Notes under the pieces: model-generated
What the model was told of the DNA's origin: nothing
Database searches by the model: none
The model's input: the letters and a program-made list of their open reading frames with translations, nothing else
Program-made: the position numbers and the translations under genes
Source of the DNA: an uncultured Candidatus Saccharibacteria bacterium
Lineage (GTDB): Bacteria; Patescibacteriota; Doudnabacteria; UBA920
Reading direction: 5' to 3'
Assembly: GCA_964416765.1 (NCBI GenBank)
Contig: CAYQEU010000002.1
Span: forward strand, 14,877-78,876
DNA length: 64,000 nucleotides
In this document: positions 1 through 64,000 of the stretch, piece by piece
How positions within the stretch are numbered: position 1 is the first letter of the stretch
How the letters are laid out: each line of letters starts with the position of its first letter

Positions 1-141
1 GTCGGTCCCGCCTCGCCCACTGGGGCTTTTGCTTTTAGCGCCTCAACGCGGTCAAATTGTTCCTTGTCTATAAAACCATGGTCAACCAAAAACTGTTCGA
101 ATGAAGAGGCAACCGTGGTCTTGGGTTGGTCCTGCGCCATG
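1..141 (-). CDS. Partial CDS (first 47 codons; rest beyond the window edge). Function unknown; the N-terminus 'FEQFLVDHGFIDKEQFDRVEAL' weakly resembles a GspE/PilB N-terminal domain.
   Basis: ATG at 141 (rc of cat 139-141), 1 nt after the stop of the upstream gene, same strand as pilMNO. The open frame runs to the window edge. Confidence 0.35.
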
Positions 142-411
142 TTATTTAATTAAATTTGGCAAAGTAAGGTTGGTATCGCCTGAATTAACTTTAGGGTATG
201 TGAAAAGCTGTGGTTGTGGGTTGTACTTCTGAATCGGGCCAAAATCCAAACTTCGACCCTGGGTGAAAATAGGGGCCGGCGTGCTGACTTCCCCTGTGGC
301 AGTCAACAAATTGGTGGAAGCGCCACCATTCAATCCCCGATAAACAATGTATCCGGCTATTACCAGCGCAACCACTCCTATGAGTATTAAAATAATATTT
401 CTTTTAGACAT
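142..411 (-). CDS. Small membrane-anchored protein (89 aa), last gene of the pilM-N-O operon (PilP-like position).
   Basis: N-terminal TM 'IILILIGVVALVIAGYIV'. ATG at 411, tightly packed after pilO. Confidence 0.5.
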   Translation of the reverse strand: MSKRNIILILIGVVALVIAGYIVYRGLNGGASTNLLTATGEVSTPAPIFTQGRSLDFGPIQKYNPQPQLFTYPKVNSGDTNLTLPNLIK

Positions 412-413
412 GT

Positions 414-1034
414 TTATTGGTCAGCTGTTTTACTGTACTTGGGGGCGTAATAATATGCCTTCAAGCGAATCTTGTACAAGACTTCCTGTTCCTGGGAAAT
501 AGTTACGGAATCAATATCCATTAAACGTGGGCTGTTCTCAATTAACTTTAACAATTGGTTAAACTGCTCCACGGGACCAGTGACCGTGATGTTCACCACA
601 CTGCTCTGGAGGGTACGGTCGGCCCCATATGGATCGTCCAAGAGCTTCTTGTCGCCGGCCACAACTCCGGATTCGGTTTCGCTATTGGTAATACTGGCCA
701 GCTTCATACCCGAGTTGGATACCATATTGTCTATGACCAGATCCAAAGAGGTAATACGGCCGTTTAAAGGAATGGCCTGATCCAAAACTTCAATTTCATC
801 CTGCTTGTCTTTAAGCTGTCCAACTAACGATTCCAAGGTCTTCCTGTCAGTTTCCACTGAACTGTATTGTTTTTGGGCGTTAGCCAACTCAGCAACTTTT
901 GCGTTTGCCTGCTGGTGCTTTGGACGGACAATAAAGTAGAGGATCAGCAAAATAACCACAACAAGGACTCCTACTTCAAACAGGCTATTTCCTTTTCGGG
1001 GAGAAACGAGTTTTGACTGTATATTCAAGTCCAT
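414..1034 (-). CDS. pilO: Type IV pilus assembly protein PilO-like.
   Basis: 206 aa with an N-terminal TM, a coiled-coil and a C-terminal PilO-like domain. Sits directly after pilN. Confidence 0.7.
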   Translation of the reverse strand: MDLNIQSKLVSPRKGNSLFEVGVLVVVILLILYFIVRPKHQQANAKVAELANAQKQYSSVETDRKTLESLVGQLKDKQDEIEVLDQAIPLNGRITSLDLVIDNMVSNSGMKLASITNSETESGVVAGDKKLLDDPYGADRTLQSSVVNITVTGPVEQFNQLLKLIENSPRLMDIDSVTISQEQEVLYKIRLKAYYYAPKYSKTADQ

Positions 1035-1036
1035 AA

Positions 1037-1606
1037 TTATGGGTTAGTGGATTTTAAGAAGTCAGTGCTGAAATCAAGCTGCACTCTCATCAGATACGAT
1101 ATTGCGCCTCCCTCATCCGTAGATTTCACGATAGACAGGACGCGAACATTGCTGAATTGACGGTTATATTCAGGAAGGTCAAACACCTGCAGAAACTTGT
1201 CAGCGTCAGCGTAGGATGGCAGTTTTACGCTTAAAGAGAGGCTGCCGTCGGAAACCGCGTCTATGGACACATAATCGGACCGTTGTAAGCTGACCCGGGC
1301 CAACTCAGGGAGAAGGCTGGACCAGTATAAGTGAGACTTGAGTAACGGATTAAGCGCCCCGAGTTGACCCTGCCGCGTAAGCAGCTCTTTTCGGTCGCTA
1401 TTGGCCGTGGCGGCGGTCTGGGCTTTCTGAGTCTTTACCCTCGTGTCATTAATCTGCTTCTGCAGATTATTTTGGCGATAGAAAAGATATCCGTAATAAG
1501 CCAGGATCAAAACCAAAACGACCACCAGTACTTTTACTAGCCATGCGTAGCTTTGTACTTTGAACCGGGGTTTGTTGTCCGAGTCGAGAAGGTTAATTTG
1601 CGCCAT
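1037..1606 (-). CDS. pilN: Type IV pilus assembly protein PilN-like.
   Basis: Start trimmed to the ATG at 1606 ('MAQINLLDSD...'), a typical PilN start. Single TM followed by a coiled-coil. The ORF track begins upstream at 1654, overlapping pilM. Confidence 0.7.
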   Translation of the reverse strand: MAQINLLDSDNKPRFKVQSYAWLVKVLVVVLVLILAYYGYLFYRQNNLQKQINDTRVKTQKAQTAATANSDRKELLTRQGQLGALNPLLKSHLYWSSLLPELARVSLQRSDYVSIDAVSDGSLSLSVKLPSYADADKFLQVFDLPEYNRQFSNVRVLSIVKSTDEGGAISYLMRVQLDFSTDFLKSTNP

Positions 1607-1619
1607 TAGGTTTTTGCTT

Positions 1620-2630
1620 TTAGTTTTCCGTTCTGAGGGCAAGTCCCAGTGCAACCGGAAGTTGTGCCTTTGCCCTTACTAATACAGGTTCTATTGATTT
1701 CGGATACGCGATCTGGGCTAGCGGGTTTCCTAAAATGACGTTGCCGCCCAAATCTTTGAAATAATCCACGGTACCGGGAAGCTGTGACCCCCCGCCAACC
1801 AACATGATGTTATTAATAGTAACATTATGTGATTTGTACACGCTCATCAACTGCTTGATTTCACTCTTTATTACATCCAATACCGGGCGGATGGTCTCGG
1901 GAAGGAAATTACTCCCGTTAACCCCAAATTCTTTCTTGAATTGTTCAGCCCGTGCGAAAGTAATATTCAAGCTTGAAGCGATGCGTTCGGTAATGGTGTC
2001 GCCGCCAACGTTTAGACTGCGCGTGAGCTGCAGCAAACCGTCTTTAACGACATTCAAACCCGTGGCTTTTGCGCCTATGTCTATTATAACATTGTTTTGG
2101 CCAGCATCAATTATAAGAGAGCGAATTAAGGCCAAAGCTTCTATTTCAATCACTTCGAGATCCAGACCAGCTTGTTTGAATACTGCCTGATAGTTGTTCT
2201 TAACCTGGTTTGGAACGGCTATGAGCATGACTTTCATGCTATTGGTTTCCGGGGCTTCCGAAATAATGGCCCAGTCTATCTTAACTTCCGCAAACGGGAG
2301 TGGAACGTACTTTTTAGCCTCAAATTGCATGGCGGAGGCCAATTCCCCTTCGGACATTTTGGGCATATCTATGACTGAAGTAAATACAGCCGAGTTTGGC
2401 AGGCTGGCCACACAGCGACGAGTACTCACGCCCGCGCGATTAAGCAAATTAACCAGGACATTGGCGGTTTCGCGAATCCCGGCTTCCTGGCTGGAGCTGA
2501 TTTGACTGCTGACATTGACCACCCCGTAAGTATCCAAGACTTTGGTTTCACCATGGGTAATCTGAGCAACCTTGATATATGATGTGCCGATATCTACGCC
2601 AACAATGGATTTGGTTTTGGAAAAAAACAT
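1620..2630 (-). CDS. pilM: Type IV pilus assembly protein PilM (actin-like ATPase fold).
   Basis: 'MFFSKTKSIVGVDIGTSYIKVAQI...' is the canonical PilM N-terminus. The 2645 start in the ORF track is a TTG codon; the ATG at 2630 is preferred. Confidence 0.85.
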   Translation of the reverse strand: MFFSKTKSIVGVDIGTSYIKVAQITHGETKVLDTYGVVNVSSQISSSQEAGIRETANVLVNLLNRAGVSTRRCVASLPNSAVFTSVIDMPKMSEGELASAMQFEAKKYVPLPFAEVKIDWAIISEAPETNSMKVMLIAVPNQVKNNYQAVFKQAGLDLEVIEIEALALIRSLIIDAGQNNVIIDIGAKATGLNVVKDGLLQLTRSLNVGGDTITERIASSLNITFARAEQFKKEFGVNGSNFLPETIRPVLDVIKSEIKQLMSVYKSHNVTINNIMLVGGGSQLPGTVDYFKDLGGNVILGNPLAQIAYPKSIEPVLVRAKAQLPVALGLALRTEN

Positions 2631-2712
2631 GGGCCAGTCAGGCAAAAATAGTTGTAAATTTGGTTTCTAAAACTGCGATAACTTGCATTTATAATACTAC
2701 ATTTTAGGGCTG

Positions 2713-2741
2713 TTGTCAAAATCAGAACAATTTGCTAAAAT
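2713..2741 (+). promoter_or_regulatory. Sigma70-like promoter for the tRNA-Ile / small ORF / tRNA-Ala unit.
   Basis: TTGTCA (2713-2718), 17-nt spacer, TAAAAT (2736-2741). The tRNA begins 21 nt downstream. Confidence 0.4.
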
Positions 2742-2762
2742 GTATGGGAAATAAAAATTTAC

Positions 2763-2839
2763 GGGCGTATAGCTCAGATGGTTAGAGCGCGTCACTGATA
2801 ATGACGAGGTCCTTGGTTCAATTCCAAGTACGCCCACCA
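2763..2839 (+). tRNA. tRNA-Ile (anticodon GAT).
   Basis: Cloverleaf by inspection: acceptor GGGCGTA/TACGCCC, anticodon loop CTGATAA, T-loop TTCAATT, encoded CCA. Confidence 0.9.
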
Positions 2840-2846
2840 CTTACAA

Positions 2847-3077
2847 ATGATCATTTTAAGAATCCTCGGTTCCCTTGTTGTACTCGCTATCGGTGTTGTG
2901 ATTATAAAATACAGCGTGAAGATTACGGAAAATACCGGCCGCATTGAATTCGCGGAAAAGTACTTTAAAGCTCCACTGGCCGGAACATACACCTGGTGGA
3001 AATTAGTCGGTTTGGGAATAATGATACTTGGAGTACTCTGGCTGTTCGGGATGGTAGATTTTCTCCCTGGATCTTAG
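2847..3077 (+). CDS. Small two-TM membrane protein (76 aa) lying between tRNA-Ile and tRNA-Ala.
   Basis: Two hydrophobic helices. It occupies exactly the inter-tRNA gap. Coding status is uncertain. Confidence 0.4.
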   Translation: MIILRILGSLVVLAIGVVIIKYSVKITENTGRIEFAEKYFKAPLAGTYTWWKLVGLGIMILGVLWLFGMVDFLPGS

Positions 3078-3095
3078 AAAAAATAGTTTTAATAA

Positions 3096-3171
3096 GGGCC
3101 CTTAGCTCATTTGGTAGAGCACCGCCTTTGCAAGGCGGGGGTGACCGGTTCGAGCCCGGTAGGGTCCACCA
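3096..3171 (+). tRNA. tRNA-Ala (anticodon TGC).
   Basis: Acceptor GGGCCCT/AGGGTCC, anticodon loop TTTGCAA, T-loop TTCGAGC, encoded CCA. Confidence 0.9.
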
Positions 3172-3182
3172 TCATAAAAAAT

Positions 3183-3210
3183 AAACCGCCCTTTTGGGCG
3201 GTTTTTTATT
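3183..3210. terminator. Bidirectional rho-independent terminator.
   Basis: ACCGCCC-tttt-GGGCGGT hairpin flanked by T-runs on both strands. It ends the tRNA unit on the plus strand and the minus-strand surface operon. Confidence 0.7.
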
Positions 3211-3718
3211 TAACTTCAAACTCCACTTTATTGCTGTCTTTGCCCCAAGCTGAGACATAAACCATATATTTTCCCGGGCTTACAACCAGCTCCTTTGGGC
3301 AACGTGAGCCGCTATATGAAACGTCTTGCTGACATAGAGGTGAATCGAGTTTTACTGTCATCTTTTTTGAATCATTGTCCCGGGTAGCCGCCAAATAACC
3401 TTTTTCGCCCTTCTGATTTTCAATCCAGGCCACCTTGTCCCCTTCAAACCCCAAAAAGTTACAGCCGCTAATGTTTACTTTTGTCCCTAGATTGCCCACG
3501 CGCGGAGTCATAGCCGTTATTACAGGCGCTGCCTCGGTTACGTCCTGGCAACCCGAAGGAAATTCTGCAACGCTATTTTTGTTGGAGTTGACCGGTGGCT
3601 CATTTGAATACTGGTCAAAAGGAACAACTAAAGCACTATTGTTATTCTGGTTTTGCGGCGCGCGACTGCAACTGACCGCCAATAAGGAAATTGTGAACAA
3701 CAGGATAATTTTTTTCAT
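3206..3718 (-). CDS. Lipoprotein, hypothetical (170 aa).
   Basis: Signal peptide with lipobox 'LLAVSC'. Last gene of the 11759->3206 minus-strand operon. Confidence 0.6.
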   Translation of the reverse strand: MKKIILLFTISLLAVSCSRAPQNQNNNSALVVPFDQYSNEPPVNSNKNSVAEFPSGCQDVTEAAPVITAMTPRVGNLGTKVNISGCNFLGFEGDKVAWIENQKGEKGYLAATRDNDSKKMTVKLDSPLCQQDVSYSGSRCPKELVVSPGKYMVYVSAWGKDSNKVEFEVK

Positions 3719-3720
3719 AC

Positions 3721-4911
3721 CTAAATCTTAATTTTTGCCATCTGCTTTCCGCTTATATGCGCTATCGCGGCAGTCAGCATCTTTACTTTATTGTACTCCC
3801 AGTAGGCAACCATCCCAAATAGCAGCAACATGGCTGATAACAACGCGAACAGCATCCCGTTGTTTTGCGGCGCTTGAGTAACTGCCGCGACGGGCGGGGT
3901 GGCTAGTTCAAAGTAATCGCTCGAAGTTACTATGGCATTCTTGCTTGATACCGATACCACCACCGTATATCTTCCCTCAGCTAATTGCGGCGAGGTACTA
4001 AAGGATTTTAAGTAGCTTATGTTGCCTGGCACTGCCAGAGTTTCCGCGCTTTGTATGACATCCTGGCCATTAGCATCCTGTACTTGGTATTGGACCACTA
4101 CAACGGCTGAGTGGTCTGATTGACCAATGCCGGAAAGTTTGATGGTTGCCGCGACTTCGTTTCCGGGTCGCAGCTGCTTAAACTTTTCAGGAATAGTAAC
4201 GTCAACACTATACAAATTTTTAGTGCTGCTAATGCTTGGGTTGAGATTGGCAGGTTGCTGTATTGCCTGGCCCGGCGGCAGCTCAACGGCAAAATAAAAT
4301 TGCGTAGAAGCAAAAAATTCTGGTACCTGGGTGTCTCCCACTGAAACGGTTAAAATGTGATGTCCCACGGAAACCGGTTGTGGTACCTTCCAATACCAAT
4401 CCTCGCCAACCGGTTTAACTGAGGCTTTTATGTGGTAGCTGCTGGCAATATCCAGACCGACCACGGCATTTTTGATGTTAGTTTGTCCATGAAAGGACGG
4501 GAACTGGGTATTTATGACATATTCAGTAACCTGTTGGCCATCAACAAAGATGGTGCGCGAAGTAGCGTTAGTAAGGATGATATCTGCGCTGACCCAAGGA
4601 GCCTGTAAAGACCCCGGGGGAACAGGTGTTGGGTTATTGCCAGGCGTAACCGCTGGTGATCCCCCTCCTCCTCCACCCACTATGACTTCCGGCCCTTCAT
4701 CTATGCCTAAAACATGCGCGCCCACTCCGGAATTTAAACTAGTATCAGCTTTTGCTATACCAAGCGCTGTGCCCAATATCCATGAGGTAATTAAGACAAA
4801 CGCCAAAGCCAAGAAGAACCCAGAAGTATGTACCGCGCGGTCGGTATGATGCGTTGTCCATTGCTCGGGAGCCACCCGTATTCTTTTGTGTTTTTGTCTT
4901 TTCATCAGCAC
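3721..4911 (-). CDS. Secreted/surface protein, hypothetical (396 aa).
   Basis: N-terminal TM, a G5 run, Pro-rich linker, and a hydrophobic C-terminal segment. Gap of 2 nt to the next gene. Confidence 0.55.
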   Translation of the reverse strand: MLMKRQKHKRIRVAPEQWTTHHTDRAVHTSGFFLALAFVLITSWILGTALGIAKADTSLNSGVGAHVLGIDEGPEVIVGGGGGGSPAVTPGNNPTPVPPGSLQAPWVSADIILTNATSRTIFVDGQQVTEYVINTQFPSFHGQTNIKNAVVGLDIASSYHIKASVKPVGEDWYWKVPQPVSVGHHILTVSVGDTQVPEFFASTQFYFAVELPPGQAIQQPANLNPSISSTKNLYSVDVTIPEKFKQLRPGNEVAATIKLSGIGQSDHSAVVVVQYQVQDANGQDVIQSAETLAVPGNISYLKSFSTSPQLAEGRYTVVVSVSSKNAIVTSSDYFELATPPVAAVTQAPQNNGMLFALLSAMLLLFGMVAYWEYNKVKMLTAAIAHISGKQMAKIKI

Positions 4912-4931
4912 TGCGATTTTAGTGAAATGGT

Positions 4932-7900
4932 TTAGGTTGAAGGCACAATGCTATTGTCTGTAGAGTCTGTGCTTTCAACGGCTGAAGTTTGGGCTGGGTC
5001 ACTGGAATTGGTTGGATTAGAATCGTTTTGTTCCGACCCAGACGATTCAGACGAAGCGCTGGCGCTTGAAGTATTTCCAGCAGTCGGAATGGACCGGAAT
5101 ATTTTAGGGTTCTTTACCGCAAAAGCAGTCCAGCTAAACTCTAAGTTTTCCGGGGCGGGCTTGTTTAAGACAATAGCAAACCCTTTGGCGGTTCTCTTGA
5201 TTACTGCATACTGCAGTCCTTGGTCAAACAATGATTGGACCAAAGCTTCCTGCGCACTGTCAGCATTGCTGTCATTCAATTTGCCGCCTAAGCTAAGGGT
5301 TGCGTTTACAATTGGGTTATCTAGATATTCCTTATCGAAAGTAATAGTTACCTCTTTATCTCCCTGGCTGATCTGGGCAAACCCGGCGGTGTCGGAGTTA
5401 AAGTAAGGTCGGCCAATGAACTCAACATCACTAATTAATTGGACAGAGGCCCCTAATGAGCTGATTCTATCTATCTTCAATCCTCTGCCTGAAATATTGG
5501 GAGCTACCATTTCCAAACCAGCCACCACCCGGTCGCTAGAAATTTGCATAATGGTACTTTGGGAAGAAATTTCTTCAGCCCCATTAAACCAAGCCGCCAA
5601 GTCTTCCGAATTATACTGTCTTAAAGCTTCACCGTTAACTCCAAAGTCCAACTGTGGTAACTGGGAAAGTTCTACCTCAGAACCGTCCTGAGACAAACTT
5701 AAACCATCTTGCGCGTCATCCTGCCACGAACGGTAGAAGTCAATGTCCAACTGTGAATTAGTAGCGCTGCCGCCGGTGCGTTCCTGCCACATCAGCTCCG
5801 GGGCGAGGTTGCTCCCGTAAATATTAGTACTGCTTCCCGAACCACATTCCGTGAAGTTAATACCATCAGAAGCGTTGTTGTCGATCCAGAAGCGTACGCT
5901 AGTGCTGGAACGGACTTCTACCATTAACAAGGCGTATTGAGATGTCGATACCGTTTGTCCGGTACAAACCACTGTGGTGGAGGTGCTTGCACTTCTCGTA
6001 ATACCTACCCATGTGGTTCCCAAAGTACCAGCGTTATCATTGGAAAAACCAATAAAGTTTGCGGGAGCAGTAACTTGTCCGTCGGTTTCCGTTGCCATAC
6101 CAGCGTAGATAGCACTATTCGTGTCAGCCTGGCCCGGCTTAACTTTGATTAAAATTACAGGGCGGTTCGATACGTTATACAAAAGTTTTGGGTTGTTTAT
6201 AGCTTCATCAACCATCATTAAACAACCGCTGGCCACACCGCTGGCCGCCATACGAGTAATACCATTTATCGAGTCAGCCAAACTGGAAAAAGTACAGTTA
6301 GGCGTAGTACCACCTTCATATACGCCCCAACCGCCGCCGTTTCCAAACCCAGCGTTTTGGGCGCCAGTAGTATCCGCGGTAGCGGAAGTACGTTGGCGGT
6401 TAAATTCTTCACGAATGGTACTGGTAGTGTCAATAAAGGCACCTGCAATTACCGAGGCCCCGAAGTTAGTACTTAGGTCGCGAATTTCCACCAATTTATT
6501 CGGCGTTGTGCCGCCATTCGTACATGAGGAAGAACAGTTGTCATAAAAACCCAATGCCGCCGTATCATCTGTAGCTCCGAGGCGGATTGCGGGAGTCGTA
6601 TCATCAAACTGCAAACCATAGTCATACCCGGTCCCAACACGGTAGCCAATTTCTGTACCTGCGCCGCCCGTTACGTTGGCGGCGAAGAAGGCGTTTATCG
6701 TTGAGGTAGAACCGGCTGTCGCAGTTTCAACCTTGATTCCATTTTCGGTTACTGCGGCGGCGGCGGTAGCGCCGGTCACAATACGCAATCCGCTCCATAT
6801 ACCCGCTGCTGTACCCCCAGGAGTAAGATCAACGCGCATGGCCGCAGCTTCCACGGCGGCCGAACCACCAGTATAATTGATGGACAGCGCGTTGACTCCG
6901 CCGGTAGTTACCGCTTGGCCGCTGTTGGTAATGTTTACCATGTCTTGGGTCGGAGCGCCGCTGGCGGCCACAGACAATCCAGTGACCGCGCCAGAAGTTG
7001 CGATAGAAAGCCCAGTGTCCCATCCCGTACCAATCTTAAGACCAGTACCGGTGAAGCCCGTGCCATCGGTCACATTAGCAATGTTGATTCCATTAACAGT
7101 ACAGGTTCCCGCCGGACAACTAGTAAAGGAAGGGTTAACGGAAATACCATTAACGGTTCTTGTAGCCGCGCCCCCCAACATAGTAATAGTGGGTGAAACC
7201 AACAATCCATTAGTAGTGCTGGTTACTGCATTCGAAGTGCTTTCAGAAAAAGTAATTTCGGCCAAACTTCCTGTTTCAGTTCCTGTATGGTTATAAGTTC
7301 CACTAATATCTAGTCCGCCTCCCGTAGTCATTGCGTTACCACCAACAATGCTTAAACCCGTACCCGTGGTTAAAGCAGTTCCCGATACTCTAGCAACCGT
7401 TCCAGCAGTAGTTGAGTTGGCTATCGCAGCCAGTACCCCTCCAGCCCCGCTATAGTTGGCAGAAGCGACAAATTGGGCAATCCCATTAGTCACGGCCCCT
7501 GCGGTAGCTGAGGTAACCTTAAAGACTGACCCTGAAGTAAGACCGGTCCCACTAGAAGTTACGCTTAAGGCGTCAGTAGTGGTAATTGCACCCCAATCTA
7601 AAGTCTGAGCCGTAGTCCCCATGGCGATGGAACCATTACCTGATGGGTCACCAATAACATCAAAAGCCGTCGCCCCGCCCGCTCCGCAAGATCCCCACGT
7701 CGGGGCAACCCCGGCGCTGGCGGTTTGCAGACACTGAGCTCCGGTGGAAGCGGCTGTTGCGGAAAGAGTACCATCTGTCGCGGAAACATACAGTACGGTA
7801 TTTGCTGTAGTGAACTTGCCTAACTTGATTGCAGGAGTACTGGACCCGCCGATTATGATGTTGCCGGCGTTCGTGGTGCCGATGTTGATAGCCCCGACGG

Positions 7901-9443
7901 AAGAACCGGTCCCCGCGTTGATGGATACGTCCCCTCCCGCGCCGGACACACCGGTACCGCCAAGAATGGTCAGGCCGCCTCCGGCTCCGGTTGTCGTGGC
8001 AGAGCCGCCCTTAAGATTCAACGCTCCCCCCGCTCCAGTGGAGCTAGGCGCGGAAGGCTGAATAGTCAAAGCATTGGCCGCTGCAGCCGTAACAGTGGTG
8101 ATATCGGCGGTCTGAGCTCCAGCCAAGGAAAGGACACCGCCGCTGGAGACAGTAAACTTGCTGGCGGTGTTATTCTTGAAATCGACAAAGCTGCCGCTGA
8201 ATGTTCCCGAAATATTGGCAAAGTCAAGCTTAAGGCCTGTGCCGGTGAAAGTTGAGGTATTCTGGGTCAGATTAATATAAGTGTTGGAGGTTATGGCGGA
8301 ACTGCTTGACGATATGAGCGTTTGGGACACGGCTACAGTTGCATTAATCAAATTGGTTGACGAACCAGTGGTGCCAAGTCCGACGCCAGCAAACTGCGGC
8401 GTAGCGCTCGTGTTGATGTTTTGGATCGTATTTAATGCATTAGAGGAGTTCTGTAGGTTAGTGGAGTTAAAGTTAATGAACCCGGCGTTAATAGCAGTAC
8501 CGTTCCAGGTACCAGTGGTAATTACACCTGTATTGGCAGTAACTACCAAACCGTTGTACGAAGCCGCGCCGGTTACCGCGCCGGTTAGGGCGAGGGTAGT
8601 AAAAGACCCGCCAGCAGTACAGGCAAAAGCACCGGTGGAGTTAGTGACGGTACAACCGGTTGAGGCAGAGCCCCCGCCAAGGAGGATGTCACCTGTGGAG
8701 CCGCTGGCTGTGCCAATGGTGATAGTGCCGCTGCCTTTGGCATCAATGGTCAGGTTTTCATTGGTACCGGAAGATATGGCGGACAGAGCAACTCCGCCTC
8801 CCGCGGCTGCGGAAGTAACTTTGAGTCCGGTGGCAGCAGAAACAGTTGAGGTATCCACCTGAAGGGCATAGTTTCCGGCGCTGCGGGCCACTGCCAAAGC
8901 GGTAGCCGACCCGCTAGTATTGGTTGTGTTAATGTCGCCGTCACCGGCCACACTGTTGGCTACGAGCGCGTAAGCCGCGGCTGTAATTTGCTGTCTGGGT
9001 GACATTTCACCGTCATAACCGGAACCGGAGTTAAAGTTTACGGTCAAATATACTGAACCTCCCGTAAAACTTGGCAGGGCTACATAAGTGCCCAAGGCCA
9101 CGCTAAACATCCCATTTACAAAAGCCACCTGACTGGTGCCGCCATCCCATGTTTCTGTCCATAGGAGGGTCCCGGCGCTTGCGGCATCGTACATCTTAAA
9201 CTGCATTGAATAGTTGCCGTCAGCAATGTTGGTTCCGTTGCTGCGAACGCTAATTTTACCCTGGTAATAAAGCAGTTTCGGAGTGGTGGCCTGAACGGTA
9301 TCAACGGGGACTATCAAAGAAGCAAAAACAGTTGCAAAAGCCACGACAAGCAAAATAAAAGCCGGCACGAAAACAACGCGCGGCGCATAGACACAAAATC
9401 GCATCAAAAGATGCTTTAAGATTGGCAGTAACCTGTCATCCAT
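4932..9443 (-). CDS. Giant Thr/Gly/Ser/Ala-rich beta-helical surface protein (1503 aa).
   Basis: N-terminal TM/signal. The N-terminal ~120-aa module (LWTETW...NGMFSVALG...DGEMSPR) and the C-terminal ~110-aa module are both shared with the 879-aa protein at 27253-29892. Confidence 0.8.
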   Translation of the reverse strand: MDDRLLPILKHLLMRFCVYAPRVVFVPAFILLVVAFATVFASLIVPVDTVQATTPKLLYYQGKISVRSNGTNIADGNYSMQFKMYDAASAGTLLWTETWDGGTSQVAFVNGMFSVALGTYVALPSFTGGSVYLTVNFNSGSGYDGEMSPRQQITAAAYALVANSVAGDGDINTTNTSGSATALAVARSAGNYALQVDTSTVSAATGLKVTSAAAGGGVALSAISSGTNENLTIDAKGSGTITIGTASGSTGDILLGGGSASTGCTVTNSTGAFACTAGGSFTTLALTGAVTGAASYNGLVVTANTGVITTGTWNGTAINAGFINFNSTNLQNSSNALNTIQNINTSATPQFAGVGLGTTGSSTNLINATVAVSQTLISSSSSAITSNTYINLTQNTSTFTGTGLKLDFANISGTFSGSFVDFKNNTASKFTVSSGGVLSLAGAQTADITTVTAAAANALTIQPSAPSSTGAGGALNLKGGSATTTGAGGGLTILGGTGVSGAGGDVSINAGTGSSVGAINIGTTNAGNIIIGGSSTPAIKLGKFTTANTVLYVSATDGTLSATAASTGAQCLQTASAGVAPTWGSCGAGGATAFDVIGDPSGNGSIAMGTTAQTLDWGAITTTDALSVTSSGTGLTSGSVFKVTSATAGAVTNGIAQFVASANYSGAGGVLAAIANSTTAGTVARVSGTALTTGTGLSIVGGNAMTTGGGLDISGTYNHTGTETGSLAEITFSESTSNAVTSTTNGLLVSPTITMLGGAATRTVNGISVNPSFTSCPAGTCTVNGINIANVTDGTGFTGTGLKIGTGWDTGLSIATSGAVTGLSVAASGAPTQDMVNITNSGQAVTTGGVNALSINYTGGSAAVEAAAMRVDLTPGGTAAGIWSGLRIVTGATAAAAVTENGIKVETATAGSTSTINAFFAANVTGGAGTEIGYRVGTGYDYGLQFDDTTPAIRLGATDDTAALGFYDNCSSSCTNGGTTPNKLVEIRDLSTNFGASVIAGAFIDTTSTIREEFNRQRTSATADTTGAQNAGFGNGGGWGVYEGGTTPNCTFSSLADSINGITRMAASGVASGCLMMVDEAINNPKLLYNVSNRPVILIKVKPGQADTNSAIYAGMATETDGQVTAPANFIGFSNDNAGTLGTTWVGITRSASTSTTVVCTGQTVSTSQYALLMVEVRSSTSVRFWIDNNASDGINFTECGSGSSTNIYGSNLAPELMWQERTGGSATNSQLDIDFYRSWQDDAQDGLSLSQDGSEVELSQLPQLDFGVNGEALRQYNSEDLAAWFNGAEEISSQSTIMQISSDRVVAGLEMVAPNISGRGLKIDRISSLGASVQLISDVEFIGRPYFNSDTAGFAQISQGDKEVTITFDKEYLDNPIVNATLSLGGKLNDSNADSAQEALVQSLFDQGLQYAVIKRTAKGFAIVLNKPAPENLEFSWTAFAVKNPKIFRSIPTAGNTSSASASSESSGSEQNDSNPTNSSDPAQTSAVESTDSTDNSIVPST

Positions 9444-9530
9444 TAGTATTCACAATAGGTTTTGTTTTTGTTTCGAAATGGTTCTGAACTTACGCTATTT
9501 TGGCGCAAACTCAGCAAGATTTCTAATACA

Positions 9531-9539
9531 ATTATAGCA
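9531..9539 (-). promoter_or_regulatory. Extended -10 promoter element (minus strand: AGATGTGCTATAAT).
   Basis: TRTGnTATAAT-type motif about 85 nt upstream of the 1503-aa gene start. The identical 14-mer recurs at 15937. Confidence 0.45.
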
Positions 9540-9604
9540 CATCTGAAGAAAAATTGCAAGCTAAAAAGCCGCTCTTTTTGAGAGCGGCCTCAGAAGAGGA
9601 ACTT

Positions 9605-10621
9605 TTATTTTTTTTGGGTTCGGGGTTTGCGTGTTGGCTTGTTCTGTTCCAATAGTTTTGCCATGAACCAGCGATTATATCGCCTGATCCCGTAGGTCAA
9701 CGCGAATATTACCAAGAAGAGTCCTAGAGCTATAAGCCCCACTAATTTATATGGAATAACCCAAAAACTAGTTTCAGCCCGAACGACCTGGCCCGAATCG
9801 CCATAGACCAATTCCACAGAGGCGGTATAACGGCCAAAAGCAAACTTGTCGGTCCAGGAACTTTCAAAAAGCCTTTCGCTATTCGGCAAAACATTGCTAC
9901 CATTCGGGTTCACCAGCGTGGTCCCAACCTTTTTCCCAAACATGTTCTTTATGGTAATGCTGCCCCGGGGCTTAACGTGAACGTTACCGGTGTTATGGAA
10001 GCGGGTGCGCAAGGTAACGGGTGCGCTTTCATAAACAGAGTGGGCCGGACGGAAGCTATTAATATTCCCTTCTTCGTTCGTTTTGCCCAGCTTGACCAGG
10101 ATAATAGCGGCAATCTTCTGGGATACTTCCACCGCGCTCCCCTCAACTTTAGGGGCAGTAAAGGCAAACTGGATAGAGCCATAATGGCCTCCATCCTCAG
10201 CATCGGCAGGGGCGGTAATAGTAAAGTCTATTTGGGTTTTTTCGTGAGGCTTTAAACTTAACTTAGGGTTGTTTTGAACTTTAAGCCACTTGGATAGGGC
10301 ATAAGTCTGGTCCCCTTCACCTGGTTCGTAAAAAATTTGCTGACCGTTATCACCGCCAGCAGTAAAATCCTTAATGGAAATATCAACCGGCAAAGTACGG
10401 TCCGTAGTGTTGGTCACCTCGATTGTATCCTTAAGGGTTTGTCCCCGTTCCATCTGCCGTTCCAAAATAAAGGGCGAAACGGAAAGTCCCTGGACGGGCC
10501 GGCCCGCGGCGTCGGTCTGAGCCAATGCTGAATTGGCAGACACAAACAACATACCCAATGAAGCGCAGAGAGCCAAAGCAATGGCGACTACCCGTTTCAA
10601 ATTATGGAGGTGAATTTTCAT
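9605..10621 (-). CDS. DUF916/CscA-like cell-surface protein (338 aa).
   Basis: Signal peptide 'ALALCASLGMLFVSANSALA', Ig-like beta-rich middle region, C-terminal TM plus KR-rich tail. Paralog of 32306-33283, sharing 'FAFGRYTA' and 'FWV/ILP' motifs. Confidence 0.65.
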   Translation of the reverse strand: MKIHLHNLKRVVAIALALCASLGMLFVSANSALAQTDAAGRPVQGLSVSPFILERQMERGQTLKDTIEVTNTTDRTLPVDISIKDFTAGGDNGQQIFYEPGEGDQTYALSKWLKVQNNPKLSLKPHEKTQIDFTITAPADAEDGGHYGSIQFAFTAPKVEGSAVEVSQKIAAIILVKLGKTNEEGNINSFRPAHSVYESAPVTLRTRFHNTGNVHVKPRGSITIKNMFGKKVGTTLVNPNGSNVLPNSERLFESSWTDKFAFGRYTASVELVYGDSGQVVRAETSFWVIPYKLVGLIALGLFLVIFALTYGIRRYNRWFMAKLLEQNKPTRKPRTQKK

Positions 10622-10649
10622 CTAATTAAAAAGTAACTTAATTATACCA

Positions 10650-11759
10650 TTAATATAGAGCGGAGGTGACATAACTGATGACATTTTGGTAGTCACCCGG
10701 TGGCTGCAAACCTTCCACCTCAACTTTAAATACTAAACTCGTCGATTCATTTGTAACTGGTCCGGTATTGCACGCAATTTCAGTTGGAGTTGTGGTGAGG
10801 GCGGCAAAAGTATCATTTATGGAAAACCGATTAGTGGTGCCCGTGCATAAAAGTGAGTCGGTAGTGTGATAGCCAAAACGCCCATCGGTTATGGAAAGCG
10901 GCCAGGCTGCTGGGGATGCATTGGTGGCTGAAACAGCGGGAATGGTAGTACCGTTGGTTTTGCGCAACGCACCGTCCTGGGTAATTGTAGTAGTGTAACC
11001 GGTAACAGCGTTTGTGCTGACGGTCACGGTTTGCGCCCCAATCTTAATACTGCCCACGGACAACTGGCCGAACGGTACCGTGGTGGCCGTCGTCGTCACA
11101 TTGGTCGTGGTACCGGCCACGCTGGTTCCTGAAGATACCCCGGCGACCGTCATAGTCAAACTTGGGTTGCTGGTTGTGGCGCTGGCAATATTGGAATAGC
11201 CCGACTCGTTGTTCGGCCCTAAGCGCGCTTTCACCTTTATTTTATAGGTAGTGTTGGGGGACAGGCCAATCAAGCGCTCCCCACTGCCGCTGCCCCAGCC
11301 GGCGTAGTCCTGCCAGACTTCAGTGGCGCTGGTAATGGTATCATCCGCTTTAACAAATGTGGTGGTGGTAAAATTATCCGATGAAATCGCGATGGCAAAC
11401 TGCGTATCGGAGGCGTTGCCGCCCGTGGCAATAACAAAATCCAAATTAGCGTAGAGCGTACTCCCGGTGTTGGTAAGCGTGGGCACACCGGGCACACCCG
11501 GGAAAATGGGCGGGATGGCTCCGCTCTGGACCTGGTAGTTAGTAGAGTTCGAGGTTCCCGATGCGGTACCGGTGGCATCTTGTGCCCGGTAGGTCGCGGA
11601 GTTTCGGTTACCGCCGCCAGTGGAAAACGACGGGTTTTCAATTTGGTAATTGCCGCTCTGTAGCACCAACGCAAAGACGACCTGCGGGTTTAGAATTATG
11701 GTTGCCAATATTACCAGAGCGGTATATAAGGTTGTGTACTTTTCGGTTTTGTTTCTCAT
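10650..11759 (-). CDS. WxL-like secreted surface protein (370 aa).
   Basis: Start trimmed to the ATG at 11759, giving signal peptide 'MRNKTEKYTTLYTALVILATIILNPQVVFA'. C-terminus '...PGDYQNVISYVTSALY'. Paralog of 12627-13925. Confidence 0.65.
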   Translation of the reverse strand: MRNKTEKYTTLYTALVILATIILNPQVVFALVLQSGNYQIENPSFSTGGGNRNSATYRAQDATGTASGTSNSTNYQVQSGAIPPIFPGVPGVPTLTNTGSTLYANLDFVIATGGNASDTQFAIAISSDNFTTTTFVKADDTITSATEVWQDYAGWGSGSGERLIGLSPNTTYKIKVKARLGPNNESGYSNIASATTSNPSLTMTVAGVSSGTSVAGTTTNVTTTATTVPFGQLSVGSIKIGAQTVTVSTNAVTGYTTTITQDGALRKTNGTTIPAVSATNASPAAWPLSITDGRFGYHTTDSLLCTGTTNRFSINDTFAALTTTPTEIACNTGPVTNESTSLVFKVEVEGLQPPGDYQNVISYVTSALY

Positions 11760-11801
11760 TCGCGAATAGGCAAAATGCGCATTAATACTACCATAAACTA
11801 A

Positions 11802-11810
11802 TGATATAAT
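11802..11810 (+). promoter_or_regulatory. Extended -10 promoter (TGaTATAAT) for a leaderless transcript.
   Basis: TATAAT at 11805-11810, only 7 nt before the ATG at 11818. Confidence 0.4.
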
Positions 11811-11817
11811 AAACATT

Positions 11818-12528
11818 ATGAGGGCCACGAAAAAAGAAACAAAAACCAAAAAACCTAACGTCACAGCTTTTGACCCAAACCTGTCACTGTACTGGTCGCG
11901 GCGCAGGTTAGTGATCACAATCATGGTGTGCGTGGCGCTGAGCCTGTTCGCGGTATTCACTTTTCTCGTTATCGCCCAGTACCGCAAGATTGAGGACGCG
12001 ACGGAAACGAGCGGACCGGAAAAAATCGCCGCACCCGAATTTAAGCATTATGCCAACCAGTACTGGGGTGTTGAATTCGACTATCCGGGCAAATGGACCC
12101 AGCCAATCGGCTCATACCAAGACGGGGAGTATTATTTTTCATCCGAACCCATCAACTTCATCAATGAATTAGAGGCCGGGGAGGCTATAATAGCCCTTAA
12201 GACCTATAATAACTGGAAAGGTCTCTCCTTTGGCGATTGGTTCGGGGAAAACCGCTACCTGTTCTTGCCATCGGGTGAGCTTAGCGCTCCGCGAGCTGAA
12301 ACCGTAGCCGGCGTACCAGCCCAGAGGTACACGCTTCGCCTAAGCAAGCCCCAAAATAATACCGCAGTGTGGGATATCCTATTGGTTTCCCGCAACCAGG
12401 CCACAAAGTATTTCTTTGCTCTGGAAGCTGACAACGATGACAATTTAAAGAAATACCAGCCTGTGTTTGATACGCTCCTTACTTCCCTGGCTTTTACCAA
12501 AGTCGGCAACAATCCCAACGGACAATAA
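11818..12528 (+). CDS. Membrane-anchored hypothetical protein (236 aa).
   Basis: Lys-rich N-terminus, one TM, extracytoplasmic domain. Divergent from the WxL-like gene. Confidence 0.55.
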   Translation: MRATKKETKTKKPNVTAFDPNLSLYWSRRRLVITIMVCVALSLFAVFTFLVIAQYRKIEDATETSGPEKIAAPEFKHYANQYWGVEFDYPGKWTQPIGSYQDGEYYFSSEPINFINELEAGEAIIALKTYNNWKGLSFGDWFGENRYLFLPSGELSAPRAETVAGVPAQRYTLRLSKPQNNTAVWDILLVSRNQATKYFFALEADNDDNLKKYQPVFDTLLTSLAFTKVGNNPNGQ

Positions 12529-12551
12529 TAATTTACAAATCACCCGTTTTA

Positions 12552-12560
12552 TGCTATACT
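12552..12560 (+). promoter_or_regulatory. Extended -10 promoter (TGCTATACT).
   Basis: Lies 67 nt upstream of the 12627 ATG. The same 9-mer recurs at 14002. A small hairpin TTCCC-acaa-GGGAA sits in the 5'UTR. Confidence 0.4.
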
Positions 12561-12626
12561 TAATGGGTAATAATTACTTTTCCCACAAGGGAAATCCAGA
12601 AATAAACAAAAAATTAATAAATATAG

Positions 12627-13925
12627 ATGAAAATCTCCCTTCGAAGCCCGTTTAAGTTCGTTTCCGCGGTTTTAGTGGTCTTTTTGTTGGCCATGATCGC
12701 GCAAAAAGTCGCCCAAACCAATGCGGTCGGGAACATGACGCTATCAAAAGACACGCTTTCCAATTCCCGCCCCAGCGTTAGCACCACACTCGGTGCTGGC
12801 GTAACGGCTGGCGATACCGCCATTACCTTGGCTTCTTCCACGGGGATTTTGGCTGGGGATGTAATTACCCTTGCCGGTGGTACCCCGGAAAACCTAACCG
12901 TAGCCACAGTCACGGACGCAACCCACGTTGCCACTACTACCGCAGCAGCTAATGCCCACTCTAACGCCACAGCCGTCTATGACAAACAAACCTCGGTACA
13001 TACCTTTAGCTTTACTACCCGCTCCGCTGTTGCCAGCGGCAGCTTCCTTATAACTTTCCCGGTAGCCGGCTCCAACCAAAACGATGGTGTGCCAGATGCC
13101 GTGCACCAGTATGACTTTAACTCATTAGCTGGTACCGACGTTTCCGTTACTGGCTTTACCGCTGGAACCAAAACCATTACCGCTTCGGCCGGTACCGTAA
13201 GTATTGCCTTTTCCAGCTCTATTGCCGCTTCCACGGCAATTACTATTACCGTTGGTAGCACCAACAAACTATTAAACCCGCAGAAGAGCGCTTCTGCCGG
13301 TACTGCTGATATCGACGCCATCCGCGTGGACGAAAAGGATGCCAATGGCGTGGTAGATACTTCCAGCGTTGATGTAGGAATTATCGAATCACAGGTTATT
13401 ACCGTAAGTGTGTCCCCGACTTTGAGCTTCACCATTGCCGGCGTCGCTTCCGGCCAGACCGCTTTCGGCGCGACAAATACCAACGTAACTACTACAGCTA
13501 CAACGGTACCATTCGGCTCTATTAGCACCGCCACTCCATATTACGCGGCACAAGACCTTACAGTTAGCACCAACGCTGTGAGCGGATATAACGTAACGGG
13601 ATTCGAAGACGGCGCCCTGCGCAAAACCAACGGTACTACCATAACTGATTTCTCTACTACTCCTGGTGACAACAACGGTAACGATGGATTCGGCTACTCC
13701 GGACGTTCTACTTCCGGGACTGACTGTTCGGTGGTATACAATACTTCAGGCTCATTCTACTCCCGCGGCTTCGGTACTTCCGGTACTCCTGGCGGAGTTA
13801 TGACTAACGCTGGCCCTGTTTCCGGTTCTGTCTGCCGCGTTATCTACCGCGTGAGAGTCCCCGCCACCCAGGCTCCTGGAGACTACCAGAACGTAGTCAC
13901 CTACATCGCCACGCCGAGCTACTAA
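12627..13925 (+). CDS. WxL-like secreted surface protein (432 aa), paralog of 10650-11759.
   Basis: Signal peptide. Shared motifs 'TTNVTTTATTVPFG' and 'GALRKTNGTTI'. C-terminal '...PGDYQNVVTYIATPSY'. Confidence 0.7.
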   Translation: MKISLRSPFKFVSAVLVVFLLAMIAQKVAQTNAVGNMTLSKDTLSNSRPSVSTTLGAGVTAGDTAITLASSTGILAGDVITLAGGTPENLTVATVTDATHVATTTAAANAHSNATAVYDKQTSVHTFSFTTRSAVASGSFLITFPVAGSNQNDGVPDAVHQYDFNSLAGTDVSVTGFTAGTKTITASAGTVSIAFSSSIAASTAITITVGSTNKLLNPQKSASAGTADIDAIRVDEKDANGVVDTSSVDVGIIESQVITVSVSPTLSFTIAGVASGQTAFGATNTNVTTTATTVPFGSISTATPYYAAQDLTVSTNAVSGYNVTGFEDGALRKTNGTTITDFSTTPGDNNGNDGFGYSGRSTSGTDCSVVYNTSGSFYSRGFGTSGTPGGVMTNAGPVSGSVCRVIYRVRVPATQAPGDYQNVVTYIATPSY

Positions 13926-13950
13926 TGGCGCTCCTCCAAACCTTCGATAC

Positions 13951-13979
13951 CGCCCCACCTTCCGTGGGGCGGTTTTTTA
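13951..13979 (+). terminator. Rho-independent terminator.
   Basis: CGCCCCAC-cttcc-GTGGGGCG followed by TTTTTT. Confidence 0.8.
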
Positions 13980-14001
13980 TTTCTTCTCTTCCCTCGCGGT
14001 T

Positions 14002-14010
14002 GCTATACTT
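14002..14010 (+). promoter_or_regulatory. Extended -10 promoter (TGCTATACT) for a leaderless NUDIX transcript.
   Basis: TATACT ends 6 nt before the ATG at 14016. Confidence 0.4.
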
Positions 14011-14015
14011 AACTT

Positions 14016-14462
14016 ATGGAAACCAAAGACAACGCCCATTTCTATATAGTCGCCGCCAAAGGCTGGATTGAGAAAGACGGGAAGTTCCTGCTGGCCCGCC
14101 GTGGTCCCGAAGAACTCCATATGCCGGGTGTCTGGTCACTGCCCGGGGGCAAAGTAGAAACCACGACTGAAGAGGCTCATGTAATAGAAAAAACGCTCCA
14201 GAATGAAATAAAAGAGGAAGTTGGCATAGATGTGTCACTAGACATGAAACTCATCTATAATAACTCGTTTTTGCGCTCTGACGGCAACCTAGTGGTAGGG
14301 TTAACTTTCATTTGCCAGTATATTGGCGGCAACCCGCAACCCCTGGAGGACACAACCGAACTGGCTTGGTATACTCTGGATGAATTGAAACAACTATCGG
14401 GCATAGAAGAATTTCTGGTGCGAGAAATCCAGATTCTGTCCGACGCGCTGAAAGACAAATAG
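14016..14462 (+). CDS. NUDIX hydrolase.
   Basis: Nudix box 'GGKVETTTEEAHVIEKTLQNEIKEEVGI' (G-x5-E-x7-REUxEExGU with R->N). Confidence 0.8.
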   Translation: METKDNAHFYIVAAKGWIEKDGKFLLARRGPEELHMPGVWSLPGGKVETTTEEAHVIEKTLQNEIKEEVGIDVSLDMKLIYNNSFLRSDGNLVVGLTFICQYIGGNPQPLEDTTELAWYTLDELKQLSGIEEFLVREIQILSDALKDK

Positions 14463-14475
14463 TATATAACATAGA

Positions 14476-14503
14476 AAAAGCCCGGCTACAAACCGGGCTT
14501 TTA
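14476..14503. terminator. Bidirectional rho-independent terminator.
   Basis: AGCCCGG-ctacaaa-CCGGGCT with T-runs on both strands, between the convergent NUDIX and CAP-domain genes. Confidence 0.75.
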
Positions 14504-14538
14504 TAATGAAGAATTGATATTGAATGGTGGCCGAAACT

Positions 14539-15810
14539 TTAACCTGCCATCCATAGCAGACACGCTAGCATGACCACGAAGGAGCTGTTAGCAATCATGC
14601 CCAGGTGCTGTATCTTGTAGTGCACCCCAATGGACACGGCCAGGAAAGTCATGAGTGCCACGATGCTGATGAGATAGAAGTTAAACTGGAAAGTATTGGT
14701 ATTAACCGTGTGTCCAAAGAAGTTCACGGAAGCACCCTTAACTGAAGGGGCAGAAAAGCTGGCTTCCAGAGTTGGAGCTATGCTGGCCAAGCGCGCGGTA
14801 ACAGTCTTGCCATTTATGTCGTAGGCAGTCAGGGTAACCGGTCCCGCAACCGGGGCGTATGAAGGCAGCACCATTTTCCAATTCCCATCGCCCGTTGGAT
14901 TCATCATGTAGGAATTTAAGCCGTAGGTGGCTATTACTTTTACCGCCCCTTGGCCCGCCGAAGTGGTAATGGTCAGCCCGGAATTTGTGGGCAAAATAAT
15001 TGAATTGCTCAGAGCCAGGGACGAATTAACTGCAGGGGCTGCAGTACTCGCGGCTGCTGCCGGTTGTTGCGCTGACTTGGCGGCAGGTAGCGCAGGCTGC
15101 TGGGCTTGGGCTACCGGGGCAGTTGCCGGAGCCACTTGGGTAGGCTCAGCCAGGGTCTTAACCTGAGGAGTGGAAGGTGTACCAAACATTTGGACTACAA
15201 AAATAGTATCGGCTCCCTCAAAGGTGCCTTCACTAATACCAATACCAATTTCCTCAAAATTGCGGTTTAAAATATTGGCGCGGTGGCCGGGAGAATTCAT
15301 CCAGGCGTCCTCAACGGTTTCCGCTTGGGTAAAATGTACAGCCAAGTTTTCACCGGCAGCCAGATAGGTGTAACCCGTGCCTTTGATCCAGTACCAGGGG
15401 TTATGGCCATCGGGGCTGTTGTGGGCAAAGTACTGCTTTTTTAACATATCATCCGCCTTGGCCTGCGCGGCCTTGGCGAGTTTAGCGTTATAGGTGAGGT
15501 CTTTGAGCCCATATTCCTGGCGGGATTGGTTAGTTAAGGCAATAACAGTATCTGAGGTAATAGCCGATGCATCAGCTATTTGGGGGCTAAGAGTAAGCAC
15601 TGGCAGGGCGATTGCGGCCACTTTGACGCTGATAAGCAGCAATGAAAAAAGGCCCAACACCCGGTGCCCTAAGACATGTGGGCGAAAGTCGTTGCCGGGG
15701 TGCGGAACTAAGTGGTCGTGAATAGAACGACCCAGTCGCGCGAACGTCGGAAACAACTCCCCTGTTGGTGAGCCTACAGATATAGCTAATTGACCTAACG
15801 CGTATTCCAT
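14539..15810 (-). CDS. CAP/SCP/PR1-like (YkwD-type) extracellular protein with N- and C-terminal TM segments.
   Basis: '...FAHNSPDGHNPWYWIKGTGY...GENLA...WMNSPGHRANIL...IGIGI' matches the CAP-domain signature. The exact start is uncertain. Confidence 0.65.
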   Translation of the reverse strand: MEYALGQLAISVGSPTGELFPTFARLGRSIHDHLVPHPGNDFRPHVLGHRVLGLFSLLLISVKVAAIALPVLTLSPQIADASAITSDTVIALTNQSRQEYGLKDLTYNAKLAKAAQAKADDMLKKQYFAHNSPDGHNPWYWIKGTGYTYLAAGENLAVHFTQAETVEDAWMNSPGHRANILNRNFEEIGIGISEGTFEGADTIFVVQMFGTPSTPQVKTLAEPTQVAPATAPVAQAQQPALPAAKSAQQPAAAASTAAPAVNSSLALSNSIILPTNSGLTITTSAGQGAVKVIATYGLNSYMMNPTGDGNWKMVLPSYAPVAGPVTLTAYDINGKTVTARLASIAPTLEASFSAPSVKGASVNFFGHTVNTNTFQFNFYLISIVALMTFLAVSIGVHYKIQHLGMIANSSFVVMLACLLWMAG

Positions 15811-15936
15811 TGTGTTTTTGTTTCGGACAGAGAACTAAGGCTTAATTTTGAGCCTTTTGTTCAGGGGATAAATTGTCTTTTGGTTTCAAAAAAGCAGAAC
15901 GATTTTGGTTCTACTTTCATGACTTATTACATATAT

Positions 15937-15945
15937 ATTATAGCA
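15937..15945 (-). promoter_or_regulatory. Extended -10 promoter (minus strand: AGATGTGCTATAAT).
   Basis: Identical 14-mer to the 9531 site. About 125 nt upstream of the CAP-domain gene start. Confidence 0.4.
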
Positions 15946-16286
15946 CATCTAAAAAATAAAATCAAGGACCCAAAGCGGTGTCCGAGAAACTATTTCTGCG
16001 AGGTGCTGTTGGTATTCTTGGCAGGAGCCTGTCTCATGACATGCTGCGCGGACAAGAAGGCAGTATCGGCGCTGTCCTGGGTATTGGTGACCAGGATGTA
16101 ACTGACCAGTGATACCCCGCTGACTATGAGGATTACCACGGTCCAGATAAACCAGCGTGGATCGTATGTTTTTGTTTCCAGTCTTTTTACGGCTTGCATA
16201 TTAAGCGTTTTATTAACACGGGTATTATACCATAAAAAACACCCCTTGAATAAGGGGTGTTTTAATCTTGTGGATTAACTAAACAA

Positions 16287-16559
16287 TTATTCCTGGCGAG
16301 GAGCGCGAGGAGTCATTGGCTTAGCTTCGCTAACAACCAAGTTGCGGCCATTGTAATCCTTGTTGTTAAACATGGAGATGGCGGAGTTGGCTTCGTCTTG
16401 GTTGTCGAATTCTACGAATCCGAAACCGCGGCTGCGGCCGGTCATCTTGTCGAAGATGACGTTAGCGGAGGTCACGTTGCCAGCTTGGGCAAACAAGGCC
16501 TGGAGGTCGTCGTTGGTAGTTGCCCAAGGCAAACCGCCGACAAATAACTTAGTAGCCAT
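16287..16559 (-). CDS. RRM-type RNA-binding protein.
   Basis: RNP-2 'LFVGGL' and RNP-1 'RGFGFVEF' motifs. 90 aa. Confidence 0.85.
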   Translation of the reverse strand: MATKLFVGGLPWATTNDDLQALFAQAGNVTSANVIFDKMTGRSRGFGFVEFDNQDEANSAISMFNNKDYNGRNLVVSEAKPMTPRAPRQE

Positions 16560-16710
16560 TATATATAGGCTTTCTAGCGCGGCCCATCTTCAACCTACGC
16601 TTATATTTCTAAAGGAGTTAAATGTACTGACTTTGGAACTTAGCTCTTTTGAAAAGAAAGCCTAATTCTACTAGCTGACACATTAACTGTAAGATGGTAG
16701 CACCATTATA

Positions 16711-16745
16711 CATCAAAACGCCCCAGAACGCAAGGGCTCTGGGGC
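16711..16745 (-). terminator. Rho-independent terminator after the 180-aa membrane protein gene.
   Basis: GCCCCAG...CTGGGGC hairpin followed, on the minus strand, by GTTTTGATG. Confidence 0.5.
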
Positions 16746-16765
16746 AATAAAAGGCTTAAAACAGG

Positions 16766-17308
16766 CTATTTATTGGAGTTTGTGGCCGGTTTGTTGGCGT
16801 TGCCACTTCCCGCGGCGTTGGAATTGGCGTTGGCGGGCTTTTTGGTGTTGGTATCGCCCGAGGGGCTGCTGCCTGTGTCTCCAAGGTTAACCGGAGCAAC
16901 TTCCTTTATCTTATTAAGCCTCTCGCTGAACAAAATGGCTTTCTTTGCTTGGGTGTAAATGAGGACCTTGTCGCCCACTTCCGCGGTGGCAAAGAAGGGC
17001 TGGTCCTTTAACGCTTCCAGGTCAGATACCGTGGCTATGGTCGGGGTTTCATCCGGCAGTACAATCAACTTGCCGACCTTGTCGAGCAACTCCTTGGTTT
17101 GGTCTTCGGTGGCTTTTTGCGGATTGGCCTTTAAGTCATTTAATTGCTGGCTCAAGGTTTGCACCCGGCGGTACTGCATGGCAAAGAAAATCGCAGCGGC
17201 CAACACTACCAGGATTACCAAGATCCAGGGGAGCATTCGCACGCCGCTCGCGCGTTGGACGTTGTCACCCGCATCGGACATTGCTTCATTTTTTTCTGTT
17301 TTTGGCAT
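16766..17308 (-). CDS. Membrane-anchored hypothetical protein (180 aa), last gene of the large surface operon.
   Basis: One TM segment. C-terminal low-complexity tail rich in N, A, K and G. Confidence 0.55.
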   Translation of the reverse strand: MPKTEKNEAMSDAGDNVQRASGVRMLPWILVILVVLAAAIFFAMQYRRVQTLSQQLNDLKANPQKATEDQTKELLDKVGKLIVLPDETPTIATVSDLEALKDQPFFATAEVGDKVLIYTQAKKAILFSERLNKIKEVAPVNLGDTGSSPSGDTNTKKPANANSNAAGSGNANKPATNSNK

Positions 17309-17414
17309 TTGTTTCTTTTAGGACTAATTACCTAATAATGGTAACAAAATATTCGGTCACTTTCAACCATTTTACCTATCCTAACTTGTAATAGCGCGTC
17401 TCGTTAGAATGGAA

Positions 17415-20400
17415 TTACGGGCTGGCGCTGCCGCCACCGCCACTGCCGCCACCGCCACCTGAAACGCCGCCGAAAGTTACTGTGGGCGCTGAGGTGTAAT
17501 TCATCCCGCCATTAGTAACATTTATCGCGGTAATCACATCGCCGGTCAGTACCGCCACAGCAGCTGCGCCCGTCCCTCCCCCATCGATAAAGTTTACTAC
17601 GGGGGCAATACCATAACTACTTCCTCCACATACCATGGTAACGGAAGTCACATGGTCCCCGGTGAGTATTGCTATTGCTATGGCGCTATTGCCACAGATG
17701 CCACCATTGCCGTCTGAACTGCCCCCGCCGGAGGAATTGCCGCTGCTGCCGCTGCCGCCTCCAGTGGGACCCCCGCCGCCGCCGTAAGAAACAAAGCCCC
17801 AACAGCTGCCATTATTTCCAATATTCACCAAGGTACCGTCATTGGTTATTGTAAATACTCCGCTGCAGCCGCTATCTTGCACGGAAAGATAAGAAAAGGA
17901 TGCAGTACCTGAAAGATCCATTAACCATTGCTGGCCCGGCGTATCTGAGCTTAAGGCTATAGGTCTTCCGGAAGTTCCCGTGACGGTTATACTATTTGCA
18001 AATGTGTAAGTCTTTCCGGCTTTAAATGTAAGAATTGAATTATCCGTAGTATCCGCGAAGTCATAAAAAGTTGTATCTGAGCTACCACCAACACTAGCCA
18101 CTCCTGTGGTACTGTTCGGTATTATAGTCACGCTACCATTGTTATGCGTAAACGTGCCGCTATTGCTAAGGTTCCCGGTAACAGTTAGGTTTGCCGGCGC
18201 AACAAATGTCCCGTTTGATATAGTTAATTCTCCGCCAAGGGTCGTTACTCCGGTTAAGGTGAGGGTACCGCTGCCAAGTTTGGTAAGACCAGCTGCTGAG
18301 CCAACCGTTCCGGCGAAGCTTACATCATTCCCATTGGTATCAATTATGGCTGTTTGGGTTAGCGTTACGGCTCTGTTAACAGGGGAAGTGATGTTGCCGG
18401 ATGCCTGCAAGGTTCCGCCATTAAAAATCAAAGTGTTGTTAACACCCCCGCTGCCCAGAGCAGCAGTCGCGTTTGCGACAATTGTGCCACCGCTGAGAGT
18501 TAGACTTCCTGTGAACGTATTGGCCCCAGAAAGCGTAAGAGTACCAGCACCGTCCTTAGTTAAGGTGCCGCTCGTAGTAGCAATGGCCCCGGTAATGGTG
18601 GTATCGCCCGCACCGCCAACAATTAGACTGCGCGCGTTGCCCGAAACTGAGGGGATAGTGAGTGACCCGCTGTCCGAATTTACACGAACCCCGGAAGAAC
18701 CAAGCGTTAGGGTTGCTTGAATAGCATTAGTATCACTAATGTTCCGTATCGCGCCAACATTATTTACTCCAGTACCGTTAGCAGTTATCAATTTGGTGCT
18801 TGGCAGGGTAATATTGCCCTGCAACTCCATTACCGCGCCTGATGTAATTGTTGTGGTAAGCGTGGTGCCGGACGCTCCCAACGCGTTGCTATTCTGCAGG
18901 TTGAGGTAGCCAGCGCTTAAAGCAATAGAAGTGCTCGTAAATGTATTGTCAGCGGATAAAGTAACCCTGCCCCCGGTGGTTTTGGAAATTCCTGCGGCAA
19001 CTGAACCTCCCAGTCGGGCGCTGACTAGGCCGCTTTGCAGGGCCGCGGTACCTGTTGTGGTCAAAACCGCGGTTGTTCCACCGGAATCTATTATTTGCCC
19101 GTCAGTTTGGAGGGTTATTATGCCGACGCTGTCGGAAATATTATTTAAGTCCAGAACTCCATTTACAACTGTTACGGCTCCGGTAGAAAGCATATTGGCT
19201 ACGCCATACTGCAAGGTTCCACCGCTAACAGTGGTTAACCCAGTGTGCCCCTGAGCGGAGGTGAACACAAGCGTGCCTGGGCCTGACTTGGTAATTGGCG
19301 CCGTTGTTACGGTTCCCGCTCCGCCCCAAGTGAGAACGGTACCCGGATTGGTAATGTCAAAGGTTGCGGCGATAGCGTTGGTGGTGGTGTAGGAGCGGTC
19401 AGTTGAAGCAGAACCGCCAGTATATTGCAGCGTTCCTACGGCTGTGTTAAATACGATATTGCCCGCTGCATTACTGGCTTGGCCAAGGTTGCCGGCCACG
19501 CCTCCGTTTCCAATAGTGCTGACACTTAAAGTTCCACCACTGATTGTGGTTATCCCGCTGTAAGTGTTAGTTCCGGCCAAAGTTACGGTCCCAGTAGTCG
19601 TCTTGGTCAAGTTTACAGCCCCTGCCAGGTTTGCGGTAATAGTGCCACTGGCCACTGCGTAAGAGCTTCCGGTAAAGGTTCCAGAACCGATGATGAATCC
19701 GCTGGTTAACGTTAATGTACCCAGCGTATCAGTGTAGGACTGAATATCCAGGGTGCCTCCCGCCACTGTTACCGCCGCCGAATCATTTATGATATTACTT
19801 GCCAAATATTGAACTGTGCCGGCATTAATAGTCAGCGTGCCCGTATTAGCAAATGTTTTGCTCAAAGTCAGTGAATCACCAGTACTCTTAGTCATGGCGA
19901 TTGCCGTGCCGCCCAACACCCCGCTAATACCACCGCCATAAAAAGTGTAGGCCGTGCCAGTAAGGACTCCCGGTGTACCGTTGCTGTCAGTAATCGTGCC
20001 GCCGTTTTGTATCGTTATGGCACCCACACTGTCAGTGTTACCATTGATATCAAGTATGCCACCGGCCACAGTGACAGCACCGGTGTTAATTGCGTTGGAG
20101 GTGCCATATTGTAAAGTCCCGCCGTTAATACGTGTTAAGCCGGTAGTGGTAGATGATCCGCTTAAAATTAAAGTGCCCGAGTCCCATTTAGTTAAAGTTG
20201 CTGAGGTCGCTGACGCCCCAAAAGACCCGGATATTGTAGTGGGACCACTGCCTCCCACTCCTAAGTTAATGGCGTTGGCTATCGTAACTGTACCAGTGAT
20301 ATTGATTGTCCCGCTGCCGTTGTTTGTAATGAGCGAGTTCGTGCTAACGGTCATGGCGCCGAAGTTATTATCGCTTCCGGCCGAACTGATTAAGGCCCCT

Positions 20401-23400
20401 CCATTTGCGATTCCTGTACCATTCAATGTTAGGGGTTCCCAAGTAGAGGCTCCGCCCACGACATAATTACTTAGATCGAGTACAGCTCCGGCAGACACAG
20501 TTACACCGCCCGCTATGGTACCAAGTGGCGTATTAGTAGCTCCGCCATTTGCTCCAACCTGAAGCACACCGGTGCTAACGGTCATGGCGCCGGTCATAGA
20601 GTTTTGCCCGGCGAGTACCAGCGTTCCAGACCCTTCTTTCACCAATGTCCCCGTACCTGACCAAACGCTGGCGGAAGATTGGGCAATATCACCCATGGTT
20701 ACGGTGGTTAACGCAAAGTTTCCCGAAATGGCACCGGCCAAAGTAAGAACACCACTGCCATAATTGGCTATGCGTGAAGCGGCACCAAGAGTAATAGCAC
20801 CGTTATACGATGTTGCGCTGCTTGAATTATTGATCAAGCTTCCTGTGCTTGCTATACCTGTTCCGTTTACTGTTAAGCTTTCAGTGGTGCTAAGGGTGTA
20901 GCCATTTAAATCGAGCATTGCGCCACTAGTAATAGTGGTAGCTCCACCTGTCGTTCCAAGTGGAGTGTTGGTACCGTCGCCTGCTGCTCCCAAGCGGAGG
21001 GTGCCCGCGCTTATTGTAGTCAGGCCGGTATATGAGCCAGAGCCGGATATTGTCCAGGTGCCAAGACCATTTTTAGTCAAGGTTCCAGTTGTGGTATTCA
21101 AATTGCTCGCCAATGTCCCATTTCCGGCGCCGCCGATTGTCAGTGCAAAAGTGTTCCCGGTTATATTTCCAGTGTTGGTAATATTAATATCCCCATAGTT
21201 CGAAATTATAGTGCTGGCAGCGCCCAAAGTAATAAGGCCGCTGTAGCTTGCAGCCACACTTGAATTATTCTGCAACGCACCCGTGGCCAAAGCGCCGCTC
21301 AAAGTGAGCGCTTCCGATGTAGCCAGCGTATATCCATTCAAATCAAGCGCGGATGAAGCACCAGAAATAGTGGTTCCGGCGGCCGTTGTTCCAAGCGGGG
21401 TGTTGGTACTGTCGCCCGTAGCCCCCAGTCTCAATGTTCCGGCACTCACCGTAGTCAAGCCTGTGTAAGTATTGTTGCCCGATAGCTCTAAAACCCCGGC
21501 GCCCGTGGATTTAGTCAGCGCGAAACTCCCACTAATGACAGCCGAAATTATCACGTCATTATCCATAAGACCATCACCAATATTAAAAGTACCACCAGCG
21601 CCCAGCGCCAGTTTACCAGTAATTAGGGTACTGACATTATTGTTGGCAATAGTGGTAAGCGCTCCCGTGGAAGTTGTTAGTGTACCAGCACCAGTTGTGA
21701 TGGCACCAGCATTTACAGTTAGCGCGCCGACTGTATCGGAATTGCCGGCTAAGTTATAGGTGCCGCCTACTATTGTTACACCTCCGCTTGAGATTGCATT
21801 ATTAACACCATAAGTCAGGGTCGCATTATTAACATAAGTGGTTCCGGTGTAGAGATTGGCCGCGCTAAGAGTAATGTTTCCCGGGCCATTCAGTGATAGT
21901 GACCCAGTTGTAGCGGTTCCAATTACAGCAGAGATAGTGGAACTGGCTGTGGCCAGGACATCCAGTTCAAAAGTTGTGATTCCCAAGGTAGTATTTGCAC
22001 CGGCAATATTATTGGCAGAGTTGATCAATACATTACCTGACAAAGAAGCGGAGGCTACAGGAAGAGTGACTCCACTCCCAGGGTTAGTGATATTAAAACC
22101 ATTTAAGATAAGTGAATTGGTATTTGTCGCTACTGCGGTGCGGTCCGCTGTTAATTTTACGTTGGCATTTGATGTAGCTAGATCGCCCGCATACTCGCCG
22201 GAAAACCCAGCGCCATTTAGCAAACGAAGCCCGTTGGTGTTGCCCACGTTGTAGGTGACCATATCACTTCCGGTACCCGTTAGGGAATTGTCCCCAAAAG
22301 CACCTTTGATAACACTAATGGTTTTTGAATTTGCTGATCCGCCGGCCCCAGTTAAGGTTGGAGTGGTGGAGAATATAAGCGAAGAAACGCCAGCCGCCGG
22401 GGTAGAGCCGAAATTAAGCCCACGGAACAGTACTGTAGCCCCGGCTGTACGGTTAAACCCTGGGTTATTGGCTACAGTCAAAGTCGTTCCGCTACCGCCG
22501 CTGCCGGCTTTTGGGTCTATGGTCACTATGTTATGTCCCGAAGCAAATGCCAATTGGCCAATTGTTTCAGTTACAGTGGTTGAATCTTTACCAATGAAGT
22601 TAAAGTTGCCGCCGTTCATGGTCAAAACCAATGCATTGCCCAAACGGTCAGCAACATTAGTGGTACTGTTATCAAGGGTCAACGTTGCGCCCAGGTTAAT
22701 GGTGATGGTAGTAGATACAGCAGTACCGTTGCCGCTTAGCACTAAAGTTCCCCCGTTAATTGCAGTCGTACTGCTAATAGTATTAGCCCCTGTTAAAGTA
22801 ACCGTGTTATTGGTGTTTTTTGCTACCGCGACCGCTCCTGCCAAAACCGCGCTAATGGTTCCGCTCTCCAGAGTATATCCAGTCGAGGTAAGAGTCCCGT
22901 TTTGAATGGTACCTCCCACAAGTGTAACCGTACCAACTGTGTCCGCCACTCCTCCCATGTCCCATGTCCCTCCTAAGATTGTCACCGGTGTGGCAGCCAA
23001 TAGGCCACTGGCGCCATAAGCAAAAGTACCGGAATAAACTCTGGTGGCTCCGGTATACGTGGCGGAACTATTGTTGGTTACTGTTCCGGCACCGTCCTTG
23101 CTGAATGTACCAGCCCCCATAGCCAATACACCGGTACTAAAGGTGGTATCGCCACCGCCTCCCACGTACAGCGAGAAAGCTCCGGTAACTCCACCGGTCA
23201 GCGTTAAAAGCCCAGATCCGGAATTTGTTATGCGCGAATCAGTTGCCTGAGTAATGGCTCCGCTATAACCGGTTGCGCTACTGGAATTGTTAATCAAAGC
23301 TCCGCCGCCATTTATTCCACGACCATTAAGCGTCAATGGTTCGGCTGCGGTCAGCGTAAATCCATTTAAATCTAATACCGCGCCGCTAAGCACAGAGGTG

Positions 23401-26400
23401 GCCCCTGACACGACGCCCAATGGCGTATTTGTACCTGAGCCTGCCGAGCCGATTATTAATGTTCCTACATTAACGCTAGTGGCACCCGTAAATGTGCTTG
23501 CGCCGGAAAGGGTCCAAGAACCGGTCCCAATCTTAGTAACCGTCCCGGTAGTGGTACCAATAATGCTGGATAGTGTACCGTTGCCTGTGCCACCAAGAGT
23601 TAAAGCCAATGCAGCCCCCGTTATGGTGCCGGAATTTGTTAAATTAATATCACCAAAATCCGCTTTAATGGTTGATGCCGAGCCAAGGGTAATTAGGCCG
23701 CTATATGTAACCGCAGAAGCGGAACTGTTCATAAGAACGCCGCTGGCAAAATCACCCAGACCATACCCGACACCGTTAATAGTGAGCGGTTCTGCCGCTG
23801 CTAGTGTATATCCATTTAAATCAAACCGAGCGCCGGCGGCAATTGTAGTAATACCGGCTACAGTACCGAGTGGGCTATTTGTGGCATCACCGGTACCTCC
23901 AAGTTTTAAGGTTCCGGCACTAATAGTGGTGGTACCCGTGTAAGAGTTACTGTTTGATGGAGTATAAGTACCGAACCCGTCTTTAGTAACCGTGGTAATA
24001 GTAGAAATAACCCCGGTTATATCAATATCACTAAACCCACCAACTGTAAGGGCAAAAGCACCGGAAATCCCCCCGCCTATGGTTATCTTGCCAAAATTAG
24101 CGCCAATACGACCAGTGTTATTTAACACTATATCGCCGTTCCAAGCCGCGGGAGTATTGGAAGTGTTGATCAGGGCGCCGCGTCCGCCAACCCCTGTTCC
24201 TCTCATTGTCAACGATTGGGCAGGATTGAGTGTAAAACCATTCATATCGAGCGTGGCACCATTGGCAATAGTGACACCACCAGCCGTTGTTCCAAGGGGA
24301 CCATATGTTCCATCACCGGCCGCGCCCAGTTGAAGAATTCCGCTGGTTACAGTTGTGGCACCTGTGTATACATTGTTCCTAGTCAGTATTACGGTGGCTT
24401 CTAGATTGGTGTTGGTGTTTATTTTTGTCACAGTTCCTGATCCGCCGATAATAGCGCTGATAGTGCCATCTCGAAGGCTATAAGATGTTCCGGTTAACAC
24501 CCCGGTCCCACCGGTAATAGTGCCGCCTTGAAGTGTTACAGCTCCAACGGCATTGTCGAAATTCCCAATATCCAAAGTTGAGCTATCTACAGTGACGGCA
24601 CTGGTGGACGGAATAGCATTGCTTACGCCAATGGTTAATTTCCCTCTATTGATTCTTGTCGCGCCAGTGTAACTCTTCGCGCTGGAAAAAGTCATGTTGC
24701 CCGCGCCGCTCTTTGTAAGACCGCCGCTAGTTGTAATATTTGCAGAAACATCAATGTCACCAACCATGCGCATGATAAACTCACTTGTCCCACCAGCTAA
24801 GGTCGTGTTGGCTCCGGCGATAACCGCGCCAGATGCGTGATTGATAATATTACCTGAAACAAAAGTTATTGTTTGCGGAGACCCCGGGTCCGTTATGCTT
24901 GCCCCGGTATCAAGGATTAAGGAATTAATTTGTGTGGTTGTTGCGGGTATAGAAGAAGAAAGCCGGACATTAGCATTGGTCACGGACATATCTGTTGTAT
25001 ATTCGTTGCTAAAGCCTGCGTGGTTCAATAAACGCAGTCCATTATTGTTGGCTCCGGATTCGTAAGTAACCATGTCGGTTCCGTCGCCAGAAGTGTCATT
25101 GTCGCCAAATACTCCTTGAAGAATACTTACGGTTGGAGTCCCCGGATTGCCATTATCACCCACCAAAGTCGGAGCCGTTTTAAACATTAGGGTCGATACG
25201 CCGGCACCAGGTGTAGAACCAAGGTTTGCCCCCCTAACCAACAACGACGCGCCTGCTGTGCGGGCAATTGACGCAAATCTTAGAACCGTAGACCCGCCTG
25301 AACCGGGATAAAAATTAATCTTGTTTTGTCCGGCACTAACAGTTAAGGCGCCTACTATGGACATAACACTGCCAGTAGAACTTCCATAAAGATTGAAGTC
25401 ACCGCCCGCCAGAGTTAGCGCCAGGGAATCTGACAAGCGATCCAGCTGTCCCGTTGTATTATCAATGTTAATGGCGCCGTCTGTGTTAATTTGCATAACC
25501 GTAGACTGGATTATGGAACCATTGCCGCTAAGAGTCAGCACCCCGTGGTTAACCGTCGTTGAACCCGTATAGGGATTAAAAGTATTTAGAGTCAAGGTTC
25601 CCGGTCCATTTTTTGTCAAAGTCCCAGCGCCAATGGCAATCGGACCGGTATCAAAGATTGTGTCTCCATCACCATCAACCGTCAAACCAAAAGCCCCTGT
25701 AACTCCTCCGTTAGAGATAGTCAGGGTAGCGCCCGCATCTGATTCAATAGTTGATGCCGCGGTCTGGGTGATTAGTCCCGTAATGGTATTGTTACCGTTT
25801 TGATTTTCAATTGCCCCGGCATTAATGAGCCCGGTGCCAGAGATAGATATGAATTCCGGGATCGACATTCCGTTGCCGTCAATAACCAAAGTAGCACCTG
25901 AGGTTACGGTTGTAACTCCGTCCACAGTACCCAGCGCTAAACTATTTTGAATACTCAAGATGCCGGCCGAAACAGAAACTGCCCCGGTGAATAAATTAGC
26001 CCGGGTCAACGTAACCGTTCCGGTGCTAGATTTAGTCAGGGTGCCGCCGGGACCGCCAAGTACAGCACTTATATTTCCGGCATAGACGGTGAAGGCGGCG
26101 CTGCTCAAAACTCCGGATGTCCCGGTAATTGTTCCGGATTGCCCGTCTAACGTGCCGAGCGTTACTGTACCAACCATGTCTGAATAGGAGGAAATATTCA
26201 AAGTCCCCGCAGTTACCGTAACAGCCCCCGAAAGGATCGCGTTATGGGTACCGTAAAGTAAGGTGCCCGCATTTACTGTTGTTAAGCCAGTGTAAGTATT
26301 GGGAAAATTATAAGTTAAGGTCCCACTTCCATTTTTTGTAACCGTCCCCGCGGCAGTACCAATAGGGGTAGTGGAATATGTGATATTACCGGCACCGTCA

Positions 26401-27236
26401 ATCAGCAAGGGAAAAGCCCCGGCCATACCGCCGGTTATGGTCAGCGTTCCGGCATCCGAATATATCTCTGCTCCGCCGGCAATCATGGTAATCAAGCCGC
26501 CGAAAGTATTGCTGTCGCTAACATTACGCAGAGCGCCTCCGCCGGCAACTCCATACCCTCTCAAAGCCAAAGGTTCATAACCAATATTTACACCTCCCTG
26601 TAGCTCCAAAGCGGAACCTCCGACTACTTCAGTACCAAGGGCGATACTGCCCAATGCTGTAGCGTTTTGGGCGTTTAGGGTACCCACATTAATTTTGGTT
26701 ACGCCGCCATAAGTGTTAGCGCCAGAAAGCACCAGTTTACCCGTTCCCTCTTTGTTAATACCGCCAACGCCGCCAATTCTGCCGCTGATAGTTAAAACTT
26801 CGGAAGTATTTGTTACAAAAATATCCCTGGTCACATCAAGGCGCATATCCAAACTAATTGTATTGCCCCCAGAGGAAGCACTGTCGGTAATTCCAGCCAG
26901 TCCCTGGCCGAGAATAAGTGGATTGCCGGAAAGATTATATCCGCTGCCGGAAAGAGTTATGGAATTGAAGATGGTATTTTCCGTAAGGTCGTTTACGCTA
27001 GAAAGATTTGAGGCCCCGGCAGGAAACACCAAATCATCGCCGGTGGCGGGGGCAGTGCCTCCCCAGTTGCTGGCATCTGACCATGAGCTGCTTGTAGTAC
27101 CGGTCCATGTTCTAACTGCAGCTTGGGCCCGGTTAACATTTCCGAAAAAAACAAAACCAGCCAGAAAGAACACCCCCACATAAAGCAGTGGTCTTATATA
27201 AGCAAAGGAAAATATTTTTTGTGCTCTGTTTCCCAT
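17415..27236 (-). CDS. Giant beta-helical adhesin-like surface protein (about 3270 aa) with at least 16 autotransporter-associated beta-strand (PATR-like) repeats.
   Basis: Signal peptide 'MGNRAQKIFSFAYIRPLLYVGVFFLAGFVFFGNVNRAQA'. Recurrent 'GxGTLxLxGxNTYTGxTTVxxGTL' units (NTYTGLTTVNAGTL, NSYTGTTTISAGTL, NTYSGITTISGGTL and others). A Gly-rich C-terminal linker precedes two ~38-aa repeats. The ORF track start at 27296 would overlap the upstream gene; the ATG at 27236 is preferred. Confidence 0.85.
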   Translation of the reverse strand: MGNRAQKIFSFAYIRPLLYVGVFFLAGFVFFGNVNRAQAAVRTWTGTTSSSWSDASNWGGTAPATGDDLVFPAGASNLSSVNDLTENTIFNSITLSGSGYNLSGNPLILGQGLAGITDSASSGGNTISLDMRLDVTRDIFVTNTSEVLTISGRIGGVGGINKEGTGKLVLSGANTYGGVTKINVGTLNAQNATALGSIALGTEVVGGSALELQGGVNIGYEPLALRGYGVAGGGALRNVSDSNTFGGLITMIAGGAEIYSDAGTLTITGGMAGAFPLLIDGAGNITYSTTPIGTAAGTVTKNGSGTLTYNFPNTYTGLTTVNAGTLLYGTHNAILSGAVTVTAGTLNISSYSDMVGTVTLGTLDGQSGTITGTSGVLSSAAFTVYAGNISAVLGGPGGTLTKSSTGTVTLTRANLFTGAVSVSAGILSIQNSLALGTVDGVTTVTSGATLVIDGNGMSIPEFISISGTGLINAGAIENQNGNNTITGLITQTAASTIESDAGATLTISNGGVTGAFGLTVDGDGDTIFDTGPIAIGAGTLTKNGPGTLTLNTFNPYTGSTTVNHGVLTLSGNGSIIQSTVMQINTDGAINIDNTTGQLDRLSDSLALTLAGGDFNLYGSSTGSVMSIVGALTVSAGQNKINFYPGSGGSTVLRFASIARTAGASLLVRGANLGSTPGAGVSTLMFKTAPTLVGDNGNPGTPTVSILQGVFGDNDTSGDGTDMVTYESGANNNGLRLLNHAGFSNEYTTDMSVTNANVRLSSSIPATTTQINSLILDTGASITDPGSPQTITFVSGNIINHASGAVIAGANTTLAGGTSEFIMRMVGDIDVSANITTSGGLTKSGAGNMTFSSAKSYTGATRINRGKLTIGVSNAIPSTSAVTVDSSTLDIGNFDNAVGAVTLQGGTITGGTGVLTGTSYSLRDGTISAIIGGSGTVTKINTNTNLEATVILTRNNVYTGATTVTSGILQLGAAGDGTYGPLGTTAGGVTIANGATLDMNGFTLNPAQSLTMRGTGVGGRGALINTSNTPAAWNGDIVLNNTGRIGANFGKITIGGGISGAFALTVGGFSDIDITGVISTITTVTKDGFGTYTPSNSNSYTGTTTISAGTLKLGGTGDATNSPLGTVAGITTIAAGARFDLNGYTLAAAEPLTINGVGYGLGDFASGVLMNSSASAVTYSGLITLGSASTIKADFGDINLTNSGTITGAALALTLGGTGNGTLSSIIGTTTGTVTKIGTGSWTLSGASTFTGATSVNVGTLIIGSAGSGTNTPLGVVSGATSVLSGAVLDLNGFTLTAAEPLTLNGRGINGGGALINNSSSATGYSGAITQATDSRITNSGSGLLTLTGGVTGAFSLYVGGGGDTTFSTGVLAMGAGTFSKDGAGTVTNNSSATYTGATRVYSGTFAYGASGLLAATPVTILGGTWDMGGVADTVGTVTLVGGTIQNGTLTSTGYTLESGTISAVLAGAVAVAKNTNNTVTLTGANTISSTTAINGGTLVLSGNGTAVSTTITINLGATLTLDNSTTNVADRLGNALVLTMNGGNFNFIGKDSTTVTETIGQLAFASGHNIVTIDPKAGSGGSGTTLTVANNPGFNRTAGATVLFRGLNFGSTPAAGVSSLIFSTTPTLTGAGGSANSKTISVIKGAFGDNSLTGTGSDMVTYNVGNTNGLRLLNGAGFSGEYAGDLATSNANVKLTADRTAVATNTNSLILNGFNITNPGSGVTLPVASASLSGNVLINSANNIAGANTTLGITTFELDVLATASSTISAVIGTATTGSLSLNGPGNITLSAANLYTGTTYVNNATLTYGVNNAISSGGVTIVGGTYNLAGNSDTVGALTVNAGAITTGAGTLTTSTGALTTIANNNVSTLITGKLALGAGGTFNIGDGLMDNDVIISAVISGSFALTKSTGAGVLELSGNNTYTGLTTVSAGTLRLGATGDSTNTPLGTTAAGTTISGASSALDLNGYTLATSEALTLSGALATGALQNNSSVAASYSGLITLGAASTIISNYGDINITNTGNITGNTFALTIGGAGNGTLASNLNTTTGTLTKNGLGTWTISGSGSYTGLTTISAGTLRLGAAGDGTNTPLGTTGGATTITSGAMLDLNGYTLSTTESLTVNGTGIASTGSLINNSSSATSYNGAITLGAASRIANYGSGVLTLAGAISGNFALTTVTMGDIAQSSASVWSGTGTLVKEGSGTLVLAGQNSMTGAMTVSTGVLQVGANGGATNTPLGTIAGGVTVSAGAVLDLSNYVVGGASTWEPLTLNGTGIANGGALISSAGSDNNFGAMTVSTNSLITNNGSGTINITGTVTIANAINLGVGGSGPTTISGSFGASATSATLTKWDSGTLILSGSSTTTGLTRINGGTLQYGTSNAINTGAVTVAGGILDINGNTDSVGAITIQNGGTITDSNGTPGVLTGTAYTFYGGGISGVLGGTAIAMTKSTGDSLTLSKTFANTGTLTINAGTVQYLASNIINDSAAVTVAGGTLDIQSYTDTLGTLTLTSGFIIGSGTFTGSSYAVASGTITANLAGAVNLTKTTTGTVTLAGTNTYSGITTISGGTLSVSTIGNGGVAGNLGQASNAAGNIVFNTAVGTLQYTGGSASTDRSYTTTNAIAATFDITNPGTVLTWGGAGTVTTAPITKSGPGTLVFTSAQGHTGLTTVSGGTLQYGVANMLSTGAVTVVNGVLDLNNISDSVGIITLQTDGQIIDSGGTTAVLTTTGTAALQSGLVSARLGGSVAAGISKTTGGRVTLSADNTFTSTSIALSAGYLNLQNSNALGASGTTLTTTITSGAVMELQGNITLPSTKLITANGTGVNNVGAIRNISDTNAIQATLTLGSSGVRVNSDSGSLTIPSVSGNARSLIVGGAGDTTITGAIATTSGTLTKDGAGTLTLSGANTFTGSLTLSGGTIVANATAALGSGGVNNTLIFNGGTLQASGNITSPVNRAVTLTQTAIIDTNGNDVSFAGTVGSAAGLTKLGSGTLTLTGVTTLGGELTISNGTFVAPANLTVTGNLSNSGTFTHNNGSVTIIPNSTTGVASVGGSSDTTFYDFADTTDNSILTFKAGKTYTFANSITVTGTSGRPIALSSDTPGQQWLMDLSGTASFSYLSVQDSGCSGVFTITNDGTLVNIGNNGSCWGFVSYGGGGGPTGGGSGSSGNSSGGGSSDGNGGICGNSAIAIAILTGDHVTSVTMVCGGSSYGIAPVVNFIDGGGTGAAAVAVLTGDVITAINVTNGGMNYTSAPTVTFGGVSGGGGGSGGGGSASP

Positions 27237-27252
27237 TGGGTTGATGTGCAAT

Positions 27253-29892
27253 TTAAGGGGTAGGGCCTGCACCTTCGGTTGCGGCAGATAAATCATCTTC
27301 CTGAGCGGTTGTGTTGTCTTCCGGAACGGTCGTGCTATCTCCGGCTACAGTGCCGGTATCTTCAGTAGGCGGCTCCTGGGCTGCTTGGGGTAATGAGTAA
27401 GTTACAATCGTGTAATTACCCGATGATTGGGTTATTACGGAAAGCTGATTATGGCTAAAAGTGTTGTAGCCCTCTTCTTTTGCTATTACCAAATAGTGGA
27501 CAATTGCCGGATTAGGCGTACCGTCTACGCCAAATGACTTGATAATAAACCCGGCGTAATTGCCGTTCTGGTCTTTTTTCCATGAGGCAATCTGGACGAA
27601 TACTGGACCATCACCCTCCGGAGTAAGCTGAACGACAGGTTTTCCGCTGCTAAGGTTGTGGCTGAATGTAATTTCAGCAGTCCCATCCGTTTCCGTGGCG
27701 ATTGAGCCGGCGAAGGTATCGTCTTGCATACTAATTAGGTTTTTGACGGCAACGACGCCCTGGGCATCAACGCTAAACAATTTACTATTGTCGGCGCTGA
27801 CCACGAACAACGTTTCAGAGGGGCTGTTGGGGCTGACATTGATTTCAGTAGCGCCATTATTGCGGACCAGCATGCGGCTAGTTTGCTGGTTTTGGACATT
27901 CAGAATATCCCCGCTTCCGTTTTGGTTTATCAAATAGGCCGCGGCATTGGTGGTGCTGGCAATCAGCTGAGTAGCCATTGTGCCGCGCTGTACATTTACG
28001 GAATTGTTAAACAGGTCAACCGTCTGGGTGGGATCATAATATATCGGGTTAACAAACACCAAAACCGTATTTCCGCTTAAACCGTTAAAGGAAGCTAAGG
28101 CTTGGCCGATCACCTTGCCGGGAGCTGTAGCTTTCATGGCATACCCGGGAATGGTAGCCGAACTGGTTAAGTAATCTCCGGGCTGGATAGTGCCATTTTC
28201 GATGGTTGCTTTAACCCGGACACGGCCAACCAATGCTACCGGTTGAGGATTGTCAGTAGGGTTAATGTTGTGGCCAATGCTGTTAAAGTCCCCGGCGTCT
28301 TCAATATTGGAAACCACTCCCACGAGATTGCTTTGGTAAGCGGAAGTTGTCTTAACCACTTTTACCAACCGGTCTCCCTGGGTGGTGGTTACATAGTTTG
28401 TTCCTGAGCTCACTACGTCAGCGGTTTGTATGTTGGGTTCAGCCGGATAAAATTCCATGTAGTCAGCGCCCGGTCCCGGGTTACAATCTTTAATAGCATC
28501 TAATCCCGTACCGTTTGTGTCATGGCACAAGGTAAAGTTGCCCGTGGACGAAGCAAGGTTGACGCTGGTGTTTCCGCTGTTGTCCACTTTAAACTTCGTG
28601 GTTCCTCCCGACTTGGCATTGATGAAGTTACCCGAGGCAAAAGTGCCGGAGTTGTTAGCAACATCAAACAATAATAAATTGCCGGTGTAGGCGCTAGATT
28701 CCTGGTAAATATCCACCATATCCGCGCTGGTCGCGTCATTGGTATAAGCACGGATGGCATTGCCGCGGGTTTTCGTGGTAGAATTCGCGCCGTTGTCCAA
28801 GTCCGCATATATGGCAGCTGGCTGAACTATGGAAGCTGCCTGGGACGTAGTGGTAGCCTGAAGGCCGAAAGTATAACCATAGCTGGCAATGCCAGTATTA
28901 ACCCCGTTTACATTGGAGCCGCTGTAGGCCTGGACTTCCAATCCCCGGACCACCTGCCCGGTGCCAAGCGAAGAATTATCAATCATTCTAATAAACTGGC
29001 CGTCGTAAGTTCCCGCCTGGCTGCCGCTGCTGGGAATTGTTGAAATGAACCGATTACCAAACTCAAAACCGGAAGCGGTCGCATTGCTCAGCGTATAATC
29101 TCCGAATATGCCTGCAATCGCGCTGCTGCCGCTGCTTGTAATGCTGTTAGTCAAAGTCAGGAGACCCTGTGACTGGATGCCGCCCGAACCCACACTAAGG
29201 TAAGTGCCCACGTTCAAGGCGCCGCCCGTTGTCACATCGCCGCCGGAGAAGTTAAAACCGGCGGAACTTCCAGTAGCCGTAAAGGTGGTTAGTCCGGCTG
29301 ATGAAACACCTAAAGTAAGCAGGTTGGAACCGTCGTAAGCAAGTGTAGCCTGGGGTACTGTTGTGTTGGTAAGGTAAATTATGCCATTGCCCTGGAGACT
29401 GTTGGCTATCATGGCCGCCGGAACCGCGCCCAGTGTTCTGCGAGGGGACATTTCCCCATCCCAGGACGGGGAACCGGTGCCGCCAATGTTGACTCCCAAA
29501 TAAAGCGTCTGGTTAAAGTCCACGCCGCTTAATGAAGTGACTTCGCCCAGCATAACGCTGAATACCCCATTTGTTATCTGCACCTTGTTAGCACCCGTGC
29601 GGGTTTCTGTCCAAAGCGCGGCTCCCCCGGTGGATACGTTGTACAATTTGAATTCTATGTTGTACTGTCCATCAGCAACCGCAACGTTGCTTAGGTTAGT
29701 AAGTTTGGCCTGGTAACTAATTTGGTTATTAATCCCTGTGGCCTGTGCCGTGCTTCCAGGCAAGGAAAGACCGAGAAGAATGAACAGTGCCACCGCGCAA
29801 AGCATGCCCATGGCAAAAGTAGATATGACAAGGGGGTGTTGACGGGTGGGCATGGCAGTAACCAGGCGCCAATTAAAAGCTGGGCGGTTCAT
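27253..29892 (-). CDS. Surface protein (879 aa), paralogous at both termini to the 1503-aa protein.
   Basis: N-terminal TM. Module 'LWTETRTG...NGVFSVMLG...DGEMSPR'. Conserved block 'LVGVVS...PVALVGRVRVKATIENGTIQPGDYLTSSATIPGYAMKA'. Shared C-terminal module. Confidence 0.8.
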   Translation of the reverse strand: MNRPAFNWRLVTAMPTRQHPLVISTFAMGMLCAVALFILLGLSLPGSTAQATGINNQISYQAKLTNLSNVAVADGQYNIEFKLYNVSTGGAALWTETRTGANKVQITNGVFSVMLGEVTSLSGVDFNQTLYLGVNIGGTGSPSWDGEMSPRRTLGAVPAAMIANSLQGNGIIYLTNTTVPQATLAYDGSNLLTLGVSSAGLTTFTATGSSAGFNFSGGDVTTGGALNVGTYLSVGSGGIQSQGLLTLTNSITSSGSSAIAGIFGDYTLSNATASGFEFGNRFISTIPSSGSQAGTYDGQFIRMIDNSSLGTGQVVRGLEVQAYSGSNVNGVNTGIASYGYTFGLQATTTSQAASIVQPAAIYADLDNGANSTTKTRGNAIRAYTNDATSADMVDIYQESSAYTGNLLLFDVANNSGTFASGNFINAKSGGTTKFKVDNSGNTSVNLASSTGNFTLCHDTNGTGLDAIKDCNPGPGADYMEFYPAEPNIQTADVVSSGTNYVTTTQGDRLVKVVKTTSAYQSNLVGVVSNIEDAGDFNSIGHNINPTDNPQPVALVGRVRVKATIENGTIQPGDYLTSSATIPGYAMKATAPGKVIGQALASFNGLSGNTVLVFVNPIYYDPTQTVDLFNNSVNVQRGTMATQLIASTTNAAAYLINQNGSGDILNVQNQQTSRMLVRNNGATEINVSPNSPSETLFVVSADNSKLFSVDAQGVVAVKNLISMQDDTFAGSIATETDGTAEITFSHNLSSGKPVVQLTPEGDGPVFVQIASWKKDQNGNYAGFIIKSFGVDGTPNPAIVHYLVIAKEEGYNTFSHNQLSVITQSSGNYTIVTYSLPQAAQEPPTEDTGTVAGDSTTVPEDNTTAQEDDLSAATEGAGPTP

Positions 29893-30134
29893 ACAACCAC
29901 CTCCTTCTTTGCGGACCTTAAGTGCTTATGCTGCTGTTTGGTCAGATACGACAAAACCCACTCACGGGTGGTTAACCAGTTGCGGGCAATTTTTATGGCT
30001 CTTAAATGTCCGGTGCGGGCGCGGAAGCTTAGATATTCCGAGGAATAAGGGGTAAGGCTAGCAGCCTCGGAAATTGAGATCAAATCGCTCAAATCACCAG
30101 AAATCACATAGGATTTGTGATCCTTTTGTAACAT
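29889..30134 (-). CDS. Small helix-turn-helix DNA-binding protein (excisionase/MerR-superfamily-like), 81 aa.
   Basis: 'ISISEAASLTPYSSEYLSFRARTGHLRAIKIARNWLTTREWVLSYL' is an HTH_17-like pattern. Its stop overlaps the next gene's start as ATGA. Confidence 0.55.
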   Translation of the reverse strand: MLQKDHKSYVISGDLSDLISISEAASLTPYSSEYLSFRARTGHLRAIKIARNWLTTREWVLSYLTKQQHKHLRSAKKEVVV

Positions 30135-30263
30135 TTTATGTAATTTTGTTTTTGTTTCTTTGATTTATGGCTAATTTTGGCCAAAAACCATATTCGCTAT
30201 CCGATACTTTTCTAACCTAAGTATACCAGAAAATAGACAAATTGTCAATATTTAAGCCTGTAT

Positions 30264-31544
30264 TTAAAGGAGAAGGGTCAGCAAAATACAGACAGCAAGC
30301 AATAAACTACTTAAAACTGCCGTAATTATGAGGAAATTGTGGTAATTGCCAGTTTTTTCTACGGCATTAGCGCCTATTTCCAAGGCTGGCACCAGCCTTT
30401 TTCTGATTTCAAATTGTCCGGACACTGTTTGAATGAGCTTTTTGGAATCGTCAAACAGATTAATTGCGTATGTGTACGTTCCGGGTGGAAAATTCGGCAG
30501 CGTTACCTCAAAAGTTTGGTTGCTCTTATTAACTGAAAACAGGTACATATATTCGGGTCCGGACAATTCCCTGCTTTTAACAGCAATAATTATGCTTGAA
30601 GTTGCTTGGGGCACGCTTGTTATGGGAATCGAAATCGTCAGATTGGATAATTCCGGTACCACAGCGCTAAAAGGATCCAAGGAATGTATGCCATGGTCAT
30701 AGGTAAAGATGAAGTTTTTGAGTTCGACCGGCAAAGCAGGCTTGGTTGCGGCGGGAATAAATTTAGTATCAACCACGGGGGCCCTCACTTGCCCGCTATT
30801 CTCGCTGTACCAAAGGATTATGGCGGTTACAAGAGACCCAGAAGAATAATTGCCGGCATGGTCGCGGGAAAACACCGTGTAGTAATATAGCACGCCTGGG
30901 TTGGCGGTATTGTCTTCTATGGCAAGATGATTGCCCTCATAAATCACCTGACCGTTAAGGGGGTCCAGAGGGAAAAATCTGTCAGAACGGACCACCCGGA
31001 CAGCCTCAAAATCTTTCTCGGGCGGGGCAGTCCATGACAAACTAATCCGATCGTTTAATGCTGTGGCCACCAAGTTTGAAACATTCGAGGGGGGCGTGGT
31101 ATCCGGCGCCAACGTTGTAGTAAACTTTTCCGAATAGAATACAGACCGGCCATAGGGGTCTGTGGCAACTATTTGGTAATAGTAATTGGTGCCCGGTTTT
31201 AAGTCCGGGATAAAAGCGGAGTCTTCTTTTGTAAACTGCTCGGTGCTAACCTGGCCGTCCGAATATTCAGTGTTTCTGCCCCATAGGACGCGAACCAGAC
31301 TGACAATGCTGGTATGCCAGGAAACAATCGCGCTGTCTGATTTGGCCTCCACAGAGACATTGTATATTTGATTAGGCTCTGTACCTGTCCCACCCCCGCC
31401 GCCGTTGTTATTGGGAGGAGCATTCCCAAGAATAGGCTGAGTAACATTTAGGCTGCCCGTGGCGGCGAGTGTAATTAAAGGCAGACAGAGAGCACTTAAA
31501 ACAAAAAAACCCAGCACCAGGGTTTTGGCCAAACGACTTCCCAT
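30264..31544 (-). CDS. Fibronectin type III-domain surface protein with a C-terminal TM anchor (426 aa).
   Basis: Signal peptide. Two FN3-like units ('YNVSVEAKSDSAIVSWH...GTNYYYQIVATDPYG', 'SNLVATALNDRISLSWTAPP...YYYTVFSRDHAGN'). C-terminal 'LIITAVLSSLLLAVCILLTLLL'. Confidence 0.7.
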   Translation of the reverse strand: MGSRLAKTLVLGFFVLSALCLPLITLAATGSLNVTQPILGNAPPNNNGGGGGTGTEPNQIYNVSVEAKSDSAIVSWHTSIVSLVRVLWGRNTEYSDGQVSTEQFTKEDSAFIPDLKPGTNYYYQIVATDPYGRSVFYSEKFTTTLAPDTTPPSNVSNLVATALNDRISLSWTAPPEKDFEAVRVVRSDRFFPLDPLNGQVIYEGNHLAIEDNTANPGVLYYYTVFSRDHAGNYSSGSLVTAIILWYSENSGQVRAPVVDTKFIPAATKPALPVELKNFIFTYDHGIHSLDPFSAVVPELSNLTISIPITSVPQATSSIIIAVKSRELSGPEYMYLFSVNKSNQTFEVTLPNFPPGTYTYAINLFDDSKKLIQTVSGQFEIRKRLVPALEIGANAVEKTGNYHNFLIITAVLSSLLLAVCILLTLLL

Positions 31545-31546
31545 AA

Positions 31547-32302
31547 TTATAAAGGCAAGGCCGTTACTATTACCGTGGTTGTGTAAGACCCTCCGGGCTG
31601 AAGATGGTTATTGCCGGATTCGGCTTTCATTTTAACGGTAGTGGTGGTTCCAGTCGGGTGGTTACCGCTGGTCCGCTGGGCGATAGGCTGGTCGGAAGTT
31701 GAAAGAGCGCCCCAGCATTGGTCTACCGAGTCCAATACGCCTGCGTTGCATGAACTCCCATTATCCCTGAACTTCTGTATTATATCTGGTCCTTCCGGGG
31801 TAAAACCAAATTCGCTGTCGGAAGAATTGACCGTCCAGGTGTAATCGGGGTCGCTGCCGGCCGGGGTGTAATCGGCGAAGCTACTGGTTCCACTTTTCAG
31901 GGCCGGGGAAGTGGTGGCGCGTACATTAAGGGTATAGCCGGCAGGGTTGTCGGTTATTACAGTCCAGCTGGTGCTACCGGTACCGGACCCCCCTGAAACA
32001 CCACTGATAGAAGGACTTAAAGCCACATCCGATGCCTGGGTAATAGAAAGGTAAACATTTTGCACAGCCAAAAACCCGGAATTGATTTTATAACTTGAAC
32101 TGGCAGCGTCACCAGTACCAACTTCGCCTATACTATCGACGGCTTGGTAAGAAGCGGAATTGGAAAGCCCTCCCCCAACATCAACAGAATCGACGGGAAT
32201 TTTATAACTGCCGCTGCTCATTTGAGCCATGCCAGTATGGCCGGAAACCAAAAAAAGCAGCAACGCTATGACAACTGCCAAACTGAACCTATTGCCAAGC
32301 AT
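31547..32302 (-). CDS. WxL-like secreted surface protein (251 aa).
   Basis: Signal peptide. First motif 'GSTSWTVITDNPAGYTLNV'. C-terminal 'PGGSYTTTVIVTALPL' (compare WxL 'GNYTGTLTWTL..AP'). Confidence 0.7.
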   Translation of the reverse strand: MLGNRFSLAVVIALLLFLVSGHTGMAQMSSGSYKIPVDSVDVGGGLSNSASYQAVDSIGEVGTGDAASSSYKINSGFLAVQNVYLSITQASDVALSPSISGVSGGSGTGSTSWTVITDNPAGYTLNVRATTSPALKSGTSSFADYTPAGSDPDYTWTVNSSDSEFGFTPEGPDIIQKFRDNGSSCNAGVLDSVDQCWGALSTSDQPIAQRTSGNHPTGTTTTVKMKAESGNNHLQPGGSYTTTVIVTALPL

Positions 32303-32305
32303 AAA

Positions 32306-33283
32306 CTACTTTCTCCGTCTTATTTCAAAAGACCGTAATATGATGCGGAGAAGCAATGCCACAAGAAGGATTGCAATGACTATAGCGACCAAGATTTTCC
32401 ATGGCAGGATCCAAAATACTATAGTTTTGGAGTCAACTACATCCGGCGAACTCTTGTACCCACGATTTAAATTTATAGTGGCGGTATAGCGGCCAAACGC
32501 AAATCCGGAATCATCCCAGGAAATCTGCGCCGCGCGGAGAGAATCGGGCAAACTAAAGAAGGGGGTTACATCCAGTTCAGCCACTTTCTTGCCGATAATA
32601 TTTTTAATAATAACCTTACCGCTTGGGGTTAAATGGACGCTACTGTTATTTTCAAAAAGCGCCTCAAAATTATAGGGTCCTTTTTCATAAACCGATTTTC
32701 CGTCTTCCATTCGGAAGTCGGCCAAATGGGCGTCTTCCTTTACGCTTCCAGCCACCCTGACGAAATATAAAGCTCCAAGCCGCGAAACCGTTTTGGCATC
32801 CGTAAGATCCTGTCCCCCTGTACCTTCTGAAGAAGAGGATACCAGGACTGAGCCGTATAATCCGCCTGGTTCGGCATCCAGCGGGATGGAAAATTGAATA
32901 TTGATATTGGCCCGTTGTTTAGATTTAAGCTTAAACGTTTTTACTTCGGGCTTTATGAAATCCTTTAAGGAATAAGGCCCTTTATCCGAGCCTAACAATA
33001 CCACTACCTGTTTGGGATCCTGAGAACCCTTAAAGTCTTCGACATCAATGCTAAATAGTTTTTCACTATCAGTACGATTAACTATGGAGAGAGTTTTGGT
33101 AATTTTGTCTCCGGGCTTAACGGAAATTTCGGTTTTTGCCGGTTCGAGAACAAAATCATTCCTCACCTCAACCGTCGCGTCCTTTATCTCCAAAGCCTTA
33201 GCGGGATGAGAATATAAAAGCAAACCCGACACTGAGAGTGCCAGGATAATAAATTTGGGGTATGAGCGGAAAGGTCTTGCCAT
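32306..33283 (-). CDS. DUF916/CscA-like cell-surface protein (325 aa).
   Basis: Signal peptide, beta-rich domain, 'FAFGRYTATINL', 'FWILPWK', then a TM and 'RSFEIRRRK' tail. Paralog of 9605-10621. Confidence 0.65.
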   Translation of the reverse strand: MARPFRSYPKFIILALSVSGLLLYSHPAKALEIKDATVEVRNDFVLEPAKTEISVKPGDKITKTLSIVNRTDSEKLFSIDVEDFKGSQDPKQVVVLLGSDKGPYSLKDFIKPEVKTFKLKSKQRANINIQFSIPLDAEPGGLYGSVLVSSSSEGTGGQDLTDAKTVSRLGALYFVRVAGSVKEDAHLADFRMEDGKSVYEKGPYNFEALFENNSSVHLTPSGKVIIKNIIGKKVAELDVTPFFSLPDSLRAAQISWDDSGFAFGRYTATINLNRGYKSSPDVVDSKTIVFWILPWKILVAIVIAILLVALLLRIILRSFEIRRRK

Positions 33284-33287
33284 GTCT

Positions 33288-33938
33288 CTACTGAGCTGTT
33301 GCTGTAGCGGTTATGGTAGCGCTATAAGTTCCCGCCGCGGCAAAGATACCGTTTTGTTCGGTGGCCACGCATATATTGGTAGCTGTTCCGGAAGTCCCCG
33401 TTGGTGAACTGCTGCTGGAAATCTGATCTGCAGAACCAGTAAGGTCGAAGTCTCGCCATTTCAATGTTGTACTGGGAACATTTGCGCCGGCAACACAATC
33501 TGAGTCTGTACCCCAGGTACCCGTAGGGGTGTGGGTTCCAAATGCTGAGTAGCCAAATTCAGCCGCACTGGAAACACTCCAGGTTTCTGGAGTTTCTGAT
33601 ACTGCTGGGGTGTAGTCAGCGATGTTGCCGCCGCCGCCAGAACGGGAAAGGGCTGGGGCGGTAGATGCATACACCGTAAGATTATATCCGCCAGCGGAGT
33701 TTGTGGTAACAGTCCAAGCTGCTGTACCTACGGAAGTATTTTGGGAGGTGGACAGGGCAGTCATGGTAATATCAGACGGGCTGGAAATAGTAATCCCGGT
33801 GGTAACACTCTGAGTGACGTCAATGCTGTCGGATGCTGATTGCGCGTAAGTATCGGAAGGTTCAATCAAGGAAAATACCAGCCCTACAATGAAGACTGCT
33901 GAGATTAGAATGGCGGCTGCGGGAATGACCTTTTTCAT
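33288..33938 (-). CDS. WxL-like secreted surface protein (216 aa).
   Basis: Signal peptide. 'GTAAWTVTTNSAGGYNLTV'. C-terminal 'AAGTYSATITATATAQ'. Confidence 0.7.
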   Translation of the reverse strand: MKKVIPAAAILISAVFIVGLVFSLIEPSDTYAQSASDSIDVTQSVTTGITISSPSDITMTALSTSQNTSVGTAAWTVTTNSAGGYNLTVYASTAPALSRSGGGGNIADYTPAVSETPETWSVSSAAEFGYSAFGTHTPTGTWGTDSDCVAGANVPSTTLKWRDFDLTGSADQISSSSSPTGTSGTATNICVATEQNGIFAAAGTYSATITATATAQ

Positions 33939-33997
33939 GGATTTAGGGAAGATTTATTTTAATTTCTCTTATAGTTATGGGGGTTACCCTTGAAAAT

Positions 33998-34006
33998 ATT
34001 ATAGCA
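33998..34006 (-). promoter_or_regulatory. Extended -10 promoter (minus strand: TTTATGCTATAAT) for the 33938->16766 surface operon.
   Basis: TGnTATAAT about 60 nt upstream of the first WxL-like gene start. Confidence 0.45.
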
Positions 34007-34097
34007 TAAAAAACAAAAAATTCCCCATACAGGGCAAACAAAAGAGACGCGGAAGTTATGGCTTCGCGCGCCTCTCGAGTGTAAAATCCAGTGTTTG

Positions 34098-34355
34098 TTA
34101 AGTCCAGTCGCATTGGTCATAGGGTATCTCCATCAGTCCTTCGGCACCCGTTACGGACGCCCAAATACCATGGCAGCCCCAGTATGCCCGAACGACAGCG
34201 TGTTTGCCCGCGAACCGGTTGGCTTGCCGGGCGTAGTTATTGTCCGGCTTTTCTGCCTTCAGGATACGGAAAGTCCGTCCCAACGGCGGCTTTTTGCTGC
34301 TGTTGTACATGAGCTTCTCGCTTCCGGGAGGCTCAGTGAACGGAAAATTCGGCAT
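34098..34355 (-). CDS. Small hypothetical protein (85 aa, 3 Cys).
   Basis: GGGAGG RBS immediately upstream of the ATG. Begins 10 nt after the JmjC stop. No recognisable domain. Confidence 0.4.
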   Translation of the reverse strand: MPNFPFTEPPGSEKLMYNSSKKPPLGRTFRILKAEKPDNNYARQANRFAGKHAVVRAYWGCHGIWASVTGAEGLMEIPYDQCDWT

Positions 34356-34365
34356 AGTCCTCCCT

Positions 34366-35343
34366 TCATACGGTTTCCAGGAAACCCACCTGGGTTAGAT
34401 GGGAAACGAAGTCGTGTATAGCTTTCCCGCTCCGGGATGCCTTGAAGTGGTCCAGAACCTGCTTGCCGGTAAACGACCCGCGGCTCTCGATAAATTCAAA
34501 CCACGGCAGGCACTCCACCGGAAACTCCAGTTTGACCCGCTTGGTTTTTACCCGGCATTGCCCGTCGCCCGCAACCTGCGCTTTGAGGCGCTTGGTCGTG
34601 ACTAAACGGAAACGCTGGTCCAACGCAAAATCCTGACCCGTGAATGCCGCCAGCGACACCTTGGACAACCGGTTGTCTAGACCGAACTTGCCCAACTGCT
34701 TAACTCCCACGGTAAGGTGGAAGGAATGCAGGTTTTCGGTCGCTTGTGCCTGGTGCCAGAAGAACCTTGGGATATACAGCACCTGACCTCCCTTCAGGAC
34801 AAAGTCCATGAGAAGTTCATCGGGCGATCGTCCATATACCCACCACCGTTTTTCGCCCTCGACCTGCACAATGAAGACATCGTGCGAATCTTTGTGCTTG
34901 CTAAAGGTAGTGGAATTCTGGAGTCCCCAGTAACCGTTGACGTGCACGGGGAGCTGCATTTCCCGCTCCAAATGGTACGCCATCTCGCCTAAGCGGGAGT
35001 GATGCGCTTCCAGGTTTCGGGCAATTAAGCCGTAACCATCTTTTAACAGCTCGGGAACAATCCTTTCGTTGAGTACGAAAAAGCTATTCCCTTCGCGCCG
35101 CTTGTGCTTGTGGTCGAAGATATAGAACATATCTTCCGGCCGCACATAACGGTTATTTTTTACCAACTCCAGCTGGCTGGGAAGGAGCTGCGAGTGCCTA
35201 ATAACATTCGACAGCTCGGACGAGGAAAACAAGTTTGCCACATACGCCGGGTTGGCGTTGAACAAACACGGCTGTTTCTCAAACACTTGCCTGAGAAATT
35301 TAAGGGGAGAAGACGGGTAAACCAACTTGCTCAACACTTTCAT
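34366..35343 (-). CDS. JmjC/cupin-domain oxygenase (ribosomal-oxygenase YcfD/RoxA-like), 326 aa.
   Basis: Start trimmed to the ATG at 35343 ('MKVLSKL...') with an AGGAG RBS. 'SKHKDSHDVFIVQVEGEKRWWVY' is the JmjC Fe(II)-binding HxD motif region, with a later His. Confidence 0.7.
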   Translation of the reverse strand: MKVLSKLVYPSSPLKFLRQVFEKQPCLFNANPAYVANLFSSSELSNVIRHSQLLPSQLELVKNNRYVRPEDMFYIFDHKHKRREGNSFFVLNERIVPELLKDGYGLIARNLEAHHSRLGEMAYHLEREMQLPVHVNGYWGLQNSTTFSKHKDSHDVFIVQVEGEKRWWVYGRSPDELLMDFVLKGGQVLYIPRFFWHQAQATENLHSFHLTVGVKQLGKFGLDNRLSKVSLAAFTGQDFALDQRFRLVTTKRLKAQVAGDGQCRVKTKRVKLEFPVECLPWFEFIESRGSFTGKQVLDHFKASRSGKAIHDFVSHLTQVGFLETV

Positions 35344-35383
35344 ATTATCCGCTCCTGTTCGGGTTGTAGAATTCGATCGTAAA

Positions 35384-35404
35384 ATAAAAACCCTCAGCGA
35401 GGGC
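35384..35404 (-). terminator. Putative terminator after the 16S rRNA.
   Basis: Minus strand GCCCTC-gct-GAGGG followed by TTTTTATTTT. About 150 nt past the 16S 3' end. Confidence 0.4.
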
Positions 35405-35550
35405 TTCTGTTTGACAGCAAGATAGCGAAAAGAAAGTGTAATACAATTACGTCGTTTCAGTATTGTGCATCTATATAGATAGATGACGACCACGGAATGT
35501 CCTAGTTCGGATTCGAAAATCAACGAACATCAGAAATTATATTCCTTAGA

Positions 35551-37014
<1,464 letters not shown>

Positions 37015-37503
37015 GATCTTTAAAAAAGATTTCAAGAGGTTGTTCCACACGCTACACACCATAGTGTTGCGTGCTTATGATTATCGTTTAAAAACGACTC
37101 ATTATGAACTGGCCATGTTTGATTTTTATAAACGTTCAAACATGAAAACGTTTGTCTGCTTTTATTACAGACGGAGTCATTGAACTCTAAGAATTGACGT
37201 AATTTGTTGTCTACAATAGTTCCTCTATAAATAGAGTTTGTTTTGTACGAATTAGCCTCAGGCCGAAGCCTTTAGCCAAATTACATTTCTTTTCGCTATT
37301 TTGCTGTCAAAGTACGATTCAGTTTTGGGGATTTTGGGGCTATAAAAAACACACAAAGTTTCCCTTGTCGTGTTCGATTCTCCGAGTTGCTCGGACCTTC
37401 TGCAATCTCGGCTCTGCGAGAGAGCGATACACAGAAGTAGAATTTACGATCTGTTTATGCCTTTTTTAATCTCCTAATGGATTACTGAATTAAATCCTCA
37501 ACA

Positions 37504-37532
37504 ATAATAAAGGTTTTGGCGGGTCTTGTCAA
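37504..37532 (-). promoter_or_regulatory. Candidate rRNA promoter (minus strand: TTGACA-17-TATTAT).
   Basis: -35 TTGACA is the rc of 37527-37532 and -10 TATTAT the rc of 37504-37509. A roughly 490-nt AT-rich leader follows before the 16S 5' end. Confidence 0.35.
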
Positions 37533-37554
37533 GGGCTGGCCCCAGAAAAATTTA

Positions 37555-38178
37555 CTATTTTTGCTCCAGGCTAATCCAGAGGTATCGAGAGGCCACGGTG
37601 CGATGGGGAGCCCATTTTTTAGCGATTTTCTCCATCTGTTTTGGGGTGGGCGGTTGCTTCAGTCCATATATTTTTTGGATGGCATTGCGCAGCCCCAGGT
37701 CGCCCACCGAAAACACGTCGGGTCTGCCGAGACTGAACATCAAAAACATTTCCGCTGTCCAGCGCCCAACGCCTTTGATCTTTACAAGCTGTTCTATAAT
37801 TTCCTCGTCTGTTTGGCGGTGAAACTTGCGCGGCGTCACTTGTTTATCCCGAAACGCTTTGGCTATCTCTTTAATGTACTTTATTTTGGAATATGAAAGC
37901 CCGGCGGCGCGCATCTCGGCATCCGATACAGTCAGCACCGCTTCCGGTTGGGGCAAAACTTTGTCGGGGAACAGTTCCAAGAACCGTCCTCGTATTGTCC
38001 GGGCGGCTTTAGTGGAAAGTTGCTGCGAAATAACCGAACTGACCAGCGACATAAAATAATTACGACGAGGTTTAACATCTAACTTCGGCGAAACCGAAAC
38101 GACCCGGTGCAGGACCGGGTCGACTTTTTTGAAATGATTTATGGCGGCAGCCGTGTTAAGCTTCGTCTTCATAGACAT
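37555..38178 (-). CDS. HhH-GPD DNA glycosylase (3-methyladenine DNA glycosylase II / AlkA-like).
   Basis: '...VKIKGVGRWTAEMFLMFSLGRPDVFSVGDLGLRNAI' contains the HhH-GPD motif. Confidence 0.8.
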   Translation of the reverse strand: MSMKTKLNTAAAINHFKKVDPVLHRVVSVSPKLDVKPRRNYFMSLVSSVISQQLSTKAARTIRGRFLELFPDKVLPQPEAVLTVSDAEMRAAGLSYSKIKYIKEIAKAFRDKQVTPRKFHRQTDEEIIEQLVKIKGVGRWTAEMFLMFSLGRPDVFSVGDLGLRNAIQKIYGLKQPPTPKQMEKIAKKWAPHRTVASRYLWISLEQK

Positions 38179-38779
38179 AGGTTAGTTCACTCGGTTGTTT
38201 GTCCATGCGCCGCTGCAATTTTGGCGGGATCTTATGCATAGTTCGGTTCAAAGTTTTATTAAAATGCTCAGCGGGGAAGTGGAGCTGGGCCGCCTGCAGG
38301 AAGTCCCATAAGATTTTTGCGTCGTCCAAAGCCCGGTGACGGTTCTTGATGGAAAAACCAAACCGGTCGATGATGGCATCAAGGTTGTGCCGCTTGTGCT
38401 CCGGAAACAACGCTCGGGACAACCGCACGGTGCACAGGCTATCCATGGAAAAACCCCAGCCGCAACGCGCAAATTCACCCGCCAAGAAACCGTAATCAAA
38501 GCCCGAATTATGAGCCACCAGGATACTGCCTTCCAGATGCCCGGCCAATTCCTCAATAATGTCCTCAAAAGCCGGAGCGCCAATCAAATCAACATCACGG
38601 ATGCCGGTAATCTGGGTGATGAATTCGGGGATTTCAACCCCTGGGTTTACCAGAGTAGAATATTCACGGACCACTTCGCCTTTTTCTACCCTCAACAACC
38701 CAACCTCAATAACCCGGCTGTAAGCTGGGCTTCCGCCTGTGGTTTCAACGTCTAAAATGGAAAAAGTCTTATCGTACAC
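38156..38779 (-). CDS. DnaQ-like 3'-5' exonuclease (DNA polymerase III epsilon family).
   Basis: Exo I 'ILDVETTG', Exo II 'LVAHNSGFDYGFL', Exo III 'HRALDDAKIL'. Overlaps the alkA-like gene by 23 nt. Confidence 0.8.
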   Translation of the reverse strand: MYDKTFSILDVETTGGSPAYSRVIEVGLLRVEKGEVVREYSTLVNPGVEIPEFITQITGIRDVDLIGAPAFEDIIEELAGHLEGSILVAHNSGFDYGFLAGEFARCGWGFSMDSLCTVRLSRALFPEHKRHNLDAIIDRFGFSIKNRHRALDDAKILWDFLQAAQLHFPAEHFNKTLNRTMHKIPPKLQRRMDKQPSELTYVYEDEA

Positions 38780-38873
38780 TTTTTGTTTGATCTATTGTTC
38801 TTGTTATTCAACAAAAGGTTTCTTTCAAGCGATTCGGTGCATCCGCTAAGCGAGAAAGAAACCTTTTATTAAT

Positions 38874-39449
38874 CTATTGGATAATCTTATCGATAATTCC
38901 GTACTTCTTGGCTTCGTCCGCGGTCATGAAGTAATCACGGTCGGAGTCAGCTTCAATTTTCTTAATCGGCTGACCGGTATGTTTGGACAAGATTTGGTTA
39001 ATCTGGTTCTTAATCCGGAGCATTTCGCGGGCCTGGATTTCTACGTCCTTCTGCTGTCCTTCAACGCCTCCCATAACCTGGTGGATCATGATGCGAGCAT
39101 TTGGCAGTGAGTAGCGCTTTCCTTTGGCGCCGCAGGCAAGAAGCACAGCGGCGGCGGAAGCAGCCTGGCCGAGACAGATGGTCGCTACCGGCGCTTTAAC
39201 GTGCTGCATAGTGTCGTACAAAGCGAGAGCGGAAGTTACGGAACCACCCGGGGAGTTTACGTAAATTTTAATGTCTTCCTTGCTGTTTTCGGCGTCTAGG
39301 AAAAGCAACTGGGCAATGATGATGTTGGCGACATTGTCGTCAATCGGCTCGCCCAGGAAGATAATGCGCTCTTTGAGCAAACGGCTATATATATCGTACG
39401 CGCGTTCGCCCATCGGACTCTTTTCAATAACTACAGGGATCAATGGCAT
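38874..39449 (-). CDS. clpP: ATP-dependent Clp protease proteolytic subunit.
   Basis: '[14 protein letters not shown]...[22 protein letters not shown]...IMIHQ' with the Ser-His-Asp catalytic context. Confidence 0.9.
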
Positions 39450-39529
39450 AGATTTTCGCCAATTATTTTTTCGTCACCTAGGGCTCACTTACGGTTCCGA
39501 AAAAACAATTGCCTTTCATTTCTTAATGC

Positions 39530-40807
39530 TTAAGCAAAGTTCTCTTTATCAATTTCTTCGTTTTCGTCGTCAGCGCGTTCAACCCCCTCGCGGGCGGTTT
39601 CAACTTCCGCCGACTGTTCTTCATCATAATCACCCACGATAGTAGGGGCTAGTTCGGTTTCATCAGAAGAGGAATCGTCTACCTGAACAACACCGGTGGA
39701 TTCAAGGTCATCCACGATGGCTGGGGTTTCTGTTTCGGCATCTTCAGCGGCTTCTGCGCTGGAACCGCCAATGTTTTCGCCTTCAATATCAATCTTCCAA
39801 CCGGTTAAGCGGGCGGCCAAGCGAACGTTTTGGCCGGCCTTACCGATGGCCAAGGAGAGCTGGTCTTCTAAGACGCCGATTTTGGCTTCCTTTTCTTCAT
39901 CATTTAGCTGGACGTTCAAAATTTTAGCCGGAGATAGAGCGTTGGCAATAAATTTCACGGGGTCTTCGCTCCATTCAATAATGTCGATTTTTTCACCCCC
40001 TAGTTCAGACATTACGGTCTGCACGCGGGTACCCTTTTGTCCCACGCAGGAACCAATCGGGTCAATCCCTTCCTGGGTGGAGAATACGGCGATCTTGGAA
40101 CGGGAGCCGGCTTCGCGGGCCACAGCTTTAATTTCAACGCTGCCATTGTAAATTTCCGGCACTTCCAATTCGAACATCTTGCGGACCATATCGGGGTGGC
40201 TGCGAGAAAGGGTAATTTTAGGGCCACGGGTGGCTGGTTCAACGTGCAAAATCAACACTTTGAGGCGCTGGCCGATTGAGTATTTTTCGCCCCGAATTTG
40301 TTCAGACGGAAAAAGCACGCCGGTGGCGCGTCCCAAATCAACTAAGATGGTATCGCCTTCAATGCGCTGGACGGTTCCATTTACCAAAGTGCGTTCCTTG
40401 GCTTTGAAGTCAGAGAACTGGACATTGCGTTCCGCTTCGCGTAGCTTTTGCACAATAACCTGCTTCGCGGTTTGCGCGGCAATACGTCCATAGTTCATCC
40501 CGTCTTTCGGGGTAATTTCAGTACGGATAACGTCACCGACTTTGGCGCCCTTCTGCAACTCCTGGGCCTGTTCTTCGGTAACTTCTTTTTGCGGGTCTTC
40601 CACTTCCGCCACAACTGTCTTTACGTCAAAAACTTTGGCGGACAAGGTATCGGGCTGAAACTCAACTTCCACGTTCTGGTCTTTTTCACCAAAATCCTTG
40701 CGGAAAGCTGCCGCTAAACTAGCCTCGATCATTTCAATAATCTCGTCGCGGCTAATTCCTTTTTCTTCTGCTATCTGGGCTAATGCTTGCTCTAATTGTT
40801 CGTTCAT
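39530..40807 (-). CDS. nusA: Transcription termination/antitermination factor NusA, with an acidic C-terminal tail.
   Basis: NusA N-terminus, S1 domain and KH1/KH2 ('GSCVGQKGTRVQTVMSELGGEKIDII', 'AIGKAGQNVRLAARLTGWKIDI'). Confidence 0.9.
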   Translation of the reverse strand: MNEQLEQALAQIAEEKGISRDEIIEMIEASLAAAFRKDFGEKDQNVEVEFQPDTLSAKVFDVKTVVAEVEDPQKEVTEEQAQELQKGAKVGDVIRTEITPKDGMNYGRIAAQTAKQVIVQKLREAERNVQFSDFKAKERTLVNGTVQRIEGDTILVDLGRATGVLFPSEQIRGEKYSIGQRLKVLILHVEPATRGPKITLSRSHPDMVRKMFELEVPEIYNGSVEIKAVAREAGSRSKIAVFSTQEGIDPIGSCVGQKGTRVQTVMSELGGEKIDIIEWSEDPVKFIANALSPAKILNVQLNDEEKEAKIGVLEDQLSLAIGKAGQNVRLAARLTGWKIDIEGENIGGSSAEAAEDAETETPAIVDDLESTGVVQVDDSSSDETELAPTIVGDYDEEQSAEVETAREGVERADDENEEIDKENFA

Positions 40808-40879
40808 TATTAAGTTGTTTCTTACTTATTAAATTGTTGCTGCTGCAAACTTGGAACAAAAAAGATGAGCGGGGCTCAT

Positions 40880-41263
40880 CTAGTACAAGTCTTCAACGGC
40901 GTTTGATAATATTCTAACATAATTTGCTGTTTTGTCAAGTATTACCACGCACACGTCAATCCGAAGGCGGCAATCAATAAACTCGGGGTGATTGACGAGA
41001 AACCATCTAATAACCTTTAAAAGCTTCCTTTTCTTAGACAGCCCGACAGATTCTAGAGCCGACTGGTAAGCTCCCGCCCGGGCGACCCGGCATTTTACTT
41101 CAACAAAGGTTATGAGCTGGCCGCAGCGGGCGACAAAATCCAATTCGCCTCGGCGCTTTCCGACTTTATTGTAAAAGTTGGCAGTAACAATAGAAAAGCC
41201 CGACTTAACATAATGTTGCCGGGCAATTCGCTCTCCTAGGTTTCCCGTGTCCCCCCTTAACAC
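40880..41263 (-). CDS. yraN: YraN-family (UPF0102) endonuclease.
   Basis: 'GERIARQHYVKSGFSIV...GELDFVARCGQLITFVEVK' matches the PD-(D/E)xK-type YraN pattern. Confidence 0.75.
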   Translation of the reverse strand: MLRGDTGNLGERIARQHYVKSGFSIVTANFYNKVGKRRGELDFVARCGQLITFVEVKCRVARAGAYQSALESVGLSKKRKLLKVIRWFLVNHPEFIDCRLRIDVCVVILDKTANYVRILSNAVEDLY

Positions 41264-41265
41264 GG

Positions 41266-41676
41266 CTAGTGTTTCAAGTATTTAAGTTTGACCTGCTGCT
41301 TTTCCCATTTGTCCTTCTCGGCGCGGTACTGCCTTAAAGCATAGACCAGCGCGGTCACAAACCAAATCAGGGTGATCAACCCGATCAACCAAGCAGCAAA
41401 GTGGGAACCGAATAACTTAACGTTTTCGAAACGGAGCCCATACCAAATTACTTCGAGAATGCCGCCGGTACCTAAAGGGGCTGCTAGCTTGTGCCACATA
41501 TTCTTGGTAACAGGGTTCTTTGACCACAGGCTAAAAATTTCGAAAATCGCGGCAAAGATAACGGACACCAGTCCGGCAATCATGTACAACCGGTCACCGG
41601 AGCTAAAGGGCATAAAGCTGAAATCGAAAATATAACTGAGGCTGAATACGTGAGTAATTGTTTCTTTGAAGTTCAT
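41266..41676 (-). CDS. Multi-pass membrane protein, hypothetical (136 aa).
   Basis: Three or four hydrophobic helices. Translationally coupled neighbours on both sides. Confidence 0.5.
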   Translation of the reverse strand: MNFKETITHVFSLSYIFDFSFMPFSSGDRLYMIAGLVSVIFAAIFEIFSLWSKNPVTKNMWHKLAAPLGTGGILEVIWYGLRFENVKLFGSHFAAWLIGLITLIWFVTALVYALRQYRAEKDKWEKQQVKLKYLKH

Positions 41677-41677
41677 A

Positions 41678-42205
41678 TTATTTTACAAAAATAGAGGCGT
41701 AATGGTAACTATCGGCCGGGACTTCGGCTTCATGGCGTATGCCAATCTTGGTGAATTCTTCCGTTAACTCTTCCGGTGAAATTCGGCGCGACATGTCGGG
41801 TCCAAACGGCGTTGGGACTTTTTTCCACTCCACCGCAAGGATCTTGCCGCCGGTTTTAAGTAAGCGGTAAGCATTTTTGAGCAGTTCATCGCGCAGTTCC
41901 ACTTCGTGGAGAATACTGGCCATTATAACAGCGTCGCACATGGCATCCGGAATATCCAGGAAGGGGCGGTCCAGATCAGCCTTCATGGTAATGATGTTGT
42001 TCAAGCTGTATTGCTTGGCGGCGGACTGGGTGGCGGCAAGCTTGCTGTCTTGCACATCCAGCGCGTACACAACCCCACCGCTTCCAACCGCTTTGGCGGC
42101 TGCTACCGAGAAAAAGCCGGCGCCACAGCCCATGTCGGCAACTACAGACCCTCGGGACAGAGCCAGGTGACCTACTACCACTCCAGGATTTACGAATTTT
42201 ACCAT
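41678..42205 (-). CDS. Class I SAM-dependent methyltransferase.
   Basis: Motif I 'VADMGCGAGFF', then 'VVYALDVQ'. Confidence 0.7.
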   Translation of the reverse strand: MVKFVNPGVVVGHLALSRGSVVADMGCGAGFFSVAAAKAVGSGGVVYALDVQDSKLAATQSAAKQYSLNNIITMKADLDRPFLDIPDAMCDAVIMASILHEVELRDELLKNAYRLLKTGGKILAVEWKKVPTPFGPDMSRRISPEELTEEFTKIGIRHEAEVPADSYHYASIFVK

Positions 42206-42206
42206 T

Positions 42207-43007
42207 TTATTTTAGTGTTATTGTTTGGCGGACAGGCTCAATACTGGTTGCCAATCCATGCTCCACGGTAATAAGCACTGCGTTAACTACCATGGGGCCG
42301 TCTTCTTCCACTTCCATCCGGAACTTGCCTTTTTCCAGGAATAGGTTGAAGGCAATTTCCTTTTGGGCGCCGATTACCGAATCTTGCGGTCCGGTCATAC
42401 CGGCATCGGTGACGTAGCCGGTGCCATTGGGCAAAATCCGGTAGTCTGCGGTGGGAACATGCGTATGGGTCCCGATTAGAGCGGCGACTCGGCCGTCCGC
42501 GTAAAGGCCCAAGGCGTTCTTTTCGCTGGTTGCTTCGGCATGGAAATCTACTAGTATTATATCATTTTTCTGGGCATTTTTAAGGGCTTCGTCGAGAGCG
42601 AAAAACGGATTGTTTATGACACCGCCATATTGCCCTTCAAAGAAAACTTTTCCGCCAAGGTTAATGACGAAAAAATTAGCGCCGTTCTTTTCAATACGGC
42701 ACCAGCCGCGGCCGGGCAAGGATTCATCGTAGTTAAAGGGGCGAATAAGGTTGGGGTACTCCTGGAAGCTTTCACTGGCTCCCGGCTCCTTATCAAATAC
42801 GTGGTTACCGGAAGTAAATACTTCTACACCCAAATCCTCCAGTTCCTTCAAGGTATTCAAGGTGACCCCTTTGCCATGCGCCAGATTTTCCACGTTGGCA
42901 ACGACCAGGTCGGGCTTATGCTGTTCGCGCAAAGACGGCAAAACCTGGGCAAGCGTCCGTCGCCCAGGTTTTCCAATAATATCTCCGAAAAAAAGTATCT
43001 TTGCCAT
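42207..43007 (-). CDS. ymdB: YmdB-family metallophosphoesterase (2',3'-cyclic-nucleotide phosphodiesterase).
   Basis: 'MAKILFFGDIIGKPGRR...LVVANVENLAHGKG...GNHVFDK' is the TIGR00282-like pattern. Sits directly downstream of rny, as in Bacillus. Confidence 0.8.
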   Translation of the reverse strand: MAKILFFGDIIGKPGRRTLAQVLPSLREQHKPDLVVANVENLAHGKGVTLNTLKELEDLGVEVFTSGNHVFDKEPGASESFQEYPNLIRPFNYDESLPGRGWCRIEKNGANFFVINLGGKVFFEGQYGGVINNPFFALDEALKNAQKNDIILVDFHAEATSEKNALGLYADGRVAALIGTHTHVPTADYRILPNGTGYVTDAGMTGPQDSVIGAQKEIAFNLFLEKGKFRMEVEEDGPMVVNAVLITVEHGLATSIEPVRQTITLK

Positions 43008-43300
43008 TATGTGAAGTTCCCCAAGCTAAATCCCGACAAAACTAATATGAATAATCCAACGATTGTTACTAATGAAATCGCTATTACTAAGAGTGCTATA
43101 AGGACGTTCTTTAATTGGAACTTTGGATTATCGCTATTGTTAGTAGTTACTGAGTTATTCTTTGCAGATCGCTTTATCAAGTAGAGTGCAGCCATTAAAA
43201 TGACCTGTATTACTAATACCCATGGAGTAACCGAAAATACCAGTAACCCGACTGCTAGGACTAAAACAATTGGTAGGATCCCGATAAAGCTTATCTTCAT
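43007..43300 (-). CDS. Small membrane protein (97 aa).
   Basis: Three hydrophobic segments. ATGA-coupled to both rny and ymdB. Confidence 0.45.
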   Translation of the reverse strand: MKISFIGILPIVLVLAVGLLVFSVTPWVLVIQVILMAALYLIKRSAKNNSVTTNNSDNPKFQLKNVLIALLVIAISLVTIVGLFILVLSGFSLGNFT

Positions 43301-44868
43301 TATCTCGCGTACTCAATTATGCGATAATCGCGGATTACATGTACGCGGATTTCACCAGGGTAGCGCAATTCATTTTCCAACCGGTTGGCAATGTCGCGGG
43401 CGAGCTTTTGGCAGGCTAGATCATCAATCTTTTCCGGACGAACGAACACGCGAATCTCACGGCCACCCTGGATGGCGTAAGTCTTGTCCACGCCTTCGTA
43501 AGAGTTGGCAATATTTTCCAGGTCAGTAAGGCGCTTAACATAGTTTTCGTAAGAGTCCTTGCGGGCGCCAGGGCGGGATCCGGAGATGGCGTCACAAGCA
43601 TCAACAATCATTGCTTCCACGGAGAGAGGGCCCTGGTGCTGCTGGGAGCTTTCCGATACGTCGGTGTCGTGGTGATGGCTCTCAATAGCGTTCACAACGC
43701 GCTTGTCGAGGTTAAACTTCTCAGCGATGCGCATTCCAATATCAACGTGAGTTCCTTCCATATCCTGGTCCAACGCTTTTCCAATGTCATGGAGCAAACA
43801 GCCTTGTTTTACAATGCCTACGTCCGCCCCCACCTCTTGGGCAATCAAAGCGCCAATCTTGGCCATTTCGGTGGAGTGACGGAGAACGTTCTGGCCGTAG
43901 GAGGTACGGAACATAAGTCGCCCCACTAAGTGAACTAGCTTCGGCGGGAAGTTGGTAATACCGAGGTCGTATACGGTCTGTTCACCAGCATGCTTTATCT
44001 GTTCGTTGATTTCAGCTTTGCTGCGTTCATAAGCCTCTTCAATGCGGGCCGGGTGGATACGCCCGTCAGACAAAAGCTTTTCCAAGGTAAGCTTGGCAAT
44101 GTGGCGACGGATGGAATTAAAGCCGGAGATAACCACGGTGTCGGGGGAATCATCAATGAGAATTTCCACGCCCATAAGCTGTTCAAACGCGCGGATGTTG
44201 CGACCTTCCTTGCCGATAATGCGGCCTTTCATCTCTTCATTTGGAATGGTAATAGTAGTGGTCGTGGTTTCAGCGGTAACTTCGCTGGCGACGCGCTCAA
44301 TAGCCTGGCCAATGATAATACGGGCATCACGGTCCGCATCCTCATGGGCCTGGTTGAGGAGTTTGCGGTGGAGACCGATCATTTCTTCCTTAATGGTCTT
44401 CTCCGCGTTATTAAGGAGGACTTTACCGGCTTCCTCACGGGTCATTTGGGCGATCTTTTCCAGGTTCTCGAGCTGTTTAGCACGCAGTTCCTTAATTTCT
44501 TCCTGGGCGGTTTTTAACTTTTCTTTTTCCTGCTCCAGAACCTCACCTTTTTGTTCTAACTGCTGGGATTTTTGGTCCAGGTCCTTTTCTTTGCGGTCAA
44601 TACGCTCTTCAAAACGAACTATCTGGTTGCGGAAGTCCTGTTCGGTTTTCTTAGCCTGCTCGGTTATTTCCAAAGCACCGGCCTTGGCTTCCAAAAGGAT
44701 TTCCTTCTCGCGGTTCCGGGCCTCATCAACGATTTTTTGGGCCCGGGCTTCCGCGCTTCCAACTTTCTTGGAAGAGGAGATGTGTCGGATCGCATACCCG
44801 ACTGCTCCGCCGACCACTAAGGCGGCTAAAGCGATTACAAATTGCATAAAATTCCTTAACTTTCGCAA
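43300..44868 (-). CDS. rny: Ribonuclease Y.
   Basis: N-terminal TM, coiled-coil, KH ('GRIIGKEGRNIRAFEQLMGVEILID') and HD domain ('LRHSTEMAKIGALIA...LLHDIGKA'). Confidence 0.9.
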   Translation of the reverse strand: MRKLRNFMQFVIALAALVVGGAVGYAIRHISSSKKVGSAEARAQKIVDEARNREKEILLEAKAGALEITEQAKKTEQDFRNQIVRFEERIDRKEKDLDQKSQQLEQKGEVLEQEKEKLKTAQEEIKELRAKQLENLEKIAQMTREEAGKVLLNNAEKTIKEEMIGLHRKLLNQAHEDADRDARIIIGQAIERVASEVTAETTTTTITIPNEEMKGRIIGKEGRNIRAFEQLMGVEILIDDSPDTVVISGFNSIRRHIAKLTLEKLLSDGRIHPARIEEAYERSKAEINEQIKHAGEQTVYDLGITNFPPKLVHLVGRLMFRTSYGQNVLRHSTEMAKIGALIAQEVGADVGIVKQGCLLHDIGKALDQDMEGTHVDIGMRIAEKFNLDKRVVNAIESHHHDTDVSESSQQHQGPLSVEAMIVDACDAISGSRPGARKDSYENYVKRLTDLENIANSYEGVDKTYAIQGGREIRVFVRPEKIDDLACQKLARDIANRLENELRYPGEIRVHVIRDYRIIEYAR

Positions 44869-45077
44869 AAGTAAGGAATAAGAAAAAACTGCTAATTTTT
44901 AGAATTAGATACGCGGACTAGCTATGGGTTTTGGTTGAAAAAAGCTAGAGAGAGAACGCATTATAGTCTAAAAGAATCAGGTTATTCTTACTTTTGCGGA
45001 TTAACTGGTGAAATCTAAATTAACTGCCTATAAAGTACCACAAATCAGGGTTCCGGTCAATTAAGCGGTATTTTGGC

Positions 45078-45105
45078 AAAAAATAAAAGCCTCCTATTTG
45101 GAGGC
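45078..45105 (-). terminator. Rho-independent terminator for rplS (its stem overlaps the stop codon).
   Basis: Minus strand GCCTCC-aaata-GGAGGC followed by TTTTATTTTTT. Confidence 0.6.
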
Positions 45106-45465
45106 TTTCTTAGCGGCTGGTTTAGCCGTAGCTTTTCGATAACGCGGAGCATTATCACGAAGCTTACGGACATAGTAAAGCTTGGACTTTCTGGAATCGC
45201 CGTCTTTGACGATTTCAAGCTTAACGATATTTGGCGAATGCAGAGGGTAAATACGTTCTACGCCTACACCGCTGGCGATCTTGCGGACCATGAAAGTGGC
45301 ATTGGCGCCGGTGCCGCCCTTGCGGGCAATAACTACACCTTCGAAAATTTGGATACGCTCCTTGCCGCCTTCCTTAATGCGTTGGTGTACCTTAACCACA
45401 TAGCCGGTTTTGAATTCGGGAAGTTCTTGTAATTTAGTAGATGAGAGGTTCTTTACGATTGCCAT
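45094..45465 (-). CDS. rplS: 50S ribosomal protein L19.
   Basis: '[35 protein letters not shown]...[21 protein letters not shown]'. Confidence 0.9.
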   Translation of the reverse strand: [123 protein letters not shown]

Positions 45466-45474
45466 AATTATTGT

Positions 45475-46410
45475 TTAGATTGCGGTAATTTTCTTGCTGC
45501 CGAGTTTAGTGAGAACGTCACGTAAATCTGCGGGCAGCGGGCTTTCGGCTTCTATCCAAGTCCCATCCGGGAGCTGGACTTCAATCCTTCTGGCATGAAG
45601 GAATTGGCGTTGAAGACCCAATTCTTTAGCCTGTTTTTGGGCGGGCTTTGTGCTGTAGAGGGCGTCACCAACTAGCGGAAACCCTTTAGACAAAAAGTGA
45701 ACGCGAATCTGGTGCGTTCTACCTGTGTGTAATCTTACACGAATTAGGGTGTAATCGTCAAGGTATTCCACTACCCAATATTCCGTCAAGGAAGGTTTAG
45801 CCATAATCATGTTCTTCGAAGTGTACTTGCGAAAGTCCGTTTTGCTCTTGCCGATAGGCAAATCTATGGTCCCATGCTGGTCCGGGACCCGGCCATGGAC
45901 CAGAGCCAGGTATTCTTTTTTGACCCGGCGTTCCGCGAAGGCGTCTTTGAGATATTCGTATACCGGCTGGGTTAGGGCAATGAGGATAACCCCGGAGGTA
46001 TCTTTATCCAAACGGTGCACGATGCCGGAACGACCCTCTTCCCCCACCAAGCGAATATCCTTGAATTTATACAAAAGCATGTCCGCTAACGAGTCGCCCT
46101 TAACACCAGCGCCAGCATGCACGGAAAGCCCCGCAGGCTTGTCTATGATTAACAGGCCGTGGTTGTTATACAGCGTTTTTAACGCTATCGGTTTGGGCAC
46201 CCGTTTTTCTTCAGGCAATTTTTTATACTCAACCTTGTCATCCAGGCGCACCACAAACTTCGGACTGTCCTGCAACTTCCCATTCACAGACACGCACCCG
46301 GCCTCAATGTCGCGCTGCAGCTGCGAACGGGAAACGTCCGTGATCTGTTCGGCCAGGAACTTGTCCAGCCGGGACTTTAATTCTTCTACTTTAAAGATAT
46401 GCTTGATCAT
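45475..46410 (-). CDS. rluD: RluA/RluD-family rRNA pseudouridine synthase.
   Basis: S4-like N-terminus, 'LIIDKPAGLSVH' and 'HRLDKDTSGVILIA'. Confidence 0.85.
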   Translation of the reverse strand: MIKHIFKVEELKSRLDKFLAEQITDVSRSQLQRDIEAGCVSVNGKLQDSPKFVVRLDDKVEYKKLPEEKRVPKPIALKTLYNNHGLLIIDKPAGLSVHAGAGVKGDSLADMLLYKFKDIRLVGEEGRSGIVHRLDKDTSGVILIALTQPVYEYLKDAFAERRVKKEYLALVHGRVPDQHGTIDLPIGKSKTDFRKYTSKNMIMAKPSLTEYWVVEYLDDYTLIRVRLHTGRTHQIRVHFLSKGFPLVGDALYSTKPAQKQAKELGLQRQFLHARRIEVQLPDGTWIEAESPLPADLRDVLTKLGSKKITAI

Positions 46411-47135
46411 TTGAGTAGGTCGGGGCGGCGCTTGGCTGTGCGTTTACGCGCTTCTCCCGCGCGCCATTGGTTGATGTTGGCATGGTGGCCTGTTAACAGA
46501 ACTTTGGGGACGCGGTATTTTTTTCCATTCACTGCTAAGATCTCCGGCTTGGTGTATTGGGGGTATTCAAGCATGGCTTCACTAAAACTTTCCGCGTCAG
46601 CAGACTCGTCTTTACCTAACACTCCCGGGACTAGCCGGAGAACTGCTTCAGCAATTGCCAATGCCGGGAGCTCTCCCCCCATCAGGATAAAATCACCGAG
46701 GGAAATCTCTTCATCCACAAATTTACTGACGCGCTCATCAAACCCTTCATAGCGGCCACTCACCAGCAACAAGTCTTCGTATTTCACCAAGCGCTTTGCG
46801 TCAGCCTGTTTAAACGGCTTGCCCTGGGGTGTCATGAGAATTACGCGGCCTTTGGGTTTTTTCTTGCGCCAGGTGGAAATTGCCTTATGCAAAACATCAG
46901 CGCGGAGAACCATACCAACGCCACCGCCATATGGGCGGTCATCCACCGTACCCCGACGGTCCGGGCCAAATTTACGGAGATACAAAGCGTCAAACTTCAG
47001 GATCCCGTTCTTTATGGCCCGCTGGACAATACCAAATTTGGCGTAGTCCGCGATGAACTCCGGAAACAAAGTAAGTACGGTTATGCCTTTCTTAAGCCGT
47101 TTAGTGGTCTTTTTCATACAGATAAATAGTAACAC
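46407..47135 (-). CDS. trmD: tRNA (guanine37-N1)-methyltransferase.
   Basis: 'LTLFPEF...DDRPYGGGVGMVL' and a SPOUT fold pattern. Overlaps rluD by 4 nt. Confidence 0.9.
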   Translation of the reverse strand: MLLFICMKKTTKRLKKGITVLTLFPEFIADYAKFGIVQRAIKNGILKFDALYLRKFGPDRRGTVDDRPYGGGVGMVLRADVLHKAISTWRKKKPKGRVILMTPQGKPFKQADAKRLVKYEDLLLVSGRYEGFDERVSKFVDEEISLGDFILMGGELPALAIAEAVLRLVPGVLGKDESADAESFSEAMLEYPQYTKPEILAVNGKKYRVPKVLLTGHHANINQWRAGEARKRTAKRRPDLLK

Positions 47136-47177
47136 AAAACCCGCGTCATTATGGCGCGGGTTTTAAAATGTTTGGGA

Positions 47178-47576
47178 TTAGAGCTTGAAGTCGTCGTCAT
47201 CGTCCATTCCACTGTCGGTTGGGGTGGACATTTCTGCCTGGCCTTCGGACATGTTGTTGTCAGACATATGATTGTCGGACATGTGGTTGTCAGAGTGATG
47301 ACTCTGGCCGCCGTGATGGCCACGATGGGAACCTTCCGGTTCGTTGATCTTCAGGTTAACGCGAGCTTTGTGCTTAGCGCCAACAACGCGGAGCAGAGTG
47401 CGGACAGCCTTGGCAGTCTGACCCATGCGACCGATGACCTGGCCCATATCAGCCGGGTTGATGAAAAGGGTAATTAATACTCCCATTTCATCGACGGTTC
47501 TCTCGGTCCTAACGTCTTGTGGGTTGTCGACTAACGCTTTGACAATGTACTCTACAAATTCTTGATCTTGTTCCAT
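47178..47576 (-). CDS. khpA: KH-domain RNA-binding protein (KhpA/YlqC-like) with a His-rich C-terminal tail.
   Basis: 'VLITLFINPADMGQVIGRMGQTAKAVRTLL' KH motif. Tail 'HRGHHGGQSHHSDNHMSDNHMSDNNMS...DDDDDF'. Confidence 0.7.
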   Translation of the reverse strand: MEQDQEFVEYIVKALVDNPQDVRTERTVDEMGVLITLFINPADMGQVIGRMGQTAKAVRTLLRVVGAKHKARVNLKINEPEGSHRGHHGGQSHHSDNHMSDNHMSDNNMSEGQAEMSTPTDSGMDDDDDFKL

Positions 47577-47668
47577 TATCTTTCGATTCTTGCTTGGTAA
47601 GCTTTCTTCGACCTTTCTGTAATTTATCTAACTGAAATGATTATACGGAAGCGGCGTGTTGCTGTCAA

Positions 47669-50600
47669 TTATGGCGCGATTTCCTGGCGATCCGGATTGC
47701 CGGATACGTCGGTAAACAGATAGGCCGGAGTAATTACGCGCTTATTGGGGAAGTTGCTCGGTTTAATATCTCCGATGTTTTGGAATCGGTAGATTGAGCC
47801 TGAGGCCGGCTTGGTAACGGTCGCGGTAAAGGAAATACTGCAAGTGGAGCTTGGCGCAACATCACCCACGGTGATGTTAATCGCGCCACCCTTGGCTATG
47901 GTTGCCGAACCGCTGGCACACCCCGAATAGGTGAAGTTGCCCGGGTTAGACAAGTTAGACAAGGTATCCGTGACTTGGACGGCAGTGGCTGCCCGGTCTC
48001 CAGTGTTACAAATATTGATGCGGAAGGTCACAATGTCGTTAACCTTGAATGACTTGCCGCCCTGCAAAGTTACCGGGTCGGAAACCGCGTTACAAGGTAT
48101 GACAGTGGAGGTAATGTTATTCGGGCTGGCCGCGGTGATATCCTTGTCGGAAGTAGACAGGTCAACCACACAGGCCCTGACGTTAGCCGGACCGGCACTT
48201 GCTTTAGCCGATTCAGCCGCTCCATTCAAGGCAGTTACCGCGTAGTAGTAGTTTCCTATCGGCGGATGATCAACGTAGGAGAAAGTTGAAGGATCTAACG
48301 GCGAGCCGGTAATTCGCTGCCAGGTTGAACCATCAGTAGAACGGTAAACATAGTACCCTGTAACGGTCTGGAGACCACGCGGGCGCTGCCAGGTTATGGT
48401 CGCCTGTTCACAAACAGAAACGTCTATATTCACTCGCTGTGGCGGGTTGGGAGCCACCACATTATTAACTACCACAGTTACTATTGCTGAAGCGGAGGTT
48501 GGGGTGGTGTTGGGGTTTTCACAGTAGCCCAGGAAGCGATAACTGCCTGCCGCGTTAAATGGCCCGTAGGAAATGTCGCCATTTACAGTGTTAGCCCCAT
48601 TGATGGGTACCCATTCTCCAGTATCAAAGCCGTCTTCCCAATACACTTGGCAAGTGGCGGCGTTGGTGGAACCCCAAACCAGATTGGTATTTTGTCCTAC
48701 ATTAACCGGGGATGTTCGGGTTAACCACGCATCCAAAGGAAGCGCGGCCTGTACCTGGATGGTAATTATGGTATTTACTTGGGTCGGGGTAGTATTGGTG
48801 GCGTTGGCCTGGCAAAGGTACCGGGTAGTGGAAGTCAAAAGCGCCGATTGAACACTACCGCTATTGCCCGTAGCTCCCGAAATCGGAACCCAATCTCCCG
48901 CGTTAAGGGTCTGCTCACGGTAGATTTGGGTAGTCTGTGAGTTTGGCGCGGACCAGGTTAGTGTTGTGCTGGTGTTGTATGGAATTGGCGAAGCTGGATT
49001 TGCGGTAAGGGAACAATCCAGCGGCGACGGGGCAGCCACATGGGTTACCGAAGTCGCGGTTCGCTGGGTTGGAGAAGCGTTAGAGTTGGTACACTGGTTG
49101 TAAAAAGTGTAGTCTCCCGGCCCTGGTAATGGATTGGTCACGAATGAGCTGTGGAGGGAAGTACCAATTTGAACGGTCTGACTGGAAGGAGTCACATACC
49201 ACTGTTGGCAGGTAGTACCAGGAGCTGGGTTTGGTGAATCCCAACTAACATTAGCTGTTCCCAAGTTATTTATGTTCGCTGGGGAAGTTATGGTCGCGTC
49301 CAAGTTAACTGAATTGGATATAACAGTGGCTACAGCGTCTCGTTGGGGAGGAGTGGCAGTAGCACTGACACATTGGTTCAGGAAACTGTACGTCCCTATT
49401 TGGGCAATCGAGTAATCGGAGGCACCGCTAGTGCTGCCATACGGAGCGCCAGTCAATTCGGTATAGCTCGGCGCGCCCGGAGCCTGGACAAACTGCCTAC
49501 ATGAATCAGCATTAGTTGAGCCCCACACTAAGTGGGTGGACTGCCCCGCTGAAACAGGAGAAGTGGCGGTCATGGTTGCATCCAGAGGGATGGGCTGTCC
49601 CTGAACGTTAACCGGGATGTTGCCTGGCTGGCCGAACACGGTATGACTCTGCAAATCTACTAATTTAAATTGAAGGGTGTAAGTTCCGCCGGTGCTGGGA
49701 GTAGTAATGTTAACGGGCGCAAACTGCCCCTGTTGGCCAAAATGGACGCTCGAATAGGGCGGGGTGTAGTTGGCAACTATTATGGTCGTAGTAACATAGT
49801 GACATGTATCGCCTGGATCTATAGGACGGGCTTGGGCCGTTGGAACAAGGAAATTTAGAATTGACCCAGCAATCTTTTGCAAAGCGCCGGTATTGTTCAC
49901 GACGGGTGGTTGATATGGTCCACCCCCAGGATTCTCACCGCCGCCAGGTTCACAAATTTCTTCTGTATATGTTTCTTCGTGAAAAGCTACATTCTGACGG
50001 ATAAAGAATGGGATAGTGTTGTCGGGTGTGGCGCTGGCGGGACTGGTATTTTCCGGAATAGTAGTAGCTGGTCCAGAATAAACATAGCTTGACCCATTGT
50101 AAGTCACATCGTTACTGTTGGAACGAAGCTGTTGGGAACGTACCTGGACACCAGAGCTTCCCACGTTACCCAGACGAATTAAGCGGTAACGATCGGAAGA
50201 TAAAATTTGGTAGTCATTACAGGTTGCACCGGTAGAATAATCAAATGGACCGCCTTCATCCTGGCTAACACAGTGGCCGTCCAAAGGCCGGACGGTCTTG
50301 TCAGCGTTCCACTGCACACCGCGGTTTTCAAAAACAATGTTGTAGTTGTTGTTATAAGCGGTGGAAGTAGCGAGTTGGGCTGTGGGGATTGTGGTACTGA
50401 TGTAGTTAGCATCGGGTGGAATATTAACAGAACCTACCTGCAAGTAAGCGCCGAAGCAACCGGGGTCGTTATCGCGCTGGGCCCCATAAGCCCAACCGGA
50501 AGGACTAGCCGAGTTGGCTGGACTCAAGGCAACACCGGATGAAGAGCCGCAACCGTTATAATCCCGCTGGTAGGCCAATGCCACACCGGCACTGACTCCG

Positions 50601-51082
50601 CTAAAAGTAGTCCCAGCCGGAAGCCCGCTATCAGTGACTGGCCTGGTGTTAACCTGAACGGACATGGTACCCGCTAAGTTGCCACCATGGTTGCCGGAAA
50701 TAGTTCCGTTAATAGAAGCCGGGTAGCCTTGGCTTTCGCTGGCCCAGCGGCTGCAGCTTTGCTGGCCGTTGTACCATAAACAAAACTGGAAATCCTGGGT
50801 GTAAGTATCCGGGTTGGCAATTCGGACCCGGAGACAGTCAGGGTCATTGCCGTCAGTAGTTGAAGTTCCTTCGCCTGCAACTTGGTGGTAACAGTCACCT
50901 GGCAAACTCGGGCCGGTATTGCGGCCGTCACCATACTGGATGTAAATGACGGGCGCGGTTTGGTCCGCTGCGGCCTGTTGTACCTTCCATAAGTTACCGA
51001 AAGAAAATGCCAAGGCCAGGGCCACGCCCGCGAATGCCAGCACTTTCATCCGTGAAGTAAAAATTTTGCGGATTTGTTTCAT
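47669..51082 (-). CDS. Large secreted multidomain protein (1137 aa) with Ig-like repeats, an FN3 domain and a DUF11-like C-terminal domain.
   Basis: Signal peptide 'VLAFAGVALALAFSFG'. About 100-aa repeats ('ATATPPQRDAVATVISNSVNLDATITSP', 'TTPTSASAIVTVVVNNV'). FN3 'VTGYYVYRSTDGSTWQRITGSP...NYYYAVTALNGAAES'. DUF11-like 'IVTFRINICNTGDRAATAVQVTDTL'. Confidence 0.8.
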   Translation of the reverse strand: MKQIRKIFTSRMKVLAFAGVALALAFSFGNLWKVQQAAADQTAPVIYIQYGDGRNTGPSLPGDCYHQVAGEGTSTTDGNDPDCLRVRIANPDTYTQDFQFCLWYNGQQSCSRWASESQGYPASINGTISGNHGGNLAGTMSVQVNTRPVTDSGLPAGTTFSGVSAGVALAYQRDYNGCGSSSGVALSPANSASPSGWAYGAQRDNDPGCFGAYLQVGSVNIPPDANYISTTIPTAQLATSTAYNNNYNIVFENRGVQWNADKTVRPLDGHCVSQDEGGPFDYSTGATCNDYQILSSDRYRLIRLGNVGSSGVQVRSQQLRSNSNDVTYNGSSYVYSGPATTIPENTSPASATPDNTIPFFIRQNVAFHEETYTEEICEPGGGENPGGGPYQPPVVNNTGALQKIAGSILNFLVPTAQARPIDPGDTCHYVTTTIIVANYTPPYSSVHFGQQGQFAPVNITTPSTGGTYTLQFKLVDLQSHTVFGQPGNIPVNVQGQPIPLDATMTATSPVSAGQSTHLVWGSTNADSCRQFVQAPGAPSYTELTGAPYGSTSGASDYSIAQIGTYSFLNQCVSATATPPQRDAVATVISNSVNLDATITSPANINNLGTANVSWDSPNPAPGTTCQQWYVTPSSQTVQIGTSLHSSFVTNPLPGPGDYTFYNQCTNSNASPTQRTATSVTHVAAPSPLDCSLTANPASPIPYNTSTTLTWSAPNSQTTQIYREQTLNAGDWVPISGATGNSGSVQSALLTSTTRYLCQANATNTTPTQVNTIITIQVQAALPLDAWLTRTSPVNVGQNTNLVWGSTNAATCQVYWEDGFDTGEWVPINGANTVNGDISYGPFNAAGSYRFLGYCENPNTTPTSASAIVTVVVNNVVAPNPPQRVNIDVSVCEQATITWQRPRGLQTVTGYYVYRSTDGSTWQRITGSPLDPSTFSYVDHPPIGNYYYAVTALNGAAESAKASAGPANVRACVVDLSTSDKDITAASPNNITSTVIPCNAVSDPVTLQGGKSFKVNDIVTFRINICNTGDRAATAVQVTDTLSNLSNPGNFTYSGCASGSATIAKGGAINITVGDVAPSSTCSISFTATVTKPASGSIYRFQNIGDIKPSNFPNKRVITPAYLFTDVSGNPDRQEIAP

Positions 51083-51111
51083 GAATTTGCTGATGACTGA
51101 TTTAGAGGAAA

Positions 51112-51630
51112 CTACTTGGCGAGTTCAGTGAAGATAATCGCCACTGTCTTGGCTTTGGCAACCGGGTCATCCCCAATAGTTACCTGCACCTGCATGTTAG
51201 ATTTGGTAGCCAACATAGTCTTGCTGGTGGAACCCTTTACTGCCGGAGCGGCGGTTACGGTCCAACCGGCTTTCTGGAAGTAGGACTGGAACGCGGAATA
51301 GTTTTCGTCCACTGACTTCTTGGTCACGTATACTCGGGTACCAAGCTTGCGTCCGTCAGGAGTAGTAGTGTTGTAGTTCTTTACTACTTCGGCGCCGGCT
51401 TCTGAAGGAAGATCAGCCGGGAAGTAGTCTGGGCTCTTGCCTGAGTCAACCTGGGTGACTACGGGCTGGGCTGGGGCACTATTGGCGTTAGCCTGGTCAT
51501 TGCCAGGATTCCCCATATTGCCAGGCTGCCTTGAGCTAACTAAGGCAACGATAGAGATAGTAAAAATGGCAAGAGCGCCAACTGCGACAAATAGCCATAC
51601 TATTTTGCGTCCATGGTGATTTGGATCCAT
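51112..51630 (-). CDS. Membrane-anchored hypothetical protein (172 aa).
   Basis: One N-terminal TM and an extracytoplasmic domain. Gap of 29 nt to the next gene. Confidence 0.55.
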   Translation of the reverse strand: MDPNHHGRKIVWLFVAVGALAIFTISIVALVSSRQPGNMGNPGNDQANANSAPAQPVVTQVDSGKSPDYFPADLPSEAGAEVVKNYNTTTPDGRKLGTRVYVTKKSVDENYSAFQSYFQKAGWTVTAAPAVKGSTSKTMLATKSNMQVQVTIGDDPVAKAKTVAIIFTELAK

Positions 51631-51681
51631 ATATTTTATTATTTATTACTTTTTGTTTCGAACAAAATTTATCTTATCTTT

Positions 51682-51690
51682 ATTTTAGCA
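51682..51690 (-). promoter_or_regulatory. Extended -10 promoter (minus strand: AAATGTGCTAAAAT).
   Basis: TGnTAAAAT about 52 nt upstream of the 51630 start, immediately after the rpsP terminator. Confidence 0.4.
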
Positions 51691-51700
51691 CATTTATCAG

Positions 51701-51736
51701 AAAAAATCAAAAAGCCCGCACTATTTTGCGCGGGCT
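51701..51736 (-). terminator. Rho-independent terminator for rpsP.
   Basis: Minus strand AGCCCGC...GCGGGCT hairpin followed by TTTTGATTTTTT. Sits 19 nt after the rpsP stop. Confidence 0.65.
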
Positions 51737-51754
51737 TTGTCGTATCATGGTGGT

Positions 51755-52228
51755 TTATTCTGCTGGAGTTTCTTCCGGGGTTTCAGTTTTGGGCTCTTCT
51801 GCGGAGGTTTCTGGGGCGGCTTCTTCAGTTGTTTCAGCAGCTTCTTCCTCAGTAGGAGCTTCAGACTGGGCAGTTTCAGCTTCGGCTGCAGCGGCAGCTT
51901 GGGCTTCGGCCTCTGCCTTGGCTTTGGCTTCTTCCTCGGCGCGTTTTGCCTTTACCTTAGTCGGCACATTAAAAGCTCTTAATTTAGAGGAATTTAGCAA
52001 ATTCTTGCTAATCAGAAGGTTGTTTAAAGTCGGGGAAATCGCTACATGCTGTTCCACCCAGTACTTTAAGCGGGCTTCATCCTTGATGGAGAAAGCTTTG
52101 GTGCGAGGGTTGTAGTTACCGAGGATTTCTACGAATTTCTTGTTGGCGGCAGCTTCACGTTGCGCCAAAACAATACGGAATTCTGGCTTGTTCTTGCTTC
52201 CTGCGCGTTGTAAACGGAGAGTTAACAT
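51755..52228 (-). CDS. rpsP: 30S ribosomal protein S16, with an Ala/Glu/Lys-rich C-terminal extension of about 70 aa.
   Basis: 'MLTLRLQRAGSKNKPEFRIVLAQ...ILGNYNPR' S16 core, followed by 'KAKRAEEEAKAKAEAEAQAAAAAEAE...'. Confidence 0.9.
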   Translation of the reverse strand: MLTLRLQRAGSKNKPEFRIVLAQREAAANKKFVEILGNYNPRTKAFSIKDEARLKYWVEQHVAISPTLNNLLISKNLLNSSKLRAFNVPTKVKAKRAEEEAKAKAEAEAQAAAAAEAETAQSEAPTEEEAAETTEEAAPETSAEEPKTETPEETPAE

Positions 52229-52305
52229 CTAAAACTTAGAAAATATGAATAATTAGCTTTGATATTCTAGCATTTACGGCCTTTTTGGTCAAGGATAGCC
52301 TAAAA

Positions 52306-52935
52306 TTAGGCCTTTTTTGATGATGACCGGTGCCGGAAATGGCGAATTACCCAGAAAATAGCACCCAAAACTATCAAAGCAACAAGGGCGTAGTCCAAAC
52401 CATGAAACCGTTCCCGCAAGCTAATCCATTCCGGGCCGAGCTTCATCCCAAGGTAAGCCAGGGCATAGCTCCAGATAACCGAGCCGAGGAATGAGTATAA
52501 AATAAATTTTCCGAAGTTTACTTTCGCGATTCCGGCCGGGATAGAAATAAAAGTTCGGACGACCGGCAACATGCGGCCGATGAAAGACGACAACATGCCA
52601 AACCGGGCAAAGAAACGGTCGGACAACTCGAGGTCGTGCTCTGAAATCAAAACATACTTTCCGTAGCGCTCTACCAAAGGGCGGCCGCCCCATCTACCGA
52701 TGGCGTAAGTCACCGCGGCACCAGCGGCTGAACCTAACCCACCCGCCAGAGAAACGCCTATCAAACTAAAACGTCCTTCGCTAACCAGGAAGCCAGCGAA
52801 CGGCATAATAATTTCCGACGGCAAAGGAATCGCGGCGGACTCAATGGCCATGAGCAAGCCGACGCCGAAGTATCCGCCGGTGGAAATAACCTGGATAATA
52901 AAATTTGTGAGAACGGAGATTATATGTGCAAGCAT
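52306..52935 (-). CDS. dedA: DedA-family (SNARE-associated) membrane protein.
   Basis: 'GYFGVGLLMAIESAAIPLPSEIIMPFAGFL...RMLPVVRTFISIPAG' is the DedA signature. Confidence 0.8.
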   Translation of the reverse strand: MLAHIISVLTNFIIQVISTGGYFGVGLLMAIESAAIPLPSEIIMPFAGFLVSEGRFSLIGVSLAGGLGSAAGAAVTYAIGRWGGRPLVERYGKYVLISEHDLELSDRFFARFGMLSSFIGRMLPVVRTFISIPAGIAKVNFGKFILYSFLGSVIWSYALAYLGMKLGPEWISLRERFHGLDYALVALIVLGAIFWVIRHFRHRSSSKKA

Positions 52936-55556
52936 TATTTCGCAAAGGCTGTTGCCTGGTCAAACTTAATTGATAGAAGTTTTGATACGCCGTCATCTCC
53001 CATGGTCACTCCGTAAAGCATGGCGGACTGCGCCATGGTTTCACGGTTATGGGTGATGGTAATGAACTGGGTTTGGTGTGACAGTGTGCCTAGGATTTGG
53101 CCAAAACGGATTGTGTTCGCTTCGTCGAGCGCGGCATCGACTTCATCCAAAACTACAAACGGTGATGGGAAGCACGCGAGCAAAGAACAAAGCAACGCAA
53201 TGGAAGTCAATGCCCTTTCCCCGCCGGACAATGCCTGGATGGTGGCAAGTTTTTTCCCTGGAGGCGTGGCTTTTATTTCAACCCCGGAAACATTCATGGT
53301 GCCCTTTTCGTATTTAGCGACAAGTTTTTCTTCCGGACGCATGGTGTCGTTTGCCGTGTCGGCGTTATCTTCCGCTTCCTCCTCAGCTTCTTCCGCTTCA
53401 GTTTTTTCCTCGCCACTGCGCACCAAAGAAAGGTAAGCGCGGCCGCCGTTAAACAAAGTTCGGAAATATTGTTCGAACTTGTCCTGCACTCCCTTAAACG
53501 CTTCGTTGAACGCGGTTTTGATATGGACATCAAGCTCGTCCATAACGGCTTTCAAATCCTCAATGGCTTTTTTAAGGTCATTAACCTGCCCGGTCAGGGA
53601 AGTGTAGCGTTCTTCAGTTTCGCGGTATTCCTGCATGGTTAATTCATCAATGCCGCCGATCAATTCCAACTGATGCTTCAACTTTTCAATTTTTTCGTGC
53701 AAGCCCGGTTCAACTTGGGTAATAGGGTGCTGAGCGACTTCGCGCAGACCTTCTTCACCCAACGCCTGGCGCAGTTCCGTGCTAATAACCTCTAAAGCAG
53801 CTTCTTTTTTGGCTTTTTGGATCTGGATGCCGCCTTCTTTGTCGCGGACCGAATTGACTTTGGAACTGGCAGAGCGGAAAGCCTGGTCCTGATCGGCCAG
53901 GAAAACTTTAAATTTATTCTCGGCTTCGTACAATCCTGACAGGGTTTTCTGGACATTCTCAATACGGCTAGTGACGTCATCAACTTTGGCCTGGATGGAT
54001 TTTTCTTCCGCGACCATCTTTTCCAAAAAATCCCCAGAAGAGGTACTGCCAGCTTGTTTCAATTCCAGTTCCAAACGAAGTTTTTCTTGTTCTAGCCCTT
54101 TAAGTTGCTGGGCGAGGAAATCGGTGGTAACCCCGGCCTTGGACTGTTCCACGGACAACTGGTTTAGGCTGGCGGTTAAGGTTTCCTTTTGCGTGGTCAG
54201 CTGCTGCAAAGTTGATTGCAGCTCTGCGCCGCGCCGGCTGGTGTCGCCAATCGCTTTCGCGGTGTTGAAAAACTTCCGCCACTGGTGGCGCAGACTTTCG
54301 CTGGCGGACATAACCGTGGAAACATCGGACATGGATGGCAAGCGGTCCCAGAACTCGCTCATCTTTTGGTCGAGTAAAGAAAGTTCAAGCTGAAGCGAGT
54401 CCAAGCCCTGGCCAGTGGGGGCGCTTAGTTCACGATAGGTCTTTTCAATTGAGGCGTTCATCTCTTCCACCTGGCGGCGCTGTTGCTGCAAACGCTCGGA
54501 CAGATTAGCTTGGTTTTCTTTTTCTGATTTCAATTGTTTTTCGAGCTCAGCAATTTTCTGGGTTATGGTATGCTCTTCCACGCGCAAAGTGTCGGTGTCC
54601 CCAACACCGCTTTTTTGGCTTTGCATCTTTCCCCGAACCAAACTCAGGTTCTCAAGCAAGGCATTTTTTTCGCCCTGTAATTTTTGCAGTTCAGCTTGTT
54701 CGTTCTGGTACTTCTTTAACTCCTCGGTCCGGTCTTTTTCCAGCTGCTCCATGTTACTCAAATAACCGGCGATTTCGGCTTCCAACGCGGTGCGATCATT
54801 GAGGTTCTGTTCCAGTTCCTTATTAACCACGTCGAGCTCATGCTTCACCTGCCAGTAGCTGTGGCCAAGAAATTGTTTTTGGTACGAGCGCAGTTCCACC
54901 TGGATTGTTTCGCGCGCTTCCATCCGTTTGGCCTGACGGCGAAGCGACTTAACCCGTGGTTCCAATTCGGCAATGAGGTCTTCGGCGCGCATCAGGTTTT
55001 GCGCGGTCTGCTCCAACCGCCGCAGGGTGCGCTCCCGCTTAATGTAGTATGATTTTACACCGCTTGCTTCATCAATCAGATTCTTTACTTCAGCGGGGCC
55101 GGCTAAAATCATTTGGTCTATGGTACCCTGGCCGATAACAGTGTAGCGGGAAGTTCCGATATTAGATTTTAATACCAAATCAACAATGTCTAATAATCGA
55201 ACCTTGGCCCCGTTTATCAGATACTCACTGTCCCCGTTGCGGTAAATGCGGCGACCAATGCTGACTTCAGCGGCGTCTAGGGGAATTTTGTGGTCATGGT
55301 TGTCGAAAGTAGTAAAAACTTCGGCAAAGTTCATTCGGGTGCGTTTGTCGGAACCGGCGAAGATTACATCCTCACTCTTTTTCCCGCGCATGAGCTTGCT
55401 GCTCTGCTCCCCCAAAACCCAACGAAGACAGTCGGCAATATTACTTTTGCCGCTGCCGTTAGGGCCGACTATGGAAGTTACGCCGGGCTGGAACTCTAAT
55501 GTAGTTTTTTTCGCGAATGATTTAAACCCTTGTATTTCTAAACGTTTGAGGTACAT
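52935..55556 (-). CDS. smc: SMC-family chromosome segregation ATPase (short form, 873 aa).
   Basis: Walker A 'GPNGSGKSN', long coiled-coils, signature 'LSGGERALTSIAL', Walker B 'VVLDEVDAALD'. Confidence 0.85.
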   Translation of the reverse strand: MYLKRLEIQGFKSFAKKTTLEFQPGVTSIVGPNGSGKSNIADCLRWVLGEQSSKLMRGKKSEDVIFAGSDKRTRMNFAEVFTTFDNHDHKIPLDAAEVSIGRRIYRNGDSEYLINGAKVRLLDIVDLVLKSNIGTSRYTVIGQGTIDQMILAGPAEVKNLIDEASGVKSYYIKRERTLRRLEQTAQNLMRAEDLIAELEPRVKSLRRQAKRMEARETIQVELRSYQKQFLGHSYWQVKHELDVVNKELEQNLNDRTALEAEIAGYLSNMEQLEKDRTEELKKYQNEQAELQKLQGEKNALLENLSLVRGKMQSQKSGVGDTDTLRVEEHTITQKIAELEKQLKSEKENQANLSERLQQQRRQVEEMNASIEKTYRELSAPTGQGLDSLQLELSLLDQKMSEFWDRLPSMSDVSTVMSASESLRHQWRKFFNTAKAIGDTSRRGAELQSTLQQLTTQKETLTASLNQLSVEQSKAGVTTDFLAQQLKGLEQEKLRLELELKQAGSTSSGDFLEKMVAEEKSIQAKVDDVTSRIENVQKTLSGLYEAENKFKVFLADQDQAFRSASSKVNSVRDKEGGIQIQKAKKEAALEVISTELRQALGEEGLREVAQHPITQVEPGLHEKIEKLKHQLELIGGIDELTMQEYRETEERYTSLTGQVNDLKKAIEDLKAVMDELDVHIKTAFNEAFKGVQDKFEQYFRTLFNGGRAYLSLVRSGEEKTEAEEAEEEAEDNADTANDTMRPEEKLVAKYEKGTMNVSGVEIKATPPGKKLATIQALSGGERALTSIALLCSLLACFPSPFVVLDEVDAALDEANTIRFGQILGTLSHQTQFITITHNRETMAQSAMLYGVTMGDDGVSKLLSIKFDQATAFAK

Positions 55557-55559
55557 GTG

Positions 55560-56267
55560 TTAGTTTTGTTTTGGTTCGGTTTGGTTGAAGCGGTCAAGTG
55601 CGTTTTGCGCGGCCACAATTTCTGCTTCCTGTTTTGACGGGCCTTCACCTCGGCCAATTTCAGTGGTGTCCATAAATGCCGCGACTACGAATACTTTATT
55701 ATGGTCAGGGCCGCTTTCTGAAACAACGCCATAAGTCGGGGTGACACCCCTCTTCTCCTGGACCAGTTCCTGCAGTTTGCTTTTGGGATCGAGGTAAGTA
55801 CCACCTTCAATGATTTGCGGAAGTTCCACCAGAATTTCCTTTTCGACAAACTTCTGCGTGGCTTCGTATCCGGCGTCCAGATACAGCGCGCCAATAACCG
55901 CCTCAATGCAGTTGGCCAAAATCACCTGACGGGCGCGTCCGGTATCCCTGGCCTCACCTTTGGACATTAACAAGAACTGTTCCAAGCCCAGACGGCTGGC
56001 AATTGAGGAAAGCATTTTGTAATTAACCAGCGCGCTGCGGAAGTTAGTAAGTTCGCCTTCCGAGTGTTCGTAATTCTTGTACAAGTACTCGGTGGCGATG
56101 ATTTCCAAAACCGCGTCACCCAAAAATTCCAACCGTTCGTTATGCGGCAAATGAAAAGTCCGGTTCTCATTGAGATAAGACCGGTGGGTAAAAGCGGAAA
56201 TATATAAATCCGGGTTGTTGATTTTGGTGCCGAGGATACCCTCTAGGGTTTCTTGGTTTATAGCCAT
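55560..56267 (-). CDS. rnc: Ribonuclease III.
   Basis: 'ERLEFLGDAVLEIIATEYLY' catalytic motif plus a C-terminal dsRBD. Lies upstream of smc, as in Bacillus. Confidence 0.9.
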   Translation of the reverse strand: MAINQETLEGILGTKINNPDLYISAFTHRSYLNENRTFHLPHNERLEFLGDAVLEIIATEYLYKNYEHSEGELTNFRSALVNYKMLSSIASRLGLEQFLLMSKGEARDTGRARQVILANCIEAVIGALYLDAGYEATQKFVEKEILVELPQIIEGGTYLDPKSKLQELVQEKRGVTPTYGVVSESGPDHNKVFVVAAFMDTTEIGRGEGPSKQEAEIVAAQNALDRFNQTEPKQN

Positions 56268-56365
56268 TGGCTTTGGTTAACGGAGTTCGGCCATAATCCT
56301 TTTCGGCAAAGCGCGCAATGTTACGAAGTCCCATTGCAAGTTTTGCCAAAGAGGCATATGGCGGC

Positions 56366-56442
56366 TGGTGGACGATAGTGGATTCGGACCACTGACCTTT
56401 CCCACGTCAAGGGAACGCTCTAACCAACTGAGCTAATCGTCC
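56366..56442 (-). tRNA. tRNA-Val (anticodon GAC).
   Basis: rc reads GGACGAT...anticodon loop TTGACGT...T-arm AGTGG/CCACT...ATCGTCC-A-CCA. Confidence 0.85.
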
Positions 56443-56476
56443 TAAAAGCTAGGAAATCCTCAATATTCTACTATAT

Positions 56477-57442
56477 TTAGGCGGTTTTGTCTACCGAAAC
56501 TTTTAGCAACAAACTCTCGGTTACCCCCTTTTCCGGCACGAGTTTAGTAGGTTTTACAAAGTGATGGAAAAATAGGAACAATCCCACATTAAAGACTGCG
56601 TTCAGGAAGCCCAACCAGACCAGGAACAAGACGCCAATCACATCGGGCTGGGAAGCATAGCCGTGCCAGACGTTCAAGGAGTCGAATTGCGGACCCACGT
56701 GAGTGAAAACCGCGCGAGCGGCATTGGCCACTTCAAGTCCCGCTACCACTCCCGCGGTGTAAATTGCCAAGAGCAGTACACAAGTCACAAAGAGTTGCTT
56801 TAGGTGCTGGCGAATTAGCCGACTGGCTGTCGTCAAAGCATCATGGAAACGCTGTTGATACAAGACGGCATAGGCCGCTCCAAAAAAATTCAACAGGGAA
56901 AACAATAGCATAAACAAAATAAACAGTCCCGTACCCAGCACCACCATGGCGGGAATTGGCGCGATGTACCTCTGCCATAATAATGGCCCTGATAATACCG
57001 AGCTCACTATCCCCTGGGACAAGGCGACGAAAATACTGACTCCCAGTACAGTCGGCAATGACCTTCTGCCGAAGCGGAACAATTTCTTCTGCTGCCGCCA
57101 GATAGTTAGTTCCTGGTCGTCGAGCTTTTTTCCCAAGCGTTGCACGTTCAGCAAGTCGGCTACGTTATAGATAAAGACAATTTTTACCCAATTGAGAATT
57201 ACCCACCCAATAATAATAGCGATCACGAAAACTACCCACTGCCAAATGAATCTGTCTGGGTCAGACAGCGAGCCCCGCCAAAACTGCATAGCCCACCGGC
57301 CCGTATGCGAAAAGCCGGAGTGGGATAAAAACAGCCAGTTGAAATTAAAACCTCCCGCCAAAAAAATTCCAAAAAACCACAGCAACGGGTTATTAATGGT
57401 AACCCGAATTGCTGTGGCTGCAATTTTGGAATAGTCGATCAA
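56477..57442 (-). CDS. Multi-pass membrane protein, hypothetical (321 aa).
   Basis: About 6-7 TM helices. No recognisable catalytic motif. Confidence 0.55.
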   Translation of the reverse strand: MIDYSKIAATAIRVTINNPLLWFFGIFLAGGFNFNWLFLSHSGFSHTGRWAMQFWRGSLSDPDRFIWQWVVFVIAIIIGWVILNWVKIVFIYNVADLLNVQRLGKKLDDQELTIWRQQKKLFRFGRRSLPTVLGVSIFVALSQGIVSSVLSGPLLWQRYIAPIPAMVVLGTGLFILFMLLFSLLNFFGAAYAVLYQQRFHDALTTASRLIRQHLKQLFVTCVLLLAIYTAGVVAGLEVANAARAVFTHVGPQFDSLNVWHGYASQPDVIGVLFLVWLGFLNAVFNVGLFLFFHHFVKPTKLVPEKGVTESLLLKVSVDKTA

Positions 57443-57466
57443 GTTTTTTGTTTTAGGTCAGTTGCC

Positions 57467-59344
57467 TTAGTCGGCTACCGTTTCTTCGTCGAGAACCGGC
57501 GCGAAATCCTGCTTCTTTTTTTCGTCGGGAAGAATATCTTTAACAATTTCCGCGAATTGGTCCTGTTCCAAGGTTTCTTCCTTGATCAGGCGCTGGGCAA
57601 TGGTATCCAGGTAATTACGATGCTTGGTTAAAATTTCGGTGGCGCGCTGATAACCTTCGGTCATGATGCGTTTAACTTCGGCGTCGATGGACTTGGCCAC
57701 TTCTTCGCTATAGTTGCGCTGTTCACCCAGGTCTTTGCCCAGGAACACCATTTCATGCGATTCGCCTAATGTAACCGGGCCGAGCGCGTCGCTCATGCCA
57801 TACGCGGTAACCAAGCGGCGGGCCAGGTTAGTGGCAACCTTAATGTCGTTGCTGGCACCGGTAGTGAGTTCATTAAAGACCAGGCGTTCGGCGGCATATC
57901 CGCCCAATAAAGCGGCTATTTCATCAAGGAAACTGGATTTTGTGTTCATATGCTTGTCTTCAACCGGGAGCTTCATGGTGTAACCAGCGGCACGGCCGCG
58001 GGAAAGAATAGTGACCTTGTGGACCGGGTCAGAGAAAGGCAATACGGAACCAACCAAGGCATGTCCCCCTTCGTGGTAAGCCGTAACTTCCTTCTCCTTG
58101 GCGGAAAGGATATGGCTCTTGCGCTGTGGACCCAGCATGACTTTTTCAATCGCTTCACGTAGTTCTTCGTTCCCAATTTCTTTCCTGTTGGCGCGGGCAG
58201 CCAGAATAGCGCCTTCGTTAATCAAGTTGGCCAAATCAGCACCGGAGAAGCCAGGAGTGCGCTCGGCAATCTTATGCAGGTCCACGTCTTTGGCTAGCGG
58301 CTTGCGGCGAACGTGGACTTTCAAAATCGCTTCACGGTCTTTGATGTCAGGGAGGTCCAAAACCACCTGTCGGTCAAAACGGCCGGGGCGAAGCAGAGCC
58401 GGATCCAGTACGTCAGGACGGTTAGTGGCTGCAATAACGATAATGTTAGTGTCGGTTTCAAACCCATCCATCTCAACCAAAATTTGGTTCAGGGTTTGCT
58501 CGCGTTCGTCATGCCCTCCGCCAAGACCCGTACCGCGCTGGCGGCCGACTGCATCAATTTCATCTATGAAAACAATACAAGGGGCGTTCTTCTTGGCGCG
58601 CTTAAATAAGTCGCGGACACGGCTGGCACCAACACCAACGAACATTTCCACGAACTCAGAACCGGAAATATGGAAGAACGGCACGTTCGCTTCACCGGCG
58701 ACGGCGCGGGAAAGCAACGTCTTACCAACACCAGGACTGCCCAGCAATAAAACGCCTTTCGGAATTTTGGCGCCTAAGGCCAAGAACTTTTGTGGATACT
58801 TTAGGAAGTCTACTATTTCGCTCAATTCTTCCTTAGCTTCGGCACTGCCGGCAACGTCAGCAAAGCGAACCTGGTTTTTTCGTTCATCATTCAAACGGGC
58901 GGAACTTTGGCCGAAGGTCAACGCGCGGTTGTTGGTGCCTTGCACCTGGCGCATAAGGAAATATATAAACAAGCCGATCACAATCAAAGGAAGGATGAAA
59001 GGCAAGATTTGTCCCGCAATGGCGCCCGCGGTGCTGCTGTTCTTAAATTCAATATTGACCTTGGAAATTTTTTCCTGGCTAATGCCATTGTCCTTGAAAA
59101 ACTGCGGGATCTGGGTGTTAGCCCCAATGGTAGCCTGGAGTTTTTCCTTGGTGTCTCTGCGTTCAGCAATAATGTCATTCGGTTCAACGGTAATGGAGCT
59201 GATTTTTTCCTGGTCAACCAAGTCGCGGACTTCAGACAACGAGGTGGATTTTACATCGCCTTTGCTGGTTAGCGCGGCATAAATTCCGAACAGAACGAGA
59301 AAACCAATGAGCACGAATATTATTTGTCTAACAATTTTTCCCAT
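57467..59344 (-). CDS. ftsH: ATP-dependent zinc metalloprotease FtsH.
   Basis: Two N-terminal TMs, AAA+ Walker A '[10 protein letters not shown]', SRH, zinc site 'HEGGHAL'. Confidence 0.9.
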
Positions 59345-59372
59345 GAATATGCGGTCTTAATAATGTATCTAG

Positions 59373-59459
59373 TGGTGCCGAAGGTGGGACTTGAACCCAC
59401 AAGCCGTTGCCGGCGCTAGCTCCTAAGGCTAGTGCGTATGCCAATTCCGCCACTTCGGC
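59373..59459 (-). tRNA. tRNA-Leu (anticodon TAG), class II with a long variable arm.
   Basis: rc reads GCCGAAG...anticodon loop CTTAGGA...variable arm CGCCGGCAACGGC...T-arm GTGGG-TTCAAGT-CCCAC...CTTCGGC-A-CCA. Confidence 0.85.
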
Positions 59460-59484
59460 AAAGTAAGATCAATTTTAACACAAA

Positions 59485-59520
59485 ACAAAAAACCGGACTA
59501 GGCCGGTTTTGTCTTGTTTT
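59485..59520. terminator. Bidirectional rho-independent terminator.
   Basis: AACCGG-actagg-CCGGTT hairpin with flanking T-runs. Ends the pilin-like array. Confidence 0.6.
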
Positions 59521-59522
59521 GG

Positions 59523-59984
59523 CTAGATATTGGAGGTTAACTGCTTAGTCAAAGCGGAAACTATCACGTAAGAAAGTATGACTATCGCAACGCCAATCAA
59601 GGCATATACGAGAGTTTGCCGTCCTTTGGTGGCCTGTTCCTCGTTGCCGCGGGCTGTAATGTAATAGTAGCCACCGATGATAACAAATACCACCGCGATT
59701 ATGCCGGCAAAGTAGAGCATGTACTTAACTATCATGGCTATGAGGCCGGTGGCTGTAGTTTGGCCGACCAGGGAATTATTCCCGCCATTAATGGGATTTT
59801 TTGGCAAACAAAGAGGGCCAGCCTGTTCAAATTCACCGCAATCCCCTGAAGACGTAGTGCCGCCATTGTTGTCTGGCGGATCAGCATGAACCAGGGCGGG
59901 GGCAAGGCTAGCCGCGCTCATCAGCATCAAAAAGCTTACCACTATGGCACTATATATATTTTGAAGCGAGAAATTCTTTTTCAT
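59523..59984 (-). CDS. T4SS-pilin-like (TrbC/VirB2-type topology) small secreted membrane protein, paralog 1 (153 aa).
   Basis: Signal peptide, Cys-pair loop 'DCGEFEQAGPLC', conserved hairpin 'FVIIGGYYYITARGNEEQATKGRQTLVYALIGVAIVILSYVIVSAL'. Confidence 0.7.
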   Translation of the reverse strand: MKKNFSLQNIYSAIVVSFLMLMSAASLAPALVHADPPDNNGGTTSSGDCGEFEQAGPLCLPKNPINGGNNSLVGQTTATGLIAMIVKYMLYFAGIIAVVFVIIGGYYYITARGNEEQATKGRQTLVYALIGVAIVILSYVIVSALTKQLTSNI

Positions 59985-59990
59985 ATGTTT

Positions 59991-60536
59991 TTAAATACAA
60001 GGAGGTTGTCCTACGCCACCGCAAGCAGTGCCGTTTCCATTATTGCTGTTGCCACCGCTGTTATTACCGCCGCCATTGTTGGTGTTAACAGTGCCATTTC
60101 CACCTCCGCCTGTTCCGTTGGCACCGTTGCGGACGAAAGTAAGAACAGCGTTAACTATGACAAACGACAACAACACAATAACCAAACCAATTAAAGCATA
60201 AATCAAAGTTTGCCGGCCGGCTGTGGCTTTTTCCTCATTGCCCGCGGAAGTGATGTACTGGTAACCACCGTAGATGACCATAATAACCGCGACGGCGAAA
60301 GCAATACCAAGGGCAATATTAATAATCTGGCCAAAAATTTCTGCTGGCGTTTTGCCAGAGAAAACAGTGTTGGGATAAGAATTGCCGGTAGAGTTTTTTA
60401 ACTGGTTTAGCCCGTCACCCACGCCGTCAGCATGGCTCAAAGCTGGAGCAACGAGCAAAACAGAAAAGCTGGCCATAAGGGCAGCGATGAACAAGATGGC
60501 TTTGCGGAAAGTTTTTTGTGTAGTCATGGGTTTCAA
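59991..60536 (-). CDS. T4SS-pilin-like paralog 2 (181 aa) with a Gly/Asn-rich, Cys-containing C-terminal tail.
   Basis: 'VIMVIYGGYQYITSAGNEEKATAGRQTLIYALIGLVIVLLSFVIVNAV', then '...GNGTACGGVGQPPCI'. Confidence 0.7.
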   Translation of the reverse strand: MKPMTTQKTFRKAILFIAALMASFSVLLVAPALSHADGVGDGLNQLKNSTGNSYPNTVFSGKTPAEIFGQIINIALGIAFAVAVIMVIYGGYQYITSAGNEEKATAGRQTLIYALIGLVIVLLSFVIVNAVLTFVRNGANGTGGGGNGTVNTNNGGGNNSGGNSNNGNGTACGGVGQPPCI

Positions 60537-60595
60537 TCCCAGCGGGCCAAATGTTTGGCCAGCCGAGACTGACCCGCACAGAGTGCGGGACAGGG

Positions 60596-61012
60596 CTAGG
60601 TGTTGTTTGCCACGAAGCGGTAAACAGCACTGACAATTACGAAAGATAATACAATAACCACTATACCAATAAGGGAGTAAACAATAGCATTCTTCCCTTT
60701 TTCAGCAGACTCCTCGTTACCAGCGGATGTAATGTACAGGAAGCCGCCGTAGATCAAATAAATAACAGCAACGAAGAACGCGATACCCAGGGCATAGTTG
60801 ATGATAGTCTTAAAGAGACTAGGCAAATCAACGTTTTGGTCACAACGAACCCCGGTACCCTGACACTGGTTGGTAAAGTTGTTGATGTAAGGGGTCTGAG
60901 CTGTAGCGTGGCCGCTAAAAGCGAATGGAGCAAGGGCGATAACCATTACTACCACCATCTGAGCTACTACTAACCAATTTGTCTTTTTTAGAAGTTGTTT
61001 CAATTGTTTCAC
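60596..61012 (-). CDS. T4SS-pilin-like paralog 3 (138 aa).
   Basis: Cys loop 'CQGTGVRC', then 'VIYLIYGGFLYITSAGNEESAEKGKNAIVYSLIGIVVIVLSFVIVSAV'. Confidence 0.7.
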   Translation of the reverse strand: MKQLKQLLKKTNWLVVAQMVVVMVIALAPFAFSGHATAQTPYINNFTNQCQGTGVRCDQNVDLPSLFKTIINYALGIAFFVAVIYLIYGGFLYITSAGNEESAEKGKNAIVYSLIGIVVIVLSFVIVSAVYRFVANNT

Positions 61013-61108
61013 CCCCTTCCGGGATTACATAAGCCTGCGGGTATAGGCTTATGAAGGATGGCTAGTTCAAAAATCACTGATAAAATCGTACCATATTTCC
61101 CGCGATTT

Positions 61109-61525
61109 TCAAAACGCTTTGCCGTTAACAAACAGATTGATAACAATATTTACCAATGCCGCGGCCATCATGGCTACCGCAAGTCCAATCACCGCGTAGA
61201 GCACGGTTTGCTTTCCGGCGTCAGCCTGTTCCTGGTTACCAGCCGAAGTAATGTAGCGGTAACCGCCAACAATAATCATAATCATGGTTCCACCACCGAT
61301 CAGAAGGAAAATGATGTTTAGGATGTAGCGGATCAGACCAACTGCGGTACAGTATTGGGGGAGGGTGTCGGTGACATTCGAAAACTCTCCGCCGTACTTA
61401 TCAAACGTGCCCTTCAGCTTGTCACAGCCTCCTGAGGCAGCTAAAGCCGGAAGTGGCAAGAAGCTTGTCGAAAGTAAAGTGAAGACTAACACCAAAAAAG
61501 TAGTAATGAGAAGTTTTGCTTGCAT
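61109..61525 (-). CDS. T4SS-pilin-like paralog 4 (138 aa).
   Basis: Cys pair 'GGCDK...PQYC', then 'MIIVGGYRYITSAGNQEQADAGKQTVLYAVIGLAVAMMAAALVNIV'. Confidence 0.7.
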   Translation of the reverse strand: MQAKLLITTFLVLVFTLLSTSFLPLPALAASGGCDKLKGTFDKYGGEFSNVTDTLPQYCTAVGLIRYILNIIFLLIGGGTMIMIIVGGYRYITSAGNQEQADAGKQTVLYAVIGLAVAMMAAALVNIVINLFVNGKAF

Positions 61526-62373
61526 TACTTTGAAAGTAAGTTTTGGACAACGGACACCAGGCTGTATGCCATTAGTGCAACTATCAAACCGGCAATCGCC
61601 CAGATTATGGTCTGCTTACCCTTAGTGATAGACTCCTGATTGCCCTGAGAGAAGACCAAGCGAACACCGCCGATGACTATAACCAACAACGCCATCAAGC
61701 CAATTAGAAAAAAGAATCCTCGCAGTACCCACACCACCAACTCCGGAAATGTGTCTATATTGATTGGATTATTGAGCGAACCCACATTTTTGTCGAAATC
61801 CGAATTGCTCACATTACCGCAACCTTCACCGGTACAGCCATTGCCAGGAGCATTGTTAGCCGGGGTGTTGTTAATAGGTGGGGTACCCGCTTTCTCTACC
61901 GTGGCTGTTTCTCCCTTATGCAGAATAACGGAAGGATTGTCGGAACTTATTACTTCCGGATGCATGATTATTCTGCCGCCTACTTGAAAATGATTAAAAG
62001 GATAAGTTACGCTTTTGACTATGTAATATACTTTGGACTTTGTGTCATATGTCCATTTGTTTCCTGGCGCGCTCATCTCGAGATAATGAGTATTTACGCT
62101 ACCCGAGTCTATGATCACGTACCATTGCAGCTTGGATAATTCCGCTTCGGCTGCCGCTCCCTTGGTACAATTTTTTGCTGCTAAGCTGTAGCTATATTCA
62201 ACAGGAGTGGTTTCTTCCTCAGCTACCGCGGGAATGATATTAAGCCCTATTACCAGATCGCCTGGGCCGGTACAAGCTTGGGCCGCATGGGGACGTGTGG
62301 CAAAGTAAGACCCGCTAAACACTATAAGTGCTACTAACCCCAAAAGTAAACTCTGTTTATATTTTTTTATCAT
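61525..62373 (-). CDS. T4SS-pilin-like paralog 5 (282 aa) with an additional N-terminal domain of about 150 aa.
   Basis: Cys loop 'GCTGEGC', then 'LVIVIGGVRLVFSQGNQESITKGKQTIIWAIAGLIVALMAYSLVSVV'. ATGA-coupled to paralog 4. Confidence 0.65.
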   Translation of the reverse strand: MIKKYKQSLLLGLVALIVFSGSYFATRPHAAQACTGPGDLVIGLNIIPAVAEEETTPVEYSYSLAAKNCTKGAAAEAELSKLQWYVIIDSGSVNTHYLEMSAPGNKWTYDTKSKVYYIVKSVTYPFNHFQVGGRIIMHPEVISSDNPSVILHKGETATVEKAGTPPINNTPANNAPGNGCTGEGCGNVSNSDFDKNVGSLNNPINIDTFPELVVWVLRGFFFLIGLMALLVIVIGGVRLVFSQGNQESITKGKQTIIWAIAGLIVALMAYSLVSVVQNLLSK

Positions 62374-62394
62374 ATTAATTGAGTTTATTAATTT

Positions 62395-63669
62395 CTAACG
62401 CCGGACAAGGGTGCTGGCTTGGTTTTCTGCCTGTCCCAAAGCCTCATCAACGGATTTATTATTCAAGATAACAGCATCAATCATCTTGTTGAGAATATCA
62501 TTCATCTTGGCTTCATCGGGCTTGTAGAAAGATTTGGCTGTTAAGTTGGCGTTGGCAAAAACCCCGATTTCCAAATCCGGTATCTGTAGGGCAATTAAAT
62601 CACGGCGGGATGAAGGAACTTTGGACTTGGCGTAGTATTTATCCAGCGCATCTTTAGTGGTGGCAAAATGCAGGAAATCCCAAGCGGTATCCGCGTTAGG
62701 ACTCTGTTTGCTCACCACTTCGCCGAAGTAATTGGCAAAATTAACCGAGTTACCGTCTAAATTGTACTGTGGCACCGGTGCAACATCAAAATTCAGGTTT
62801 GGTGATTTGGCGATAATCTGTTGTCGGGCGTAAGTGTAACTGTAAAGGAAAGCAGTGCGCCCATTCGCAAAGGCATCAATGGAATAGTCACTGCGCAGGT
62901 TCCAGGAGTAGTTATCGTTTGAGGGAGTAGCAAATGATGTATAAAACCTTAAGGCAGTCCGGCCCTCTGGGCTATTAAACTTTGGACTTAGGCCATCCGC
63001 CGACCAAGGGATCGAACCCGCCTGAAGCATAAACAACGCCACAATATCCTGTGCGCGGTTAATATTAGAGCTGGTTCCCAGGGCCACGCCACTGCGTGAA
63101 AAGTAACCAGTTTGGTCCTGACGCGCAATTTTCCTGACATCGCCCTGCAGCTCCGCCCATGTTTTGGGTGGGGCAACAATTCCGACCGTACCCAAAATGT
63201 CCTTATTATAGTAGAGGGCCAGGGAATCAACTGAAAGCGCGGTCCCGTAAACTTTTTGGTCCTTACTGAAATCCTTTACCACAACATCAACAAAATTATC
63301 GTGGAATTCCTTGTAGGAGAATTGGGTATCCTTCGCAGCGGTGATCTTATCTATATATTTAGGCAGCCAGGTATTGTTGATGGAAAAAATATCGGGACCG
63401 TTACCGGCAGCCAAAGCATTCAGCAAATCGCTTTCGTAATTGTTGATGTCCGGCGACTTATATTCAAAAGACACGTTAGGGTGAAGCTTGGTGTATTCAT
63501 CCGTCAAGACGTGCATGTATTCTTCTGATACAAAGGGCTTCCAAATAGTCAGTTTAACTTCCTTTGAAGTCGGGCCAATTTTAGTACCGCAACCCACGCC
63601 AACCACAGCGACCAACGCAAGCATGGCGGCGAGACGAGTAAACGATTTTGCAAAACTTATTTTTTTCAT
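62395..63669 (-). CDS. ABC transporter substrate-binding lipoprotein (family 1 extracellular solute-binding protein, sugar-type).
   Basis: Lipobox 'VGVGCG'. SBP_bac_1-like length and pattern ('DIFSINNTWLPKY', 'ALYYNKD'). Confidence 0.75.
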   Translation of the reverse strand: MKKISFAKSFTRLAAMLALVAVVGVGCGTKIGPTSKEVKLTIWKPFVSEEYMHVLTDEYTKLHPNVSFEYKSPDINNYESDLLNALAAGNGPDIFSINNTWLPKYIDKITAAKDTQFSYKEFHDNFVDVVVKDFSKDQKVYGTALSVDSLALYYNKDILGTVGIVAPPKTWAELQGDVRKIARQDQTGYFSRSGVALGTSSNINRAQDIVALFMLQAGSIPWSADGLSPKFNSPEGRTALRFYTSFATPSNDNYSWNLRSDYSIDAFANGRTAFLYSYTYARQQIIAKSPNLNFDVAPVPQYNLDGNSVNFANYFGEVVSKQSPNADTAWDFLHFATTKDALDKYYAKSKVPSSRRDLIALQIPDLEIGVFANANLTAKSFYKPDEAKMNDILNKMIDAVILNNKSVDEALGQAENQASTLVRR

Positions 63670-63697
63670 TGTTGTTTATTTTGGTTTAAGTTTCAGG

Positions 63698-64000
63698 TTA
63701 AAGTGGTAGCTGTTTTAAGTAATCGGAAAAGTCTTTATTTAGCTCGTTGTGCTTCAAACCGAATTCCACTACCGCTTTCAAGTATTCCAATTTGTTACCG
63801 CAGTCATAGTATTGGCCGTTCTTAATTTCGGTAGCGTAACATGTCTTTCCCTGCTGCAGCATGATTTCCACCGCATTGAAGTAACCATTCTCTCCAGTCA
63901 GCGCGCCGCTTTTTAACTTCGCCATAGCTTCTTCAATTGCCGGGAATACATCCGGTTCATACAACGCGCCCGAAAGTGCATAATGGTTTCGGTCTAAGGG
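63698..64000 (-). CDS. galU: UTP-glucose-1-phosphate uridylyltransferase (GalU), C-terminal part; the gene continues beyond the window.
   Basis: '...GYFNAVEIMLQQGKTCYATEIKNGQYYDCGNKLEYLKAVVEFGLKH' matches the GalU C-terminal region. The frame is open to the window edge. Confidence 0.65.
   Translation of the reverse strand, partial: PLDRNHYALSGALYEPDVFPAIEEAMAKLKSGALTGENGYFNAVEIMLQQGKTCYATEIKNGQYYDCGNKLEYLKAVVEFGLKHNELNKDFSDYLKQLPL

Follow-up and report, generated by a model that had tools for sequence, protein, structure and literature searches.

Comparison with described systems

Type Va autotransporters such as IcsA, ShdA and BmaC have passengers with a Sec signal peptide, a Gly/Thr-rich beta-strand stalk and a 30-32-aa PATR repeat. 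The same features were found in a giant protein encoded in the 64-kb stretch of DNA analysed here (the window; Table 1), which probably also resembles these passengers in having a beta-helix fold and acting as an adhesin. Unlike them, the giant is several times longer than a typical passenger, belongs to a lineage held to have no outer membrane, and lacks the C-terminal 12-stranded beta-barrel translocator and its linker; this position is taken up by a cap module, a Gly linker, the 38-aa repeats and a tail of poly-Gly and Pro. Despite the Sec signal peptide, a type Va autotransporter was rejected, as no barrel (PF03797 / TIGR01414) was detected in the whole giant or in its last 261 aa at E up to 10.

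The first-pass annotation of this DNA had taken PATR repeats as characteristic of Gram-negative type V passengers. This was overstated, since close PATR relatives in Opitutus/Verrucomicrobia bear PEP-CTERM (PF07589), others are annotated from Actinomycetota, and giants of Omnitrophota contain up to 38 PATR copies; the current NCBIfam name for TIGR02601 is "beta strand repeat protein". With such earlier records of the repeat in proteins other than autotransporters, the giant is a solid find of moderate novelty. Like these proteins, the giant has a multi-copy stalk and no barrel, with a lineage-specific C-terminal module in its place, and it shares a ~270-aa non-PATR module with some of them (P0026, P0038). 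It differs from them in its CPR host, in an end that matches no signal modelled in NCBIfam, PEP-CTERM included, and in having two partner genes (g879 and g180) and a WxLIP-type locus that are specific to its clade.

Within Patescibacteria, Patescibacterium danicum and other members encode giant FhaB-domain (COG3210) proteins proposed to be adhesins or to act in host interaction; autotransporter beta-domains occur on their homologues from elsewhere, and the lack of full-length homologues across Patescibacteria suggested rapid reshuffling (PMC11809585). The giant is likewise a very large, predicted beta-helical CPR exoprotein, but it is built of PATR units, not FhaB/TPS, and its family shows conserved, collinear sequences across at least 19 CPR genomes of species level. 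Two-partner secretion (TpsA/FhaB-like) was rejected, as Pfam gave no TPS domain and neither g879 nor g180 had a Pfam or NCBIfam match.

Two further systems were also compared. In Firmicutes WxL/DUF916 complexes, as around the giant gene, a TM-anchored WxLIP_PGBD protein is encoded beside pairs of secreted proteins sharing a C-terminal beta-domain; the giant gene lies inside this WxLIP-type locus, and some of its orthologues bear the 165-aa C-terminal domain in question. Unlike in Firmicutes loci, no WxL domain (PF13731) was found, neither an LPXTG partner nor a sortase was seen within the window, and the giant itself has no 165-aa domain. Tapirins (Caldicellulosiruptor, PDB 6n2b) are Sec-exported beta-helix adhesins of organisms with no outer membrane, as predicted for the giant, to which the Foldseek match was non-significant; they are about 10 times shorter, lack PATR repeats and have no sequence relationship to it.

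Table 1 Features of the giant gene, its product and the surrounding locus (positions refer to the window)
Feature	Residues	Position	Strand	Basis
Giant gene		17415..27236	-	uninterrupted ORF; Met21 start; collinear orthologues at 56-66% identity
Signal peptide (MGNRAQK, hydrophobic core, NVNRAQA-AV)	1-39	27120..27236	-	read from sequence by eye
Beta-strand-rich stalk, holding all PATR units	40-3013	18198..27119	-	curated HMMs, self-HMM, AF2 model
PATR unit 1	160-191	26664..26759	-	self-HMM i-E=2.8e-15; family confirmed by PF12951 and TIGR02601
PATR unit 2, NTYTGLTTVNAGTL	299-330	26247..26342	-	self-HMM i-E=3.2e-15
PATR unit 3	400-431	25944..26039	-	self-HMM i-E=1.5e-14
PATR unit 4, NPYTGSTTVNHGVL	540-571	25524..25619	-	self-HMM i-E=2.9e-15
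Non-PATR module copy 1	572-839	24720..25523	-	duplicate of copy 2
PATR unit 5, KSYTGATRINRGKL	840-870	24627..24719	-	self-HMM i-E=1.4e-15
PATR unit 6, NVYTGATTVTSGIL	941-972	24321..24416	-	self-HMM i-E=1.4e-12
PATR unit 7, NSYTGTTTISAGTL	1083-1114	23895..23990	-	self-HMM i-E=2.0e-15
PATR unit 8, STFTGATSVNVGTL	1233-1263	23448..23540	-	self-HMM i-E=1.9e-14
PATR unit 9	1379-1409	23010..23102	-	self-HMM i-E=7.3e-15
PATR unit 10	1473-1502	22731..22820	-	self-HMM i-E=8.3e-11
Non-PATR module copy 2	1503-1782	21891..22730	-	duplicate of copy 1
PATR unit 11	1783-1810	21807..21890	-	self-HMM i-E=1.9e-12
PATR unit 12, NTYTGLTTVSAGTL	1909-1939	21420..21512	-	self-HMM i-E=2.1e-14
PATR unit 13, GSYTGLTTISAGTL	2053-2084	20985..21080	-	self-HMM i-E=2.5e-15
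PATR unit 14	2200-2229	20550..20639	-	self-HMM i-E=6.0e-15
PATR unit 15	2348-2379	20100..20195	-	self-HMM i-E=1.6e-15
PATR unit 16	2449-2477	19806..19892	-	self-HMM i-E=3.5e-11
PATR unit 17, NTYSGITTISGGTL	2543-2573	19518..19610	-	self-HMM i-E=8.8e-12
PATR unit 18	2648-2678	19203..19295	-	self-HMM i-E=1.2e-15
PATR unit 19	2750-2782	18891..18989	-	self-HMM i-E=6.1e-10
PATR unit 20, best stretch in Pfam and TIGRFAM	2892-2923	18468..18563	-	PF12951, TIGR02601, self-HMM
PATR unit 21	2984-3013	18198..18287	-	self-HMM i-E=4.6e-10
Terminal cap module (NSGTFTHNNG ... DSGCSG ... GNNGSCWGF)	3004-3151	17784..18227	-	family alignment
Gly/Ser-rich linker, GGGGPTGGGSGSSGNSSGGGSSDGNGG	3153-3179	17700..17780	-	sequence; low pLDDT in model
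Two ~38-aa repeats	3180-3259	17460..17699	-	consensus A.A.A.LTGD.V..I.V..GG..Y...P.V.F.GG
Poly-Gly tail, GGGGGSGGGGSASP-COOH	3260-3273	17418..17459	-	sequence
g879, 879-aa secreted or membrane protein, ends ...GAGPTP		27253..29892	-	stop 16 nt before giant's start
g180, 180-aa single-pass membrane protein, ~100-aa outside domain		16766..17308	-	sequence
Sigma-70-like promoter match upstream of g879 (TTGACA-17-TATACT with TG)		30220..30248	-	11/12 positions; consensus match only
Intrinsic-terminator-like hairpin (11 bp, 7 GC), then T run, 20 nt past g180 stop		16719..16746	-	consensus match only
DUF916/WxLIP-type protein: signal peptide, WxLIP_PGBD, C-terminal TM segment, basic tail		9605..10621	-	PF06030 E=6.6e-12, 46 bits (cut-off 27.3)
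Second WxLIP-type protein, C-terminal TM segment		32306..33283	-	PF06030 E=2.3e-4, weak, below cut-off
Secreted protein with 165-aa C-terminal domain (as on L013, L014 giants)		10650..11987	-	jackhmmer E=1.1e-32
Second secreted protein, same 165-aa C-terminal domain		12627..13925	+	jackhmmer E=1.3e-37
Small secreted protein, weaker 165-aa-domain member		33288..33938	-	jackhmmer E=3.6e-5

The giant gene, its orthologues and the host lineage

The giant gene is a single uninterrupted ORF of 3273 codons followed by a TAA stop (17415-17417). Read from its first ATG, the same open frame would comprise 3293 codons (17415..27296, minus strand), but this ATG falls within the upstream gene g879; the start at Met21 (27236) was preferred because it lies 16 nt past the TAA stop of g879 and matches the conserved N-terminus of the orthologues. 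The ~3270-aa protein reported in the first-pass annotation, with this start and with no strand given, was borne out at 3273 aa, and with it the observation as a whole.

The orthologous loci, in which the neighbours are also conserved, belong to Paceibacterota, Nomurabacteria, Moraniibacteriota and MAGs designated "Patescibacteria group". Fifteen complete orthologous ORFs were intact and encoded 3001-5727 aa, and orthologues were collinear with the giant at 56-66% identity, aligning as single HSPs over 2500-3200 aa; on this basis the giant ORF is judged not to be a pseudogene. The best match of the giant's C-terminus was to a "Patescibacteria group bacterium", and CPR hallmarks were present in the window, including five T4SS_pilin paralogues, PilM/PilO, an unlinked 16S gene and DUF916/WxLIP-type proteins. 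By these sequence markers, the host belongs to the Patescibacteria (CPR) and is Paceibacteria-like. Patescibacteria are, by an accepted proposal, devoid of an outer membrane (PMC12102498), and a scan of 40 ORFs of the 64-kb window yielded no gene of the Omp85 type. A presumably monoderm host, as assumed earlier, fits with the CPR orthologues, the hallmarks and this proposal, which is one for the lineage.

Signal peptide and stalk

The N-terminus reads as a Sec-type signal peptide, cleavable at a conserved AxA-A site (cleavage at the hyphen), and orthologues keep its n-region, h-region and AxA-A(T/V)RTWTG junction, in line with the Sec secretion claimed before. The following stalk is rich in Gly (17%), Thr (17%), Ser (10%) and Asn (8%). 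Pfam PATR (PF12951) matched the giant in 16 stretches (E=1.9e-58, 194.5 bits, cut-off 27), and NCBIfam TIGR02601, a scan already named in the first-pass annotation, in 18 stretches (E=1.1e-88, 290.2 bits, cut-off 19.85). A self-built HMM recognised 21 full-length units of 28-33 aa, a count that is circular because this HMM was trained on the giant's own units, whereas the counts of PF12951 and TIGR02601 are not. The earlier figure of at least 16 PATR-like repeats agrees with all three counts, and every motif string quoted for it was found in the protein.

Start-to-start spacing of the units was mostly 94-150 aa, with ~300 aa at two places corresponding to the duplicated non-PATR module, the copies of which are 46% identical over 272 aa (E=6e-61). 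An AF2 model of residues 540-972 was all-beta with short regular strands and pLDDT >90 over the PATR part; one third of this model, including residues 671-747 within module copy 1, was of low confidence. Beta-helix proteins dominated the Foldseek list (IgA1 protease, Hbp, Ag43, pertactin, UpaB, HMW1, tapirin), with matches that were non-significant (best E=0.016, TM <=0.27).

The C-terminal cassette

A Gly-rich linker and two ~38-aa repeats had been noted at the C-terminus, together with the absence of a beta-barrel; both elements were found, and the absence holds for Pfam and NCBIfam models, the region consisting of cap, linker, repeats and poly-Gly tail instead. The cap module, in which a Cys pair is invariant in the alignment, is common to the Patescibacteria protein P0001 and to P0002, P0003, P0005 and P0006, and its profile matched in 7048 representative clusters, giant proteins for the most part. 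The two 38-aa repeats were modelled as one small six-stranded beta domain (AF2 mean pLDDT 82.8, core 90-97), for which neither a significant PDB match nor a Pfam family was found; in BFVD, however, phage virion proteins were matched (TM 0.66-0.73, E down to 4e-7), and the repeats matched ten PHROG families (E down to 5e-11). Their only detectable relatives are thus modules on phage virion proteins. Of the 147 best family members, at least 33 end in poly-Gly, 1-3 residues and Pro before the stop, and L015, L017, P0001, P0003, P0005 and P0006 have the poly-Gly-xP terminus too.

No other Pfam/NCBIfam domain was found at the C-terminus, and no TM segment, LPXTG, lipobox or known sorting signal in the mature giant; NCBIfam sorting signals (PEP-CTERM, GlyGly-CTERM etc.) were detected neither there nor on the ortholog tails at E up to 10. 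Sortase/LPXTG anchoring was rejected on the protein end (...GGGGSGGGGSASP, with no LPXTG), and the sortase TLxTC signature was not found in six-frame translations of the window.

Among orthologues, the 38-aa repeats number 0, 2 or 4; the C-termini encountered also include the 165-aa domain, a further domain, aromatic tails that follow poly-Gly-DxGF, and poly-Gly-xP ends. The 165-aa domain takes the place of the giant's C-terminus in two orthologues (L013, L014) and at least 10 further family members, and relatives in diderm lineages end in PEP-CTERM or FlgD/Vpr Ig-like C-terminal beta-domain tails. Judged from these ends, the cassette is the variable, exchangeable part of the giant family. With its repeat shared with phage virion proteins and its poly-Gly-x-Pro end, it is undescribed so far and is the most interesting lead of this analysis.

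Neighbouring genes and the WxLIP-type locus

Homologues of g879 were located upstream of the giant in 11 loci and a homologue of g180 immediately downstream in 13, the order g879, giant, g180 being kept in orthologous loci. No known family was recognised for g879 (Pfam, NCBIfam, PHROG) and no match for g180 (Pfam, NCBIfam). From the 16-nt gap, the conserved order, and the promoter-like site and strong terminator-like hairpin, both of which are consensus matches only, we infer a single transcription unit comprising all three genes.

The adjacent WxL/DUF916-like proteins of the first-pass annotation stood in part. The DUF916/WxLIP_PGBD protein at 9605..10621 scored well above the Pfam cut-off, and in 10 loci a homologue of it follows the giant gene on the downstream side at ~2.5 kb; the weaker candidate at 32306..33283 clusters together with it. 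The WxL domain PF13731, in contrast, was not detected in the giant, its neighbours or the L013 C-terminal domain (Pfam, E up to 10). The 165-aa domain corresponds to no Pfam family, and none of its 102 profile matches carries any Pfam domain. Since some family members end in this domain of the secreted proteins of the WxLIP locus, the giant is tied to the WxLIP-type system. It was also noticed that the locus around the giant consists almost wholly of secreted and wall-associated proteins.

Proposed function

Taken together, it is reasonably probable that the giant forms a rod-shaped fibre on the cell surface of its Patescibacteria host and most likely acts there as an adhesin. The stalk would fold as a right-handed beta-helix, as in PATR passengers, giving a fibre of perhaps ~50-70 nm, a large part of the diameter of an ultra-small cell. 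As there would be no outer membrane to cross, Sec export would suffice to bring the fibre to the outside, with no need of a type V translocator. The fibre may be held non-covalently via the exchangeable cassette, which could bind to the WxLIP-type system, to g180 in the membrane, or to the wall or a surface layer, and it would mediate contact with a host cell or substrate. The cassette probably anchors the fibre on a wall with no outer membrane, and by analogy the fibre probably has a role in host or substrate attachment. The earlier interpretation is partly supported by these results, in its PATR repeats, missing barrel, Sec export, monoderm fit and adjacent DUF916-type proteins; its type V premise was overstated, and its WxL domain was not detected. 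What emerges is an autotransporter-stalk repeat on a secreted protein of a single-membrane lineage, with lineage-specific tail modules replacing the barrel.

There is some, rather limited, chance that the giant is unanchored and shed after signal-peptide cleavage, as a biofilm scaffold or soluble binding protein. The lack of any recognised anchor in the mature protein is consistent with release, as are C-terminal repeats with no recognised wall-binding or other family in Pfam and no significant PDB match; however, the cassette is conserved and exchangeable, even for a domain shared with WxLIP-locus proteins, the putatively co-transcribed g180 keeps its position, and relatives from other lineages have true anchoring signals at the same place. 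A structural component of the envelope, i.e., part of a CPR surface layer or sheath instead of a dedicated adhesin, is improbable. Such a component would fit the large, nearly all secreted and wall-associated surroundings and the strong conservation of order and length between species, with no rapid shuffling typical of host-range adhesins, but lattice-forming S-layer proteins are not typically single rods of >3000 aa that carry a flexible linker and end in a binding-type module, and the C-terminus differs among species.

We consider it quite improbable that the protein is a beta-helical polysaccharide lyase/hydrolase or delivers a C-terminal effector in the manner of FhaB/CdiA. Glycan-degrading sites are common in beta-helices, pectinases and a fucoidan lyase appeared in the weak Foldseek list, and FhaB-like giants are reported from Patescibacteria (PMC11809585); against this, Pfam and NCBIfam gave no catalytic, TPS (haemagglutination activity) or toxin domain, no TpsB-like partner was found, and the 38-aa repeat domain and poly-Gly occupy the C-terminus with no toxin/immunity pair. 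A pseudogene, a chimera of repeat assembly or a contaminating Gram-negative contig is highly improbable, for although misassembly is common in long repetitive genes and this one was judged from assembled sequence, its 9.8 kb contain no stop, identity between its DNA repeats reaches only 60-79% over 42-64 nt, which makes repeat collapse unlikely, collinear orthologues come from independent assemblies, and the 16S gene and CPR-type genes lie on the same contig. The same low repeat identity and the single-HSP collinearity led us to reject variable-length repeats of the Periscope type.

Returning to the surface fibre, there is a small chance that its extreme C-terminus is an undescribed Patescibacteria sorting or wall-attachment signal, at which a dedicated enzyme would cleave or transpeptidate fibres onto the wall, the phage-type repeat serving as a distal binding module. 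The giant ends in GGGGSASP-COOH and has no aromatic tail, whereas some orthologues have poly-Gly-D-x-G-F followed by an aromatic tail of 20-35 aa. In a few proteins both end types are joined, GGGGGGASP being followed by a short hydrophobic tail, and from these sequences it looks as if the xP end were a processed or minimal form. A candidate for this enzyme is a class-A beta-lactamase/PBP-fold protein whose gene lies directly upstream of the giant gene in 10 related genomes.

Reading frame and intactness of the giant gene

A single, uninterrupted ORF, of 3293 codons when counted from the first ATG, was located on the minus strand at 17415..27296. The first-pass annotation had placed the start at 27236, corresponding to Met21, and this start is the more plausible of the two, because the ATG at 27296 lies inside the upstream gene, whose TAA (27253-27255) is only 16 nt before Met21, and because the N-terminus then fits those of the orthologues, with basic residues, a hydrophobic core and AxA followed directly by A(T/V)RTWTG. 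Fifteen complete orthologous ORFs of 3001-5727 aa are known, and the orthologues aligned with the giant protein of the window (hereafter the giant) in single collinear HSPs of 2500-3200 residues. A pseudogene, against which the same annotation had advised a check, or an assembly artefact appears very unlikely as the source of this ORF; the gene was found to be intact and, as judged from the uninterrupted frame and the 15 complete collinear orthologues, constrained. Its internal DNA repeats were just 60-79% identical over 42-64 nt, and the array is therefore old and diverged, neither recently expanded nor collapsed. Recent repeat expansion of the Periscope type was ruled out by this low identity together with the collinearity of the orthologues. 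In L001, one of the related loci from other genomes, an apparent in-frame fusion (~8900-9000) of the giant with a domain like that of g180, the gene downstream of the giant, was an artefact, as the ORF crosses a masked run of N.

Features of the giant and of associated genes (window positions)
Feature	Residues	Window position	Strand	Description
Signal peptide	1-39			
Stalk with PATR units	40-3013			
Cap module	3004-3151			Invariant NGTFTH, DSxC and GNNGxCW motifs and a Cys pair (alignment A5, of the cap module)
Gly/Ser linker	3153-3179			
Two 38-aa repeats	3180-3259	17460-17699		
Poly-Gly tail	3260-3273	17418-17459		Pro at the end
g879		27253-29892	-	Upstream of the giant; 879-aa secreted protein
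g180		16766-17308		Downstream of the giant; single-pass membrane protein with a ~100-aa external domain
g432		12627-13925		Protein with the 165-aa domain
g445		10650-11987		Protein with the 165-aa domain
g216		33288-33938		Protein with the 165-aa domain

The PATR stalk

Scanning with both curated models verified, beyond chance level, the PATR-type repeats proposed from the sequence: Pfam PATR (PF12951) matched the giant in 16 stretches (E=1.9e-58, 194.5 bits vs a cut-off of 27) and NCBIfam TIGR02601 in 18 stretches (E=1.1e-88, 290 bits vs a cut-off of 19.85). No other domain was found on the giant by Pfam or NCBIfam, including any autotransporter barrel, in agreement with the earlier statement that a C-terminal beta-barrel is absent. 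An HMM made from the giant's own units resolved 21 full-length units, a count that is circular and was therefore used just to delimit coordinates. The units were spaced 94-150 aa from start to start, save for two intervals of ~300 aa, which accommodate a duplicated ~270-aa non-PATR module (46% identity between the copies, E=6e-61).

Residues 540-972 were modelled with AF2, using an alignment of PATR relatives as input. The model was all-beta with short regular strands and had a mean pLDDT of 73.7, exceeding 90 in the PATR-rich third and being low in part of the non-PATR module. Foldseek of this model against PDB gave no significant match (best E=0.016), and the non-significant list consisted throughout of beta-helix proteins, namely the autotransporter passengers IgA1 protease, Hbp, Ag43, pertactin, UpaB, EspC and SepA, the TpsA proteins HMW1 and HpmA, antifreeze beta-helices and tapirin; a phmmer search of the giant against PDB sequences gave no match. 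PATR passengers are established to have a beta-helix structure, and it is mainly by this analogy that the stalk of the giant is likely to be a beta-helix. If each residue of a helix of this kind contributes ~0.02 nm, the fibre would be 50-70 nm long.

Relation to known surface proteins

The giant is a member of the PATR/TIGR02601 family, as both defining HMMs detect it, and it is not a type V autotransporter, since the barrel was searched for and is absent; it differs likewise from TpsA, LPXTG and PEP-CTERM proteins and belongs to none of these classes. Of the first-pass interpretation, the repeats, the lack of a barrel, the linker and the C-terminal repeats were borne out, and the notion that PATR repeats mark Gram-negative type V passengers had to be given up as outdated in view of the PEP-CTERM, Actinomycetota and Omnitrophota cases. 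NCBIfam's current name for TIGR02601 is "beta strand repeat protein", the relatives of the giant include proteins with PATR and PEP-CTERM as well as Actinomycetota examples, and giants from Omnitrophota have been described in which PATR occurs up to 38 times. The stalk is ordinary for the family, and PATR without a barrel is little surprise to a specialist.

An adhesin role has been proposed for giant beta-helical proteins of the FhaB-like kind in Patescibacteria (PMC11809585); that study reported no full-length homologues of them across the phylum, whereas the family of the window giant is conserved. JGI pipelines label close fragments "autotransporter-associated beta strand protein". We found no paper on the CPR family of the giant, its operon or its C-terminal cassette (the parts following the stalk), and none of the papers found on Patescibacteria and autotransporters, or on the autotransporter-associated beta strand, describes this family. 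What is undescribed is the monoderm context, the conserved three-gene unit, the 38-aa repeat domain of phage type and the recurrent poly-Gly-xP (a poly-Gly run, 1-3 residues and a terminal Pro) and DxGF termini.

Most probably, the giant is exported by Sec and serves a Patescibacterium as a beta-helical surface fibre or adhesin. Cells of CPR/Patescibacteria are ultra-small, mostly uncultured epibionts and, to our knowledge, little is known of their attachment to hosts apart from type IV pili. The locus offers a concrete attachment candidate conserved in many species, a putative beta-helical fibre with defined operon partners. Should none of the readings proposed for it hold, it would simply add one more well-supported case to a known repeat family, from a lineage in which PATR repeats are already picked up by annotation pipelines.

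The cap module and the 38-aa repeat domain

What had been described or implied at first reading was found at the C-terminus: a Gly-rich linker, a pair of ~38-aa repeats and the terminal GGGGGSGGGGSASP. AF2 predicted that the repeat pair forms one small six-stranded beta domain, with a core pLDDT of 90-97. It has no Pfam family, and Foldseek against PDB gave nothing significant, the best being ATPase N-terminal barrels (E=0.85). Matches were obtained to ten PHROG families (E down to 5e-11), annotated as head closure, virion structural, baseplate wedge and tail fibre proteins, and in BFVD to many models of structural proteins from cyanophages and other phages (TM 0.66-0.73, 30-50% identity). The pattern GGxGY..xPxVxF.GGGG.GA.A.A was also seen in six related proteins retrieved by searches (P0004, P0007, P0010, P0013, P0014 and P0016), and cellular copies were fused to a phage cement or PilX N-terminal domain, or arranged in long arrays. 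Judging from its carriers, which comprise phage virion proteins (neck, baseplate wedge, tail fibre and cement), pilus-associated proteins and cell-surface proteins, the repeat is a promiscuous, widespread module of exposed surfaces, and a binding function is suggested by this placement. A domain this widespread on phage virions and cell fibres is so far without a Pfam family or a solved structure.

C-terminal classes and anchoring

The mature giant contained no TM segment, LPXTG motif, lipobox or sorting signal modelled in NCBIfam. The C-terminal cassette is made the putative anchoring determinant by three observations, namely its variability, the recurring classes of termini and the fusion with a 165-aa domain (treated with the gene neighbourhood below). 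The cassette is the variable part of otherwise collinear orthologues: past the cap and the Gly linker, the 38-aa repeats number 0, 2 or 4, or another domain takes their place, and the protein then either stops at poly-Gly-xP or continues into poly-Gly-D-x-G-F and a tail of 20-35 residues of aromatic or basic type. When the cap module was used as a profile, it matched 7048 representative clusters, mostly proteins of 1000-7700 aa, and the classes were tallied on the 147 best matches (P0056-P0202). Among these 147, poly-Gly with 1-3 residues and Pro as the exact end was found in at least 33, the 165-aa domain as terminus in at least 10 and the DxGF/Y aromatic tail in at least 6, with several having beta-domain tails of the type annotated FlgD/Vpr Ig-like in a spirochaete.

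The poly-Gly-xP end also occurred in L015, L017, P0001, P0003, P0005 and P0006, examples being GGGGGGSP, GGGGGDAP and GGGGSASP, each directly before the stop; in P0063, P0194 and P0199 the same ASP was followed by a short hydrophobic tail. The alternative end, poly-Gly-[DS]-x-G-[FY] plus an aromatic/basic tail of 20-35 aa (e.g. GGGGGDIGFLYKIKRMLVFSEPFGLSIFRKYL), was carried by the giants of eight loci (L003, L004, L006, L007, L009, L010, L012 and L016) and by P0002, P0112, P0148, P0156, P0170 and P0179. This tail, which the window giant does not have, resembles a signal for sorting or anchoring; nothing in NCBIfam or Pfam matched it, and NCBIfam recognised no known sorting signal in the aromatic tails or the poly-Gly ends. 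Opitutus and Verrucomicrobia PATR relatives carry PEP-CTERM. Taken together with the terminal classes, this indicates a shared stalk whose terminal module changes according to the type of envelope. Across bacteria, the stalk would be fixed to the envelope by a beta-barrel (Proteobacteria), by PEP-CTERM (Verrucomicrobia), by Ig-like tails (other diderms), or by poly-Gly-xP, aromatic tails or the 165-aa domain (CPR).

With its two 38-aa repeats and poly-Gly-SASP end, the window giant is most likely held non-covalently through the cassette, with the wall or surface layer, g180 and the WxLIP-type (DUF916/WxLIP_PGBD) proteins as candidate partners. A covalent or processing mechanism recognising the poly-Gly-xP end is speculative; such termini sit on giant proteins with a common cap module, and no known model covers them. 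If poly-Gly-xP or DxGF were a sorting signal, surface-protein attachment in a whole bacterial superphylum would be opened to study, and the cassette offers a testable entry to it in CPR.

Gene neighbourhood and the 165-aa domain

The best promoter-like site of the region was upstream of g879 and the best terminator-like hairpin 20 nt past g180; as both are consensus matches, the operon is a predicted one. Homologues of g879 were found upstream of the giant in 11 loci and of g180 directly downstream in 13, with a WxLIP-type gene ~2.5 kb further downstream in 10. No match to g879 was found in Pfam, NCBIfam or PHROGs; its C-terminus is also of Gly/Pro type (GAGPTP before the stop), and its homologues at related loci are far longer (1500-2900 aa). 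The order at related loci was a g879-like protein, a class-A beta-lactamase-fold protein (PF13354, E=4e-39), the giant, g180, two ~350-aa secreted proteins, a WxLIP-type protein, a Big_6/dockerin-like protein, two membrane proteins and solute-binding proteins. The beta-lactamase-fold or Peptidase_S11-like protein (L007:8226-9170; cluster 4), encoded between the g879-like gene and the giant, had homologues in 10 loci and might possibly act in wall attachment or remodelling; a search of the window revealed neither this gene nor a sortase signature.

In two giants (L013 and L014) the C-terminus was instead a 165-aa domain. Two small secreted proteins beside the WxLIP-type gene have a homologue of it (E=1e-25 to 1e-33) as their own C-terminal domain, and this fusion in L013 and L014 ties the giant to the WxLIP-type locus. 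An iterated search added g432, g445 and, more weakly, g216 to this beta-domain family, which ends in AG.Y...(I/L).Y......(F/Y) before the stop. The domain occurs in pairs adjoining DUF916/WxLIP-type genes, at times fused to giant beta-helix proteins, and in the searches made its relatives were almost all from Patescibacteria, one being labelled Eisenbacteria. Pfam found no WxL at E<=10 on the neighbours or the L013 C-terminal domain, none of the 102 matches to the 165-aa profile had any Pfam domain, and the profile had no match in PDB; the term "WxL-like" therefore refers solely to genomic context. No paper joining CPR with WxL was found.

Between g180 and the WxLIP block, the window has an insertion encoding a CAP-domain protein, a NUDIX protein and others. 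The CAP/SCP-domain protein (14539-15810, minus strand; PF00188, E=1e-21) has hydrophobic C-terminal segments and is not found at this position in related loci. The region is a predicted surface-protein island. A 1503-aa secreted protein (4932-9443, minus strand) matched no family, and part of it resembles a segment beside the g879-like gene in related loci; a 1137-aa secreted protein (47669-51082, minus strand) has a DUF11 domain, and two smaller ones (3721-4911 and 3206-3718, both minus strand) gave weak Big_13 and TIG matches, below the Pfam cut-off.

The organism

Homologue searches were run on 361-aa (C-terminal) and 433-aa pieces of the giant, and the best match to the C-terminal 361 aa was from a Patescibacteria bacterium. 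Neither the giant, taken from either start, nor the SMC protein had an identical sequence on record. In a scan of one genome per GTDB species, 21 loci encoded relatives of the giant, 19 of which were 54-66% identical to it and came from MAGs labelled Paceibacterota, Nomurabacteria, Moraniibacteriota, "Patescibacteria group" or "Saccharibacteria"; one Omnitrophota protein was 34% identical. A few bins auto-labelled "Gammaproteobacteria" had the same CPR-type gene neighbourhood. Four loci named "uncultured Gammaproteobacteria bacterium" (L005, L008, L013 and L014) encode the same giant orthologue, L013 and L014 also having the WxLIP-type neighbourhood of CPR MAGs, and the taxon names given to these TPA assemblies, which were made automatically, are probably mistaken. 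The window itself has a complete 16S rRNA gene with no adjacent 23S, PilM/PilO-type genes and two DUF916/WxLIP_PGBD proteins. From the taxa of the relatives and these window genes, the organism is taken to be a Patescibacterium. That Patescibacteria lack an outer membrane is an accepted proposal (PMC12102498), and by analogy with the group the organism of the window would lack one.

Five tandem T4SS_pilin paralogues (PF18895, VirB2-like; E=1e-9 to 1e-12) were located at 59523-62373 on the minus strand, which agrees with the monoderm-type T4SS reported to be widespread in Patescibacteria. It was also noticed that the lone 16S gene (35550-37013, minus strand) lies ~32 kb from tRNA-Ile(GAT) and tRNA-Ala(TGC), which are at 2763-3171 on the opposite (plus) strand and normally have their place in the rRNA spacer; the rRNA operon is therefore split.

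What the first reader, a model, noticed from the sequence alone, without database searches (positions are those of the whole stretch)
59523..62373. Tandem array of five diversified T4SS-pilin-like (VirB2/TrbC-topology) genes with a Cys-bridged hypervariable loop
Five consecutive minus-strand genes (153, 181, 138, 138 and 282 aa) each have a signal peptide and a conserved two-helix hairpin, '(I/V)(I/V)GG(Y/F/V)xY(I/V)T(S/A)xGN(E/Q)E...G(K/R)(Q/N)(T/A)(L/I)(I/V)(Y/W)A(L/V)IG', which is the topology of conjugative T4SS pilins. The extracytoplasmic segment is hypervariable between copies but always contains a Cys pair (DCGEFEQAGPLC, CQGTGVRC, GGCDK...PQYC, CTGEGC, ACGGVGQPPC). One copy moves the variable part to the C-terminus and one adds a ~150-aa N-terminal domain. 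No VirB4, VirD4 or VirB6 gene is in this window. Intergenic stem-loops (60545-60560, 60573-60589, 61037-61060) separate the copies. The array looks like a diversifying repertoire of surface filament or adhesin subunits; antigenic variation or host-cell-contact specificity are possible roles.
Basis: partly seen in the sequence, partly recalled or inferred. Interest (0 to 1): 0.75.

Follow-up and report, generated by a model that had tools for sequence, protein, structure and literature searches.

The report
Patescibacterial T4SS pilin gene array
Five neighbouring genes in an ultrasmall (Patescibacteria/CPR) bacterium encode VirB2-like type IV secretion pilins; such arrays are already described for this phylum, and here the copies are old, conserved paralogues, not a fast-varying repertoire.

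Summary
Five minus-strand genes (59523-62373) each encode a signal peptide, a Cys-paired exposed segment and a conserved two-helix hairpin. All five pass Pfam's threshold for T4SS_pilin (PF18895).

The kind is already known. Tandem arrays of 2-11 divergent VirB2-like pilin genes are described in Patescibacteria (441 arrays; essential in Southlakia epibionticum).

The "diversifying / antigenic variation" reading is not supported:
- The same five genes, in the same order, occur in related genomes.
- Each paralogue's Cys loop is conserved among its orthologues.
- dN/dS is 0-0.09 per gene.
- The array is identical in four metagenomes.

Three things are added here:
- The middle gene, P3, has a conserved expression module of its own: an extended -10 promoter-like element, a 5' hairpin, a strong SD with a TTG start, and a 3' double hairpin. 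It is therefore the candidate major subunit.
- Exposed-segment Cys come in even numbers across the family (133 even, 16 odd).
- A membrane-tethered maltose-binding-protein-like SBP gene directly precedes the pilin array in 74 of 80 related loci from several classes. In Moranbacteria this SBP gene heads an SBP-pilin-PrgI-TraC-like-VirB4 operon.

No T4SS ATPase lies in the window or within about 10 kb of it. Verdict: a new member of a known kind, of modest interest.

The parts
62395..63669 (-). SBP-like gene (424 aa). It is related to maltose/trehalose-binding proteins, has a lipobox-like N-terminus (VGVGC), and lies 21 nt upstream of P5.
   Evidence: Pfam SBP_bac_1 and SBP_bac_8 match at E about 1e-30. 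The closest PDB relative is 1eu8, E = 3e-18. Homologues directly precede a pilin array in 74 of 80 related loci. Orthologues are lipoproteins or TM-anchored. dN/dS is 0.01-0.02.
61525..62373 (-). P5 (282 aa). Signal peptide, then a lineage-restricted beta-rich N-terminal domain of about 150 aa (C34, C69), a conserved CTGEGC loop, and a C-terminal VirB2-like hairpin. Candidate specialised (tip or adhesin) subunit.
   Evidence: PF18895 at 38.5 bits. Orthologue alignment A3. The model has low confidence (pLDDT 55) and shows about 8-9 strands plus the hairpin. The N-domain has only 6 relatives among 1.84 billion representative proteins.
61109..61525 (-). P4 (138 aa), a VirB2-like pilin with a C34...C59 loop. 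Its start overlaps the P5 stop (TAATG).
   Evidence: PF18895 at 39.9 bits. The loop motif gCD.L...F..yGG...LP.YCT is conserved in orthologues.
61085..61112 (-). Promoter-like element in front of P3: TTGAAA, 16 nt, then TG-extended TACGAT.
   Evidence: Found by the consensus scan. A TRTGnTAYnRT-type extended -10 lies at the equivalent place upstream of most P3 orthologues. Promoter function is inferred.
61028..61053 (-). 5'-UTR hairpin (9-bp stem) just upstream of the P3 SD GGAAGGGGGTGA.
   Evidence: Fold. A hairpin with a different sequence occupies the same position in L002, L003 and other loci.
60596..61003 (-). P3 (135 aa from the TTG start; the ORF opens at GTG 61012). VirB2-like pilin with a CQGTGVRC loop. 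Candidate major subunit.
   Evidence: PF18895 at 46.1 bits. It is the only copy above the NCBIfam NF045849 cutoff. Its orthologue group is the most widely recognisable, with 24 sequences. It has a conserved private expression module and the lowest dN and dS in the array.
60537..60589 (-). Double hairpin directly after P3, with no U-tract. Likely a 3' stabiliser or partial terminator.
   Evidence: Free energy -37.1 kcal/mol, z = -6.1. A double hairpin with a different sequence occurs after 14 of 15 P3 orthologues, z from -3.8 to -9.
59991..60527 (-). P2 (178 aa from the ATG). VirB2-like pilin with no Cys in its N-terminal segment and a G/N-rich C-terminal extension ending in CGGVGQPPC.
   Evidence: PF18895 at 48 bits. 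Gene call of 178 aa on the identical contig. The C-terminal extension is absent from the L002 and L003 orthologues.
59523..59984 (-). P1 (153 aa). VirB2-like pilin with a C49-C59 loop, CGEFEQAGPLC.
   Evidence: PF18895 at 37.1 bits. AlphaFold model: hairpin H78-109 / H115-151 at pLDDT about 90, with a small beta-hairpin inside the Cys loop. The loop is conserved in orthologues.
59489..59510 (-). Intrinsic-terminator-like hairpin plus T-run that ends the array, before tRNA-Leu (59373-59459).
   Evidence: Terminator scan, fold z = -3.2. It is conserved in L085, L089, L002 and L003.

Best explanation
This is the chromosomal VirB2-like pilin gene set of a Patescibacteria (CPR) type IV secretion system, probably in a Doudnabacteria-related lineage. 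Here it is separated from the ATPase genes and is probably transcribed together with an upstream membrane-tethered SBP-like protein.

Each product is predicted to be Sec-exported and to have its signal peptide removed at an AxA-like site. It is left as a two-helix hairpin in the membrane, from which a VirB4-type machine encoded elsewhere would extract and polymerise it. The disulfide-clamped N-terminal segment (C-terminal in P2) would lie on the outer face.

The five genes are not interchangeable variants. They are five ancient paralogue types, each conserved, kept in fixed order. This implies distinct structural roles:
- P3 is the abundant major subunit. It has its own promoter-like element, 5' hairpin, strong SD and 3' double hairpin.
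- P5, with its fast-evolving N-terminal domain, is a candidate tip or specificity subunit.
- P4, P2 and P1 are candidate minor or adaptor subunits.

Shown: family membership, topology, orthology and collinearity, purifying selection, the conserved P3 regulatory architecture, and the SBP linkage. Inferred: filament assembly, subunit roles, disulfides and co-transcription.
For: - All five pass the PF18895 gathering score.
- Each has a signal segment plus two hydrophobic helices. The hairpin is modelled at pLDDT about 90.
- The literature describes 441 such arrays in Patescibacteria, with mean identity 25% (PMC12102498). The array in S. epibionticum is essential (PMC10633639 and PMC12857230).
- Orthologous five-gene arrays occur in the same order.
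- The Cys loops are conserved within orthologue groups.
- dN/dS is 0-0.09.
- The P3 expression module is conserved in 15 loci.
- In Moranbacteria the gene order is SBP, pilins, PrgI, TraC-like, VirB4.
- The SBP-to-array adjacency holds in 74 of 80 related loci even though the flanking genes differ between classes.
- Exposed-segment Cys counts are even in 133, odd in 16 and zero in 44 of 193 pilins.
Against: - No VirB4, VirB6 or VirD4 is in the window or within about 10 kb on either side. The rest of the genome could not be searched.
- The TrbC/VirB2 model PF04956 is below threshold for all five.
- Fold search of the hairpin found no significant match to solved conjugative pilins.
- No T4SS pilus has yet been seen in any Patescibacterium (PMC12857230).
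- The 'major subunit' role of P3 rests on regulatory architecture and conservation, not on expression data.
Confidence: 0.6

Rival explanations
1. One reading: a diversifying repertoire. The copies are alternative surface variants used for antigenic or phase variation, or to match different host-cell surfaces. This is what has been proposed for Bartonella and Anaplasma VirB2 paralogues and suggested for Patescibacteria.
For: Paralogues are only 23-38% identical and differ most in the exposed segment. PMC12102498 suggests such versatility could aid adaptation to different host strains. The N-terminal domain of P5 is lineage-restricted and diverges between genera.
Against: - The array is collinear, with one-to-one orthologues, across genomes whose SBP is only 55-70% identical.
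- The loops are conserved within orthologue groups.
- dN/dS is at most 0.09 per gene and at most 0.14 in the exposed segments where dS could be estimated; P1's exposed-segment dS was saturated.
- Gene number is fixed at five in close relatives.
- The region is identical across four metagenomes.
- No silent cassettes, invertible promoters or repeats were seen.
Confidence: 0.07
2. These are T4SS components but not a pilus. The VirB2-like hairpins form a short membrane- or wall-spanning conduit or stalk of the monoderm T4SS, or a hetero-oligomeric channel, not an extended filament.
For: Monoderm (MPF-FATA) T4SSs generally lack pili, and no Patescibacteria T4SS pilus has been observed. NCBIfam relates the copies to a 'pilin-like conjugal transfer protein' of wall-less Mycoplasma ICEs, with only P3 above that model's cutoff. 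Five conserved distinct subunits fit a defined complex as well as they fit a filament.
Against: This cannot be separated from the pilus model with sequence data. The Cys-clamped, surface-type ectodomains and P5's extra domain suggest exposure beyond the membrane.
Confidence: 0.22
3. The genes are unrelated to a T4SS. They encode small two-TM membrane proteins that work with the adjacent SBP as an unconventional SBP-dependent uptake or signalling system.
For: An SBP gene directly precedes the array in 74 of 80 related loci. No ABC permease or ATPase, and no VirB4, lies nearby in this clade. P2-P4 give weak sub-threshold hits to DctQ (E about 0.02).
Against: The PF18895 matches are above threshold, whereas the DctQ hits are about 13 bits below its cutoff. 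In Moranbacteria the same SBP-pilin module is contiguous with PrgI, TraC-like and VirB4 genes. Saccharimonadia arrays lie inside the T4SS cluster without any SBP.
Confidence: 0.08

Closest known systems
VirB2-like pilin arrays of Patescibacteria T4SS (Quinonero-Coronel et al. 2025, PMC12102498; the six essential pilins SEML1_0014-0019 of Southlakia epibionticum ML1, Wang et al. 2023, PMC10633639)
   Same: Tandem PF18895 genes, 2-11 per array, with low identity between copies (mean 25%). They are chromosomal, not associated with a relaxase, and occur in monoderm ultrasmall bacteria.
   Different: Here the array is not next to virB4, prgI or virB6. It follows an SBP-like lipoprotein gene and sits between housekeeping genes (GalU/ComM upstream, tRNA-Leu/FtsH downstream). 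The papers searched do not mention an SBP partner. The Saccharimonadia cluster has none.
Conjugative pilins VirB2 / TrbC / TraA (PF04956) of diderm T4SSs
   Same: A signal peptide followed by two hydrophobic helices joined by a short polar loop; small size; the predicted termini lie outside.
   Different: The PF04956 score is below the gathering threshold for all five (12.6-24 bits against 27.9). No significant structural match was found. The exposed segments carry Cys pairs. No cyclisation or acetylation genes were seen. The organism is a monoderm.
Mbov_0395 / MMCAP2_0565 pilin-like conjugal transfer protein of Mycoplasma ICEs (NCBIfam NF045849)
   Same: The hairpin core matches across nearly the full 80-residue model. 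P3 scores 45 bits against a cutoff of 40.
   Different: The other four copies are below the cutoff (24-33 bits). The Mycoplasma protein is a single gene within a mobile ICE, whereas this is a conserved chromosomal five-gene array.
Multi-copy VirB2 paralogues of Bartonella and Anaplasma T4SSs (proposed antigenic variation)
   Same: Several divergent VirB2 genes in tandem (cited in PMC12102498).
   Different: Here the paralogues are ancient, collinear and under strong purifying selection, with conserved loops. This is the opposite of the signature expected for immune or host evasion.
Major/minor subunit operons of other pili (chaperone-usher pap/fim, type IV pilus major and minor pilins)
   Same: One subunit gene is bracketed by stem-loops and has its own strong expression signals, alongside several lower-expressed specialised paralogues. 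This resemblance is an inference plus general knowledge of pap operon mRNA processing.
   Different: The protein fold and assembly machine are unrelated. The analogy concerns operon logic only.

Membership tests
Pfam PF18895 T4SS_pilin | Whole-protein HMM score at or above the curated gathering score (26.6 bits) | tested here: met
   Scores are 37.1, 48.0, 46.1, 39.9 and 38.5 bits for P1-P5. The precomputed annotations on the identical contig agree.
VirB2/TrbC-type conjugative pilin (functional class) | Cleavable signal peptide followed by two hydrophobic helices joined by a short polar or charged loop | tested here: met
   Hydropathy segments. AxA-like sites are visible in the sequences. The model shows H78-109 / H115-151 at pLDDT about 90.
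VirB2/TrbC-type conjugative pilin (functional class) | Match to the TrbC/VirB2 model PF04956 above its gathering score (27.9 bits) | tested here: not met
   P1, P2, P4 and P5 score 23.0, 18.5, 24.0 and 12.6 bits. P3 has no hit listed at E<=1.
VirB2/TrbC-type conjugative pilin (functional class) | Encoded with, or in the same genome as, a VirB4-family ATPase and other T4SS core genes | tested here: inconclusive
   None is in the window or in about 10 kb beyond either end. Homologous SBP-pilin modules are contiguous with PrgI, TraC-like and VirB4 in Moranbacteria. VirB4 is reported in 2,417 of 3,035 Patescibacteria assemblies.
VirB2/TrbC-type conjugative pilin (functional class) | Fold similarity to solved conjugative pilin structures | tested here: inconclusive
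   Foldseek against the PDB gave a best E of 0.36 to unrelated helical hairpins. The A. pernix conjugation pilus 8dfu ranked 30th at E = 3.4. A profile search of PDB sequences found nothing.
VirB2/TrbC-type conjugative pilin (functional class) | Polymerises into an extracellular filament | not testable with these tools
   This needs microscopy or biochemistry. It has not been shown for any Patescibacterium.
Patescibacteria VirB2 array (as defined in PMC12102498) | 2-11 PF18895/VirB2-like genes in tandem (or separated by one gene) with low identity between copies | tested here: met
   Five adjacent genes with gaps of -1 to 96 nt. Identity to P1 is 23-38%.
Antigenically variable or diversifying pilin repertoire | Exposed segments vary between strains (dN/dS above 1), or copy number and content differ between close relatives | tested here: not met
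   dN/dS is 0-0.09 per gene and at most 0.14 in the exposed segments where dS could be estimated; P1's exposed-segment dS was saturated. Loops are conserved. There are five genes in the same order in all close relatives. There are no differences across four samples.
NCBIfam NF045849 Mbov_0395 pilin-like conjugal transfer protein | Score at or above the curated cutoff (40 bits) | tested here: inconclusive
   P3 scores 45.0 bits (met). P1, P2, P4 and P5 score 29.5, 33.3, 31.0 and 24.1 bits (not met).
ABC-transporter solute-binding protein, family 1 (for the upstream gene) | SBP_bac_1 / SBP_bac_8 domain, together with adjacent permease and ATPase genes | tested here: inconclusive
   The domain criterion is met at E about 1e-30. 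No permease or ATPase gene is among the annotated neighbours in this clade or in Moranbacteria.

The most novel reading that the evidence does not exclude
The maltose-binding-protein-like SBP is a previously unrecognised, conserved partner of the Patescibacteria T4SS pilus in several non-Saccharimonadia classes. Together with a heteromeric filament built from five fixed VirB2-like subunit types (P3 major, P5 tip), it would form a host-contact apparatus that captures or senses host-derived saccharide. That would give genetic support to the idea that this essential T4SS serves nutrient or signal uptake and not DNA export.
Probability: 0.15. Interest if true: 0.7.

Novelty: new member of a known kind. 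Interest (0 to 1): 0.3.

Why it matters
Patescibacteria make up a large share of bacterial diversity and live attached to host cells. Their T4SS with a pilin array is one of the few systems shown to be essential for that lifestyle, yet its function is unknown.

This locus adds no new category, but it sharpens the picture in three ways:
- The pilin paralogues behave as fixed, non-redundant parts, not as a variable repertoire.
- One of them (P3) carries the hallmarks of a major subunit.
- A sugar-binding-protein-like lipoprotein gene is genetically coupled to the pilins across classes, and to VirB4 in Moranbacteria.

These are testable leads on what the apparatus is built from and what it might bind.

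Tried and rejected
- **Fold search of the P1 model against the PDB.** It returned only generic helical hairpins and nothing significant, so it does not help decide membership.
- **PDB sequence search with the pilin profile.** No meaningful hits.
- **P5 structure prediction.** Confidence was too low (pLDDT 55) to justify a fold search of its N-domain. I searched 1.84 billion representative proteins instead. That showed the domain is lineage-restricted but gave no functional clue.
- **Locating VirB4 in this genome through a homologue search with the Moranbacteria VirB4.** The list was saturated with Moranbacteria proteins at 74-91% identity. None could be tied to this organism's contigs.
- **tblastn of T4SS proteins from L084 and L077 against the window and all loci.** Hits came only in L069 and L077.
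- **Mobile-island reading (tRNA-Leu lies next to the array).** Rejected. GC content matches the surroundings, and the whole neighbourhood from RecA to SMC is syntenic across the clade.
- **Weak DctQ, RseC and cytochrome-assembly Pfam hits.** Treated as hydrophobic-composition noise, since all are far below their cutoffs.
- **Lipoprotein reading of P5 (Cys directly after the predicted cleavage site).** Rejected. The -1 residue is E, V or T in orthologues.
Full report
**1. Observation**

The five minus-strand ORFs exist as described: 59523-59984, 59991-60536, 60596-61012, 61109-61525 and 61525-62373. Their alignment shows the conserved core, GG(Y/F/V)x(Y/L)(I/V)(T/F)(S/A)xGN(E/Q)E...G(K/R)(Q/N)(T/A), and 23-38% identity to P1.

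Each protein has an N-terminal hydrophobic signal segment and two long hydrophobic segments. Cys counts are 2, 2, 2, 2 and 4, all outside the hairpin, against a window background of 0.7% Cys.

The intergenic stem-loops are real:
- A double hairpin lies after the third gene at 60537-60589 (-37.1 kcal/mol, z = -6.1).
- A 9-bp hairpin lies at 61028-61053.
- A canonical terminator lies after the last gene at 59489-59510.

Two starts should be corrected. P2 probably begins at ATG 60527, giving 178 aa (gene call). P3 begins at TTG 61003, giving 135 aa.

**2. Family**

All five proteins pass the Pfam gathering score for T4SS_pilin PF18895 (37-48 bits against 26.6). TrbC/VirB2 PF04956 stays below its threshold. 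NCBIfam relates them to the Mycoplasma-ICE 'pilin-like conjugal transfer protein', with only P3 above that cutoff.

An AlphaFold model of P1, built from 29 sequences, gives a confident helical hairpin (H78-109 / H115-151, pLDDT about 90). A small beta-hairpin sits inside the C49-C59 loop. Fold and sequence searches against solved structures were uninformative, as expected for a bare hairpin.

**3. Organism and surroundings**

The window carries:
- a bacterial 16S rRNA gene and four tRNA genes;
- housekeeping genes: FtsH, SMC, RNase III, NusA, RNase Y and TrmD;
- giant surface proteins;
- the start of a type IV pilus locus at its left end.

The closest relatives of the neighbouring SBP gene are Patescibacteria MAGs. 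Most are labelled Candidatus Doudnabacteria. The two closest (68-70%) are TPA bins labelled 'uncultured Candidatus Saccharibacteria'.

No VirB4, VirD4, VirB6, PrgI or TraC-like gene is in the window or in the roughly 10 kb reachable beyond each end.

**4. What is already known**

Quinonero-Coronel et al. 2025 (PMC12102498) found VirB2-like pilins in 1,948 Patescibacteria assemblies that also had VirB4. The pilin gene lay near virB4 in 1,135 of them. They also found 441 arrays of 2-11 pilin genes, with 25% mean identity between copies. VirB4 occurs in 2,417 of 3,035 assemblies.

In Southlakia epibionticum the six-gene pilin array inside the T4SS cluster is essential for epibiotic growth (PMC10633639; reviewed in PMC12857230). 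The finding is therefore an instance of a described kind. A Saccharimonadia-type example was also retrieved here: VirB4, TraC-like, PrgI, two large proteins, then six pilins.

**5. Is it a diversifying repertoire? No.**

- **Same genes, same order.** The same five genes occur in close relatives. These include a JGI 730-kb contig, L085-L089 at about 90% amino-acid identity, and L002 and L003. BLAST assigns one-to-one orthologues with large margins. The order (long P5-type, P4, P3, P2, P1) persists across Doudnabacteria-level loci.
- **Conserved loops.** The Cys loops that differ between paralogues are conserved within each orthologue group. P1 has CGEFEQxGPLC(L/V)PKNP. P4 has gCD.L...F..yGG...LP.YCT. 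P5 has CTGxGCG...FDKNVGxL.NPINI. Between orthologues, the variation lies mainly in the signal peptides and in the low-complexity linker just after the cleavage site.
- **Purifying selection.** Nei-Gojobori dN/dS against two relatives is 0-0.09 per gene. It is at most 0.14 in the exposed segments where dS could be estimated; in P1's exposed segment dS was saturated and no ratio was obtained. These values are comparable to FtsH (0.017) and the SBP (0.01-0.02).
- **No population variation seen.** The SBP-plus-array region is identical in four metagenome assemblies. These samples may not be independent.

The only fast-evolving piece at deeper distances is P5's N-terminal domain. It has six detectable relatives among 1.84 billion representative proteins.

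**6. Internal organisation**

In all 15 loci where a P3 orthologue was recognised, the gene starts with TTG, 6-8 nt after GGGGGTGA. Upstream there is usually a TG-extended -10-like element at 60-90 nt and a hairpin next to the SD. In 14 of 15 loci a double hairpin follows the gene, with z from -3.8 to -9. The hairpin sequences differ between loci while the structure persists.

P3 is also the most widely conserved paralogue. It has the lowest dN and dS in the array.

I infer that P3 is the abundant major subunit and that the others are minor or specialised subunits. The hairpins would set the stoichiometry through transcript stability or partial termination. This is an inference; no expression data were available.

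**7. Cys pairs**

I examined 193 pilins from the related SBP-linked arrays. Extracytoplasmic Cys counts are even in 133, zero in 44 and odd in 16. The binomial p-value is 4e-24 among those with any Cys, but the sequences are not phylogenetically independent. Cys frequency is 3.3% in the N-terminal exposed segment and 0.12% in the hairpin.

Paired Cys in the exposed segments are thus a family trait and are consistent with disulfide-clamped surface loops. The disulfides themselves are inferred. The papers read here did not mention this.

**8.

The gene 21 nt upstream of P5 (62395-63669) is a family-1 solute-binding protein related to maltose/trehalose-binding proteins. It has a lipobox-like N-terminus, and its orthologues are lipoproteins or TM-anchored.

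Searching species-representative genomes with this SBP returned 80 loci from several Patescibacteria lineages. In 74 of them a PF18895-type array of 1-7 genes starts immediately downstream on the same strand. Flanking genes are syntenic within the Doudnabacteria-like clade but differ in the other lineages, while the SBP-to-pilin adjacency persists.

In Moranbacteria the order is SBP, pilin, pilin, PrgI, TraC-like, VirB4, an unnamed ORF, then ComM. There the SBP gene heads the T4SS operon. No ABC permease or ATPase gene is among the annotated neighbours. The Saccharimonadia cluster has no such SBP. I found no paper linking an SBP to these pilins.

This ties the window's array to the T4SS despite the absence of VirB4 nearby. 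It also suggests that the SBP is a system component.

**9. Verdict**

The antigenic-variation interpretation is not supported.

The locus is a new member of a known kind. It comes with three refinements: fixed paralogue types with a candidate major subunit, paired Cys as a family trait, and a conserved SBP partner. These are modestly interesting and testable.

The main gaps are the unsearched remainder of the genome (VirB4) and the lack of any expression or structural evidence for a filament.

Noticed in passing
window 62395-63669 (-); loci L002-L081, L090-L092: An orphan, membrane-tethered SBP gene (maltose-binding-protein-like) directly precedes a T4SS_pilin array in 74 of 80 related loci from several Patescibacteria lineages. 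In Moranbacteria it heads an SBP-pilin-pilin-PrgI-TraC-like-VirB4 operon. No ABC permease or ATPase gene is nearby. This is not mentioned in the papers searched.
   Followed up: yes
window 414-2645 (-) and beyond the left end (L083): A type IV pilus (T4P, not T4SS) locus. PilM and two small ORFs lie in the window. PilB, PilT, PilC, prepilin peptidase and N_methyl pilins lie just outside it.
   Followed up: partly
window 35550-37013 (-); 2763-3171 (+): A complete 16S rRNA gene stands alone, with no 23S or 5S in the window. tRNA-Ile(GAT) and tRNA-Ala(TGC), the usual rRNA-spacer tRNAs, lie about 32 kb away on the other strand. The rRNA genes therefore appear to be unlinked.
   Followed up: no
window 17415-27296 (-), 27253-29892 (-), 4932-9443 (-), 47669-51082 (-): Several very large predicted proteins: a 3,293-aa protein with 14 PATR repeats, an overlapping upstream 879-aa ORF with no Pfam hit, a 1,503-aa ORF with no Pfam hit, and a 1,137-aa DUF11 protein.
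   Followed up: no
window 60596-61003 (-) compared with L085 and L089: P3 has a much lower synonymous divergence (dS 0.09-0.20) than its neighbours (0.35-1.3). Possible causes are codon or RNA-structure constraint on a highly expressed gene, or recent recombination.
   Followed up: partly
window 59991-60120 (-), C-terminus of P2: The G/N-rich C-terminal extension ending in CGGVGQPPC is present in the window and in its relatives at about 90% identity. It is absent from the P2 orthologues in L002 and L003, so it is a recent lineage-specific addition.
   Followed up: partly
L004, L010, L012, L014, L015, L026 (arrays downstream of the SBP): Deeper Doudnabacteria arrays carry two extra paralogue types that the window lacks. 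One is a first gene with a conserved RGLVPCGG...PC motif and, typically, 4 mature-region Cys. The other, where the array is complete, is a last gene of 230-290 aa with 10-22 Cys.
   Followed up: no
window 61759-62280 (-), P5 N-terminal domain: This beta-rich domain of about 170 aa has only six detectable relatives among 1.84 billion representative proteins. Five are proteins of about 280 aa, like P5, three of which were already identified as P5 orthologues. The sixth is a 976-aa protein with seven weak repeats of a 50-aa stretch.
   Followed up: partly
window 14539-15810 (-), 9605-10621 (-): A secreted CAP (cysteine-rich secretory protein) domain protein and a protein with a WxL-interacting peptidoglycan-binding domain. 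These add to a window rich in predicted surface proteins.
   Followed up: no
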